From positions 720,001 through 752,000 of the forward strand of contig OY970322.1 in NCBI GenBank assembly GCA_963716945.1: a DNA stretch of 32,000 nucleotides. The letters run 5' to 3'. The translations under genes were made by a program, and so were the position numbers. Shown here piece after piece: positions 1 to 32,000 of this stretch (positions are counted from its first letter, which is position 1; each line of letters begins with the position of its first letter). The notes beneath the pieces were generated by a model, which saw only the letters and a list, made by a program, of their open reading frames with translations, was not told the DNA's origin and did no database searches. The stretch is from Candidatus Saccharimonadota bacterium. Its GTDB lineage: Bacteria > Patescibacteriota > Saccharimonadia > Saccharimonadales > UBA4665.

Positions 1-2
1 GC

Positions 3-548
3 CGGGAAACGCTCCAAACGGCCGGCGGTTTCGCCGCCGTCAAGCGCAAAGCCATACCCGAGAGCTATTTCGCCAGGCAGGCGGCCGGGTCTCAGGACGG
101 CTATAGTTTCATGCGCTCGGATACCGCCATAGGTATCACCAGCCGGAAAGAAACTGCCGAACAGCTGGCAACCACAGTACGGACCCGCTACCCGCAGCTG
201 CACCGGCGGCCTGAGCTGGTGGCCCTGGTCAGCTTGGCTGAGTTCAGCGTTTTGGCGGCGCCGCTGATCCTGGCGGCAGGCGCTGTGGCGTCACGGCACT
301 GGCTCCTGGCGGTCTTGTCGGCCGCGGCCTATGCCGTGGGAGCCGCCGGTTACGGCGAAGTGGTCAGCCTCACCTACCGCAAGTTTCTTGTAAGGAGCCT
401 GTGGCTATTCCCGATGGCGGCCATTTATGATATCGGAATTCTGAATTACTCGATGTGGCAGTACGAGTTTCGGGAGGTTATCTGGAAAGGCCGGAATATT
501 TGTATTCCGGTGATGCGCGTAGTGCCCGATCTGCCCAAACTTAACTGA
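3..548 (+). CDS. C-terminal part of a membrane glycosyltransferase-like protein (GT2/GT21-like); 5' end lies outside the window
   Basis: The frame of ORF 111..548 stays open back to nt 3 (RETLQTAGGFAAVKRKAIPESYF...). It has hydrophobic helices (LVALVSLAEFSVLAAPLILAAGAV, LLAVLSAAAYAVGAAGY) and a C-terminal W-K-G-R (VIWKGRNI), like the membrane tail of family 2/21 glycosyltransferases. The family call is from motif memory only. Confidence 0.4.
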   Translation, partial: RETLQTAGGFAAVKRKAIPESYFARQAAGSQDGYSFMRSDTAIGITSRKETAEQLATTVRTRYPQLHRRPELVALVSLAEFSVLAAPLILAAGAVASRHWLLAVLSAAAYAVGAAGYGEVVSLTYRKFLVRSLWLFPMAAIYDIGILNYSMWQYEFREVIWKGRNICIPVMRVVPDLPKLN

Positions 549-552
549 CCGC

Positions 553-1683
553 TCACCCCCGGGCCTGGGGGCCCGTATCCTGTAAGTTAGGTACAAAGAC
601 CGTGAATGTCGAGCCCTTGTTAAGCTCGCTTTTGAGATCAACCTCGGCGTGGATTAACCGAACCAGTTTCATAGTTACGTAGAGGCCCAATCCGGTACCG
701 TTGGCTTGGCGCGTCCGATAATCCTCCGAGCGGAAGAACTTGTCAAACACCCGCTCCTGGTCGCTCTTACTGATACCTATGCCCGTATCCTGCACCGTGA
801 AACGCACGCCTTTGGGCTCGGCCGACGCGCTTAAGGTCACCCGCCCCTTAGCCGTATATTTGACCGCGTTGGTAATGAAGTTCTGGAGAATTTCCCGCAC
901 GTAAAGCTTGCTGGTGTAGAGAAGTTCGAGTTTCGGGTCAAGCGCCGTCTTGAGCGCCAGACCCTTGGCTTTGGCCTGCGGGGCGTAATTGCTAGCCAGC
1001 TCTGTCAGGAGTTCGTGGACGTTAATCGGTTCGACCTCGATTTTAAGCTTGCCCCGTTCGGCCCGGCTAAGGGTCGACAGGTCGTTCATCATATCGGCCA
1101 GGAACAGAACCTGGTTATGGGCCTCCCTGAGCGCCTGCTTGATAGCCGCCATGTCGCCCGACTTCTCAACTATGAACTGGGCATTGCCGATATTGCCCTC
1201 GGCAATAGCGATCGGCGTCCGAAGTTCATGGCTGACGACACTGATGAATTCGTCGCGCTCCTCTTCCAGTGATTTCTCCCTGGTTATGTCGCGCAGCAAC
1301 AGCACATAGCCGCGCTGGCCTTCCGAACCGTAGCCCAAACGGACCGGGGCAATGCTCAGGTACAGGTTGATCAGGCTGCCGTCGCCGTAACGCAAGCGCA
1401 AATCCCGGCTGGCAACGGGCATGGTCGTGTCCTTGACCATCGCCGTTATATCGTGGGACTGGTTATCTTTGTCCAGCGGCTTAAACAACAAGTCCAGACG
1501 GCTGCCGACCTTGATGGTGTTGACGTCGAATATGTTCAAGGCCGCACCGTTATACATGACGATTTTTATGTCTTCGTCAACCGCAATCACGGCATCGGCC
1601 ATACTGTTGATAAGGCTGGTTAAACGCTGGTGCTCCAACTGGTCGTTTTTGGCGTTGGCCGTGGTTTTTGGCTTAAGCGTCAT
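553..1683 (-). CDS. Soluble PAS-domain sensor histidine kinase
   Basis: 376 aa. PAS-like N-terminal region (LINSMADAVIAVDEDIKIVMYNGAA). HisKA H-box SVVSHELRTPIAIAEG, N-box EILQNFITNAVKYT, G1 VQDTGIGI, G2 GTGLGLYV. No obvious transmembrane segment. Confidence 0.9.
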   Translation of the reverse strand: MTLKPKTTANAKNDQLEHQRLTSLINSMADAVIAVDEDIKIVMYNGAALNIFDVNTIKVGSRLDLLFKPLDKDNQSHDITAMVKDTTMPVASRDLRLRYGDGSLINLYLSIAPVRLGYGSEGQRGYVLLLRDITREKSLEEERDEFISVVSHELRTPIAIAEGNIGNAQFIVEKSGDMAAIKQALREAHNQVLFLADMMNDLSTLSRAERGKLKIEVEPINVHELLTELASNYAPQAKAKGLALKTALDPKLELLYTSKLYVREILQNFITNAVKYTAKGRVTLSASAEPKGVRFTVQDTGIGISKSDQERVFDKFFRSEDYRTRQANGTGLGLYVTMKLVRLIHAEVDLKSELNKGSTFTVFVPNLQDTGPQARG

Positions 1684-1710
1684 GCTGTCTACATTATGCC
1701 ATATGTCCGT

Positions 1711-2427
1711 CTAGCCGGCAGCTTCAATGGCTTTCATCACCGGCTGGTGCTGCTTGAGGGCCCGTTTGAGCTCTGGTGTCGCCGGCAAAACCTCGCCCAT
1801 GGCCCGCCAGAAGTCCGGTCCGTGCCGGAGTATGCGCGTATGCGTCAGCTCGTGCAGCAGAACATAGTCAATTAGCTCCCAGGGCAACTGCATTAGAAAC
1901 AGGTTAAGCACGATGTGGCCGTGCTGGTCGCAACTGCCCCAGCGGCTCTTAAGCCGCTTGATGCTGACGTCGGAGTAGCGGAAGCCTTTAGCCTCGGCCA
2001 AACGGGCCAGGCGTTGCGGCAAAAGCTGTTCGGCCTGGCGCCGCAGGGCCCTGACGCCAGCTTCACGGGCGGCCTTTTGAACGGCCGGACTGTCGAAACT
2101 GGCGGTTAGCGGATAGTTAACAATGATAATGGTATCGGCCACGCGGCTGGTGACGCTTGTAGCCCCCGGCTTAGCCGCAAACCGCAAATGATGCGCCTTG
2201 CCGACGGCCTGCCCGGGCTGCAGGGGTACCGACTCTACAAGTTGGCTGCGGATCCACGCTTGGCGCGTCTTGGCGAAGTCCAAGCCCATGCGGTAAGGTG
2301 CCCAAGCGGGTATGCTGACCCTCACGTGGCCCGAAGGGGCAATACTCAGTCGCAGATGCCGGCTGGTACGGCGTTTGTAAATCGTGACGGCCAGGTCGCC
2401 GTCAAGCGTGAAATCTTTGCTTGGCAT
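1711..2427 (-). CDS. YgjP/DUF45-family (M48-like) zinc metallohydrolase
   Basis: 238 aa. SRWGSC followed by IDYVLLHELTHTRILRHGPDFW, i.e. WGSC plus the HExxH signature typical of DUF45/YgjP proteins. Confidence 0.8.
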   Translation of the reverse strand: MPSKDFTLDGDLAVTIYKRRTSRHLRLSIAPSGHVRVSIPAWAPYRMGLDFAKTRQAWIRSQLVESVPLQPGQAVGKAHHLRFAAKPGATSVTSRVADTIIIVNYPLTASFDSPAVQKAAREAGVRALRRQAEQLLPQRLARLAEAKGFRYSDVSIKRLKSRWGSCDQHGHIVLNLFLMQLPWELIDYVLLHELTHTRILRHGPDFWRAMGEVLPATPELKRALKQHQPVMKAIEAAG

Positions 2428-2441
2428 AAATTATCCGGCAA

Positions 2442-3101
2442 CTAGCGAATTGAGACGTTACGCCGCCCGGTGTTGTAACGGCCCTGATGCTTGGGAACGA
2501 GGTTAACCAGGCCCGGCTTGATAACCCGCGAGCTGGCATCGTTGTGGTCAAGAACGCCTTTGCTGCGAAGCTTGCTGATAACGGCGCTTTGCTGCATGTT
2601 GAACAAGTGCTTGCCGCTGATAACGGCATAATCTTCGCCTGGCGAAGGGTTTTGCATCTGGGCAACGACGTTGTCATAGGTCGTGCGGTCCCACTGGGCC
2701 GCGTATTTGTCGTCGGCCCGCCGGCGGTCACGCTTGATATTGCGGCCAAAAGCCGTCTCCTGGTCCATCTGGAACCAGACCAATAGCGGCTGGGCGCCGT
2801 ACTTATAGGCCATTTCGTATAAGTGGCGGCGCTGCTTGAGCCGGCCGGCATTAACGTCGTAAGCGACACTCAAGCCGGCTGACAGGAACTCTTCGGTCAT
2901 GTAGTCCATCAGCTGGCTGACGACGTCGTTCTCCTGCTTGTCGTAACGCGGCGATTCAAAAAGTTCGCCGCGGATGCGGTCGGACTGCAAATGGGCGGCC
3001 TGGACGTTGTCGCAAAACTGGCGGGCAAAGTAAGTTTTGCCGGCGCCCGGATACCCATAGAACAACAACAAAAAGGGTTTCGTGGGGTATATCTTGGCCA
3101 T
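2442..3101 (-). CDS. P-loop ATP-binding protein, AAA_33/zeta-toxin-like small kinase
   Basis: Walker A GYPGAGKTYFARQF near the N-terminus; about 220 aa. Preferred start is ATG at 3101, preceded by AAGGG 5 nt upstream. The ORF-track GTG start at 3128 is the alternative. Confidence 0.6.
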   Translation of the reverse strand: MAKIYPTKPFLLLFYGYPGAGKTYFARQFCDNVQAAHLQSDRIRGELFESPRYDKQENDVVSQLMDYMTEEFLSAGLSVAYDVNAGRLKQRRHLYEMAYKYGAQPLLVWFQMDQETAFGRNIKRDRRRADDKYAAQWDRTTYDNVVAQMQNPSPGEDYAVISGKHLFNMQQSAVISKLRSKGVLDHNDASSRVIKPGLVNLVPKHQGRYNTGRRNVSIR

Positions 3102-3150
3102 AGTACCCTTATGTATAGCAGATTTCACAGCCTTTGAAAAGCTAAAACAG

Positions 3151-3179
3151 ATGACAATTCGTTTTTTTTACAGTATCAT
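3151..3179 (+). promoter_or_regulatory. Candidate sigma70-type promoter for tRNA-Trp (and possibly the downstream HAD gene)
   Basis: ATGACA (3151-3156), 17-nt spacer, TATCAT (3174-3179), 10 nt before the tRNA 5' end. Pattern match by eye only. Confidence 0.35.
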
Positions 3180-3189
3180 AGCCAGGCCT

Positions 3190-3264
3190 AGGGGCATAGT
3201 ACAACGGCTAGTATAAGGGTCTCCAAAACCCTAGATCGTGGTTCGATTCCACGTGCCCCTGCCA
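3190..3264 (+). tRNA. tRNA-Trp (anticodon CCA), 3' CCA encoded
   Basis: Hand-folded cloverleaf: acceptor AGGGGCA/TGCCCCT, D arm GTAC..GTAT, anticodon arm AGGGT-CTCCAAA-ACCCT (anticodon CCA), T arm CGTGG-TTCGATT-CCACG, discriminator G, CCA. Confidence 0.9.
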
Positions 3265-3273
3265 GACGTAGAT

Positions 3274-3951
3274 ATGCCTGAAAACACCACTTTTTTCGTA
3301 GATTTCGACAGCGCGTTGGTGCCGCGCGAGACTCTTGACGACCTGGCCGCGCTGGCCTTGGACAGCCACCCTGAACGCGAGACGCGTCATGCGCAGCTGG
3401 AAGCCCTGACCGCTCACGGTATGGCCGGTTCAATGCCTTTTGACGCTTCGCTTACCGCCCGGCTGGCCTTGCTTGAGGGAATAGCGCATCGCCGGCACAT
3501 CGACGAACTGAACGGGCAGCTGGCCGGAAATTTAAGCCCGTCAGCCGAGGCTACCTCGGATTGGTTTACGGCTAACGCCAGCGATATTTATGTCATATCC
3601 GGCGGTTTCGAAGAGATTATCATACCGACGGTCGCGCCGCTTGGCATTTGGGCGACTCATGTTTACGCCAACCGGTTTTTGTTTGACGAAGACGGCTATA
3701 TTGTCGGCCACGACACCGGCCGCTTGACCGCCCAAGCCGGCGGCAAAGCCGCGCAGGCAGCCAAGCTGCAGATAGCCGGCCGGAAGGTTGCGGTCGGCGA
3801 CGGTTATACCGACCTGGAAATCCGCGAACAGGGTGCGGCCGATGAGTTTTGGGCCTTTATCGAAACCGTGGAAAGGCCCAGTGTCGTGGCCCGGGCCGAC
3901 CGTGTCATCGGCGACTTTGCCGAACTTGCTTTAAACCAGCCGGCATATTGA
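3274..3951 (+). CDS. HAD-IB family hydrolase, phosphoserine phosphatase (SerB)-like
   Basis: Motif I FFVDFDSAL, motif II VISGGFEEII, motif IV VAVGDGYTDLE. The ORF-track start at 3238 overlaps the tRNA-Trp 3' half, so the in-frame ATG at 3274 (MPENTTFFVDFD) is preferred. Confidence 0.7.
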   Translation: MPENTTFFVDFDSALVPRETLDDLAALALDSHPERETRHAQLEALTAHGMAGSMPFDASLTARLALLEGIAHRRHIDELNGQLAGNLSPSAEATSDWFTANASDIYVISGGFEEIIIPTVAPLGIWATHVYANRFLFDEDGYIVGHDTGRLTAQAGGKAAQAAKLQIAGRKVAVGDGYTDLEIREQGAADEFWAFIETVERPSVVARADRVIGDFAELALNQPAY

Positions 3952-4048
3952 TATAAATCATCTGGTAATATGCTTGTGCTAGCCAGCTTAAATGCCTATA
4001 CTTAGGAGCGTAAAACTAAAAAGCGGGGAGACCGCGCAAAAGGGGTTG

Positions 4049-5254
4049 ATGAAGATACTGATGCTTGGCTGGGAGCTGCCGCCTTATAACAGTGGCGGGC
4101 TAGGGGTAGCATGCTACCAGTTGTGCAAAGCCCTTTCCGTAAAAGGCGTCGACATCGAATTCATCCTGCCTTACCAGGCCGACCATGATATTGACTTTAT
4201 GACCGTTACCGCCGCCCACCCCCAGGACGTGGCCAGCGTCGTCCGGGCCGGTATCGCCTATGACAGTTACAAGTATATTTTAGAAGACGGCAGCGAGCAG
4301 TGGCTCAATGTCCACCAGCAACAACAGTTATATGAAGAGGCGGCCGCCAGGCTGGCCGAAAAGAAAGAGTTCGATATCGTCCACGCCCACGACTGGCTGA
4401 CTTTCCGGGCCGCCCTGCGTATCAGGGCGATGAGAAACTGCCCTATCGTACTGCACGTCCACTCCGTCGAGTCCGACCGGGCCGGCAGCCAGTACGGCAA
4501 CCCGGAGGTCCAGGAGATAGAGGCCATTGCCCTGCAGCTGGCCGACCAGATCGTCGCCGTCAGCCAGCACACCAAACGCGCCATTATGCGCGACTACGGC
4601 ATACCGGCTGACAAAATCAGGGTCATCCACAACAGCATTGACGTCACCAAGATAACGCCGCTCGATGACGTCAACTCGTACCGCTACCTCAGCCTGATGA
4701 AGAGCCTCGGCTACCACGTGGTAGTCAATGTCGGCCGACTGACCGTGCAAAAGGGCCTGCCTAACCTGTTGCGCGCCATGCAAAAAGTCATCGCCAAGGA
4801 GCCCAAGACACTGTTATTGCTGGTCGGCAGCGGCGAGCAGTATAACGAACTGATAAAGCTGTCTGCCAAACTCGGTATCGGGCCGAACGTGCTCTTCGCC
4901 GATTTCCAGCGCGGCAAGAGGTGGCGTGATGCTTTCGCGATTGGCGACCTGTTTGTCATGCCGTCGGTGTCCGAGCCTTTCGGCCTGACGCCGTTGGAAG
5001 CAATCAGCTACGGCACCCCGGCCTTAATCAGTAAGCAATCCGGCGTCAGCGAGGTCCTGAATAACTGTCTCAAGGTCGACTATTGGGACATAGACGAAAT
5101 GGCCAACAAGATTACCGGTGCCGTCCGGAGCGATGCTTTGCGCGACGAACTTTGGCGTAATGCCCACCGTGAGTATTTGCGCCTGTCATGGGACGATGCC
5201 GCCGACAAGGTCAGCCACCTTTACCACCAACAGCTAGCCGGAGTAGCAGCGTGA
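4049..5254 (+). CDS. Glycogen/starch-synthase-like glycosyltransferase (GT4/GT5, GT-B fold)
   Basis: N-terminus MKILMLGWELPPYNSGGLGVACYQLCKAL (the K-x-GGL type motif of glucan synthases) and C-terminal EPFGLTPLEA motif. Start ATG 4049 is preceded by AAAGGGG; the ORF-track start at 3992 is the alternative. Confidence 0.75.
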   Translation: MKILMLGWELPPYNSGGLGVACYQLCKALSVKGVDIEFILPYQADHDIDFMTVTAAHPQDVASVVRAGIAYDSYKYILEDGSEQWLNVHQQQQLYEEAAARLAEKKEFDIVHAHDWLTFRAALRIRAMRNCPIVLHVHSVESDRAGSQYGNPEVQEIEAIALQLADQIVAVSQHTKRAIMRDYGIPADKIRVIHNSIDVTKITPLDDVNSYRYLSLMKSLGYHVVVNVGRLTVQKGLPNLLRAMQKVIAKEPKTLLLLVGSGEQYNELIKLSAKLGIGPNVLFADFQRGKRWRDAFAIGDLFVMPSVSEPFGLTPLEAISYGTPALISKQSGVSEVLNNCLKVDYWDIDEMANKITGAVRSDALRDELWRNAHREYLRLSWDDAADKVSHLYHQQLAGVAA

Positions 5255-6459
5255 AAAAGGCCCTAGTCCTCTACCTGCACGTCCACCAGCCCTACCGTGT
5301 CCGGCACTACACGGTGTTCGACAGCGGCTTGAAGCATGATTATTTTGACGCGGGTTATGAGGACCAGACCAGCAACGAACGGATACTCAAAAAAGTAGCC
5401 GAAAAGTCTTACCTGCCGGCCAATGCCAGGCTCCTGCAGTTGCTGCAAGATAACCCCGACTTCAAACTCAGCCTGTCTATCACCGGCACGATTATTGAAC
5501 AGATGGAACGCTGGGCGCCTGAAACTCTGGAATCATTCAAGCGGCTGACCGATACCGGCCGCGTCGAAATACTGGCCGAAACATACCACCATAGCTTGGC
5601 TTTCTTCTATTCCAGAGAGGAATTTGAAATCCAGGTCGGCATGCACGCCCGCAAGGTCCAGGAAGTTTTCGGCCAGACGCCGCAGGTCTTCCGCAACACC
5701 GAGCTGGCGTATAACAATGACCTGGCCTACTGGGCCGAACAAGCCGGCTACAAAGGCGTCCTGGCCGAAGGCTGGGATCCCGTACTCGGCTGGCGCAGCC
5801 CTAACTATGTTTACCGGCCGGCTTATACCGACCGTATCCGTCTGCTGATGAAGAATTATAAGCTGAGCGATGACATCGCCTTCCGCTTCGGCGACCATGA
5901 CTGGTCGGAGTGGCCGCTGACCGCCGATAAGTTCTCGCACTGGCTGAGTTCCGACGATAAGGCCACGAATTTCAACTTGTTCATGGATTATGAGACCTTC
6001 GGCGAACACCAATGGGACGATTCGGGAATTTTCAATTTCTTGGACCACCTGCCCAGAGAGTGGCTCAAAACCGAAGGCCACACTTTCATGATGGTCAGCG
6101 AGACGATTGACAGCTTCGAGCCGGTCGACCAGGTCGACGTGCCTCACACCATCACGTGGGCCGACACCGAACGCGACTTGTCTGCGTGGCTCGGCAACCC
6201 CATGCAAACCTCGTCCATCGACGCTCTCTACGGCCTGAGCGACAAGATTATCGGTACCGGCGACTTCGCGCTTATCGAAGATTGGCGGCGGCTGCAGACA
6301 TCCGACCATTTCTACTATATGTGCACCAAGTGGTTTAACGACGGTGACATCCATGCTTATTTCAGTCCTTATGACACGCCTTACGAAGCTTATATGAACT
6401 TCATGAATGCTTACCGTGATATACAGTTCCGCTTAGGCGAGAAAGGCGTCCAATTATGA
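5251..6459 (+). CDS. Glycoside hydrolase family 57 (alpha-amylase / alpha-glucan-processing enzyme)
   Basis: N-terminal LVLYLHVHQPYRV (GH57 HQP motif), FRNTELAYN and MDYETFGEH regions. Preferred start GTG 5251 overlaps the upstream TGA (GTGA) and has GGAG 7 nt upstream. The ORF-track start at 5188 would overlap the GT gene by 67 nt. Confidence 0.8.
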   Translation: MKKALVLYLHVHQPYRVRHYTVFDSGLKHDYFDAGYEDQTSNERILKKVAEKSYLPANARLLQLLQDNPDFKLSLSITGTIIEQMERWAPETLESFKRLTDTGRVEILAETYHHSLAFFYSREEFEIQVGMHARKVQEVFGQTPQVFRNTELAYNNDLAYWAEQAGYKGVLAEGWDPVLGWRSPNYVYRPAYTDRIRLLMKNYKLSDDIAFRFGDHDWSEWPLTADKFSHWLSSDDKATNFNLFMDYETFGEHQWDDSGIFNFLDHLPREWLKTEGHTFMMVSETIDSFEPVDQVDVPHTITWADTERDLSAWLGNPMQTSSIDALYGLSDKIIGTGDFALIEDWRRLQTSDHFYYMCTKWFNDGDIHAYFSPYDTPYEAYMNFMNAYRDIQFRLGEKGVQL

Positions 6460-6475
6460 GCAAAGGGGGTGGGTT

Positions 6476-8407
6476 GTGGCTAGACCGGTAGTTTTGAGTA
6501 ACGGACAGGTGTTTGTCGGGCTTGACGAGCGCGGCCTGGTCCATGACTTTTATTATCCTTACGTCGGATTGGACAACCTGACTAACGCCCGCAGCAGCCA
6601 GCACAAGATCGGCGTCTGGGTAGACGGCCAATTCAGCTGGACCGACGACGGCTCCTGGGACATAACCGTTGACATGGAGCAGGACGCCTTGATCAGTAAC
6701 GTTCGGATGAAATCCCCCAAACTGGGCATCACCATAGACTTTTTGGACTTTATCGACATCGAATATAACGCCCTGGTGCGCTGCATGAAAGTTACCAACG
6801 AGCACGATAGCGAACGGGATATAAGAGTGTTCATGCACCAGGTTTTTCAGATCTCGCGGGCCGGCCGGGCCGACACGGCGCTGTTCGTGCCGGAAGATAA
6901 CTACATATTGGACTATAAGGGCCGCTGCTGCCTGCTGATAGCCGGCAAAACCAGCGCCGGCCAGACTTTCGACCAGTACGCCGTCGGTAACTATGAAGTC
7001 GAGGGCAAAGTCGGCACCTTCAAGGATGCCGAAGACGGCGAGTTATCGGACAACCCGGTCGAACACGGCGGAGTCGACAGCGTTTTGCGCTTCCGCAACG
7101 TTACCGGCGCCCACGAGTGGTTCGGCATCGATTATTGGGTAGTGGCCGCCAATAGCCAGTCTGACGCCCAAGTAGCCCACACTTACTTCAAGTATTACCC
7201 GGTTGAGCAGCGCATTGACAGCGTTCGCAAACACTGGCAGGAATGGCTGGCGCCGGCCGCCAAACAGCTTCAGAAAATTCCGCCCGACGCCCTGCCCCTG
7301 ACCACCAAAAGCCTCCTGATCATCAAGGCCCACTGCGATGACCGCGGCTCGGTACTGGCCAGCGGCGACTCCAATATCTTCAATTACGGACGCGATTATT
7401 ACTGCTACTGCTGGCCGCGCGACGCCGCGTACGCCATTTGGCCGCTGATCCGGCTGGGAATTTACGACGAAGCTAAGCACTTCTTCGAATTCGCCCGCGA
7501 TACCATGCACCGCGACGGTTACTTAATGCACAAATACCAGCCCGACCGCGCCATCGGCAGCACCTGGCACCCTTTGGTGCACAACCGGCACAAGGAGCTG
7601 GCCATCCAAGAAGACGAGACGGCCAGCGTGATTTACATGATCGGCGAATATTACAAGTACAGCCAGGACAAAACCCTGGTGATGAACTTCTACCACACCT
7701 TCATCAAGCCGTGCGCCACGTTTATCGCCAATTTCATTGATGACGCGACCGACCTGCCGCATGCCAGTTATGACCTTTGGGAAGAGAAGTTCCTGACCAG
7801 TACCTATACGACCTGCACGGTTATCGCCGGCCTGGAGGCCGCGGCCGAACTGGCAACCGTCGTCGAGCACCCCGATGACGCGGTAGTGTGGGAGAGGGCC
7901 GCCGAACGCATCAAAGGCGCTATGGACAAGCTCTACCACCCGGACGGCTATTACCGCAAGGGCTTTTTGCTGCAACCCGACGGCAGCCTTAGCTATGATG
8001 ACACGCTGGACATCTCAAGCTTCTTCGGGCCGTTCATGTTCGGCCAGCTGGAGCTGGACGACCCGAAACTGCTCAGCACGCTGCAGCATGTCGAGTCGCG
8101 TCTGTTAAACTCGTCTCCCATCGGCGGCGTCATTCGTTACGAACATGACAATTACTTCCTGAAGAAACACCAGTACAAGGGCAACCCCTGGATTGTCTGC
8201 ACGCTGTGGCTGGCCCAGTATTATAAGGCCGTCGGCCGGGTCGAGGATGCTACCAAACTGCTTGAGTGGGCGGCCGACCGCGGCTTCCCGAGCGGCGCCC
8301 TGAGCGAACAGTTTGACCCGGACACCGGTATCGCCCTCGGCGTAACGCCGTTGGTCTGGAGCCACGCCGAAACGGTCAACACGGTGCTGGACCTGAGCAA
8401 GAGTTAG
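6476..8407 (+). CDS. Glycoside hydrolase family 15 (glucoamylase/glucodextranase-like)
   Basis: 643 aa with an N-terminal beta-sandwich-sized region plus an (alpha/alpha)6-type region. Contains YCYCWPRDAAY (the W-x-RD motif of GH15), LWEE and PLVWSHAE. GTG start preceded by AAAGGGGGTGGG. Confidence 0.8.
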   Translation: MARPVVLSNGQVFVGLDERGLVHDFYYPYVGLDNLTNARSSQHKIGVWVDGQFSWTDDGSWDITVDMEQDALISNVRMKSPKLGITIDFLDFIDIEYNALVRCMKVTNEHDSERDIRVFMHQVFQISRAGRADTALFVPEDNYILDYKGRCCLLIAGKTSAGQTFDQYAVGNYEVEGKVGTFKDAEDGELSDNPVEHGGVDSVLRFRNVTGAHEWFGIDYWVVAANSQSDAQVAHTYFKYYPVEQRIDSVRKHWQEWLAPAAKQLQKIPPDALPLTTKSLLIIKAHCDDRGSVLASGDSNIFNYGRDYYCYCWPRDAAYAIWPLIRLGIYDEAKHFFEFARDTMHRDGYLMHKYQPDRAIGSTWHPLVHNRHKELAIQEDETASVIYMIGEYYKYSQDKTLVMNFYHTFIKPCATFIANFIDDATDLPHASYDLWEEKFLTSTYTTCTVIAGLEAAAELATVVEHPDDAVVWERAAERIKGAMDKLYHPDGYYRKGFLLQPDGSLSYDDTLDISSFFGPFMFGQLELDDPKLLSTLQHVESRLLNSSPIGGVIRYEHDNYFLKKHQYKGNPWIVCTLWLAQYYKAVGRVEDATKLLEWAADRGFPSGALSEQFDPDTGIALGVTPLVWSHAETVNTVLDLSKS

Positions 8408-8410
8408 GTC

Positions 8411-8611
8411 TCAGCGCTTGGGCGCTTCGTTGCGGCCGAGGTTTTTCTTGGTCTCGGTGAAGACTACGTGCCGGCGCAGCTTGGGGCTGTACTTCTTAAG
8501 GCTAAGCTTGTCGGGCGTGTTCATAGTGTTCTTGGTCGTGTAATACAGGCGCTCGCCGCTCTCTTCGGAAACGAGGCCGATAATCTTGCGTTTGTCGCCT
8601 TTTTTTGCCAT
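8411..8611 (-). CDS. rpmG: 50S ribosomal protein L33, Cys-less (zinc-independent) form with C-terminal extension
   Basis: [56 protein letters not shown] matches the L33 pattern (YxTxKN..NTP.+L.LKKY.P..R+H..+.E.K). Both CxxC pairs are replaced (SEES, SPKL). Confidence 0.85.
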
Positions 8612-8690
8612 AAACTTGTTTGCGCCTTTACTTAATAAAACTTAATTATATCTATCTTAACAGATGTGAAACGGGTTGTAAATATCCGTC

Positions 8691-8722
8691 ATACAAAAAT
8701 ACCGGCTGATCAAACCGGTATT
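8691..8722 (-). terminator. Weak candidate rho-independent terminator downstream of tRNA-Thr(TGT)
   Basis: Minus strand reads AATACCGG-TTTGATCAG-CCGGTATT followed by TTTGTAT. The 8-bp stem is 8698-8705 / 8715-8722, and only 4 of its pairs are GC. Confidence 0.35.
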
Positions 8723-8828
8723 AATGCTTTTCTTCTTGCAAGAAGGACAGTTTGATAAGTGTATTTCTTTTGGATTTACGCTTATCCTAGCGCTTATGGT
8801 AATCCAGTGAAAAATTTTTGTCAACCTT

Positions 8829-8904
8829 TGGAGCCGGCGGAGGGAGTCGAACCCACGACCCGCTGTTTACAAAACAGCCGCTCTGGCCACTGAGCTACGC
8901 CGGC
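8829..8904 (-). tRNA. tRNA-Thr (anticodon TGT), CCA encoded
   Basis: The reverse complement folds as GCCGGCG-TA-GCTC..GAGC-G-GCTGT-TTTGTAA-ACAGC-GGGTC-GTGGG-TTCGACT-CCCTC-CGCCGGC-T-CCA. There is one U:U mismatch in the T stem. 76 nt. Confidence 0.85.
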
Positions 8905-9172
8905 CTGAAAAACTATTGGCTAACAGTCATAAAGTGTAGCAAAAACAGGGATAATTTACTACCGGAAGCTCGTCCGCCCGAGGCCATAAAGCGGCCCGGA
9001 CCTAATGTCCCGCAACTAGAAACACCCCTGACGGGGTGCTTTGGTGTGCCCGAGAAATCTATCCTCGTGTTTGCACGTTATAACATTATTTTAATACGAG
9101 TAGGTTGACTGTAAGAATAATTACACTATTTTACTTGCCTGTTTCTCTCTGTTAAACTAAATGACGTTGTAT

Positions 9173-9247
9173 GCCATCTTAGCTCAGGGGTAGAGCACGT
9201 CCATGGTAAGGACGGGGTCCGGGGTTCAAATCCCCGAGATGGCTCCA
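9173..9247 (+). tRNA. tRNA-Thr (anticodon GGT), CCA encoded
   Basis: GCCATCT-TA-GCTC-AGGGGTA-GAGC-A-CGTCC-ATGGTAA-GGACG-GGGTC-CGGGG-TTCAAAT-CCCCG-AGATGGC-T-CCA. A perfect cloverleaf by hand folding. Confidence 0.9.
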
Positions 9248-9259
9248 AACACACCGCGT

Positions 9260-9344
9260 GCAGGGTTAGTGAAGCGGTCAAACACGGCTGACTGTAAATC
9301 AGCTCCCTTCGGGTTCGGGGGTTCGAATCCCTCACCCTGCACCA
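9260..9344 (+). tRNA. tRNA-Tyr (anticodon GTA), long variable arm, CCA encoded
   Basis: Acceptor GCAGGGT/ACCCTGC, anticodon arm GCTGA-CTGTAAA-TCAGC, long variable arm TCCCTTCGGGTTC (bacterial class II Tyr), T arm GGGGG-TTCGAAT-CCCTC, A, CCA. Confidence 0.9.
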
Positions 9345-9407
9345 CACATTTTACCTCTGTTATTTTATTTGTAGTATTCGGTACGCCAGAATTTTGCATG
9401 GTATGAT

Positions 9408-9596
9408 ATGACCATGAATTGTCCATCATGCAACAAGCTCATGCGTAAAGTTCGTTGGGAAATTACCAATAACTTTAAAGTCGGAAAAGACTTCAAGGAA
9501 TATGATAAGTTTACGTATGAGTGCAAAGACGACGATGTTTGGGTGACTACGGAAACTCCAATCGTCGAAAAACCGGCGAGGGGCAGCGCAAAATAG
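9408..9596 (+). CDS. Hypothetical small protein with a single N-terminal CxxC knuckle (degenerate zinc-ribbon-like)
   Basis: 62-aa ORF MTMNCPSCNKLMRKV...YECKDDD. Visibly AT-richer than all neighbouring genes. TGGTATGAT (extended -10-like) sits directly upstream at 9399-9407. No family recognised. Confidence 0.4.
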   Translation: MTMNCPSCNKLMRKVRWEITNNFKVGKDFKEYDKFTYECKDDDVWVTTETPIVEKPARGSAK

Positions 9597-9667
9597 GGCG
9601 GTGACGCCTGCTATATTTGGCGCGGGTCATAATAGCTTATACGATTATCCGAATGTCCAGCGTTTTA

Positions 9668-12109
9668 TTACGCGACGGCGACAGCGCCGTTAGCGTTACC
9701 GTTTCCATTGCCGTTACCATTCACGTGCGAAGGTTGTATAGAGGGGAATAGCCTGGCCGCCTGGCTGGCAGAATAGCCGGCGTAGCGCCCGAGGAGCTGC
9801 TCGACTTCCCGGCGAGCCTTGAGGGTTTGCGGTGACGGGGCGGAATCCAGCAGTTCAGCGACTCCCAGCTTGTGGCGGCCGGCTGTGAAACGCAATATTT
9901 TGCCGACCATTGAATGGCTGGCCGCGCCTGCCGGGCGCAAGGCGTCGATCTTTAGGATCAGGCGCGGGTCATCCGCTATCTGGCGTTTAACTTGGTCTAT
10001 ATGGTCGGAAGCCTCACGCTGCGAGCAGCCAAGCACCGAAGCGACTTTTTTAGGCGTAATCGGCAGCTCGTCGGCCAATATATAAGCCGTCATCTGGGCG
10101 GCCTCAAGTGCTTCGGGAGTTTGGGGCTGGCTTAGGTCTTCGGCCGCCACGCCGTAAGATTCGTAGATCTTCATTACTATGTCTTCGGCTTCCGGCGGTC
10201 TTGGAGCGTTATCCGGACTCATTAGATACTGGACTTCGGCTCGGAAGCGCGAATTGTTTTTCAGGAGCTTGGCAGCAGTACGAAGAAGCGGGCTTATGGT
10301 TCCGCGCTTACTGCCGATAGCTTTGCCGAGCTGATCCCGGCCAACGCAATCGTACTCGTTCATTATGGCAATAAAGGCCGCCCGGGCCCGAATGGCCTTA
10401 CGGGTACGGCCCCGCTTTAACTCAGCCTGATTAATTTCATAATAGCCCCTGACCGAACCCAGAGTCTCGGCCACCCGGTTTCTAGGCTTCTCGCCCCTGG
10501 CTAAAGCCTCGATCTCTTCGGCGAATACCCTCTTGCGGGCCGCCACGTCGGCAGCAGTTTTAGCCAAATCCAAAGCCGAACTGTGCTCTCGGTTATCAAA
10601 ACAAATGCCTACTTCGGCCATCGGCAAACGGGCCTGCTGACACCTCAGCATCGCTGCCCGCCGCGCCCGGCGGGTCATGAAGTCGCTTACGTCGCGGCCC
10701 ATTACCTTGATGGCCGGCCGGTTATAATAGGTGGCCGTATCCCTGATAATTTCATAAACGGCCTCTTTAATGTTCGGGTGGACCAGCCGTTCGTCAATAT
10801 CCGGCAAGTCGCCCTCGCCTACCAGCGCCACGGCCTTAGCCTCCCCTGGCTCACCGTCCTGGAAGACAAATGGTGCGGGCTTCTGGCTGAAAATTTGGCC
10901 GCGGACCCATGCCATCTGTTCGTTCAGCAAAGGACTTTCCAGGAGCTGCCGTTTAATTAAGAACCTGGCCCGCCGGACTACGCCTTCCCTGGCGAAACCA
11001 AAAAACTTGGCTATTTCCGGCGCGTAGGCATGGCCTCTTTCGGCTATTAGCGACATCGCCATACGACGGGCATACAGATCATCCGCTTCCAGTCCGGCCA
11101 TCACATCGGCCTTATCCTTGCCGGTAACTTGGGCTACCAGCTCGACGATCCGGTCATTAATTGAGAAGTCCACGGCCTCGGCGTTTTCGATGTAGTCAAT
11201 TTCGGCTGCCAGCATCGGATTGTCGGCCATTTCATCTTTGATGATGCCGGTCAATCGGGTCACCGTGGAACTGCTGATATCCAGCGCTTCTCTGGTTTCC
11301 TGAACCGATAGACCGAGCCTTTCGCGCAACAAGTAGGCATTGACGGCTTTAGGCCGGTCCAGACTAGTCGGCGACTTGCCTTCCGGTACGGTTTCGGGGT
11401 TGACGCCATAGAAGCTGTGAGTGTTCACCATGACGCGTCTGGCCTCCAGCTTAGGCGGAACCGGCAGTAAGCCGTCTTCCAGGGTTGCTATCTGGCGGTC
11501 AAAGACTTTATCGGCCTGCCTCAGTCGGGCAATCCGTCTTACCGCGTGGGGAACCTCGCTGTATCCGCCAAGGTTGGCCCGTTTAATAATAACCGACGGC
11601 CTGATAACGGTCTTTTCTGATAGCAGGTAGGCTATGACTTGCCGGGCTTCGCTGGGTTTGTGCTGGCTGCTGCTGGCAATTTGTTCGGCTGTCAGGTCAT
11701 CATAATGCATCGCCACCAGTTCGGGCCAAAACGAAACCGTCTCCAGGAGCGGTTCGCCGGTAGCTGCGGCCGTCAGCCCTTCCAGGTGCGCTTTGAATTT
11801 GGGGTCTTCGGCGGCCCTATCTCTGGTTCGGTCGAGACGGCGTTTTAGCATGTTGGGCTTACGCCCGAGCTGCTGGGCCAACTCTTGGTCATCCATCAGA
11901 CCGTTATCGGATATTAACGTCAGCATGGCATTTCTGGCATCCTGCAGTTGCGGGTCACGGGTATGGCTACCGTCTACCAACTCCCGGACCGGACGGTCGT
12001 AGTAGCAAGCGACGGCCAGGACCAAGCCGCCCAGCGTAACTTCACGGGGCATTGTTTCGGTTGCCGGGGCCAAAACCTCGGCAGCGGGCCGGTATTCCTG
12101 TTCACTCAT
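9668..12109 (-). CDS. Multi-HTH protein: about 8 tandem DnaA C-terminal (domain IV, Bac_DnaA_C-like) modules, no AAA+ domain, (Asn-Gly)n tail
   Basis: 813-aa ORF with a repeating unit of about 95 aa (approx. aa 26-112, 121-211, 222-308, 316-404, 446-536, 545-629, 641-724, 734-795). Units resemble DnaA domain IV. For example GYYEINQAELKRGRTRKAIRARAAFIAIM and FDNREHSSALDLAK compare with E. coli [29 protein letters not shown] and [15 protein letters not shown] (recalled from memory). No Walker motifs. Confidence 0.6.
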   Translation of the reverse strand: MSEQEYRPAAEVLAPATETMPREVTLGGLVLAVACYYDRPVRELVDGSHTRDPQLQDARNAMLTLISDNGLMDDQELAQQLGRKPNMLKRRLDRTRDRAAEDPKFKAHLEGLTAAATGEPLLETVSFWPELVAMHYDDLTAEQIASSSQHKPSEARQVIAYLLSEKTVIRPSVIIKRANLGGYSEVPHAVRRIARLRQADKVFDRQIATLEDGLLPVPPKLEARRVMVNTHSFYGVNPETVPEGKSPTSLDRPKAVNAYLLRERLGLSVQETREALDISSSTVTRLTGIIKDEMADNPMLAAEIDYIENAEAVDFSINDRIVELVAQVTGKDKADVMAGLEADDLYARRMAMSLIAERGHAYAPEIAKFFGFAREGVVRRARFLIKRQLLESPLLNEQMAWVRGQIFSQKPAPFVFQDGEPGEAKAVALVGEGDLPDIDERLVHPNIKEAVYEIIRDTATYYNRPAIKVMGRDVSDFMTRRARRAAMLRCQQARLPMAEVGICFDNREHSSALDLAKTAADVAARKRVFAEEIEALARGEKPRNRVAETLGSVRGYYEINQAELKRGRTRKAIRARAAFIAIMNEYDCVGRDQLGKAIGSKRGTISPLLRTAAKLLKNNSRFRAEVQYLMSPDNAPRPPEAEDIVMKIYESYGVAAEDLSQPQTPEALEAAQMTAYILADELPITPKKVASVLGCSQREASDHIDQVKRQIADDPRLILKIDALRPAGAASHSMVGKILRFTAGRHKLGVAELLDSAPSPQTLKARREVEQLLGRYAGYSASQAARLFPSIQPSHVNGNGNGNGNANGAVAVA
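9686..9721 (-). repeat. Imperfect AAY-GGN hexanucleotide coding repeat (NGNGNGNGNANG)
   Basis: Minus strand reads AAT GGT AAC GGC AAT GGA AAC GGT AAC GCT AAC GGC, 5 codons before the stop of the 813-aa ORF. Confidence 0.7.
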
Positions 12110-12194
12110 AATTAAACAGCCCGGAGGCCGTTATCTGTAATTATAACATAAAATGTCTTATATATACAACTTATTATGTCATATGTAAAAGATG

Positions 12195-12848
12195 TCAGAC
12201 GACGACGCGGCGCGGCCGGAGGATGCGCTTGCGGCGGCCGGCGGGTACCTTCAGCTTCTTGAGGCGGTCGGCGATCAGGTCGGCCTCGGCCTGCATGTCG
12301 TGGTTCATGTAGGCCTTGTAGAGCAAAGTGTAAGTCTCGCGGTTGGGCTCGAGCTCGGCGGCTTTTTCGAGTTCCTGGAACATTAGCTTGTCGTTGCCCA
12401 GCTTTTCCTGGACCTTGGCGTAGGCGACATGACGGGCAGCCAGGTTATCTTCAAGTTTGAGGGCCTGTTCGAAGGCGACAGCTGCCTTTTCGTAGTTCTC
12501 GGTCTCGTAATAGATAAGGCCGAGGTTGTGCAGGCTGGACGGCGTGGCTTCGATACTGGACGCGATTTCGAAGCAGTCGATGGCGTCACGGTATTCCTTC
12601 TGCTTGGCGTATAGGATGCCGAGACGGTTGTAGGCGGCGGCGTTCTTTTCGTCGATTTTGAGAATCGTTAAAAGGGCTTTTTCGGCGCGTAAGAAGCGGT
12701 TTTCGCGCATGCCCTGGTGGGCGATATCCCAAAGTTTGCCCAGCCGGTCGCCTACCTTGCGCGAAACGTTGGCGAACTCGTCATCACGGATCTGCCCGCT
12801 ATGGTAGGCCAGAACGACGAAAGCCGCGACTATTAATAGCTCATACAT
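12195..12848 (-). CDS. Membrane-anchored tetratricopeptide-repeat (TPR) protein
   Basis: N-terminal hydrophobic helix MYELLIVAAFVVLAY. Then 34-aa TPR-like units (AAYNRLGILYAKQKEYRDAIDCFEIASSIEA, SLHNLGLIYYETENYEKAAVAFEQALKLED, ...). Confidence 0.8.
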   Translation of the reverse strand: MYELLIVAAFVVLAYHSGQIRDDEFANVSRKVGDRLGKLWDIAHQGMRENRFLRAEKALLTILKIDEKNAAAYNRLGILYAKQKEYRDAIDCFEIASSIEATPSSLHNLGLIYYETENYEKAAVAFEQALKLEDNLAARHVAYAKVQEKLGNDKLMFQELEKAAELEPNRETYTLLYKAYMNHDMQAEADLIADRLKKLKVPAGRRKRILRPRRVVV

Positions 12849-12871
12849 CTATCGTTTTATTTTAGCATAGG

Positions 12872-13735
12872 CTAGAACGCCAGCATCAGGCTGGTCAAAG
12901 CCAGTTTGGGCTGGGCGCTATTGTTCAGGGCTTCGGCGGCCTCGTAGGCGGCACTCAGAACGGCTTGCCATTTATCGGCGGTCCGGCCGGTGGCGGTCTG
13001 CAGGCTGAGGCTGGCCATTTGCTGGAGGATGCGGGCCGTGTCGATGGCCAGCTGCCGCTGTTTGGACAGTTCGTCGACCAGCAGCAGCCGGCCGTAGGGC
13101 GGCTGGCTGAGGATTTGGCGGGCGTATTGGGTGGCCAGGGCCAACGGATGGTCGGTTGAGTCAAGCAGGGCCAACATCAGGCCCGGCAGGCCGCCGCTGA
13201 CCGCGTAAGCATGCTTGATGTCTTTGCCGTCAAGCTCTCGGGCCCGGAAGTAGCTTTCGACGGCGTCCCAGCCCGGCCGTTTGACCTGTATCGACTGGAC
13301 GCGGGAGAGGATTGTCGGCAAGAGGGCCTTTTCGTTGTCGGCCGTGAGGATTATGAACGTCCCGGCCGGCGGCTCTTCCAGTGTTTTGAGCAGCGCGTTT
13401 TGAGCCTCGTGGCTGAGCAAATGGGCGCCTTCTACGATAATCACCCGGCTGTGGCCCGGCCGGGTACCGGCCGGGACTTTGAGGCTCAGGAAATGCTCCA
13501 TCGCACGCACCGCTTCAATGCCTATAGCCTTACCCTCCTCGGAAGCTACCAGCATCTTATAGGGATAGGCGGCCAAGCCGTCGGCCGGCAGGCCGATAAC
13601 CGTTTCGGACAGGCGGACCGCCAAGGTTTGTTTGCCGCTGCCGGCCGGGCCGCTAAGCAACAGGGCGTGGGCCGGCGCGGCCGCGAAATCGGTTAGCTGC
13701 CGGCGCGTAACCGGGTGAATGACCAAATCATTCAT
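12872..13735 (-). CDS. holB: DNA polymerase III subunit delta'
   Basis: HALLLSGPAGSGKQTLA (P-loop-like), IIVEGAHLLSHEAQNALLKTLEEPPAGTFIILTA, and the LPTILSRVQ sensor motif. The start overlaps the upstream stop (ATGA). Confidence 0.85.
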   Translation of the reverse strand: MNDLVIHPVTRRQLTDFAAAPAHALLLSGPAGSGKQTLAVRLSETVIGLPADGLAAYPYKMLVASEEGKAIGIEAVRAMEHFLSLKVPAGTRPGHSRVIIVEGAHLLSHEAQNALLKTLEEPPAGTFIILTADNEKALLPTILSRVQSIQVKRPGWDAVESYFRARELDGKDIKHAYAVSGGLPGLMLALLDSTDHPLALATQYARQILSQPPYGRLLLVDELSKQRQLAIDTARILQQMASLSLQTATGRTADKWQAVLSAAYEAAEALNNSAQPKLALTSLMLAF

Positions 13736-14589
13736 GCCGGCACCAGCCTATTGAATTCCGGCGGCAAAGGCGCCTTAAAGGTATGGCGTTCGCCATCGGG
13801 CAGCGTTATCTCAAGACTCAGGGCGTGCAGGAACAGCCGCTCGGCCGGCCGGCCGCCATACAAAGTATCGCCGACAATCGGGTGGCCGAGATACTTCAGG
13901 TGGACCCGCAGCTGGTGGGTCCGCCCGGTGGCCGGCTTCAGCTCCAGCAAACTGAGACGCCCGTCAGTCTTAAGGACTTTGTACTCCGTCTGGGCCGGCT
14001 TGCCGTTGCTGCCGACCCTGAAAGTCTGGGGCTGCTTGGGGTTGCGCTCAATCGGCATGTCAATCAGGGCCTGCGGTGCTTTGGGCGTACCGTCTACGAC
14101 GGCCATATACGTTTTCTTAGTTTTGCGCTCTGAAAATTGTTTCTGGAGCTTATGGAGCGCTTGCGGAGTTTTGGCGCAAATCATGACCCCGCTGGTCGCC
14201 CGGTCCAGACGGTGGACTATGCCGGCGCGCTCCCCTTTGGGCGCCAGCATCCGGCCGCGCAGCCAGGTCGAAACCGTAGCTTCGGGATTAAAGGAGCCTT
14301 TGCTGTGGGTCAGCAAACCGACCGGTTTATTGATGACGACGCAGTCATCGTCTTCGTAGATGACCGGTAAATCGATCTCCGGGAAAGTGACCGTTTTGGC
14401 CTCATCGAAAACTATTTTGATCCGGTCGGCCGGCCGTATCTTATAGCCGGGCTTGAGCTGGGGAACTCCGTTGACCAGCACGTCGCCATCCTCGATTAGC
14501 CTGGCCGCAAAACCGCGGCTGAGACCGGGCTGTTTGCGTACGACATACTGGTCTAACCTCTCCGCCCTGCTAATCTCCAGGTTACTCAC
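13732..14589 (-). CDS. rluD: RluA-family 23S rRNA pseudouridine synthase (RluD-like) with N-terminal S4 domain
   Basis: S4-like RLDQYV...SRGFAARLIEDGDVLVNG and catalytic motif HRLDRATSGVMICAKT. The GTG start overlaps the trpS stop by 1 nt. Confidence 0.85.
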   Translation of the reverse strand: MSNLEISRAERLDQYVVRKQPGLSRGFAARLIEDGDVLVNGVPQLKPGYKIRPADRIKIVFDEAKTVTFPEIDLPVIYEDDDCVVINKPVGLLTHSKGSFNPEATVSTWLRGRMLAPKGERAGIVHRLDRATSGVMICAKTPQALHKLQKQFSERKTKKTYMAVVDGTPKAPQALIDMPIERNPKQPQTFRVGSNGKPAQTEYKVLKTDGRLSLLELKPATGRTHQLRVHLKYLGHPIVGDTLYGGRPAERLFLHALSLEITLPDGERHTFKAPLPPEFNRLVPA

Positions 14590-15662
14590 TATCCCCTCAG
14601 GCCGACGGCCTTTTGAACCTTCAAAAGCGCCGCGTTAGCCTGCTCGTTCATCAACCTTTCAGAAGCCGCCAGCTTGTCCTCAATTGCCTGGTCGTCAACA
14701 GCCGCCAGCTCGGCCTGGAAGCCTGCAAGGAATTGTCCGATGGCCTCGGCAACGGCGCTTTTCAGCGGGCCATACTGGGTCTGGCCGTCATATTCCTGCC
14801 TCACAGCAGCACGGTCCTGACCGCCGAACAAAGCTAATATATCCATCAGGTTAGCAATTCCCGGCTGGTTGGCCGGGTCATAAGCGATTTTGCCCAAGCT
14901 ATCGGTTGTAGCGGCCATTATCTTCTGCCGGGCTTCTTCCGGCGTGTCGGTTAGGAAGATAACGCCTTTAGCGGAAGCTCCGGACTTGCTCATCTTCTTG
15001 GCCGGGTCGGCCAGGTCTTTAATCCTGAGGCCCTGGTCTTTGCCGAAGAATTCGTGCTGCTGCTTGACCGGTTTCGGCACCGTGAACAGCTCGCCGAACT
15101 TATTGTTAAGCCGTTCAGCTATATCGCGCGTGAACTCCAAATGCTGAGTCTGGTCATCGCCCACCGGCACGTATTCGGCGCCGTACAGCAAAATATCGGC
15201 CGCCATCATGACCGGGTAGTTGAATAGGCCCACGCTGACCCGGCTGGCGGCCGCCAGCTGGTCGGCGGCTTGGTGCGCGGACGCCTGGTTTTCGGCCTGG
15301 CCTGATTTGTCCTTGAATTGGGTCATGCGGCTCATTTCGCCGAAGCCCGTGAAGCAGTCTAAGATCCAAGTCAGCTCGCTGTGGGCCGGCACATAGCTCT
15401 GCCGGTAAAGGTGGACATCGGGATTATCGAGAGGCAGCCCGGCAGCTGCGAAAACCCGCAGGTTCTGCCTGATGCCGGCCTGCAAGCCGGCATGGTCAAT
15501 CGGTGTCGTGAAACTATGCAGGTCCGGCACGAAGAGGTTGACCTGGTATTCGCCGGCCCTGTGCTTAGCCAGGTCGACAAGCGGCAGCAAAGCGCCGAGA
15601 TAGTTGCCGATATGAAGGTCGTTGTTGGCTCTCAGGCCGGTTAGGATAACTGGTTTGCTCAT
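14589..15662 (-). CDS. trpS: Tryptophan--tRNA ligase
   Basis: Class I signature LHIGNYLGAL (HIGH variant), KMSKS, and the TrpRS-typical GLFNYPVMMAADILLY. Confidence 0.9.
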   Translation of the reverse strand: MSKPVILTGLRANNDLHIGNYLGALLPLVDLAKHRAGEYQVNLFVPDLHSFTTPIDHAGLQAGIRQNLRVFAAAGLPLDNPDVHLYRQSYVPAHSELTWILDCFTGFGEMSRMTQFKDKSGQAENQASAHQAADQLAAASRVSVGLFNYPVMMAADILLYGAEYVPVGDDQTQHLEFTRDIAERLNNKFGELFTVPKPVKQQHEFFGKDQGLRIKDLADPAKKMSKSGASAKGVIFLTDTPEEARQKIMAATTDSLGKIAYDPANQPGIANLMDILALFGGQDRAAVRQEYDGQTQYGPLKSAVAEAIGQFLAGFQAELAAVDDQAIEDKLAASERLMNEQANAALLKVQKAVGLRG

Positions 15663-15674
15663 GGCTTGGCCTTA

Positions 15675-15680
15675 ATTATA
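15675..15680 (-). promoter_or_regulatory. Candidate -10 box for trpS (very short 5' UTR implied)
   Basis: Minus strand TATAAT lies 12 nt upstream of the trpS ATG (TATAATtaaggccaagccATG). Only a weak -35 (CTCACA) at 17 nt. Confidence 0.3.
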
Positions 15681-15737
15681 GCGGAGTTTTGATTTATTGT
15701 GAGTTATCTTATGGGCGGCGCGTTTCAGAAGTCATGC

Positions 15738-15765
15738 TTGTTTTGGATTGCTAATGGTATATAAT
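15738..15765 (+). promoter_or_regulatory. Candidate promoter of the aromatic operon leader
   Basis: TGGTATATAAT at 15755-15765 (TATAAT at 15760-15765; TGG-TATATA is readable as an extended -10). Weak -35 TTGTTT at 15738-15743. The leader ATG is only 10 nt downstream. Confidence 0.4.
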
Positions 15766-15775
15766 AATCATTGTT

Positions 15776-15841
15776 ATGAGTAAAGACTTAATGGCGAACA
15801 ACTATTGGTTTACGGGCCGCTTCCCGGGAGGTCTTTGTTAA
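15776..15841 (+). CDS. Candidate attenuator leader peptide MSKDLMANNYWFTGRFPGGLC (consecutive Tyr-Trp-Phe codons)
   Basis: 21-codon ORF, too short for the ORF track. TAT TGG TTT at 15803-15811 and an extra TTC at 15821. Stop TAA at 15839-15841 lies 30 nt before an intrinsic terminator. No clear SD, so it may be leaderless or have a short leader. Confidence 0.5.
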   Translation: MSKDLMANNYWFTGRFPGGLC

Positions 15842-15879
15842 AGCCGTCATAACCGCTTAGACAAAACACAAACCTCCCG
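15825..15879 (+). promoter_or_regulatory. Candidate antiterminator pairing of the attenuator
   Basis: CGGGAGGT (15825-15832, inside the end of the leader ORF) is the exact reverse complement of ACCTCCCG (15872-15879), which is the 5' arm of the terminator. The two structures are mutually exclusive. Confidence 0.5.
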
Positions 15880-15898
15880 CCAGGGAGGTTTTTTGTTT
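15871..15898 (+). terminator. Intrinsic terminator (attenuator) upstream of aroB
   Basis: AACCTCCC-GCCA-GGGAGGTT (8-bp stem, 4-nt loop) followed directly by TTTTGTTT. Located between the leader ORF and aroB. Confidence 0.75.
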
Positions 15899-15945
15899 CG
15901 ACTATCGCCGACACCTAAGATGATATGCTAAATAAGGTAAATTAC

Positions 15946-17040
15946 ATGAAGAAAATCACCGTCAGCCTCCTCACGCCGCCGCCCAAACAGGATTATACGA
16001 TTTACGTCTCTGCCGGCGCGATCGGCGAAATTGCTTCGTTGTATGACTTCAGCGGCTACTCCAAAGTGTTTATAGTTACCGACGACACTGTCGGACACTT
16101 GTTTCTGGAGAAGCTGAAGGCGGCATTGCCCGTCAAACCGGCCTCGACAGTCCTGCCGGCCGGCGAACAGCAAAAGAGCCTGGATAACATCGAAAAAATT
16201 TGGACGGCCATGCATGCGGCCGGGTGCGACCGCAAATCGCTGGTTATAAACCTGGGCGGCGGCCTGGTCAGCGACATGGGCGGCTTTGCGGCCGCGACCT
16301 ACATGCGCGGCGTTGACTTCCTGAACCTGCCGACGACCCTGCTGGCCCAGGTCGATGCCAGCGTCGGCGGCAAGACCGGCTTCAATTTCGACGGTATCAA
16401 AAACCTGGTCGGAACGTTTGACCAGCCGGCGGCCGTAATTATCGACACCCAAACCCTGGAGGAGCTGCCGGAACGCGAGTTCTTGTCCGGTTTCGCTGAG
16501 ATTATTAAGCACGGTCTTGTCGCGGACAAGGCCTACTTTGAGGCGGTGGCCGCCAAGCCGCCGCTGGAGTTTACGCCGCCCGAGCTGGAGGAGATCATCG
16601 CGCTCTCCTGCGCCATTAAGTCCGGCGTCGTAAGAGCCGACGCCGGCGAGCAAGGCAGCCGCCGGCTCATTAATTTCGGCCATACCGTCGGCCATGCCAT
16701 AGAATCGTTGAGCCTGGAAACCGGCAAACCCCTGCTGCACGGCGAAGCGGTCAGCATCGGCATGGTCGCCGAAGCCGGAATCTCGAAAAGCCTGGGTAAA
16801 TTATCCGGGGACGAGTTCAGGCGCATAACAGCCGTTTTGCGCGCCGCCGGACTGCCGGTAGCCGTTTCCGGCCTGGCGGTCGACGATATTCTGGCCAAAA
16901 TGCAATCCGATAAAAAGAATGAGTATGGCGGCGTGAACTTCACCCTGCTGGACGGCATCGGCCGGGCCCTTTACAACCAAGCGGCCGGCCGGCCGGTAGT
17001 AATTGAAGCATTGCAGCTGGTTATCAGGGAAAAGCCGTGA
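15946..17040 (+). CDS. aroB: 3-dehydroquinate synthase
   Basis: NLGGGLVSDMGGFAAATYMRGVDFLNLPTTLLAQVDASVGGKTG, and the metal-binding region NFGHTVGHAIE..LLHGEAV. Start ATG 15946 has TAAGGT 8 nt upstream; the ORF-track start at 15925 is the alternative. Confidence 0.9.
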   Translation: MKKITVSLLTPPPKQDYTIYVSAGAIGEIASLYDFSGYSKVFIVTDDTVGHLFLEKLKAALPVKPASTVLPAGEQQKSLDNIEKIWTAMHAAGCDRKSLVINLGGGLVSDMGGFAAATYMRGVDFLNLPTTLLAQVDASVGGKTGFNFDGIKNLVGTFDQPAAVIIDTQTLEELPEREFLSGFAEIIKHGLVADKAYFEAVAAKPPLEFTPPELEEIIALSCAIKSGVVRADAGEQGSRRLINFGHTVGHAIESLSLETGKPLLHGEAVSIGMVAEAGISKSLGKLSGDEFRRITAVLRAAGLPVAVSGLAVDDILAKMQSDKKNEYGGVNFTLLDGIGRALYNQAAGRPVVIEALQLVIREKP

Positions 17041-18323
17041 AATACGCCCAGCTGCGCCCCCTAGACCGGCCGGCCGAGAGCCGCCTAAAACTGCCCGGTT
17101 CTAAGAGTTATACCAACCGGGCTCTGGTACTGGCAGCCATGACCCGGCGTCCCGTTAAGATAACCGGGCCGCTGTTTAGCGACGATACGCAGGCTATGAT
17201 TGGCTGCCTGAGAGCCTTGGGCGTCGGGATTGACAGCGGTGAAGACTTTATCAATGTCAGCGGCGACATAACGGCGGTAACCAACCGCGACTATGACCTG
17301 GACGCCGGCTTGTCGGGCACCACCATGCGCTTCATGCTGGCCCTCTGCGCGGTGCTGCCCGGACGCCAAACCCTGCACGGCCAAAAGCGGCTGCATGAGC
17401 GGCCGGTCGGCGCCCTAGTCGAGGCCCTGAGGCAGCTTGGCGCCAATATCGACTACCTCGCCGAAGAGGGCTACCCGCCGCTGGCGGTGGCAGCGCCAAA
17501 GCTCGCCGCCGGCGAAGTTAAGATCAGCGGCCAAGAAAGCAGCCAATACCTATCGGCTCTGCTAATGGTCGCGCCGCTGGTCGGAGACACGACCATCGAG
17601 GTCGAGGGCGAGCTTATTTCCGGGCCTTATGTCGCAATGACAATTGAGGCCATGCGGCAGTTTGGCGTCAAGGCCGCTTGCGATAAGCGCCAGTACAGGG
17701 TTACCGCTGGCCAGAATTACGGCTGCTCCGATTACCAAGTGGAGGGCGACGTGTCGAGCGGATCGTATTTTTGCGCCGTCGCCGCCCTGACGGAGTCGAC
17801 TTTCACTTTGGACAATATAAGCCTCGATTCACTGCAAGCCGACATCGGTTTTCTGGACATTCTGCGTTTGATGGGCAACACCGTGAGCGGCAGCGGCAAC
17901 ACAGTAACCATTACGGGCAAAGGTGTTAGGCCGGTCAACGCCGATATGCGCGGCTGCCCGGACCAGGTCCAGACCTTAGCGGTTTTGGCGGCTTTTGCCG
18001 ACGGCGTTACCACTATTAACGGTGTTAAATCACTGCGCATCAAAGAGACCGAGCGAGTCCTGGCGGTGCAGCAGGAGTTAGCTAAAATGGGCATAAAAAC
18101 GGCCGCTACACCGGATACCCTAACGGTGTATGGCGGACGCCCGCAAGCGGCGGCCATAGCTACCTATAACGACCACCGGATGGCCATGGCCTTCGCGGTT
18201 GCCGGCACTAAACTGTCCGGCCTGTCCATTGGAGATCCTGCCGTAGTCAATAAGACTTTTCCGGATTTTTGGCAAAAGCTTGAGTCTGTCGGTGTCGGCA
18301 TAAATATCGTGGAGGAGCCATGA
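17037..18323 (+). CDS. aroA: 3-phosphoshikimate 1-carboxyvinyltransferase (EPSP synthase)
   Basis: LPGSKSYTNRALVLAAM, LRIKETERV, DHRMAMAFAVAG. The GTG start overlaps the aroB stop (GTGA). Confidence 0.9.
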   Translation: MKYAQLRPLDRPAESRLKLPGSKSYTNRALVLAAMTRRPVKITGPLFSDDTQAMIGCLRALGVGIDSGEDFINVSGDITAVTNRDYDLDAGLSGTTMRFMLALCAVLPGRQTLHGQKRLHERPVGALVEALRQLGANIDYLAEEGYPPLAVAAPKLAAGEVKISGQESSQYLSALLMVAPLVGDTTIEVEGELISGPYVAMTIEAMRQFGVKAACDKRQYRVTAGQNYGCSDYQVEGDVSSGSYFCAVAALTESTFTLDNISLDSLQADIGFLDILRLMGNTVSGSGNTVTITGKGVRPVNADMRGCPDQVQTLAVLAAFADGVTTINGVKSLRIKETERVLAVQQELAKMGIKTAATPDTLTVYGGRPQAAAIATYNDHRMAMAFAVAGTKLSGLSIGDPAVVNKTFPDFWQKLESVGVGINIVEEP

Positions 18324-18829
18324 AAATAGTCTTAATCGGTTTCATGGGTACGGGTAAGACAACTGCCGCGCCGCGGCTAGCCGCCAACCTCTGTCTTGAA
18401 GCTGTTGAGATGGACGACCTGATTGTCGCCAAAGCCGGCGGCAGAAGCGTAGCCGCTATTTTTGAAGCCGGCGGCGAAGCGGCTTTCCGCGAGCTGGAAA
18501 TGGCGGTCGCTAAGGACCTGGCCGGCAGCCGGAACGTCGTTATTTCAACCGGCGGCGGCGTGGTTACAAGTCCGGTGACAATGGGTTACTTAACGCAGGA
18601 GGCGGTTGTCGTCGAGCTAAAGGCACTGTTCAATACCCTGATGGAGAGGCTAGACCCCACAACGCCCAGGCCGCTTTTCCAGGACCAAGCCCAAGCCGAA
18701 ATGCTATATGGCCTGCGCCGGCCGCTTTATAGTAAGTATGCGGCTATTAGCGTCGCGACTGACGGCAAAACGGTAGACCAAGTCGTTGAAGCCATTACCA
18801 ACCAAGTCAATAAGGTTAAAAATTCATGA
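18320..18829 (+). CDS. aroK: Shikimate kinase
   Basis: IVLIGFMGTGKTT Walker A; about 170 aa; ISTGGGVV. ATGA overlap with aroA and GGAGGAG SD upstream. Confidence 0.85.
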   Translation: MKIVLIGFMGTGKTTAAPRLAANLCLEAVEMDDLIVAKAGGRSVAAIFEAGGEAAFRELEMAVAKDLAGSRNVVISTGGGVVTSPVTMGYLTQEAVVVELKALFNTLMERLDPTTPRPLFQDQAQAEMLYGLRRPLYSKYAAISVATDGKTVDQVVEAITNQVNKVKNS

Positions 18830-19668
18830 AGATTAATGCCTCGACCAAACTCTGCGTAGTCATCGGCGACCCGGTCGAAGACTCATTGTCGCCCCAGATA
18901 CACAATGCCGGCTACGAGAAGCTCGGTATCGATGACAGGTTCGTCTACACCGCCTGCCTGATCAGCTCCGAAAAGCTGGCCGACTTCGTTGCCGGCGCCA
19001 AAGCCATGGGCATCCGCGGTATTTGCTGCAAGATGCCGCACAAGCTCGAAATTATGCGCTACCTGGATGAAACAGACCCTGTCGCCAAGACAATCGGCGC
19101 CGTCAATACGGTAGTCAATGATAACGGCCGGCTGACCGGCTACAACACCGACTGGATCGGCATCGTTAGGCCTCTCGAGGCCCTAACCGGCCTCCGAGGC
19201 AAGCGCGTCGCCCTGCTCGGTGCCGGGGGTGCCGCCCGCGCGGCGGCTTACGGAGTTACTAAGCAAGGCGCGGAACTAACCGTTTATAACCGCACCCTCG
19301 AGAAAGCCCGTTTGCTCGCCGGCCAATTCGGCGGCCAGGCCCGGCCGCTCAGCCGGCTTGAAGAAGTTAAGTCTATGGATGTCGTCATTAACAACACCTC
19401 CGTCGGGGTCCCCCTTTCGGATAATGAGACGCCTTTGCCGCAGGCCTTCATAAGCCCCCGCCATATCGTCTTCGACGCCGTCTACGCCGGCGGCCCGACG
19501 CGCCTCATGAGAGAAGCCGGCGAAATCGGGGCGCAGGTTATTCCGGGCACCGAAATGCTGTTACACCAAGGCATGGAGCAATTCAAGCTCTTCACCGGCC
19601 GGGAAGCACCCGAATCGGCCATGCGCGCCGCTTTTATGGCCGCGCTCGGCTCTAAGGAGGATAAGTAA
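18826..19668 (+). CDS. aroE: Shikimate 5-dehydrogenase
   Basis: SLSPQIHNAGY, AVNTVV, GYNTDWIG, NADP-binding LLGAGGAARAAAYG. ATGA overlap with aroK. Confidence 0.9.
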   Translation: MKINASTKLCVVIGDPVEDSLSPQIHNAGYEKLGIDDRFVYTACLISSEKLADFVAGAKAMGIRGICCKMPHKLEIMRYLDETDPVAKTIGAVNTVVNDNGRLTGYNTDWIGIVRPLEALTGLRGKRVALLGAGGAARAAAYGVTKQGAELTVYNRTLEKARLLAGQFGGQARPLSRLEEVKSMDVVINNTSVGVPLSDNETPLPQAFISPRHIVFDAVYAGGPTRLMREAGEIGAQVIPGTEMLLHQGMEQFKLFTGREAPESAMRAAFMAALGSKEDK

Positions 19669-20348
19669 TGGCTATAAATTACTGCCTGCCGCTTATAAAG
19701 AACAACCGGGCCGAAATACTCGACTCAATCCGGACTAACGGCGACAGCTACAGTTACTTTGAAGTCTGGCTGGACTATATCGACCCGGTGGATGATGTTT
19801 TCATTAAGGATTTAATCGGCCTGGCGGGCGAAAAGTTAATCCTGCTATTTCGCCGCCGGAACCTCGAACCAATTAAAATGCCCCTGGCGCGGCGCTTGGA
19901 GATACTGCAACTGCTCGACCAAACCCCGGCTCGCGCCGACCTGGACATCACCACGCAGACGGCTGAGCTGGACTACTTGCGCGATAATGATTTGGACATT
20001 AAAATCATTACCTCCTACCACGATTACGAAAAGACGCCCGACACCGTGCGGCTAGAGGCGATTATTGCTACAATGGAAGCGTATCGGCCGGCCGTTTATA
20101 AGCTGGCTGTCAAGTGCGGCAACCAAGAGGACGCGCTGCGGCTTTTGCAGCAGCTCCTGTCCCTGAAAGCGCAAGATCGGGCGGCTATAGTCCTGGGCAT
20201 GGGCCCGGCCGGACTGGTAACCAGAGTTTTCGGCGCGCTGTGGGGTAACGAGATGACATTCGCGCCTTTGGCCGAGGGTCAAGAGTCGGCACCGGGCCAG
20301 TTGAGCCGGCAGAAGCTCGAGGTAATTTTTAAGGAATTAGGGGTTTAG
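19668..20348 (+). CDS. aroD: Type I 3-dehydroquinate dehydratase
   Basis: About 226 aa. [10 protein letters not shown] (the S-x-H-x-F/Y-x-x-TP type motif) and VYKLAVK (Schiff-base Lys region). 1-nt overlap with the aroE stop (TAATG). Confidence 0.75.
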
Positions 20349-20352
20349 CGTT

Positions 20353-21438
20353 ATGGCTGGCAACACTTTTGGACAACTGTTTCGAATTACGACTTTTGGC
20401 GAGTCACACGGCGGCGCAGTCGGCGTAGTTGTCGACGGCTGCCCGCCGGGTTTAGCCATAACCGAAGCCGATATCCAAGCCCAGCTTGACCGGCGTCGGC
20501 CCGGCCAGAGCAGCATCACCACTCCCCGGCAGGAACAGGATGCCATACATATACTATCCGGCGTATCCGACAGCCTGACGACCGGCACGCCGATTCTGCT
20601 GCTGGCCCATAACAAAGATGCCCGGCCCGAAGACTATGCCGAGCTCAAGAATCTCTACCGTCCGGGCCACGCCGATTACACGTTCTTCAAGAAATACGGT
20701 ATCAGGGACTGGCGAGGCAGTGGCCGGGCTTCGGCCCGCGAGACACTGGGGAGGGTGGCTGCCGGGGCGATTGCCGAAAAGTATCTCCGCGAAAAACTGG
20801 GTATCGAGTTCATCAGCTATGTCGAGCAGGTCGGCGATATTAAGACCGGGATCGATTTTAATGAAGTGGCGGCCAAGGACATCGAAGCGAATATCGTCCG
20901 CTGCCCGGACCCCCAGGCCGCCGCTGAAATGATTAAGCTGATTGAAGCCGTCCGCGACGAAGGCGACTCCGTCGGCGGCGTCATCCGGGGCGTTATCAGA
21001 GGCGTCCCGGTCGGACTGGGCGAACCGGTATTCGATAAATTGCCGGCCGACCTGGCCAAAGCCATGATGAGCATCAACGCCGTCAAGGGTTTCGAAATCG
21101 GCTCCGGTTTCGCCGGCGTCAGTTTGCGCGGCAGCCAGCACAACGACGAGTTCTACGTTGATGAGCACGAACAAGTCAGGACCCGGACCAACTATGCAGG
21201 CGGCACGCTCGGCGGCATCTCGAACGGCGAGACGGTTTATTTCCGGGTCGCCATCAAGCCGGTTTCAACGATTAAGAAGCGGCAGCAGACGATTAATACC
21301 AGTGAAGAAGCCGTAACCTTGGAGGCTACCGGCCGGCATGACCCCTGTGTCTTGCCGCGGGCCGTTCCTATCGTCGACGCAATGGCGGCGCTCGTCATCA
21401 TGGACCACTACTTGCGCCAGAAAGCCCAGAACTCATAG
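20353..21438 (+). CDS. aroC: Chorismate synthase
   Basis: [41 protein letters not shown]-like (GRASARET), [13 protein letters not shown]. Confidence 0.95.
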
Positions 21439-21440
21439 CT

Positions 21441-21722
21441 ATGGATACCCAGGATGACCGGTTGAAAGCCTTCCGCCGGCAGATTGACGGGTTCGACGAG
21501 GAGCTGCTGCGGATCCTGTCGGAGCGCACCGATGTAGCCCGGCAAATCGGTGCCTACAAGAAAGCCCGCGGCCTCGGCCTGACCGACCAAAAACGGATGG
21601 AAGCCGTGCTGGCAACCCAACTAGCCCGGGCGTCGGCAGCCAACCTGCCTGAAGACTTCGTGCGTGAACTGTATGAGGTCATCTATAAGCACACCATAAG
21701 TATCGAGGCCGAAACCCCATGA
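21441..21722 (+). CDS. Chorismate mutase, AroQ class (stand-alone)
   Basis: 93 aa. LKAFRRQIDGFDEELLRILSERTDVARQIGAYKK matches the AroQ helix-1/2 pattern (R..ID.iD..ll.Ll..R......ig..K). Confidence 0.8.
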   Translation: MDTQDDRLKAFRRQIDGFDEELLRILSERTDVARQIGAYKKARGLGLTDQKRMEAVLATQLARASAANLPEDFVRELYEVIYKHTISIEAETP

Positions 21723-21768
21723 GGGGCCGCCAAGCTGTAGCGGCCGGGTTGGCAGTCAATTTTAAGCC

Positions 21769-23100
21769 ATGAAGCAGATTAGCATAATCGGTTTCGGTAG
21801 GTTCGGCGGTACGCTTTACCGTCTCGTTAAGGACGACTTCAAGGTGGTCCTATATGATAAGGCCGGGATCAAGCCGGGCAGCGGCAAGTTCACTAAAGAC
21901 ACCGTTATCACCAATGACCTGGCGGAAGTTTATGCCAGCGACGTTGTCTTTTACGCCGTACCGGTTTCGGAATTCGAATCCGTTATCGCCGCCCACCGGC
22001 ACCTTTTCCGGCCGGATCAGCTGCTGATTGACGTCTTGGCCGTCAAACTATACCCGGCCAAAGTTTTCGAAAAGTACCTCAAAGGCACCGCCGTCCAAGC
22101 CATGCTGACCCACCCGATGTTCGGGCCCGATAGCAGTCAGGACGGTTTCGCCGGTTTGCCGATAATAGTCAATCAATTTACGGCCGACGACCGGAATTTC
22201 AAATTCTGGAAAACTTACTTCGCCGGCAAGCAGCTCCGGGTGGTCGAGCTGACGCCCGAAGCCCACGACAAGATGGCCGCCAATTCCATCGGTCTGACAC
22301 ACTTCCTAGGCCGCTTGCTGGAACAGTATAAATTCGCGGCCACACCGATCGACACGGTCGGCGCCAAGAAACTACTTGAAATCAAGGAGCAGACTTGCCG
22401 CGACACTTGGCAGCTGTTTAACGACTTGCAGCATTACAACCCCTACACCGAGAAAATGCGGCTCAAGCTGGGGGAGGCCTACGATGTCGTCTACAACAAG
22501 CTCCTGCCGGCTCAGGTCAGCCCCCGCTACCTGACGATCGGCATTCAGGGCGGCAAAGGCAGCTTCAACGAAGAAGCCGTGATGTACTGGCTGCAGCGCT
22601 CCGGTATCAAGGATTACAAGATTAGGTACCTCTACACCAGCGAGAAAGTGCTGGCAGCTTTGCACGCCGGTGAAATCGACCGCGGACAGTTCGCTATCCA
22701 CAACTCGATTGGCGGCATCGTCGGCGAAAGCGTCGAAGCCATGGCCAGGTACAAGTTCACGATCATTGAGGAGTTCGCTATCGTAATCGCGCATGCCTTG
22801 ATGATCCGCGACGACGCCGAATATAGTGATATTACGACCGTTATGGCCCATCCCCAGGTCTTCGCGCAGTGCAAGCGTACGCTGCCGGAGAAATATCCGA
22901 ATCTTAAACTGATAGCCGGCGAAGGCGAATTGATCGACCATGCTAACGTTGCCAAGCACATGGCGGACCACAAACTGCCCAAGAACATCGCTACCATGGG
23001 CAGCAAAGTCCTGGCCGGCCTGTATAATCTCAAGGTAGTGGAAGATAACCTGCAGGACGCCGACGAGAATTACACAAGCTTTTTATTGGTGAGCCGTTAA
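21769..23100 (+). CDS. Fusion protein: prephenate (or arogenate) dehydrogenase (N) + prephenate dehydratase catalytic domain (C), no ACT domain
   Basis: N-half: [13 protein letters not shown] Rossmann motif, LTHPMFGP. C-half from about aa 255: [27 protein letters not shown] (cf. P-x-ENS-x-x-G-x-V), [10 protein letters not shown] (cf. SHPQALAQC). It ends [10 protein letters not shown], where PheA proteins have N-x-TRF and the ACT domain begins. Confidence 0.75.
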
Positions 23101-23101
23101 T

Positions 23102-25132
23102 ATGAGCCGGGAGGAACTTGACGCCCTCTGTATAAATACCATCCGCATGCTGTCGGCCGACGCCGTCGAGAAAGCTAAATCGGGCCATCCGGGGCTGCCG
23201 ATGGGCGCCGCGGCCTTTGCCTACACGCTCTGGATGAAGCGGCTGCGGTTCAACCCTAAGAATCCCGATTGGCCCAACCGCGACCGTTTCGTCTTGTCGG
23301 CCGGCCACGGTTCAATGTTATTGTATAGTTTACTACACCTGACCGGTTATGACTTGCCCCTGGGCGAACTCAAACGCTTCCGCCAATGGGGTAGCCGGAC
23401 CCCGGGCCACCCCGAACATGGCTTGACACCGGGGGTCGAGACTACGACCGGGCCGCTGGGACAGGGCTTCGCCAACGGCGTCGGCATGGCCTTGGCCGAG
23501 CGTTTCCTGGCCGACCGCTATAACCGGCCCGGCCATCGGATTATTGACTACCGTACCTACGCTATCGTGTCGGACGGCGATTTGATGGAGGGCGTCGCGG
23601 CCGAGGCGGCCTCGTTTGCCGGCGGCCTGGGGCTGGGAAAGCTGATTTACCTGTACGACAGCAACCGAATTTCGATTGAGGGCTCGACCGACCTGACCTT
23701 CTGCGACGATACATCCAAGCGGTTTGAAGCCTACGGCTGGCAGACTCTTGTCGTCGACGACGGCAACGACATGGACGCCGTTGACCGGGCGCTGCAAGCC
23801 GCCCAAGAAGATCCCCGGCCGTCATTGATAATCCTGCGGACGCATATCGGTTTCGGCAGCCCCAATAAGCAGGACAGCGCCTCGGCCCACGGCAGCGAGC
23901 TGGGGGAGGCAGAACTGCTCAAAACCAAGCGCAACCTCGGCTGGCCCGCCAAACCGAATTTCCGGATACCGACCGAAGCTCTGGAACATATGCGCGGCGG
24001 CAGCGTCAAACGGGGTAAACGCCTGGAGGCCGAATGGAACGAGCGCTTCAAGGCCTATGAGCGGGCTTTTCCGGAGCCGGCCGCCGAGCTCAAGGCGCGG
24101 CTTGAGGGCAAACTGCCGGACGGCTGGGATGCCGGCTTGCCGGTTTTCAGGCCCGGCGACGGGCCGTTGGCTACCAGGGAGGCCTCCGGGGCTGCCATGA
24201 ACGCCATCGCCGCCAACCTACCGTTATTCGTGGGCGGGTCGGCGGACTTGGGGCCTTCAAACAACACGCGGCTGAAGGATTTCGGCGATGTCAGCGCCCA
24301 ACAATGGGAATCCGGCGGCCGCAACCTGCATTTCGGCGTCCGCGAGCATGGCATGGGCGGCATCCTTAACGGCTTGGCCCTGTCAAAGGCCATCAGGCCG
24401 TTCGGCGGCACCTTCTTGGTTTTTTCGGACTATATGCGCGGCTCGATCCGGCTGGCCGCCCTTATGAAACTGCCTGTGGTTTACGTATTGACGCATGACT
24501 CAATCGGCCAGGGCGAAGACGGTGCGACCCACCAGCCGGTCGAGCACCTGGCTTCGCTCCGGGCTATGCCTGGCCTGACAGTTATCCGGCCGTCGGATGC
24601 CGCCGAAACGGTCGAAGCGTGGCGGCAAGCCATCTTATCGTCCGACGGCCCGACGGCTTTGGTCCTGACCCGCCAGAAATTGCCCGTAATTGACCGGTCG
24701 GCCGGACTGGCGGCGGCCGATAACTTGCGCTACGGCGGCTACACTATCCGGAGCTGCAGGGACAAGCCCGACATAATCTTAATCGCGACCGGCTCGGAAG
24801 TGCCGCTAGCCCTCGAAGCCGCGGCGTTACTGGATAGGCAGGGCATGCGCGCGCAGGTTGTCGCCATGCCCAGCACCGGCTTATTTGAGCGGCAAAGCCA
24901 AAAATATAAGGACAGCGTCCTGCCGCCCGCGGTAACCGCCCGGCTGGTCATTGAGGCCGCTTCGCCGTTTGGTTGGCGCGAGTATGCCGGGCCGGGCGGT
25001 GGCATAATGGGTATTGCCGGATTCGGCGCGTCGGCACCGGGCAGCGTGATGATGGAAAAGTTCGGTTTCACGCCCGAAAACGTCGCCAAACGGGCAAAAC
25101 AGCTACTAGTTAAGAGAGGAGCAAAACCATGA
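23102..25132 (+). CDS. tkt: Transketolase
   Basis: 676 aa. [31 protein letters not shown] (ThDP motif), [18 protein letters not shown]. Confidence 0.95.
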
Positions 25133-25992
25133 AACCTAAAGACCTGAAGACCAGGATTTTCTTAGACAGCGGCGACCCGGCCGAAACTGAGCGGATATTG
25201 TCACTCATGGGTTTCTTGGATGGTCAAACGACTAATCCGACACTGGTGTCGCGCAACCCCCACGCCCGCGAACGCTTCGACAAAGGCGAGAAATTTTCGG
25301 CGGACGAGATTTATGATTTTTACAAGCAGGTGGTCGGCGACATATCACAACTAATCCCCGAGGGTTCGGTATCGATCGAAGTCTACGCCGATAAGACGAC
25401 CTCGGCCGAAGCCATGCTGGAGCAAGGCCGCAAGATGTACGGCTGGATCCCGAACGCCCATATTAAGTATCCTGTCACGGCAGCTGGCTTGGCGGCCGCG
25501 GAACAGAGTGTCAAGGCGGGCCTGCGGGTCAATCTAACGCTCTGCTTCTCCCAAGCCCAGGCGGCAGCCGTTTACGCGGCCACGAAGGGCGCCCAGCCGG
25601 GCGGCGCCTTCGTCTCGCCGTTTGCCGGCCGTTTGGACGATATCGGCGAGAATGGTATGGCGGCCGTCGAAAATATAGTCAGGATGTATGCCAAAGGTGA
25701 CGGCCACACCGAAGTTTTAGCGGCCAGCATACGGACATATGATCACTTTATGCAGTCACTGGCCGCCGGCGCGGACATCGTTACGGCCCCTTTCGGCATA
25801 CTGGAGCAATGGGCCAAAGCCGGACGGCCGCTGCCCGGGCCTGATTTCAGCTACCACCCGCCGGGTCTCAAAGCTATACCGTACGAACAGATTGACCTGG
25901 ACCAGCCATGGCAGTCATTTGACATACGGCATCCCCTGACCGACAAAGGCATTGACAGCTTCTCGGCAGACTGGAACGCCTTGATCGGCTAA
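25129..25992 (+). CDS. tal: Transaldolase (short TalC/FSA-type core with insertion and about 55-aa C-terminal extension)
   Basis: [19 protein letters not shown], Schiff-base Lys context [30 protein letters not shown] overlap with tkt. Confidence 0.85.
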
Positions 25993-26624
25993 ACCGAGCC
26001 CAGGCTGTCTATAATCTCAAGGCAGCGCTCGACCTTCGTAATATCCAGGTCGTCATTACCGTCGCGAACGCCGCCGGCAATGTCGATGCCGTAGGGGTTG
26101 GTTTGGGCCAGCCTGACGGCCAGGTTGTCGGGTGACAGGCCGCCGGCCAGGAATAGCCTGCCCGGTTCGGCGGCAATTACCTCGGCTGCCAGTTCGGCGT
26201 CGACAAGCTCACCTTGCCCTTGCCGCGGCCGGTCAAGCACGAAGTAGGCGGCCGGAAAATTGTTTACGAACTCAATGATGTCGGCTGCCGCTTGGCCCGG
26301 CAAGACGGCAATAGCCCGGATGACTTCAGAGTCCACGCCCCGGGCATAGTCGGCAGCCTCATTGCCGTGCAGCTGAACGTAGTCAACTTTTAGGCGGCCG
26401 GCATACTCATTAACTTCGCCAAGCGGCCGGCCGGCGAATAAGGCCGCGACCTGAAGGCTGCTGCCGGCCAGCTCGGCCATGATGGCCTCCGCCGTTTCAA
26501 GCGATACGCACCGGCTGGACGCAGCTATGAAGTTGAGGCCGACTAGGTCAACCCCGCTAGCCCGCAGCAGCTTGGCCTCGGCCACGGATTTGACACCGCA
26601 AATTTTCAGCTTGGCGGCGCTCAT
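25989..26624 (-). CDS. trpF: Phosphoribosylanthranilate isomerase
   Basis: LKICGVKSVAEA, GLNF, VQLHG, AGGLSPDN. Its stop codon (25989-25991) interdigitates with the tal stop (25990-25992). Confidence 0.85.
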   Translation of the reverse strand: MSAAKLKICGVKSVAEAKLLRASGVDLVGLNFIAASSRCVSLETAEAIMAELAGSSLQVAALFAGRPLGEVNEYAGRLKVDYVQLHGNEAADYARGVDSEVIRAIAVLPGQAAADIIEFVNNFPAAYFVLDRPRQGQGELVDAELAAEVIAAEPGRLFLAGGLSPDNLAVRLAQTNPYGIDIAGGVRDGNDDLDITKVERCLEIIDSLGSV

Positions 26625-27634
26625 CGGCTGGCCTGGAACTCCTTGAGCTTAGCACTGCCGGCACCACTGGCCAGGATAATTCTGGCCCTTTCGATGCCGA
26701 GCTCGATCGAGGGTTCCTGGCCGGCTACATAAAAGCCCAACCCGGCATTAAGCACCACTACCCGTTGCCTGGGGCTTAGGTCGGCTGCGGGCTGCATGAC
26801 TTCGGTAATCAGCAGGGCGTTCTGGGCGGCGTCATCACCTGCCAGTTCGGACAGCGGCGCCGCGGCCAACTTGTAGTCGCTGGCTTGCAGCCGTTTCTTG
26901 ACTACTATCGATTGCTTGATCTCAAACAGGTTGACCGGCGCGGACAGACTGGCTTCGTCTAGGCCGTCCTGACTGGATAATACGATGGCATGGTCATAGC
27001 CCATCTGGGCCATGACGCTCGCTAGCAGCTCGGCGTTGGCTAAGGAAAACGTGCCGACAATCTGGCGTTTGACGCCGGCCGGGTTCAACAGAGGGCCTAG
27101 CAGATTGAAAACGGTCGGAAAACCCAGCTGCCGGCGTATTTGCGATAAACGTTTAAGCGACGGGTGGTACAATGGCGCGAACAGGAAGACGAAGCCGTGG
27201 TCGGCTAGCGCCCGGACGGCAGCTTCAGGCGGCAAATCGACCGGTACGCCAAGGGCTTCCAACACGTCGGCACTGCCGCACTTGCTGGTCGCCGCCCGGT
27301 TGCCATGCTTAGCCACGCTGACATTGCCGGCCGCCAGCAAAAGGGCTGCGGCCGTAGATATATTAAAGGTCCCTTGCTGGTCGCCGCCGGTCCCGCAAGT
27401 ATCGATAGCCTGCCCGGTGTAAGGCACCCGGACCATCCGCTCCCGCATAGCGTCGACGAAGCCGCAGACCTCATCGACCGTAACGGCTTTTTTGGTCAAA
27501 GCCGTTAACGCCTCGGCGATATCATCATCGCCCAGGCTGCCGTCGTCTATCATCAGCGACAAGAAAGCTTGGGCTTCGGCCCTGCCCATGTTCTGCCGCA
27601 TCTTTATATGCCTGACGTACTCTTCGAAACTCAT
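26621..27634 (-). CDS. trpD: Anthranilate phosphoribosyltransferase
   Basis: DTCGTGGDQQGTFNISTAAA, AKHGNRAATSKCGSADVLEALG. 4-nt overlaps at both ends. Confidence 0.95.
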   Translation of the reverse strand: MSFEEYVRHIKMRQNMGRAEAQAFLSLMIDDGSLGDDDIAEALTALTKKAVTVDEVCGFVDAMRERMVRVPYTGQAIDTCGTGGDQQGTFNISTAAALLLAAGNVSVAKHGNRAATSKCGSADVLEALGVPVDLPPEAAVRALADHGFVFLFAPLYHPSLKRLSQIRRQLGFPTVFNLLGPLLNPAGVKRQIVGTFSLANAELLASVMAQMGYDHAIVLSSQDGLDEASLSAPVNLFEIKQSIVVKKRLQASDYKLAAAPLSELAGDDAAQNALLITEVMQPAADLSPRQRVVVLNAGLGFYVAGQEPSIELGIERARIILASGAGSAKLKEFQASR

Positions 27635-28215
27635 TTTACGGCCTCCTTCAGGAAGTTCTTAAGCAGCGCTTTGCCGGTTTCGGTGCGGAAAGACTCCGGG
27701 TGGAACTGTAACCCGAAAGTCGGGTAATTCCGGTGATGGAAAGCCATCACCGACCCGTCGCCGGCCACCGAATCAACTGCCAGGAACGAAGGCAAAGTCT
27801 TGGCGTCGACGACCAGTGAATGATAGCGCATTACGGTAATTTTGTCAGGCAGGCCGGCGAACAGCCCTTGCCCGCTATGGCTTAGGTCACTGGTTTTGCC
27901 ATGCATAATAACCGGCGCCTTGGTAACCGAGGCGCCAAAAGCGGCGCCGATGCCTTGATGCCCCAAGCAAATGCCGAGTATCGGGTAGGTTTGGTGGAAC
28001 TCTTCGATAACCTGGCGGTTGCCGCCAAAATAATCCGGATCGGTAGGGTCGCCCGGGCCGGGCGATATGACGATGTGGCTGAAGTCGCCGGCCTTGATCC
28101 TATTAACCGGTATCTTATTATTCCGGGCAACCGTCACCTCGTCGGCCAGCTCGCCCAAATACTGGTACAAATTATAAGTAAAGGAGTCAAAGTTATCGAT
28201 CAGCAGGACCTTCAT
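27631..28215 (-). CDS. trpG: Anthranilate synthase component II (glutamine amidotransferase)
   Basis: IDNFDSFTYNL, PILGICLGHQ (catalytic Cys), LQFHPES. Confidence 0.95.
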   Translation of the reverse strand: MKVLLIDNFDSFTYNLYQYLGELADEVTVARNNKIPVNRIKAGDFSHIVISPGPGDPTDPDYFGGNRQVIEEFHQTYPILGICLGHQGIGAAFGASVTKAPVIMHGKTSDLSHSGQGLFAGLPDKITVMRYHSLVVDAKTLPSFLAVDSVAGDGSVMAFHHRNYPTFGLQFHPESFRTETGKALLKNFLKEAVK

Positions 28216-29552
28216 GACCGTTCCTCGCTGATAAAGGGCTTCATGGCGCGGTCCATGGCGGCTTTTTTGTCGCTGACTTCCTGATATTCGCGTTCCGGTT
28301 GCGAGTCGTAAACAATACCCGAACCGGAGTGGAGGACCAGTTTGCCGCGGCAGGCACTGACGGAGCGGATATTGACGGCGTGCACCGAATCGCCGTTGTA
28401 GCTGAAATAACCGATCGTGCCGCCATAAGGGCCGCGTTCGTAGCCCTCGAGCTCGGCAATCATCTTAATGGCTTCGATCTTGGGGGCACCGCTGAGCGTA
28501 CCGGCCGGGAAACTGGCCGCCAAGGCATCGAAAGCGTCGCGGCCGGCTTCAAGCCGGCCGGAGACAATCGATGATATATGCTGGACGTGGCTGAGTTTCT
28601 TGATGTACATCAGGTCGTCAATCCGTACCGAACCGATCCGGCTGATGCGGCCGACATCGTTGCGCGCCAGGTCGACCAGCATGCTGTGCTCGGCCACTTC
28701 CTTTTCATCATCAAGCAACCGGCGGGCCAATTCGGCGTCCTCGGCGGCAGTCTTGCCGCGCCTGATGGTGCCGGCCAGGGCCTCCAAGTAAACCTCGTCT
28801 TGCGGATTGGTATGGACTAGCAACTCGGGACTGGCGCCAAGCGTGACGATAGGCCCGAATTTCATGAAAAACATGAATGGCGAGGGATTGATACGGCGCA
28901 GCTCACGGTACAGGGCCAGCAGGTCGCCGCTGTAGTCATACTCGTAGCGGTTGGCCAGTACGACCTGAAAAACCCGGCCGTTCCGGATATCGCCGCGGGC
29001 TTTTTCGATCATCCTGTCGTAGTCGGCGTTATCTTTGGCCGTGCCGGTAAATTTAATCGAGAGCCGGCCGGCCGGTGCCTTGGCCCCCTCATACCACTCC
29101 GAACGGTCTTGTCCGTAATAAAAATACTCGGTCTGCCGGCCAGGCCGGAAAACCAGTCCGTCGTTATAGCGGCCAAACTCGAAATCAAAGAAATCCCGGT
29201 CATAACCAAACTTCAGGCTAGGCTCCAGGTAATGAATAGCTTCGTGCGAAAAGTAGCCGACCAGACCGCCGACATAGCCGCCCGGCAGCTGCCTGTCGAA
29301 GCTGATTTGGCGGCGCAGCTCATCATAAGGCTTGACCCCGGCGTGCTCCCGGCCGTCGGTGAAGAACTTATTACCCCGGGCTGCGTACACCTGTTCCGGC
29401 GCGACTCCGATATAGCTCTGGCCGCTGGTTTGGGGCTGGTACTTGTCGGCCAAGGTTTCGAGCAAGAAACAGTAATCGTGTTCACCGGCCAAGCGCTCGA
29501 ATACGTCTAAGGGGTCTTGGCTTAAGCCGGTGGGCCGCGTCCGCAAGTTCAC
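28212..29552 (-). CDS. trpE: Anthranilate synthase component I
   Basis: FLLETL, SPELLV, LAGTIRRG, HSMLVDLARND, FPAGTLSGAPK, GPYGGTIGY. Preferred start GTG 29552 is 4 nt after the trpA stop. The ORF-track start at 29627 would overlap trpA by 71 nt. Confidence 0.9.
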   Translation of the reverse strand: MNLRTRPTGLSQDPLDVFERLAGEHDYCFLLETLADKYQPQTSGQSYIGVAPEQVYAARGNKFFTDGREHAGVKPYDELRRQISFDRQLPGGYVGGLVGYFSHEAIHYLEPSLKFGYDRDFFDFEFGRYNDGLVFRPGRQTEYFYYGQDRSEWYEGAKAPAGRLSIKFTGTAKDNADYDRMIEKARGDIRNGRVFQVVLANRYEYDYSGDLLALYRELRRINPSPFMFFMKFGPIVTLGASPELLVHTNPQDEVYLEALAGTIRRGKTAAEDAELARRLLDDEKEVAEHSMLVDLARNDVGRISRIGSVRIDDLMYIKKLSHVQHISSIVSGRLEAGRDAFDALAASFPAGTLSGAPKIEAIKMIAELEGYERGPYGGTIGYFSYNGDSVHAVNIRSVSACRGKLVLHSGSGIVYDSQPEREYQEVSDKKAAMDRAMKPFISEERS

Positions 29553-29556
29553 CGCC

Positions 29557-30297
29557 CTACCCCGCCGCCAATGATTTGACGTAAGCCAGGCCGCCGGCAA
29601 TGCCGGAGGTTTGGACGGCCTTGACAATGGCGCTGCCGACGACAGCCATGTCGGCTATCGATAAGGCGCTTTCGGCATCGGCGGCCGACGCGATGCCGAA
29701 ACCGACCATCACCTCGGCCGTAGACTGTTCCCTGATAGTATCTACCAGCTGCTTAAGTTGTTCGGCCGGGGCGTACTTATTGCCGGTTATGCCCCTTTGA
29801 CTGGTAACGTAGACGGACCCGGGCTTAAAATCGAGTACGGCCCTCAGCCGGCTGTCCGGCATGCCCGGGCTCAGAACAGGTACGAGTTCAATGCCATACT
29901 TGGCTGCCAGGCCGCGCAGATTGTCGAATTCGGGACTGTCATAAGGCAAATCGGGGACTATCAGGCCTTTGACGTCGCAATCGGCAGCTTGGCGGCAAAA
30001 CTCGTCCAAGCCGAAGTGCCGGACTTTCTGCAGGTAGCTCATGATGTAGATATCCGTGTCGACACCCTGTTGGCGGGCCGTTTTAATCAGCTTGAAGCTG
30101 CCGGCCGTGGTCATACCGGCCGCTAGGGCGGTGTCATTAGCCCGCATGATGGTTTCGCCGTCGGCGATCGGGTCCGAGAAGGGTATCTGGACTTCGATGG
30201 CCGCGACGCCGGCCCGGTTCAGGCCGGCGAGCAGCTCCAGGCAGGACTTCTCATTAGGAAAACCGGCTACGACATGGCACATCAACGCTTTACTCAT
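29557..30297 (-). CDS. trpA: Tryptophan synthase alpha chain
   Basis: EVQIPFSDPIADGETI, GLIVPDLP, GFGI. 8-nt overlap with the trpB 3' end. Confidence 0.9.
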   Translation of the reverse strand: MSKALMCHVVAGFPNEKSCLELLAGLNRAGVAAIEVQIPFSDPIADGETIMRANDTALAAGMTTAGSFKLIKTARQQGVDTDIYIMSYLQKVRHFGLDEFCRQAADCDVKGLIVPDLPYDSPEFDNLRGLAAKYGIELVPVLSPGMPDSRLRAVLDFKPGSVYVTSQRGITGNKYAPAEQLKQLVDTIREQSTAEVMVGFGIASAADAESALSIADMAVVGSAIVKAVQTSGIAGGLAYVKSLAAG

Positions 30298-31492
30298 AGC
30301 CTTTAACCTCCCGCTTCAGGAATTCGCCGAACTCCTCCCGGCTAAAATGCTTGGCCAGCGTGAAAAGGTCCTTGTCGCCCCGGCCGGAAACGTTGATTAC
30401 GACCGTTTGGCCGGCATTGAGCCGCTTGGCCAGCTTCATGCCGTGAGCTACGGCATGGGCCGATTCCAAGGCCGGAATTATGCCTTCGCTGCGGGCTAAT
30501 GCCTCGACGGCCGCCAGGGCTTCCTTATCGCTGGCCCGGTCGAACTTTACCCGCCCCGTATCCTTAAGCTGGGCCAGTTCGGGACCGATCCCGACGTAGT
30601 CGAGGCCGGCCGCGACGCTGCTGGTCGGTGCCGTGTTACCGTCGGCATCCTGCAGAAAGTAGGACTTGTAGCCCTCCATGATGCCGGTTTCGGCGTCCGG
30701 AAAGCGGGCCGCATGCTGGCCTAGCTTCTTGCCCTTGCCGCCGGCCTCGACGCCGACCAGTTCGACTGCCGGCTCATCTACAAAAGCATAAAACGCGCCC
30801 AGCGCATTGCTGCCGCCGCCAACGCACGCCACAACGTAGTCGGGGTTGCGGCCCAGCTGCGAACGGATCTCCCGGCCGACGATTGACTGGAAGTCCCGGT
30901 TCATTCTCGGATAGGGATCAGGGCCCAGACAAGAACCAATAATATAGTGCGTGTCCTGGGAATTCTGCAGCCAGTCCCGGATAGTAGCGCTAACGGCGTC
31001 CTTAAGGGTCTTGGAGCCATGTGTCACCGGCACGACTTTGGCGCCCAGCAATTCCATCAGAACGACGTTGGGCCGCTGGCGCTTCATATCGACCTCGCCC
31101 ATGTAAATAGTGCAATCGAAGCCGAATTTGGCGGCCACGGTAGCTGTCGCCACCCCATGTTGCCCGGCACCGGTTTCGGCAATTAGCCGGGTCTTGCCAA
31201 GGTTCTTGGCTACCAGGGCTTGCCCGAGACAATGGTTAATCTTGTGAGCGCCGGTGTGGTTTAGCCCTTCGTTCTTGAGGTAAATCTGAGCGCCGCCGAC
31301 GGCCGCCGTTAAGTTTTTAGCAAATGTCAGAGGTGTCGGACGGCTGTTGTAGGCGGTTTGGAGTTCATGCAGCTCGGCTTTGAAGGCCGGGTCGTTCTTG
31401 AGACGGTCGTAGGCTTCGGCTACCGCTTCCAGCTCGCCTTGGAGCATTTCCGGCACGTAACGGCCGCCGTAATCGCCGAAGTAGCCTTTCAT
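30290..31492 (-). CDS. trpB: Tryptophan synthase beta chain
   Basis: YFGDYGGRYVPE, LKNEGLNHTGAHKINH (PLP Lys), ETGAGQHG, GGGSNA. Confidence 0.95.
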   Translation of the reverse strand: MKGYFGDYGGRYVPEMLQGELEAVAEAYDRLKNDPAFKAELHELQTAYNSRPTPLTFAKNLTAAVGGAQIYLKNEGLNHTGAHKINHCLGQALVAKNLGKTRLIAETGAGQHGVATATVAAKFGFDCTIYMGEVDMKRQRPNVVLMELLGAKVVPVTHGSKTLKDAVSATIRDWLQNSQDTHYIIGSCLGPDPYPRMNRDFQSIVGREIRSQLGRNPDYVVACVGGGSNALGAFYAFVDEPAVELVGVEAGGKGKKLGQHAARFPDAETGIMEGYKSYFLQDADGNTAPTSSVAAGLDYVGIGPELAQLKDTGRVKFDRASDKEALAAVEALARSEGIIPALESAHAVAHGMKLAKRLNAGQTVVINVSGRGDKDLFTLAKHFSREEFGEFLKREVKGYE

Positions 31493-32000
31493 GACTTTGC
31501 CGCCTCTTTGGGCGTTACCAGTTTCGTGATTGAGGCCTCAATACTGCCGGCCTCCATAAAATGGCTGCCGACCAAGGCCGCATCGGCAAAGTCCGATAAC
31601 GCGGCCAGGTATTCGGGACTGTCTATACCCGACTCCGCCACGCGGGCGTAATGGGTGTCAACTTCGCGCAATAATTCGTGGCGCTTGACGTCGACCTGGA
31701 ATGTCTTCAAGTCGCGGCTGTTAACGCCGATGCAGCGGGCCTTGGTCTTAAGCGCCAGCGCCAGCTCTTGGCGGTTATGGACTTCGACCAGCGGTTCGAT
31801 GCCAAGCTCCAGCCCCAGGTTTACCAGCTCGTTGAGCTCGTTTAGCTCAAACAAGGAGACGATTAACAGGTAAGCCTGGGCGCCCAGCAGCTTAGACTCA
31901 ACGATCTGGTACGGGTCAAAGATGAAATCTTTTCTAAGCAGGGGCTTGTTGTTAGGGTTATGCCGAGCAAAAAATTCCAGGGTATCGTCGCTGCCGAGAA
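31489..32000 (-). CDS. trpC: Indole-3-glycerol-phosphate synthase (partial, N-terminus outside window)
   Basis: The frame stays open from the ORF-track TTG (31854) to the window edge. Hand translation gives ...LRKDFIFDPYQIVESKLLGAQAYLLIVSLF..., then LVEVHN..E...AL and IGVNSRDL, all classic IGPS motifs. Confidence 0.9.
   Translation of the reverse strand, partial: LGSDDTLEFFARHNPNNKPLLRKDFIFDPYQIVESKLLGAQAYLLIVSLFELNELNELVNLGLELGIEPLVEVHNRQELALALKTKARCIGVNSRDLKTFQVDVKRHELLREVDTHYARVAESGIDSPEYLAALSDFADAALVGSHFMEAGSIEASITKLVTPKEAAKS

Follow-up and report, generated by a model that had tools for sequence, protein, structure and literature searches.

We have found, in an analysed DNA stretch of 32,000 nt (the window), a gene for a protein made of eight tandem modules which, on the basis of profile comparisons, are full-length homologues of DnaA domain IV. 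The protein has no initiator ATPase, the predicted fold of its modules matches that of domain IV, and the gene belongs to a very rare family that is under purifying selection and occupies a conserved locus. The architecture appears to be rare and undescribed, representing a new arrangement of a known domain, and has been retained by a small number of uncultured bacteria, soil being one source of the samples.

Eight modules in two blocks fill the protein

The gene is a complete ORF at 9668..12109 of the minus strand (as are all features given below), with an ATG start and 813 codons plus the stop, exactly as claimed in the initial annotation; both peptides quoted there are present in the translation. 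A unit HMM detected eight domains in the 813-aa protein, with boundaries within a few residues of those previously proposed. They are arranged as two blocks of four modules of ~90 aa each with a disordered acidic linker between the blocks, and units plus linker occupy the whole length, with no further domain.

After 21 disordered N-terminal residues the protein enters directly into unit 1 (11774..12037, aa 25-112). This is followed by unit 2 (11477..11743, aa 123-211), in which the basic-loop equivalent is shortened, by the acidic unit 3 (11186..11443, aa 223-308), a paralogue of unit 7, and by unit 4 (10901..11164, aa 316-403), which holds the most conserved stretch of the family, ARxMAMxLxAERGH, corresponding to helix 3. 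The acidic linker (10763..10900, aa 404-449) ends C-terminally with a conserved LPxIDExLVHP. The AF2 model assigned it pLDDT values below 50 at residues 420-432, and the linker noted between units 4 and 5 is real. The second block comprises unit 5 (10502..10762, aa 450-536), unit 6 (10223..10477, aa 545-629), which is the most basic module, the acidic unit 7 (9935..10195, aa 639-725), with Ala at the R407-equivalent position, and unit 8 (9734..9913, aa 733-792).

In the window protein, unit 8 is cut short after the helix 4 equivalent, and an NG-rich disordered C-terminal tail (9671..9733, aa 793-813) stands in place of the recognition-helix region. The NGNGNG part of this tail is encoded by a tandem repeat of 6/12 nt at 9686-9721. 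This is the sole DNA-level repeat in the gene, in agreement with the earlier statement that the units show no nucleotide-level repeat. The junctions between units carry the conserved motifs GEPL, LPxIDExLVHP, GExRRD and DPxxxPRPP.

The Pfam scan of the 813-aa protein revealed no AAA+ family. The TIGR00362 model reached 60.1 bits (cut-off 343.9) through its C-terminal positions only, and neither scan matched DnaA domain I, the domain of DnaB/DiaA interaction. With units and linker filling the protein, these results upheld the proposed absence of an initiator ATPase and of domains I and III. The sigma-factor model TIGR02937 likewise stayed under its cut-off (18.2 bits vs 42.9), there was no sigma-70 region 2, and the PADLOC and PHROGs models for defence and phage families gave no matches to the protein.

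The modules are related to DnaA domain IV

Pfam Bac_DnaA_C (PF08299) matched the whole protein with 66.6 bits in five stretches (gathering score 31.5). When scanned singly, units 2, 4, 5 and 6 gave E-values of 0.0016-0.012 (0.003 for unit 2 and 0.0016 for unit 5, the best stretch), units 3 and 7 gave E ~0.1, and units 1 and 8 had no Bac_DnaA_C match. Such single-unit scores are weak (12.6-18.9 bits vs the gathering score of 31.5) and no unit alone passes the Pfam threshold. The expectation of several Bac_DnaA_C hits thus held for the protein taken as a whole and failed for the units taken individually. All seven full-length family members (7/7) match Bac_DnaA_C, with a best E-value of 1.2e-64.

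We have then scored each unit class with an HMM built without that class, using as control 400-1300 shuffles, the maxima of which were 7-11 bits. In the window protein, units 1-7 obtained 18.8-57.8 bits (46.8, 25.3, 44.9, 26.8, 18.8, 44.6 and 57.8 bits, respectively) and unit 8 obtained 10.6 bits, with unit 8 orthologues reaching up to 36.7 bits. The hhalign comparison of each class with E. coli and A. aeolicus domain IV yielded 94-98% probability for eight of the nine classes (96.8% for unit 1, 95.8% for unit 2, 97.0% for unit 4 and 94.8% for unit 8); unit 7 was tied in via units 3, 6 and 1 at 98-99%.

A unit profile built only from the family matched DnaA domain IV chains of the PDB end to end, namely 1J1V (E 1.4e-14), 2HCB/1L8Q (3.3e-14) and 3PVP (7e-12), then 8BTG and 2Z4R. 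The next natural class was sigma-E region 4, at 3e-4. The profile was required for this result, as the search of the PDB with the single 813-aa sequence returned nothing meaningful. The E. coli DnaA strings quoted in the initial comparison agree with the 1J1V chain. The designed repeat chain 8VD6 also scored 5e-10 with the family unit profile.

Predicted structure

The AF2 models showed an identical six-helix pattern in every unit, with a pLDDT of 82.5 for the full-length protein and of 90.3 for its C-terminal half. The pTM was 0.82 for units 5-8 alone vs 0.45 for the whole protein with its disordered mid-linker, both values being obtained with input alignments of only 12-14 sequences. Foldseek comparison of the predicted models gave DnaA domain IV as the sole convincing match (target TM 0.77-0.89, rmsd 1.4-2.5 Å), with 1J1V at a target TM of 0.89 and rmsd of 1.5 Å and 3PVP at TM 0.77-0.83. 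Hence, sequence profiles and predicted fold together supported the earlier reading of the units as eight DnaA-domain-IV-like HTH modules. For the four-unit arrangement, Foldseek found no matching solved structure (best query-normalised TM 0.25). We took the pTM of units 5-8, the disordered mid-linker and the conserved junctions as arguments for rigid blocks.

The family is rare and under purifying selection

An exhaustive search among 1.84 billion proteins retrieved 17 representatives of the family, with 5-9 modules per member. Two assemblies encode the identical 813-aa protein (a 1.1-Mb contig and ERR11523672), and intact orthologues of 730-899 aa occur in at least six other samples. One of the samples with a relative, 3300001408, is Arctic tundra soil from Utqiagvik (PMC9387269); the other sample accessions of the family were not traced in the literature. 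Two pattern scans of the GTDB species representatives, a set that does not contain the window genome itself, found no relative, and the same was true for a pattern scan of viral contigs and for tblastn against plasmid and phage records. Word-index searches, whether started from the protein or from the alignment of the family, returned nothing beyond this protein and a 70% relative, and a scan of metagenome contigs added just one short locus.

In this closest (70%) relative the gene is interrupted, in three samples, by an in-frame TGA inside unit 3. Recoding of TGA was rejected because TGA terminates 6/14 genes there. Between the window gene and that of the 70% relative, dN/dS was 0.07-0.27 in all eight units, and pN/pS remained below 0.4 in every structural segment. 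The gene evolves under purifying selection, and the proposal of an old and selected architecture is supported. Diversifying selection on the recognition helix was discarded since its pN/pS is 0.30. In the literature we found no relevant account of DnaA domain IV occurring in tandem or on its own, and no described protein with this architecture, in line with the initial remark that no characterised example was known to its author.

Genomic context

In the window and in two related loci (L014 and L015), the gene lies beside tRNA-Tyr/tRNA-Thr/tRNA-Thr, rpmG, GH15, GH57 and GT4, and in a further locus (L002) tRNA-Tyr and tRNA-Thr genes are still nearby. This conserved neighbourhood was counted in favour of vertical inheritance: the gene is chromosomal, specific to one lineage, vertically inherited and at a conserved position. 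The lack of hits in plasmid and phage records, in viral contigs and in the phage-family and defence-system libraries likewise spoke against a mobile gene. The Rfam scan of the window found four tRNAs and nothing else. The holB gene is two genes away in the window and in the closest relative; as only the closest relative shares this neighbourhood, we rejected it as evidence for a replication link.

Upstream of the gene there is an AT-rich spacer of 85 nt (12110..12194), which holds the block TTGTATATATAAGACATTTTATGTTATAAT, conserved in the relatives. This block is probably the gene's own promoter, with a -10 element of TGnTATAAT type; a simple promoter scan made no call at this block. Further upstream lies the gene of a 217-aa TPR protein (12195..12848), whose N-terminus is hydrophobic and whose C-tail is very basic. 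This neighbour is ultra-conserved and adjoins the gene in three lineages. It is missing from the loci of more distant relatives, and besides it we found no conserved partner gene in the distant loci.

We have also looked for possible target sites. The window contains 5 DnaA boxes vs 4.1 expected, which is chance level, and when repeats were sought near the gene as a candidate array for binding, just short families at chance level came up.

DNA-contact residues and charge

In DnaA, the box is read by Arg399, a minor-groove reader located in the loop, and by the signature helix with H434/T435; the roles of Arg399, of helix 434-451 and of T435M/R399A have been described (PMC5742627). No unit class of the family conserves the equivalents of Arg399 and Thr435, and the loop that bears Arg399 is shortened in units 2, 4, 6 and 7. 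The equivalents of P423, D433, H434 and H439, further DnaA contact positions, are likewise unconserved in all classes. Unit 5 of the window protein has R-E-H-S where DnaA has R-D-H-T, but the E-H-S is kept only here and in unit 5 of the 70% relative, being absent from the other unit 5 orthologues.

The DnaA mutation R407C abolishes dsDNA binding (PMC5319796). The R407 equivalent is the best-conserved position common to the unit classes, with R/K in 7/8 units of the window protein (counts by class: 7/8, 8/8, 4/4, 10/10, 11/11, 12/12, 12/13, 11/13 and 9/12). This conservation could also have structural grounds. When orthologues were compared, the loop and the recognition helix were the least conserved and fastest-evolving segments in every unit, and conservation was highest in core helices 1, 3 and 6 and at the junctions between units.

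The whole protein is weakly basic (pI 8.06), with its charge unevenly distributed. The net charge is +12 for unit 6 (aa 543-630), +5 for unit 8, +3 for unit 5 and -7 for unit 7 (aa 639-725), with unit 3 being acidic as well. The loop-to-helix-5 segments of units 1, 2, 4, 5 and 6 contain 9-12 K+R, compared to 11 in E. coli, and the DNA-facing segments are strongly basic in units 2 (net +7), 4 (+5) and 6 (+9).

Possible function of the eight-module protein

Based on these data, we favour a multi-HTH protein that binds DNA or has an architectural role, with a specificity that is either its own or relaxed, as distinct from a canonical DnaA-box reader, and give this reading about an even chance. 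In such a protein, a flexible acidic linker would connect two rigid four-module blocks of DnaA-domain-IV-type HTH. Most likely, several modules would bind dsDNA. The best candidates would be the basic units 6, 8 and 5, with units 2 and 4 being basic solely in the segment that faces the DNA. Binding would occur mainly through backbone and electrostatic contacts, together with some specificity of its own, and one polypeptide could engage a long DNA stretch or bridge two stretches. Its role might then be architectural (nucleoid-associated), or it might regulate long composite sites. We infer DNA binding, its mode and the cellular role. The R407 equivalent kept in nearly all modules speaks for a DNA-binding potential, and the poorly conserved loop and recognition helix, the acidic units 3 and 7 and the lack of a motif array near the gene speak against it; DNA binding by the protein remains plausible.

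The same observations bear on a reading that we consider rather unlikely but still take seriously, in which the HTH folds are degenerate, bind no DNA and form a rigid alpha-helical scaffold for protein-protein contacts, possibly with the conserved TPR protein encoded next door or with proteins of replication or transcription. The loss of canonical DNA-contact residues, the variability of loop and recognition helix next to conserved core helices 1, 3, 6 and junctions, the acidic units 3 and 7 and the ultra-conserved TPR protein adjoining the gene in three lineages would all fit, as would the fixed superstructure that the modelled pTM of 0.82 points to. A scaffold is at odds, however, with the retained R407 equivalent, with the basic DNA-facing segments of units 2, 4 and 6 (+7, +5, +9) and with the missing TPR neighbour in more distant loci. 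The function initially put forward, that the modules read DnaA-box-like arrays (oriC, datA-like or DARS-like), mimicking the DNA face of a DnaA oligomer and competing with it, sequestering sites or organising the origin without ATP, is in our view improbable. All modules are true domain IV homologues, unit 5 of the window protein resembles DnaA in its R-E-H-S, holB lies two genes off in the window and closest relative, and the two four-module blocks loosely recall, by analogy, the left and right DnaA sub-complexes of oriC. Yet in every class the Arg399 equivalent is either missing or variable, with a short loop in units 2, 4, 6 and 7; the T435, H434, D433, P423 and H439 equivalents are unconserved even among unit 5 orthologues; and the recognition helix is the fastest-evolving segment. 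Moreover, the window shows no enrichment of DnaA boxes, and the more distant relatives lack the holB neighbourhood. With the reading residues unconserved, neither box reading nor a role as DnaA competitor or sequestration factor is supported.

A sigma-factor-like protein or another conventional transcription regulator, depending on just one or two HTH modules with the remainder as filler, seems very improbable. It would draw on sub-threshold Sigma70_r4_2, HTH_23, HTH_20 and MarR matches in units 3 and 7 and on the Sigma70_r4_2 matches of all seven full-length members (E <= 0.001). Nevertheless, these matches are confined to the HTH core of 25-30 residues and, in the window protein, fail to reach the gathering scores (Sigma70_r4_2, 24.0 bits vs 25.7, over only 27 residues). 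In addition, the full-length domain IV match is ten orders of magnitude better in E-value, sigma region 2 is absent and all eight units are under purifying selection. As for an assembly chimera or a functionless pseudogene, the in-frame TGA in the closest relative (three samples) could suggest decay, but the identical protein on the 1.1-Mb contig and ERR11523672, the intact 730-899 aa orthologues in at least six other samples, a dN/dS well below 1 throughout and the lack of a nucleotide-level repeat able to cause misassembly make this barely conceivable and largely refute it.

The boldest reading would be a "DnaA domain IV oligomer" that is joined covalently and independent of ATP, whose two rigid blocks would clamp or bridge site arrays at or near the origin of an uncultured bacterial lineage and thereby organise, license or block initiation. 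We hold this to be quite improbable; if true, it would be a new way to build an origin-recognition surface, with a target code readable module by module. More generally, the family shows that domain IV, which is among the best-studied bacterial DNA-binding domains, can be reused in tandem repeats as a module for DNA binding (or scaffolding). If the protein binds DNA, it would offer a natural modular array with a specificity that could be dissected unit by unit, and the family may mark a lineage-specific way to organise the chromosome or the origin. For now, the general biological weight of the family is limited, as it has very few members, all of them metagenome-derived sequences.

Comparison with known systems

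The closest known relative of each module is DnaA domain IV (PF08299; 1J1V, 3PVP/3PVV, 2HCB, 2Z4R, 8BTG), of which the modules are full-length homologues with the same layout: helix 1 with an aromatic pair at its end, a short helix, a loop, a long "ARxxA" helix, the HTH and a trailing helix. However, DnaA has one domain IV placed C-terminal to the AAA+ ATPase, whereas the members of the family have 5-9 copies and no ATPase. Furthermore, the signature helix and Arg399, highly conserved in DnaA, are here unconserved and lie in the fastest-evolving parts.

At oriC (reviewed in PMC5742627), left and right sub-complexes of head-to-tail DnaA form on box arrays. By analogy, the eight-module protein would likewise hold several domain IV units in fixed geometry, and its blocks could address two DNA segments. 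In DnaA oligomers this geometry comes from ATP-dependent AAA+ oligomerisation, whereas here it would come from covalent linkage and from the unit-to-unit packing predicted by the model (pTM 0.82). The analysis gave no evidence that the protein binds the origin. To our knowledge, descriptions of DnaA domain IV are essentially those of one domain at the C-terminus, the spacing of which on DNA is set by ATP-dependent oligomerisation.

Hda/HdaA and other truncated DnaA paralogues are likewise derivatives that employ just a part of the initiator's domains. In Hda the AAA+ domain is retained and domain IV is lacking, and the eight-module protein is its converse, with domain IV only, and multiplied. 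Finally, Myb, TALE/BurrH, mTERF and multi-HTH proteins such as sigma factors follow the same principle of small helical DNA-binding modules arrayed in one chain, but they have no homology to the eight-module protein and differ from it in repeat fold and size.

Identification of eight DnaA domain IV-like units

The minus-strand ORF at 9668-12109 starts with ATG and encodes an 813-aa protein, as initially annotated. Bac_DnaA_C (Pfam) matched the full protein in five stretches with 66.6 bits (gathering score 31.5), and the Pfam AAA+ and DnaA domain I families gave no match, in agreement with the annotated absence of an initiator ATPase. The NCBIfam DnaA equivalog scored 60 bits (cut-off 343.9), aligning through its C-terminal positions alone. 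The initial annotation had proposed eight units; scanned singly with Bac_DnaA_C, units 2, 4, 5 and 6 (E 0.0016-0.012) and units 3 and 7 (E ~0.1) were weakly matched and units 1 and 8 were not. Hence, the count of eight was undecided on Pfam alone.

We have then collected the family and divided each member into units to build a unit HMM, which found eight domains in the protein (aa 25-112, 123-211, 223-308, 316-403, 450-536, 545-629, 639-725 and 733-792). The repeat was also evaluated non-circularly, with HMMs each built minus one unit class (the corresponding units across family members) and 400-1300 shuffled sequences per class as control. Units 1-7 scored 18.8-57.8 bits and unit 8 scored 10.6 bits, with shuffled maxima of 7-11 bits. 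The repeat is therefore real, unit 8 alone being marginal in the window protein because an NG-rich tail (aa 793-813) replaces its C-terminal part. Part of this tail (NGNGNGNGNANG) is encoded by the sole nucleotide-level repeat within the gene, a 6/12-nt tandem repeat at 9686-9721 (CCGTTA on the plus strand). Since the NG runs of relatives are shorter or absent, it looks like a product of recent slippage.

A unit profile made exclusively from the family (84 units, no outside sequences) was compared with solved chains and matched DnaA domain IV across its whole length: E. coli 1J1V (E 1.4e-14; profile positions 3-85 on chain residues 2-84), A. aeolicus 2HCB/1L8Q (E 3.3e-14) and M. tuberculosis 3PVP (E 7e-12), followed by 8BTG and 2Z4R. 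Among other natural protein classes, sigma-E region 4 came next (E 3e-4). With hhalign, eight of the nine unit classes matched the E. coli and A. aeolicus domain IV at 94-98% probability, and unit 7 was connected through units 3, 6 and 1 at 98-99%. An AlphaFold2 model of the full protein, based on a 14-sequence family alignment, had a mean pLDDT of 82.5 and repeated a six-helix pattern in all units, with residues 1-21, 420-432 and 792-813 disordered. The sole convincing Foldseek match in the PDB was DnaA domain IV (1J1V, target TM 0.89, rmsd 1.5 A, 92 columns; 3PVP, target TM 0.77-0.79). Profiles, hhalign and predicted fold thus agree with the structural reading made from the sequence by eye, and the E. 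coli DnaA peptides quoted there are those of 1J1V.

Predicted organization in two four-unit blocks

Units 5-8 modelled separately gave a pLDDT of 90.3 and a pTM of 0.82, versus a pTM of 0.45 for the full chain, which predicts two rigid blocks of four units each, connected by a flexible acidic linker (aa 404-449), rather than beads on a string. The conserved junction motifs GEPL, LPxIDExLVHP, GExRRD and DPxxxPRPP agree with this prediction. No solved structure resembling the four-unit arrangement was found with Foldseek (best query-normalised TM 0.25). Residues 216-370 and 636-788 aligned colinearly (BLASTP, E 8e-10), and in profile comparisons units 5, 7 and 8 paired best with units 1, 3 and 4, respectively, a pattern consistent with duplication of an ancestral four-unit block.

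Distribution and variation of the family

The family is very small, with 17 proteins among 1.84 billion representatives (exhaustive phmmer). No member was returned by tblastn against plasmid and phage records or by pattern scans covering GTDB species representatives and viral contigs; a metagenome scan returned two family loci. One relative was sampled from Arctic tundra soil. Members carry 5-9 units. Four relatives (P0003, P0005, P0006 and P0007; loci L006, L007, L008 and L014) have a ninth unit between units 2 and 3, which is rather DnaA-like and among the stronger domain IV matches (hhalign 97.6%). P0010-P0012 start at unit 3 and have six units each, and P0013 is devoid of units 3-5.

Between the window and its closest relative (70% identity), dN/dS was 0.07-0.27 in each unit, with dS near saturation, and the multi-module protein evolves at roughly twice the rate of HolB, RluA and TrpRS. 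In this relative (L001-L003), one in-frame TGA within unit 3 (L002 9938-9940; equivalent to codon 251 of the window gene, ~11357-11359) divides the gene into two ORFs (250 and 532 aa). This TGA was observed in three independent samples. In that genome TGA serves as a normal stop codon, terminating 6 of 14 genes. The interruption may represent a nonsense mutation of recent origin, a split gene or read-through.

Genomic context

The window is ordinary chromosome, with genes for shikimate and tryptophan biosynthesis, transketolase, transaldolase, glycogen enzymes, a histidine kinase and tRNAs. The position of the multi-module gene is conserved: a block of GT4 glycogen-synthase-like, GH57, GH15, rpmG (window 8411-8611, minus strand), tRNA-Thr(tgt), tRNA-Thr(ggt) and tRNA-Tyr genes adjoins it in the window (3992-9344) and in two relatives' loci, L014 (2665-8515) and L015 (2935-8095). 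This synteny holds across relatives with 31-35% identity in the multi-module protein, reaching further in L015 (tRNA-Trp, AAA_33 kinase, YgjP, histidine kinase), and the tRNA-Tyr and tRNA-Thr genes are still nearby in L002. Such conservation suggests that the gene was inherited vertically within a single uncultured lineage. Between the gene and the tRNA cluster lies a convergent 62-aa ORF (9408-9596, plus strand), a putative gene with a zinc-ribbon-like CPSC...YEC pattern and no match in Pfam, PADLOC or PHROGs.

On the same strand, trpS-rluA-holB-TPR precede the gene. The holB neighbourhood is common to the window and the closest relative only; since more distant loci differ, we did not take it as evidence of a replication role.

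The TPR protein (217 aa; window 12195-12848, minus strand; L002 8443-9096; L005 1-360) combines a hydrophobic N-terminus with a very basic C-tail (KKLKVPAGRRKRILRPRRVVV). The copy of the 70% relative is identical (217/217) with ~39% of synonymous sites differing, whereas identity is only 86-88% for HolB, RluA and TrpRS. At L005, the last 119 aa of the TPR protein show 93% identity, against only 38% for the adjoining multi-module protein. Judged from these comparisons, the constraint is unusually strong for a TPR protein. The 85-nt AT-rich spacer preceding the multi-module gene (12110-12194; G+C ~17% per 40 nt vs 57% for the genome) contains a block, GTTGTATATATAAGACATTTTATGTTATAATTACAGATAAC, that is near-identical in L002 and recognisable in L005, ends in TGTTATAAT and has recurrent ACAT/TGACAT words. 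The gene probably has its own promoter here, with an extended -10 element. A simple promoter scan made no call there.

Candidate modes of DNA recognition

In DnaA, Arg399 in a loop contacts the minor groove of the box and helix 434-451 the major groove, and box binding is impaired by the R399A and T435M substitutions (PMC5742627). We have aligned every unit to E. coli domain IV. The Arg399-equivalent position is missing or variable, its loop is shorter in units 2, 4, 6 and 7, and the P423, D433, H434, T435 and H439 equivalents are conserved in none of the unit classes; E-H-S is kept by unit 5 alone, in the window protein and its close relative. Conservation among orthologues is highest in helices 1, 3 and 6 and, in every unit, lowest in the loop and recognition helix (mean pairwise identity 0.13-0.31). 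Segments ranked likewise by pN/pS, with a maximum <=0.4; there is thus no sign of diversifying selection. DnaA boxes in the window were at chance level. The box reading initially proposed was not supported on these grounds: a canonical DnaA-box reader is unlikely, and we consider box or origin reading improbable.

DNA binding as such is still plausible, since an arginine corresponding to R407 is conserved better than any other position common to all unit classes (R407C abolishes dsDNA binding by DnaA; PMC5319796) and several units are net basic (unit 6, +12; unit 8, +5; unit 5, +3). The DNA-facing segments of units 2 (+7), 4 (+5) and 6 (+9) have net charges similar to or above that of E. coli domain IV. 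Units 3 and 7 are acidic. The main rival, a rigid scaffold of degenerate HTH folds that would not bind DNA, is set against this retained arginine and basic charge, and we regard it as rather unlikely, if less so than box reading. We favour, at roughly even odds, an architectural or regulatory DNA-binding protein with multiple HTHs, which would use several of its modules with a specificity that is relaxed or its own.

The architecture is real, clean and unusual; it is restricted to a tiny uncultured group, and its function is as yet a hypothesis, albeit a testable one. Our search of the searchable literature turned up no tandem domain IV protein, in line with the initial annotation, which knew of no characterised example. 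Profiles and predicted fold place the module in the Bac_DnaA_C family, but with the box-reading residues unconserved, and the protein, having neither an AAA+ domain nor domain I, is not a DnaA.

Follow-up and report, generated by a model that had tools for sequence, protein, structure and literature searches.

The intergenic region between the divergent genes trpS and aroB of an uncultured Saccharimonadales-like bacterium carries an element of about 120 nt that we interpret, with a probability of roughly 80%, as a ribosome-mediated (leader-peptide) transcription attenuator of an aromatic amino-acid operon. A preliminary description of the window, the whole stretch of 32,000 nucleotides analyzed here, had proposed a leader-peptide attenuator with Tyr, Trp and Phe codons before the aro operon, and this proposal is supported by the conserved frame of the leader, its W/Y/F codons, the pairing of its complementary segments and the folds obtained with masked ribosome positions. 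All of the features that it named were found in place by direct reading of the window sequence (Table 1), and the features at this intergenic site exceed chance.

Table 1. Positions of the features at the trpS–aroB locus in the window
Feature	Position	Strand	Description
trpS	14589–15662	−	Tryptophanyl-tRNA synthetase; Pfam tRNA-synt_1b, E = 2e-55; divergent neighbour and synteny anchor
trpS promoter-like site	15675–15703	−	CTCACA, 17-nt spacer, TATAAT; scan score 10/12
P1 −10 block	15755–15765	+	TGGTATATAAT; TATAAT at 15760–15765, 10 nt before the leader ATG
Leader ORF	15776–15841	+	21 codons and TAA (15839–15841); peptide MSKDLMANNYWFTGRFPGGLC
Regulatory codons (putative)	15803–15811	+	TAT TGG TTT (Tyr10 Trp11 Phe12); conserved in relatives
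Candidate segment 1	15814–15822	+	GGGCCGCUU; predicted local hairpin with 15826–15834 (RNAalifold)
Segment 2, putative antiterminator 5′ strand	15825–15839	+	CGGGAGGU followed by CUUUGUU; SD-like
Inner hairpin of the antiterminator domain	15834–15865	+	Contains the stop codon; predicted by folding
Intrinsic terminator	15870–15898	+	Segment 3 AAACCUCCC, loop GCCA, segment 4 GGGAGGUUU, tail UUUGUUU
Conserved block	15908–15945	+	ACACCTAAGATGATATGCTAAATAAGGTAAATTAC; aroB ribosome-binding site AAGG; −10-like hexamers TAAGAT and TATGCT
Operon, putatively controlled	15946–25992	+	aroB, aroA, aroK, aroE, aroD, aroC, chorismate mutase, prephenate dehydrogenase/dehydratase fusion, tkt, tal (Pfam)

The trpS–aroB locus and its relatives

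The flanking genes are those of the preliminary description, with trpS on the minus strand and aroB starting from an ATG at 15946 on the plus strand. Its account of the operon, shikimate genes together with tkt and tal, also stands and is extended here by chorismate mutase and the prephenate dehydrogenase/dehydratase fusion; the aroD gene is of type I. The operon genes abut or overlap with the single exception of a 46-nt gap (21723–21768) in front of the prephenate dehydrogenase/dehydratase gene, and no strong internal terminator was found in the operon by the terminator scan. DAHP synthase was absent from the operon and from the entire 32-kb window. Providing chorismate, Phe and Tyr as products as well as a supply of E4P, the operon is a fitting attenuator target. 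An N-terminal extension of aroB from an ATG at 15925 was rejected, its frame being lost in L163.

On the minus strand, 12 nt separate the −10 element of trpS from the trpS ATG, hence a very short 5′UTR, and the trpS promoter block TTATAGCGGAG..TTTATTGTGA is kept across relatives both with and without the attenuator. A leader of trpS on this strand was considered and rejected, as the fold was ordinary (z = −1.45) and the trpS promoter adjoins its ATG.

The trpS|aroB arrangement is common to all close relatives, which were reached via a search for homologous proteins and then the contigs encoding them. The comparison set (n = 8) consisted of the window and seven further distinct relatives with the same synteny and an aroB identity of 61–80%. 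The whole module, comprising TATAAT, the leader ORF, the aromatic cluster, GGGAGG and the terminator, was kept in all seven of these relatives, and the alignment upstream of aroB, which had been suggested as a check, accordingly revealed a conserved ORF, conserved W/Y/F codons and conserved complementary segments in the eight sequences. The module was absent from L170, L175, L176 and L177 despite their trpS|aroB synteny, and is therefore dispensable.

Scans of genome and metagenome contigs based on aroB yielded relatives of at most 52% identity with another gene order, and most of the matches were due to universally conserved peptide patterns. The same scans gave L002, L003 (Roizmanbacteria MAG) and L103, in which aromatic-rich leaders of unrelated sequence, composed of Y/F runs plus W, precede DAHP-synthase-led aro operons. 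Each of these three has a terminator and, as predicted by folding, a full 1:2/2:3/3:4 switch, suggesting that their leaders follow the same logic as that of the window while being independent in sequence.

Promoter and leader ORF

The promoter-like sequence that had been noted upstream of the leader was recovered at its position, and its TATAAT was invariant in all eight sequences, with a distance of 7–10 nt to the ATG. Because its −35 element is weak, no plus-strand promoter at the leader was listed by the consensus promoter scan, and the promoter is called here from the −10 block that is invariant in the relatives. The position of TATAAT implies a transcript that would be leaderless or carry a leader of 2–4 nt, and neither a Shine-Dalgarno (SD) sequence nor another ribosome-binding site (RBS) precedes the ATG at 15776 in the sequence. 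Given the lack of an SD and a start 7–10 nt past the −10 element, the leader ORF is probably translated in a leaderless manner. A hairpin predicted by RNAalifold in alignment columns 6–24, from the −10 box to the ATG, was rejected, as it lies mostly upstream of the likely start site.

Direct reading reproduced both the 21-codon ORF and the placement of TAT TGG TTT at codons 10–12. In the eight sequences, the leader ORF had a length of 21–25 codons with the ATG and stop kept, its frame was open throughout, and stops occurred in 15 of the 16 alternative frames. Indels within the ORF were of 3, 6 and 12 nt, and some of those outside it were not multiples of 3. TGG TTT was invariant (8/8) and was preceded by Tyr, encoded by either TAT or TAC, in seven sequences; the remaining one, L178, has Thr at this position and another Tyr further on. 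Translation of the leader ORF is favoured by indels that preserve its frame, by the conservation of its start and stop, and by the synonymous exchange of TAT and TAC.

All three aromatic residues were present in each of the eight leaders, with exactly one Trp, 1–2 Tyr and 1–5 Phe, and aromatic residues accounted for 14–33% of the leader peptides and 7.2% of the neighbouring proteins, where Trp accounted for 0.5%. In the leader of the window, Tyr and Trp are each encoded once and Phe twice, with just one of the Phe codons inside the cluster. Extra Phe or Tyr codons were found within five codons after the cluster in six relatives, an aromatic codon occupied position −9 from the stop in 6/8 leaders, and in the six longer leaders the aromatic codons multiply precisely in front of segment 1. 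Apart from the aromatic cluster and a Gly-Gly pair, the peptide was poorly conserved, and the stretch between the ATG and the cluster varied freely; conservation of Gly-Gly is explained by the invariance of GGGAGG and of the wobble positions described below. Pairing between UGGUUU, the Trp-Phe codons, and AAACC at the terminator flank was discarded as a coincidence, since it is broken in L173 and L178.

Predicted mutually exclusive RNA structures

Segment 2 lies within the last five sense codons of the leader and extends into the stop codon by one base. The complementarity between CGGGAGGT (15825–15832) and ACCTCCCG (15872–15879) on which the preliminary description had built its antiterminator is exact. 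In all eight sequences GGGAGG was invariant and ended 7 nt before the stop. The third bases of codons −8, −7 and −5 were invariably C (15817), C (15820) and G (in the codon before GGA), with 5, 4 and 6 different amino acids, respectively, encoded at these codons, and this invariance of wobble positions near GGGAGG at variable amino acids points to a constraint at the RNA level. The antiterminator core was paired in 56/56 cells of the eight sequences, its sole variable pair being compatible throughout (U-A, U-G, C-G). The antiterminator domain (15825–15879) folds at −21.4 kcal/mol, and an inner helix of differing sequence is predicted in all relatives.

The terminator AAACCTCCC-GCCA-GGGAGGTTT (15870–15891, then TTTGTTT to 15898) was likewise as described, except that stop codon and stem are 28 nt apart and not 30. 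It consists of a 9-bp stem and UUUUUUGUUU between the leader ORF and aroB, has a hairpin energy of −14.6 kcal/mol, and surpassed all other terminator-like sites of a 20-kb scan in stem length and in the quality of its T-tract. Across the eight sequences, CCUCCC/GGGAGG of the terminator followed the stop after 28–32 nt, and 97% of the terminator cells were paired, including one compensatory pair (A-U, G-C, G-U). From both strands of the 32 kb, five occurrences of GGGAGGT were obtained, three of which were within 15826–15889. Neither the antiterminator nor the terminator exceeded its shuffle controls, and covariation was weak; because GGGAGG and CCUCCC never vary, the covariation test is uninformative for the two core helices.

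A strong terminator would also suit an independent short transcription unit, such as a micropeptide gene or a small RNA, from which it merely insulates an aroB transcribed from its own promoter in 15908–15945. Nearly all bases of this block past the terminator were invariant in the alignment (A1), including −10-like hexamers, and its core TAAGATG.TAT was kept in L170 and L175, where aroB must be expressed in spite of the missing module. The block may therefore represent a candidate proximal promoter P2, from which aroB could be transcribed outside the reach of the attenuator. However, the antiterminator complementarity and the fixed 7-nt spacing between GGGAGG and the stop would have no purpose in a free-standing gene, and the peptide is poorly conserved outside the aromatic cluster and a Gly-Gly pair owed to GGGAGG. 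Moreover, the leaders of L002, L003 and L103 are located about 30–60 nt before the first aro gene, leaving little space for another promoter. We thus consider an independent unit improbable and prefer the attenuator.

The preliminary description had seen no upstream segment able to sequester segment 2 and had concluded a three-element design. Two candidate sequestering pairings were seen. One is the local hairpin at 15814–15834, with −5.5 to −7.9 kcal/mol in 8/8 sequences, and the other is a 12-bp helix between 15777–15789, at the 5′ end of the ORF, and 15829–15840, for which 81% pairing and weak covariation were observed, with 26 of 500 shuffles reaching the observed score. Judging from these predicted pairings, the attenuator is probably not strictly three-element.

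Folding with ribosome positions

The energies of the terminator and the antiterminator domain had been proposed for comparison by folding, and the folds with masked ribosome positions switched as predicted. When a ribosome was placed at the stop codon, the terminator formed in 8/8 sequences. When it was stalled at the aromatic codons, the antiterminator formed in all eight nascent RNAs, segment 2 pairing with 15872–15879 in each of them, and in five of the eight full-length equilibrium folds. In the equilibrium folds of L165, L167 and L171 no antiterminator was formed and the terminator stayed despite the stalled ribosome; the switch must therefore be kinetic. The antiterminator fold was also adopted by all eight nascent RNAs without a ribosome.

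Since a terminator/antiterminator pair would serve any mechanism in which the untranslated RNA is the sensor, we also weighed a riboswitch, a T-box-like tRNA sensor and a TRAP-like protein site, each with the ORF being incidental, as well as the fact that Rfam matches were only weak and below threshold. No Rfam family matched the locus at its gathering score. At E ≤ 10, the region 15600–16000 gave four hits, none of them to a T-box or riboswitch family; Phe_leader (RF01859) scored 21.3 bits (E = 0.3) on the plus strand against a gathering score of 55, with a similar hit on the minus strand, and Trp_leader (RF00513) gave no hit at E ≤ 10. We judged the Phe_leader (21–24 bits) and RNAI (29.7 bits) hits to be chance matches driven by the terminator. 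The window sequence contains just three GAG/UAG triplets at irregular spacing, unlike a TRAP site, and the ∼120 nt offer no conserved structured aptamer, the sequence from the ATG to the cluster being free to vary. Together with the signs of translation described above, namely frame-preserving indels, conserved start and stop and synonymous TAT/TAC, these results make an RNA sensor highly improbable.

Proposed mechanism

In the attenuator model, transcription would begin a few bases past the conserved TATAAT, and a ribosome would load at the 5′-terminal ATG without an SD and translate the leader while RNA polymerase makes the next ∼60 nt. With Tyr-, Trp- and Phe-tRNA all charged, the ribosome would reach TAA, cover GGGAGGU (15826–15832) and melt the inner hairpin, and segment 3 (ACCUCCC), left free, would according to the folding pair with segment 4 to cause termination at the U-tract near 15898. 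If any one of the three tRNAs were scarce, the ribosome would stall at codons 10–12 with its leading edge at about 15813–15822. Stalled at Trp or Phe, it would mask the weak segment 1 and leave GGGAGGU free to pair with the emerging ACCUCCC, and the predicted domain of −21 kcal/mol, compared with −15 kcal/mol for the terminator, would lead to read-through into aroB...tal. Where no ribosome is present, self-folding of the ORF RNA, by the 5′ end with 15829–15840 and by the local hairpin, may favour termination; predictions for the ribosome-free state were equivocal in the family of the window. The −10-like block past the terminator may provide basal expression outside attenuator control.

Several observations speak against the attenuator, namely the lack of an SD, the weak covariation, the three equilibrium folds that keep the terminator, the relatives devoid of the module and the −10-like block past the terminator. 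In addition, classical attenuator leaders carry tandem runs of regulatory codons, whereas three-way sensing in the window would have to be achieved by single Tyr and Trp codons and two Phe codons. As specificity is weak where Tyr and Trp are each represented by one codon, and as GGGAGG would become accessible whenever a ribosome is slow upstream of 15814, the attenuator might instead report general translation capacity, that is ribosome availability, a shortage of any amino acid or antibiotics, and the SD-like GGGAGG could itself slow ribosomes. Against such a general sensor, Trp as the rarest residue (0.5%) occurs once in every one of the eight leaders and is present in all three distant analogues, the aromatic codons of the six longer leaders increase exactly before segment 1, and every sampled target is an aromatic pathway operon. 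We therefore regard general sensing as very unlikely and retain aromatic aminoacyl-tRNA as the proposed signal.

Comparison with known attenuators

The trpL, pheL and pheM attenuators of Escherichia coli each sense one amino acid by tandem codons, with SD-dependent translation and a strong 1:2 pause hairpin. The element of the window resembles them in having a leader ORF with codons for the end products, a mutually exclusive antiterminator and terminator, and a segment 2 that is predicted to be masked by the terminating ribosome, but differs in its mixed single codons, the lack of an SD and a Phe_leader score below threshold. Multivalent leaders are known for ilvGMEDA and ilvBN (Leu/Val/Ile codons) and for thr (Thr/Ile), where, as proposed for the window, one leader peptide integrates several aminoacyl-tRNA pools of one pathway; these leaders serve different pathways and rely on extended runs of regulatory codons, whereas that of the window has a single Tyr, a single Trp and two Phe.

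Closer in target is the aroR leader of Corynebacterium glutamicum upstream of aroF, first seen by RNA-seq (PMC4046766), which contains Phe-Tyr-Phe and at which stalling raises transcription of the operon (Neshat et al. 2014, as described in PMC11802643). According to the same description, the aroR attenuator responds to Phe limitation and not to Tyr availability (PMC11802643), so that three-way sensing by the leader of the window is no more than a possibility. As far as this description goes, aroR and the element of the window both place a short ORF that mixes aromatic codons ahead of a shikimate-pathway operon, the transcription of which rises upon stalling (a prediction in the case of the window), and are distinguished by the Tyr-Trp-Phe motif, including a Trp codon, in place of Phe-Tyr-Phe. 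Furthermore, the putatively controlled operon opens with aroB, whereas aroR precedes the DAHP synthase gene aroF; this operon extends over the entire common pathway, the branch to Phe and Tyr and tkt/tal, and its host is a CPR bacterium and not an actinobacterium.

The uORFC-13-1 motif of Acholeplasma and environmental sequences combines a promoter with a uORF that contains Phe codons and an intrinsic terminator next to it, upstream of a shikimate gene; it has an RBS and a U-run coding for Phe, is associated exclusively with aroF, and was proposed by its authors (Breaker laboratory) to act via the speed of amino-acid incorporation (PMC8632094). The element of the window shares this layout of (putative) promoter, Phe-containing small uORF and intrinsic terminator before a shikimate gene, and is set apart by description through the lack of an RBS, the Tyr-Trp-Phe triplet and its position before aroB. 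By the same kind of comparison, L002 and L003, with UUUUACUUUUUU-type runs before DAHP synthase, look closer to uORFC-13-1 than the window does. With aroR and uORFC-13-1 as precedents, the multi-signal design put forward in the preliminary description is less novel than had been suggested.

Implications for CPR bacteria

The mechanism of leader-peptide attenuation is already known, and so are mixed-aromatic leaders such as aroR and uORFC-13-1. As read from the sequence, what appears to be new is the CPR lineage, the apparently leaderless translation of the leader, the presence of all three aromatic residues in one leader, and the predicted control over a whole aroBAKEDC-CM-tyrA/pheA-tkt-tal operon. 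Given the textbook mechanism and the known mixed-aromatic leaders, the advance is one in breadth, not in principle. To our knowledge, gene regulation in CPR/Patescibacteria is almost unexplored, and a full-text search found no literature linking the Candidate Phyla Radiation with transcription attenuation.

More speculatively, leaderless attenuators with mixed Tyr/Trp/Phe leader peptides may form a broad and so far undescribed set, of which the element of the window would be the type example, and may provide the main transcriptional control of aromatic operons across CPR/Patescibacteria, a doubtful generalization that draws on Saccharimonadales-like genomes of about 1 Mb, the Roizmanbacteria MAG and others. 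If it were true, it would imply tight transcription-translation coupling and SD-independent initiation at 5′ ends in ultra-small bacteria, and a single codon per aromatic amino acid would suffice for three-way sensing. GGGAGG, located 4 nt before the P-site codon of the terminating ribosome, may then bind the anti-SD and stabilize the ‘terminate’ state.

A cassette of 120 nt that reads three aromatic aminoacyl-tRNA pools, as proposed here, could be reused as a biosensor. For the organisms themselves, a conserved attenuator would constitute sequence-level evidence for transcription-translation coupling and leaderless initiation, and would show that some Saccharimonadales-like genomes of ∼1 Mb retain the full pathway to aromatic amino acids and keep it under active regulation.

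Gene context of the proposed attenuator

Between the divergent genes trpS and aroB, the preliminary description had placed a promoter-like sequence, a small ORF with Tyr-Trp-Phe (YWF) codons and an intrinsic terminator, and our reading of positions 15500-16200 confirmed every one of these coordinates (see the table). A 20-kb scan for terminator-like sites put the trpS-aroB intergenic hairpin first for both stem length and T-tract. Of five copies of GGGAGGT in the 32-kb window, three cluster in a 64-nt stretch of this element.

The operon downstream was assigned by its gene content to the synthesis of chorismate, Phe and Tyr and to the supply of erythrose-4-phosphate. A free-standing chorismate mutase of 93 aa precedes a TyrA/PheA-type fusion (21769-23100), a single 443-aa protein with an N-terminal prephenate dehydrogenase and a prephenate dehydratase domain. 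Pfam detected no DAHP synthase gene in the operon or in the whole 32-kb window, though aroB needs DAHP. The stop codons of tal (25992) and of trpF (25989) in the convergent trp operon overlap by 4 nt without a terminator between them, and trpS, the aro operon and the trp operon together form an aromatic supercluster of ~17 kb. Genes for tRNA-Trp(CCA) (3190-3264) and tRNA-Tyr(GTA) (9260-9344) were also found, and their sharing the window with trpS and the two aromatic operons is probably coincidental. For an 813-aa ORF (9668-12109, reverse strand), the only recognisable domain signal was a set of repeated, weak helix-turn-helix matches (DnaA C-terminal, sigma-70 region 4, MarR-like).

Features of the window and of the fetched loci (L numbers) from other genomes and metagenomes
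Feature	Sequence or content	Position	Strand	Basis
trpS		14589-15662	-	Pfam
Promoter-like block	TGGTATATAAT	15755-15765	+	Sequence reading
Leader ORF, 21 codons	MSKDLMANNYWFTGRFPGGLC	ATG 15776, TAA 15839-41	+	Sequence reading, translation
Regulatory codons	TAT TGG TTT	15803-15811	+	Sequence reading
Antiterminator 5' strand	CGGGAGGT	15825-32	+	Exact complement of ACCTCCCG at 15872-79
Terminator hairpin	AAACCTCCC-GCCA-GGGAGGTTT, then TTTGTTT	15870-91	+	Sequence reading
aroB	First gene of tightly packed operon	15946-17040	+	Pfam
aro operon after aroB	aroA, aroK, aroE, aroD (type I), aroC, chorismate mutase		+	Pfam
aro operon end	Prephenate dehydrogenase/dehydratase fusion, tkt, tal	Last base 25992	+	Pfam
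Convergent trp operon	trpC, trpB, trpA, trpE, trpG, trpD, trpF	25989-32000, start beyond window	-	
Leader peptide, L161	MSKDLLTSNYWFTSRLPGGLC			
Leader peptide, L163	MSTDFRTGYWFDFGFYAAPKGGLF			
Leader peptide, L165	MSKDILTSNYWFGFSAFSRLRGGLC			
Leader peptide, L167	MNDNFRVNYWFGFDFYTHLRGGLS			
Leader peptide, L171	MSTELAVNYWFDFGFYSPSQGGLS			
Leader peptide, L173	MVKQHANYWFYLGNFSHLMGGSG			
Leader peptide, L178	MSKDLQAGNTWFGYFVFNRLSGGSC			
Module-less intergenic regions		L170:2915-3003, L175:2928-3003, L176:2935-3003, L177:2938-3003		
Leader peptide, L002	MKLISVSSYYFYFFNPQWREGANMS (YYFYFF..W)	Locus 569-705		
Leader peptide, L003 (Candidatus Roizmanbacteria MAG)	MLMVLKNSRTFYFYFTFSLMASWSFNTGNK (FYFYFTF..W)	Locus 853-1000		
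Leader peptide, L103	MLVCITPQQYYRYYAFTWRTGCAGGGIA (YYRYYAFTW)	Locus 2-172		

Conservation of the leader ORF

Scans of genome and metagenome collections with aroB returned distant matches only, and close relatives were reached by searching at the protein level and then looking up the exact proteins. The whole module (TATAAT, leader ORF and terminator) was found in seven further distinct sequences (L161, L163, L165, L167, L171, L173 and L178), whose aroB proteins were 61-80% identical to that of the window and in which the trpS/aroB synteny was kept. In L170, L175, L176 and L177 this synteny comes with an intergenic region of 63-89 nt; these four relatives manage without the module, a caveat to the attenuator reading. 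Since L170 retains both flanking conserved blocks, ~175 nt appear to have been gained or lost as one cassette.

In the alignment upstream of aroB, all eight leaders encode Trp, Tyr and Phe. Indels within the leader ORF were of 3, 6 and 12 nt, while 1- and 2-nt indels also occurred outside it, and the leader frame was open in all eight sequences with stops in 15 of the 16 other frames. Each leader contains exactly one Trp, one or two Tyr and one to five Phe residues (14-33% aromatic), compared with 3.6% Phe, 0.5% Trp and 3.2% Tyr in the neighbouring proteins; both TAT and TAC are used for Tyr. Multivalent leaders are familiar from ilv and thr, and the single Tyr and Trp codons here may make for weak sensing. 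An aromatic codon lies at position -9 from the stop in six leaders, and the other two, those of the window and L161, have the YWF Phe at position -10.

At codons -8, -7 and -5, which encode five, four and six different amino acids, the third positions are invariant (C, C and G). GGGAGG likewise never varies, and in every sequence 7 nt separate it from the stop codon, which is followed after 28-32 nt by the terminator stem. Given these invariant wobble positions, the invariant GGGAGG and the fixed geometry, selection next to the aromatic codons acts on the bases and not on the peptide. This GGGAGG (window region 15826-15841, through to the stop codon) is also a perfect Shine-Dalgarno-like sequence, with 4 nt between its end and the P-site codon when a ribosome waits at the stop codon; speculatively, it might pair with the anti-Shine-Dalgarno of the terminating ribosome.

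Putative promoters and leader translation

The distance from the invariant TATAAT to the ATG downstream is 7 nt in L163, L167 and L171, 9 nt in L173, and 10 nt in the window and in L161, L165 and L178. No Shine-Dalgarno sequence was seen upstream of the leader ATG at 15776 or before that of any other of the eight module-bearing sequences. A similar arrangement was found at trpS, whose promoter-like site (15662-15703, reverse strand; CTCACA, 17-nt spacer, TATAAT) has a -10 ending 12 nt before the ATG, and at aroB of the attenuator-less L176, with a -10 about 5-10 nt before the ATG. This sequence arrangement points to leaderless or near-leaderless translation of the leader, and leaderless or very-short-leader mRNAs may be common in the lineage.

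Between the terminator and aroB, the block ACACCTAAGATGATATGCTAAATAAGGTAAATTAC (15908-15945) is nearly invariant, with a higher degree of conservation than the leader ORF. It contains -10-like TAAGAT and TATGCT and an AAGG ribosome-binding site, and its core is retained in L170 and L175, which have no module. By its sequence, the block may be a second promoter allowing attenuator-independent expression or a 5'-UTR element.

RNA structures and ribosome positions

The preliminary description had called for folding energies and covarying stems. The antiterminator domain (15825-15879), in which an 8-bp helix encloses an inner hairpin with the stop codon, folded at -21.4 kcal/mol against -14.6 kcal/mol for the terminator hairpin, and the 136-nt region had z = -2.4 relative to shuffles. 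Both helices were kept in the relatives: in the antiterminator core GGGAGGY:RCCUCCC all 56 cells had a standard pair, the sole variable pair being U-A, U-G or C-G, and the terminator was 97% paired with one pair altered on both sides (A-U, G-C, G-U). Because the helix cores are invariant, neither helix exceeded the shuffle controls for covariation, and the structural support comes from conservation and geometry.

Ribosomes were simulated by masking the RNA to 13 or 16 nt past the first P-site base. With the ribosome at the stop codon, the terminator formed in all eight full-length RNAs; with the ribosome stalled at Trp or Phe, the antiterminator formed in all eight nascent RNAs, in which the 3' arm was unmade. 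At full-length equilibrium the stalled state gave the antiterminator in only five (not L165, L167 and L171), so the switch would have to be kinetic, like classical attenuators.

The preliminary description saw no upstream segment able to sequester 15825-15832 and proposed three elements; two candidates were found, and the attenuator is probably four-element according to these models. One is a local hairpin at 15814-15834 (RNAalifold pattern GCC.CYU...GGG.GGU; -5.5 to -7.9 kcal/mol in 8/8 sequences), the 5' strand of which would be masked by a ribosome stalled at Trp or Phe. The other is a 12-bp helix between the ORF 5' end (15777-15789) and 15829-15840, 81% paired in relatives with one A-U to C-G change and a covariation score matched by 26 of 500 shuffles. 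Against both candidates, the antiterminator still formed in 8/8 nascent RNAs without a ribosome.

Distant analogues

A search of all 178 fetched loci for small, aromatic-rich ORFs with a terminator just after their end gave three matches outside the window family (L002, L003 and L103; aroB 41-49% identical to that of the window). Each leader lies immediately 5' of an aro operon and is followed by an intrinsic terminator. The first gene is DAHP synthase in L103 (Pfam) and, from an N-terminal reading, probably also in L002 and L003, both of which have TATAAT 6-8 nt 5' of the ATG. The helix sequences are unlike that of the window (CCCGC/GCGGG in L002 and CUCGC/GCGAG in L003). In nascent RNA without a ribosome, segment 2 (the antiterminator 5' strand) was held within the ORF and segment 3 (the terminator 5' arm) was free; with the ribosome at the last aromatic codon, segments 2 and 3 paired. 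The predicted folding switch in these loci is a full 1:2 / 2:3 / 3:4 one, and the full-length equilibrium folds gave the terminator in every ribosome state. The recurrence of the same design in unrelated sequences strongly supports its function.

Comparison with known systems

The leader-peptide attenuator reading is supported by the conserved ORF and codons, the GGGAGG geometry and the masked folds, and on this sequence and folding evidence we consider ribosome-mediated leader-peptide attenuation likely (probability roughly 0.8). Its details needed amending, in that the operon is wider in content than first stated, the leader appears leaderless and precedents exist in aroR and uORFC-13-1.

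No Rfam family reached its gathering threshold on the window element (Phe_leader scored 21.3 bits, its gathering score being 55), and a full-text literature search returned no paper joining the Candidate Phyla Radiation (CPR) with transcription attenuation. In C. glutamicum, aroR, first noticed by RNA-seq (PMC4046766), is described as a Phe-Tyr-Phe leader upstream of aroF whose operon is induced by ribosome stalling at Phe limitation, with Tyr availability reportedly without effect (PMC11802643). The Acholeplasma uORFC-13-1 motif, to which the L002, L003 and L103 leaders may be related, is a Phe-coding uORF with a terminator upstream of aroF (PMC8632094).

Unlike both, the window element has a Trp codon beside Tyr and Phe and precedes aroB, the first gene of a whole-pathway operon, and it is further distinguished by its missing Shine-Dalgarno sequence and its CPR host. 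Given the lack of an Rfam match at threshold and the precedents of aroR, uORFC-13-1 and the ilv and thr leaders, we concluded that the mechanism is well known and that the element adds a new sequence family to it.

Follow-up and report, generated by a model that had tools for sequence, protein, structure and literature searches.

A ten-gene aromatic cluster ending in tkt-tal as the likely larger half of an aromatic amino acid block in a Saccharimonadales genome

We analyzed a 32,000-nucleotide stretch of DNA (the window) from the closed, 1.10-Mb genome of a member of the Saccharimonadales (CPR), labelled G000. The ten genes from aroB to tal on the plus strand are likely the larger half of a self-contained, 18.4-kb aromatic amino acid block, in which this unit would yield chorismate and prephenate as well as the keto acids from which Phe and Tyr are formed, and a convergent minus-strand unit would provide step 1 together with the tryptophan branch. 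In this reading, tkt and tal are an extra pair for erythrose-4-phosphate (E4P) supply, the ten genes form one attenuator-controlled transcript, and a cluster-encoded aminotransferase has been lost.

Results

Boundaries and gene content of the block

The block lies between rpsI and tyrS, the latter of which forms its left edge and diverges from the aro operon (Table 1). In relatives devoid of the block, tyrS is located directly 3′ of rplM-rpsI, and the three genes stand side by side in four closed genomes without aro genes (G018, G149, and G220, checked directly, and G325, from coordinates only), with a 54-nt rpsI-tyrS spacer in G018. On the plus strand, a Tyr-Trp-Phe leader precedes aroB-aroA-aroK-aroE-aroD-aroC, the chorismate mutase gene, tyrA::pheA, tkt, and tal; the convergent unit comprises a Tyr-Trp-Phe leader, aroG, a trpR-like gene, and trpCBAEGDF. 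The synteny, with tyrS and aroB-tal divergent and the trp genes running toward tal, is kept in several Saccharimonadales MAGs at 59 to 87% identity.

Table 1. Features of the block, numbered from the first nucleotide of the window (positions above 32000 are window-equivalent)
Feature	Position	Strand	Basis
tyrS, tyrosyl-tRNA synthetase	14589-15662	-	PF00579, 188 bits
Promoter-like extended -10, TGGTATATAAT	15755-15765	+	Sequence read; putative function
21-codon leader ORF, MSKDLMANNYWFTGRFPGGLC; Tyr-Trp-Phe at codons 10-12	15776-15841	+	Sequence
Putative attenuator RNA: antiterminator segment CCCGGGAGGT (~15823-15832), intrinsic terminator (stem 15870-15891, T-run to 15897)	15819-15897	+	
aroB, 3-dehydroquinate synthase	15925-17040	+	TIGR01357, 349 bits (cut-off 305)
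aroA, EPSP synthase	17037-18323	+	TIGR01356, 421 bits (cut-off 287)
aroK, shikimate kinase	18320-18829	+	PF01202, 123 bits
aroE, shikimate dehydrogenase	18826-19668	+	NF001319, 258 bits (cut-off 252); TIGR00507, 229 bits
aroD, type I 3-dehydroquinate dehydratase, divergent	19668-20348	+	PF01487, 106 bits; TIGR01093, 87 bits (cut-off 139)
aroC, chorismate synthase	20353-21438	+	NF003793, 485 bits
Stand-alone AroQ-class (CM_2) chorismate mutase, 93 aa	21441-21722	+	PF01817, 72 bits
46-nt spacer, read as emptied aminotransferase slot	21723-21768	+	
tyrA::pheA fusion	21769-23100	+	PF02153 and PF00800
tkt, full-length bacterial-type transketolase; second, cluster-linked copy	23102-25132	+	TIGR00232
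tal, 287-aa transaldolase	25129-25992	+	PF00923, 160 bits
trpF	25989-26624	-	Pfam
trpD	26621-27634	-	Pfam
trpG	27631-28215	-	Pfam
trpE	28212-29627	-	Pfam
trpA	29557-30297	-	Pfam
trpB	30290-31492	-	Pfam
trpC	from 31489, cut by window end at 32000	-	Pfam
trpR-like gene (beyond window)	32297-32563	-	TrpR family PF01371, 63 bits
aroG, DAHP synthase type I-alpha	32601-33833 (G000:752601-753833)	-	PF00793, 216 bits; TIGR00034
Second Tyr-Trp-Phe leader with terminator, upstream of aroG	~33850-34000	-	Sequence, conserved layout

Genes were called by Pfam and NCBIfam profile searches, and this revealed the same ten genes, in the same order and on one strand, as the initial annotation had listed. Most of the operon genes scored above curated cut-offs. 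For aroK, aroD, the chorismate mutase gene, tyrA::pheA, and tal, the NCBIfam equivalog scores did not reach the cut-off, so these assignments come from Pfam alone. The fusion protein carries a prephenate dehydrogenase domain (approximately residues 1 to 240) and a prephenate dehydratase (PDT) catalytic domain (residues 257 to 443); no ACT domain was matched in it, and the PDT match (profile positions 1 to 178 of 181) stops at residue 443, the last residue of the protein. This fusion is kept in 23 CPR-type loci at 49 to 87% identity.

All seven shikimate-pathway enzymes are encoded, AroB, AroD, AroE, AroK, AroA, and AroC within the window and the DAHP synthase 601 nt past its right edge. The initial annotation had noted the absence of a DAHP synthase from the window, and profile searches agreed; a search of the genome located the enzyme upstream of trpC, at the head of the convergent unit. 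The product of aroG scored 368.3 bits with TIGR00034 (AroF/G/H, I-alpha; cut-off 173.2), the match spanning residues 66 to 408 of 410, and it also passed NF009395 (398 versus 343 bits). A DAHP synthase gene is likewise present upstream of trpC in G258, G298, G206, and G276. Of the two explanations offered earlier for the missing step 1, a gene elsewhere was therefore correct, and a noncanonical enzyme is unneeded, since a canonical one lies in the same gene block. This also makes the absence from the window trivial, as the earlier note itself had allowed, and the "missing" first enzyme is mostly a window-edge effect.

The terminal branches are represented by chorismate mutase, TyrA::PheA, and trpEGDFCBA. 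As had been stated, an aminotransferase is absent from the window, where no class-I/II member was matched; there is no dedicated one in the genome, and two generic class-I aminotransferases are encoded outside the window, in line with the proposal that this step is encoded elsewhere. This absence is still informative, because relatives retain a dedicated aminotransferase gene in the slot that corresponds to the 46-nt spacer. In G251 (locus L010) and G276 (locus L028), the junction between the chorismate mutase gene and tyrA::pheA is filled by a gene for a 383-aa class-I aminotransferase, and in other CPR classes a class-I aminotransferase gene with 51 to 60% identity to that of L010 lies directly 5′ of tyrA::pheA. 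In G206, Bro-N and HNH genes occupy the junction instead. We read these patterns as a lineage-specific loss of the cluster-encoded aminotransferase, and the final transamination would rely on one of the two unrelated class-I enzymes encoded elsewhere.

A leader with attenuator features and the transcription unit

The initial annotation had placed the start of the cluster at 15776, a position that is the beginning of a 21-codon leader ORF and not of aroB. A promoter-like extended -10 element lies 10 nt upstream of the ATG of this ORF, which would make the leader mRNA nearly leaderless, and the aroG leaders in three genomes show the same layout of a -10 followed by an ATG. Downstream, the aroB leader region combines a short ORF with Tyr, Trp, and Phe codons, an intrinsic terminator, which is the only strong plus-strand terminator match between 15 and 27 kb, and a competing antiterminator, a segment of which repeats the 3′ arm of the terminator. 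Upon folding with ribosome-masked positions, the predicted structure switched between the two alternatives as the ribosome position changed: the antiterminator formed only with a stall at Tyr or, given a short footprint, at Trp, and a stall at Phe gave the terminator, which agrees only in part with the attenuation model.

In layout, and to some extent in sequence, the aroB leader is paralogous to the aroG leader. The latter is conserved across three genera, and the former was seen in G000 only; in G298, G206, G299, and G258, the tyrS-aroB spacers are short and the leader was not found. Among the genomes compared, the aro-tkt-tal unit is therefore not generally under leader control. Taken together, the block appears to be regulated by Tyr-Trp-Phe leader-peptide attenuators, and a ribosome-mediated attenuator of this kind would sense charged Tyr, Trp, and Phe tRNAs and set operon expression. 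Such control fits a PheA domain that is devoid of the ACT feedback domain.

Examination of the junctions yielded the values reported earlier, in order GTGA, ATGA, ATGA, TAATG (a 1-nt overlap), gaps of 4, 2, 46, and 1 nt, and ATGA. The stop codon of tal overlaps that of the convergent trpF by 4 nt (25989-25992), and the aro operon is thus without a terminator of its own. At eight of the nine junctions, neighboring genes overlap or are at most 4 nt apart, and from such tight packing the ten genes are probably transcribed as one unit with translational coupling, as had been proposed; a terminator scan detected no plus-strand terminator of any quality between 15.9 and 26.0 kb. Promoter-like matches were not in excess either (6 observed versus 5.1 expected in shuffled sequence). 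We nevertheless keep, as a possible but doubtful alternative, that promoters within the cluster, such as upstream of tyrA::pheA or tkt, split the ten genes into more than one unit and that the leader governs only part of them. The 46-nt spacer is read as a slot that formerly held a gene, pheA contains a weak promoter-like match (22798-22827), the aroB leader is missing from most relatives, and some of these keep tkt-tal even with inserts of 0.4 to 2.4 kb, opposite-strand ORFs included, that separate tkt from tyrA::pheA. Since G206 and G298 tolerate such inserts, tkt-tal may also have its own promoter.

Co-occurrence of tkt-tal with the aro cluster

The product of tkt exceeded the TIGR00232 cut-off (870.8 versus 682.25 bits), with Transketolase_N, Transket_pyr, and Transketolase_C_1 all in one chain. 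A separate housekeeping cluster, rpiB-rpe-tktN-tktC, is located at 831 to 834.6 kb of the genome (the split tktN/tktC at 831 to 833 kb) and lacks tal. We compared the distribution of these genes in a sample of 150 genomes of the same GTDB family. Split transketolase, with 36 to 42% identity to the full-length form, was present in 146 of the 150, and a PF00923 transaldolase in 13, of which 11 have the long form. aroC was detected in 11 genomes, all of which also possess full-length transketolase (61 to 81% identity), the twelfth carrier being the incomplete G257. Full-length tkt lies directly 5′ of tal wherever the contig runs on. With few exceptions, full-length tkt and a tal of the 287-aa type are confined to the ~11 aro-bearing genomes, directly after the aro cluster; related genomes are not independent, so these counts overstate the statistical weight. 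The exceptions are G326, with a full-length-type tkt in two pieces and neither aro nor tal, G302 and G257, with tal on short contigs and aroC undetected, and G301 and G284, with a different, short Tal.

These distributions bear out the earlier suggestion that tkt-tal within the aromatic operon ties E4P supply to the pathway: from their sequences and distribution, tkt and tal are likely an additional pair whose occurrence tracks the aro cluster, and the split tkt is the housekeeping copy. It is unlikely that they are general non-oxidative pentose-phosphate genes placed beside the aro genes by chance, without a pathway-specific role, given the separate rpiB-rpe-tktN-tktC cluster and the contrast between split tkt (146 of 150) and Tal, even though tal is the sole TAL_FSA gene of G000, such that any Tal-dependent flux must go through it, and the closest non-CPR relatives of Tkt (63 to 66% identity) look like housekeeping genes, adjoining rpiB or unrelated genes. 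As an extra pair, tkt-tal together with the housekeeping rpe and rpiB would give a net conversion of F6P + 2 GAP to 3 E4P, i.e., full conversion to erythrose-4-phosphate. E4P can also be produced by transketolase on its own, and the case for Tal is thus one of stoichiometry only. CPR genomes typically possess rpe, rpi, and tkt and lack transaldolase (PMC7143001).

Features of the Tal protein

Tal had been described as atypical, with a short core, an insertion, and a C-terminal extension of about 55 aa. The core and the insertion were recovered; the supposed extension is really an internal insertion of ~38 aa (approximately residues 229 to 266), which separates the barrel from a retained canonical C-terminal helix (residues 269 to 285), and smaller insertions occur near residues 41 to 60. 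Its 287 aa exceed the ~215 to 225 aa expected of a short transaldolase/FSA. No NCBIfam Tal/FSA model was passed by Tal, the best being TIGR00875 fsa_talC_mipB (138.4 bits, below the cut-off of 245.95), and only Pfam TAL_FSA was (160 versus 27 bits). Its predicted structure (pLDDT 94.7) best matched the short transaldolases 1vpx, 1wx0, 3r8r, and 3s0c, with a Foldseek probability of 1.00 and TM-scores on target of 0.81 to 0.89. Residues Asp13, Glu84, Lys113, Thr137, and Phe165 align with Asp6, Glu60, Lys86, Thr110, and Phe132 of the Thermoplasma transaldolase (3s0c), and we take these to be the Schiff-base Lys with its Asp and Thr partners, and the Tal-specific Glu and Phe (Gln and Tyr in FSA). 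The 229-266 loop is conserved, as Trp228, Pro234, Pro236, Tyr242, Trp261, and His268 are invariant in 37 homologues, and most of ~120 50%-identity clusters (E ≤ 1e-30) are 270 to 300 aa long.

Tal was thus placed as a subfamily-4 core with insertions in a distinct long clade, and sequence and structure prediction indicate a true subfamily-4-type transaldolase. That it is instead of the fructose-6-phosphate aldolase or sulfofructose transaldolase type, with another role, seems highly improbable. In favor of this alternative, its best NCBIfam model is fsa_talC_mipB, with a score below the cut-off, and FSA and sulfofructose transaldolase (8bc2, 8bc3) structures appear further down the match lists. 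Against it, the residues that discriminate Tal from FSA are of the Tal type when aligned to 3s0c and its E60Q/F132Y variant 4xz9 (Glu where FSA has Gln and, in SPF(A/V)GR, Phe where FSA has Tyr), the nearest matches in sequence and in fold are genuine short transaldolases (30 to 35% identity), and tal always follows tkt.

Discussion

The Bacillus subtilis aromatic supraoperon has the order aroF-aroB-aroH-trpEDCFBA-hisC-tyrA-aroE, and this operon, like those under the enteric trp/phe leader attenuators, is controlled through charged tRNA or the Trp level. The block described here resembles it in the close packing, with stops and starts that overlap, of genes for the common pathway and for the Trp and Tyr/Phe branches, and in control by charged tRNA or Trp level, which is suggested here by sequence features. 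It differs in its division into two convergent units, in place of a single nested operon, in the addition of tkt-tal and a TrpR-family gene, and in the loss of an in-cluster aminotransferase (hisC in Bacillus). Furthermore, Tyr, Trp, and Phe are each represented by a single codon in its leader, which is apparently translated from a leaderless mRNA.

Tal shares the TIM-barrel core, the catalytic Asp/Glu/Lys/Thr/Phe, and the C-terminal helix with the short (subfamily 4) transaldolases of Thermoplasma acidophilum (3s0c), Thermotoga maritima (1vpx), Thermus (1wx0), and B. subtilis (3r8r), and departs from them in its length, its two insertion regions, and its scores below all NCBIfam cut-offs. A trifunctional TyrA-AroQ-PheA fusion of the Archaeoglobus fulgidus type is cited in PMC11237513. 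As in that protein, prephenate dehydrogenase and prephenate dehydratase reside in one polypeptide; in contrast to it, TyrA is here joined directly to PheA, with no ACT after PDT and no chorismate mutase domain, which is supplied by the separate 93-aa gene upstream.

Some archaeal aromatic clusters contain transketolase; in Thermoproteus tenax, for example, the transketolase genes tktA/tktB (TTX_1754/1753) lie within an aromatic amino acid cluster, with the rationale that E4P for the shikimate pathway is made from F6P and GAP (PMC3189178). The same arrangement and rationale apply here, but the host is a bacterium (CPR), its cluster-borne tkt is of the full-length bacterial type and additional to a split housekeeping tkt, and a transaldolase is included, the pair being confined, with few exceptions, to cluster-bearing genomes. 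The tkt-tal route would operate in a lineage otherwise without transaldolase. The pathway itself is ordinary; its packaging is unusual and tidy.

Organization of the aromatic operon

The source genome (G000) is closed, with 1,099,440 bp and a completeness of 94.7% by marker genes. Its close relatives are Candidatus Saccharimonadales/Saccharibacteria MAGs of the Patescibacteria (CPR), with which the bacterial-type markers present in the window (pol III delta′, uS9, and uL13) are consistent. ORF coordinates and family searches confirmed ten plus-strand genes from aroB to tal, in the order given by the initial annotation, and all junctions were identical to those it had described: GTGA, ATGA, ATGA, TAATG, gaps of 4, 2, 46, and 1 nt, and ATGA. 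Its gene start for the cluster, 15776, had to be reassigned to a 21-codon leader ORF, and aroB begins at 15925. In the TyrA::PheA fusion, the prephenate dehydratase domain reaches the final residue, indicating that PheA is without an ACT feedback domain.

The operon converges on a minus-strand unit consisting of a leader, aroG, an 88-aa TrpR-family gene, and trpC-trpB-trpA-trpE-trpG-trpD-trpF. The stop codons of tal and trpF overlap by 4 nt at 25989-25992 (CTAA on either strand), and no terminator lies between the two operons there, so that transcription from each side should enter the other operon antisense. The same overlap occurs in one relative (G276), and gaps of 13 nt to 1.7 kb were found in the others. 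Elsewhere in the window, an unusual 813-aa protein (9668-12109, minus strand) gave repeated weak helix-turn-helix matches (Bac_DnaA_C, HTH_20, Sigma70_r4_2, and MarR) and has no further recognisable domain.

Features of the aromatic block and related genes (window coordinates unless indicated; L001 is the fetched locus that continues past the right end of the window)
Feature	Position	Strand	Size	Basis or remark
Promoter-like element	15755-15765	+		TGGTATATAAT, upstream of aroB
Leader ATG	15776	+		peptide MSKDLMANNYWFTGRFPGGLC
Terminator	15870-15897	+		9-bp GC-rich hairpin and T-run
aroB, aroA, aroK, aroE, type-I aroD, aroC		+		family searches
AroQ chorismate mutase		+	93 aa	family searches
tyrA::pheA fusion		+	443 aa	family searches
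Transketolase (tkt)		+	676 aa	family searches
Transaldolase-family protein (tal)		+	287 aa	family searches
TrpR-like gene	32297-32563 (window-equivalent) = L001:1155-1421 = G000:C1:752297-752563	-	88 aa	PF01371, 63 bits
DAHP synthase (aroG)	L001:1459-2691; PF00793 match at G000 752643-753524	-	410 aa	TIGR00034, NF009395
AspAT-like aminotransferase	G000 686937-688094		385 aa
PRK06855-type aminotransferase	G000 954859-956157		432 aa

DAHP synthase and the final aminotransferase

The first enzyme of the pathway had been noted as absent from the window, and its step as encoded elsewhere or perhaps carried out by a non-canonical enzyme. Searching the whole genome with PF00793 returned a single match, inside an ORF that scored 368 bits against TIGR00034 (aroFGH; cut-off, 173) and 398 bits against NF009395, and this ORF ends 601 nt past the last base of the window. 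The absence was thus an edge effect: a canonical type I-alpha DAHP synthase adjoins the window, no alternative step-1 enzyme is needed, and the archaeal ADH synthase/DHQ synthase II route is superseded. The block reveals no new enzyme for this step. Placement of aroG upstream of trpC was also observed in G258, G298, G206, and G276. An N-terminal extension of ~60 aa precedes the AroG-like core; it is conserved, being covered by tblastn alignments to G298 and G276, and its role could be regulatory.

No class-I/II aminotransferase was detected within the window. The reported lack of this enzyme therefore stands for the window and the cluster but not for the genome, which encodes two class-I aminotransferases elsewhere; the remaining PF00155 matches of G000 are GlyA, a NifS-type desulfurase, and ArgD. 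In two relatives, G251 (locus L010) and G276 (L028/L036), a 383-aa class-I aminotransferase is located exactly between chorismate mutase and tyrA::pheA, and an orthologue (51-60% identity) lies immediately 5′ of tyrA::pheA in Levyibacteriota-labelled and other CPR loci (L014, L017, L020, L021, and L025). The two G000 enzymes were ruled out as moved copies of this in-cluster gene, since they share only 27-28% identity with it. Given these identities and the position of the gene in relatives, the 46-nt spacer at that junction, the sole sizeable gap in the operon, is most readily read as a slot left empty by gene loss, and by this comparison the absence of an aminotransferase from the cluster is meaningful. 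In another relative, G206, Bro-N-domain and HNH-endonuclease genes occupy the aminotransferase slot inside the aro operon (L009:6853-8354), which suggests that a mobile element displaced the aminotransferase gene there. Overall, the pathway of G000 is ordinary and, with the final transamination presumably left to one of the two class-I aminotransferases encoded elsewhere, complete.

Co-occurrence of tkt and tal with the aromatic pathway

The second transketolase of G000 is split into tktN (285 aa) and tktC (325 aa) at 831-833 kb, adjoining rpe and rpiB and with no tal at that locus; the tal of the operon is the only TAL_FSA gene of the genome. Co-occurrence was counted across a sample of 150 genomes from the GTDB family to which G000 belongs, among which the unpublished G201, G213, and G308 enter the tallies only (aroC-negative, Tal-negative, and split-tkt-positive). 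The split tkt was found in 146 genomes, aroC in 11, any transaldolase (PF00923) in 13, and the long tal form in 11, and a full-length tkt of 61-81% identity was present in 12, namely, the 11 aroC-positive genomes and G257. Nine genomes are common to the long-tal and aroC sets, and the mismatches are fragmented assemblies (contig ends in G285 and G291, 53% completeness in G257, and tal on a 2.4-kb contig in G302). Wherever the contig extends, the full-length tkt lies directly 5′ of tal. Exceptions were G301 and G284, with a different, short Tal, and G326, in which a full-length-type tkt in two adjacent pieces (G326:C4:9209-11132; 66% and 51% identity) occurs without aro or tal, perhaps as the relic of an aromatic block that has since been lost.

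At the class level, a fused tyrA::pheA above 37% identity was found in 0 of 200 other sampled Saccharimonadia. The loci fetched from other CPR classes contained the aroB-to-tyrA::pheA cluster, and tkt-tal was not 3′ of it. Together with the co-occurrence, this indicated that the tkt-tal pair is an accessory inherited along with the pathway. Tkt and Tal, aided by Rpe and RpiB, would permit a net conversion of F6P + 2 GAP to 3 erythrose-4-phosphate (E4P), the stoichiometry that follows from the textbook reactions, with flux presumably in this direction. There is a published precedent in archaeal aromatic clusters, which likewise hold tkt (PMC3189178).

The nearest non-CPR relatives of the full-length Tkt, from Anaerolineae MAGs and a 3.8-Mb contig, share 63-66% identity with it, versus only 36-42% for the CPR split Tkt, and these values suggest that the gene may have been acquired from outside the CPR. 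The nearest non-CPR genes are linked to neither tal nor aro.

Both sequence alignment and Foldseek placed the short (subfamily 4) transaldolases as the nearest solved relatives of Tal, whose catalytic Asp, Glu, Lys, Thr, and Phe are of the Tal type rather than the FSA (fructose-6-phosphate aldolase) type. In a confident AlphaFold model built with 37 homologues (pLDDT, 94.7), the extra residues are predicted to make up a helix near 44-51 and, at 229-266, a 38-aa loop that is conserved and mostly lacks regular structure; the canonical C-terminal helix comes next, at 269-285. None of the NCBIfam Tal/FSA models reached its cut-off on this protein. In an exhaustive search (E ≤ 1e-30), a distinct Tal clade of 270-300 aa made up the majority of 120 clusters at 50% identity and outranked the classic forms of ~215 aa.

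Leaders and the TrpR-like gene

The terminator upstream of aroB is the sole good plus-strand terminator in 15-27 kb. Since the 3′ part of the leader duplicates the 3′ arm of this terminator, the unbound RNA should fold as an antiterminator. In masked folding, the terminator was predicted to be restored when the ribosome covers the stop codon. The antiterminator was predicted to persist with the ribosome stalled at Tyr or, given a short footprint, at Trp, but not with the ribosome stalled at Phe. The aroG leaders of G000, G298, and G276 have in common a -10 box, a leaderless ATG, Y-W-F (Y-T-W-F in G276), and a terminator. The aroB leader of G000 resembles them (YWFTG..GGL) and was not found in G298, G206, G299, and G258; judged from these sequences, it looks like a lineage-specific duplication. 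Neither a T-box nor any other riboswitch was detected in the window and L001 at the Rfam gathering threshold, which returned only four tRNAs.

The TrpR-like gene fills an apparent gap of 290 nt between aroG and trpC and is preceded by a near-palindromic CTAG box, TACTAGTATGCTAGTAT, which also looks like the leaderless promoter of this gene. Box and gene are conserved in G298. No second copy of the box exists in the window or genome, and thus nothing points to control of the aro-tkt-tal unit by the TrpR-like protein. CTAG itself is strongly depleted throughout the genome (1193 seen versus ~4100 expected from base composition).

Boundaries and origin of the block

In relatives with closed genomes and no aro cluster, rplM-rpsI-tyrS is contiguous, with 54 nt between rpsI and tyrS in G018 and a spacer of 1.1-1.6 kb in G149 and G220; in G000, 18,368 bp separate rpsI from tyrS (window 15663 to ~34030). 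There was no compositional sign of recent transfer, as the GC content of the block (58.5%; genome, 57.4%) falls within 1 sd of same-size windows. G301, which is without the aro block, carries a different cargo between these two genes, ~17.6 kb long with some 15 ORFs (L048, G301:C1:787800-807400), so insertions appear to have recurred at this junction within the family. In an eight-taxon tree of TyrS, whose gene is physically linked to the block, four aro-plus genomes grouped against four aro-minus genomes (support, 98/96), a hint that the aro-plus genomes may form a single subclade.

Discussion

CPR/Patescibacteria are usually described as being without amino-acid biosynthesis and often without transaldolase (PMC7143001; PMC13707452), and CPR genomes without transaldolase are on record (PMC7143001). 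Within the literature covered, full-text searches turned up no account of this block, nor of aromatic biosynthesis or tkt-tal linkage in Saccharibacteria/CPR, although such an account may exist elsewhere. Against this background, several features are noteworthy: a dedicated tkt-tal pair packaged together with the pathway, in a lineage that is normally auxotrophic and devoid of transaldolase; the discrete 18-kb block at the rpsI/tyrS slot; the vacated aminotransferase slot; the ACT-less TyrA::PheA fusion; and the twin Tyr-Trp-Phe leaders.

A minority Saccharimonadales subclade, ~7% of the family genomes sampled, has what appears to be the entire aromatic pathway in a single discrete block with its own E4P-generating enzymes. 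It is a clean natural case in which genes for precursor supply are packaged with a biosynthetic pathway and inherited along with it. The genes aroC, long tal, and full-length tkt at the rpsI/tyrS slot offer markers for less host-dependent Saccharibacteria, and the block suggests which nutrients the hosts of such bacteria fail to provide. We tentatively raise a broader reading, which we regard as rather doubtful: that the 18.4-kb block is a self-sufficient, transferable module of aromatic prototrophy specific to this subclade, and that its gain at the rpsI/tyrS slot enabled an otherwise transaldolase-less, host-dependent CPR lineage to make the three costliest amino acids. Its precursor supply would be the Chloroflexota-like full-length transketolase and the long-form transaldolase, and its regulators would be the Tyr-Trp-Phe attenuators and the TrpR-like repressor. 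If this were true, the host might not supply these three amino acids, or might itself benefit.
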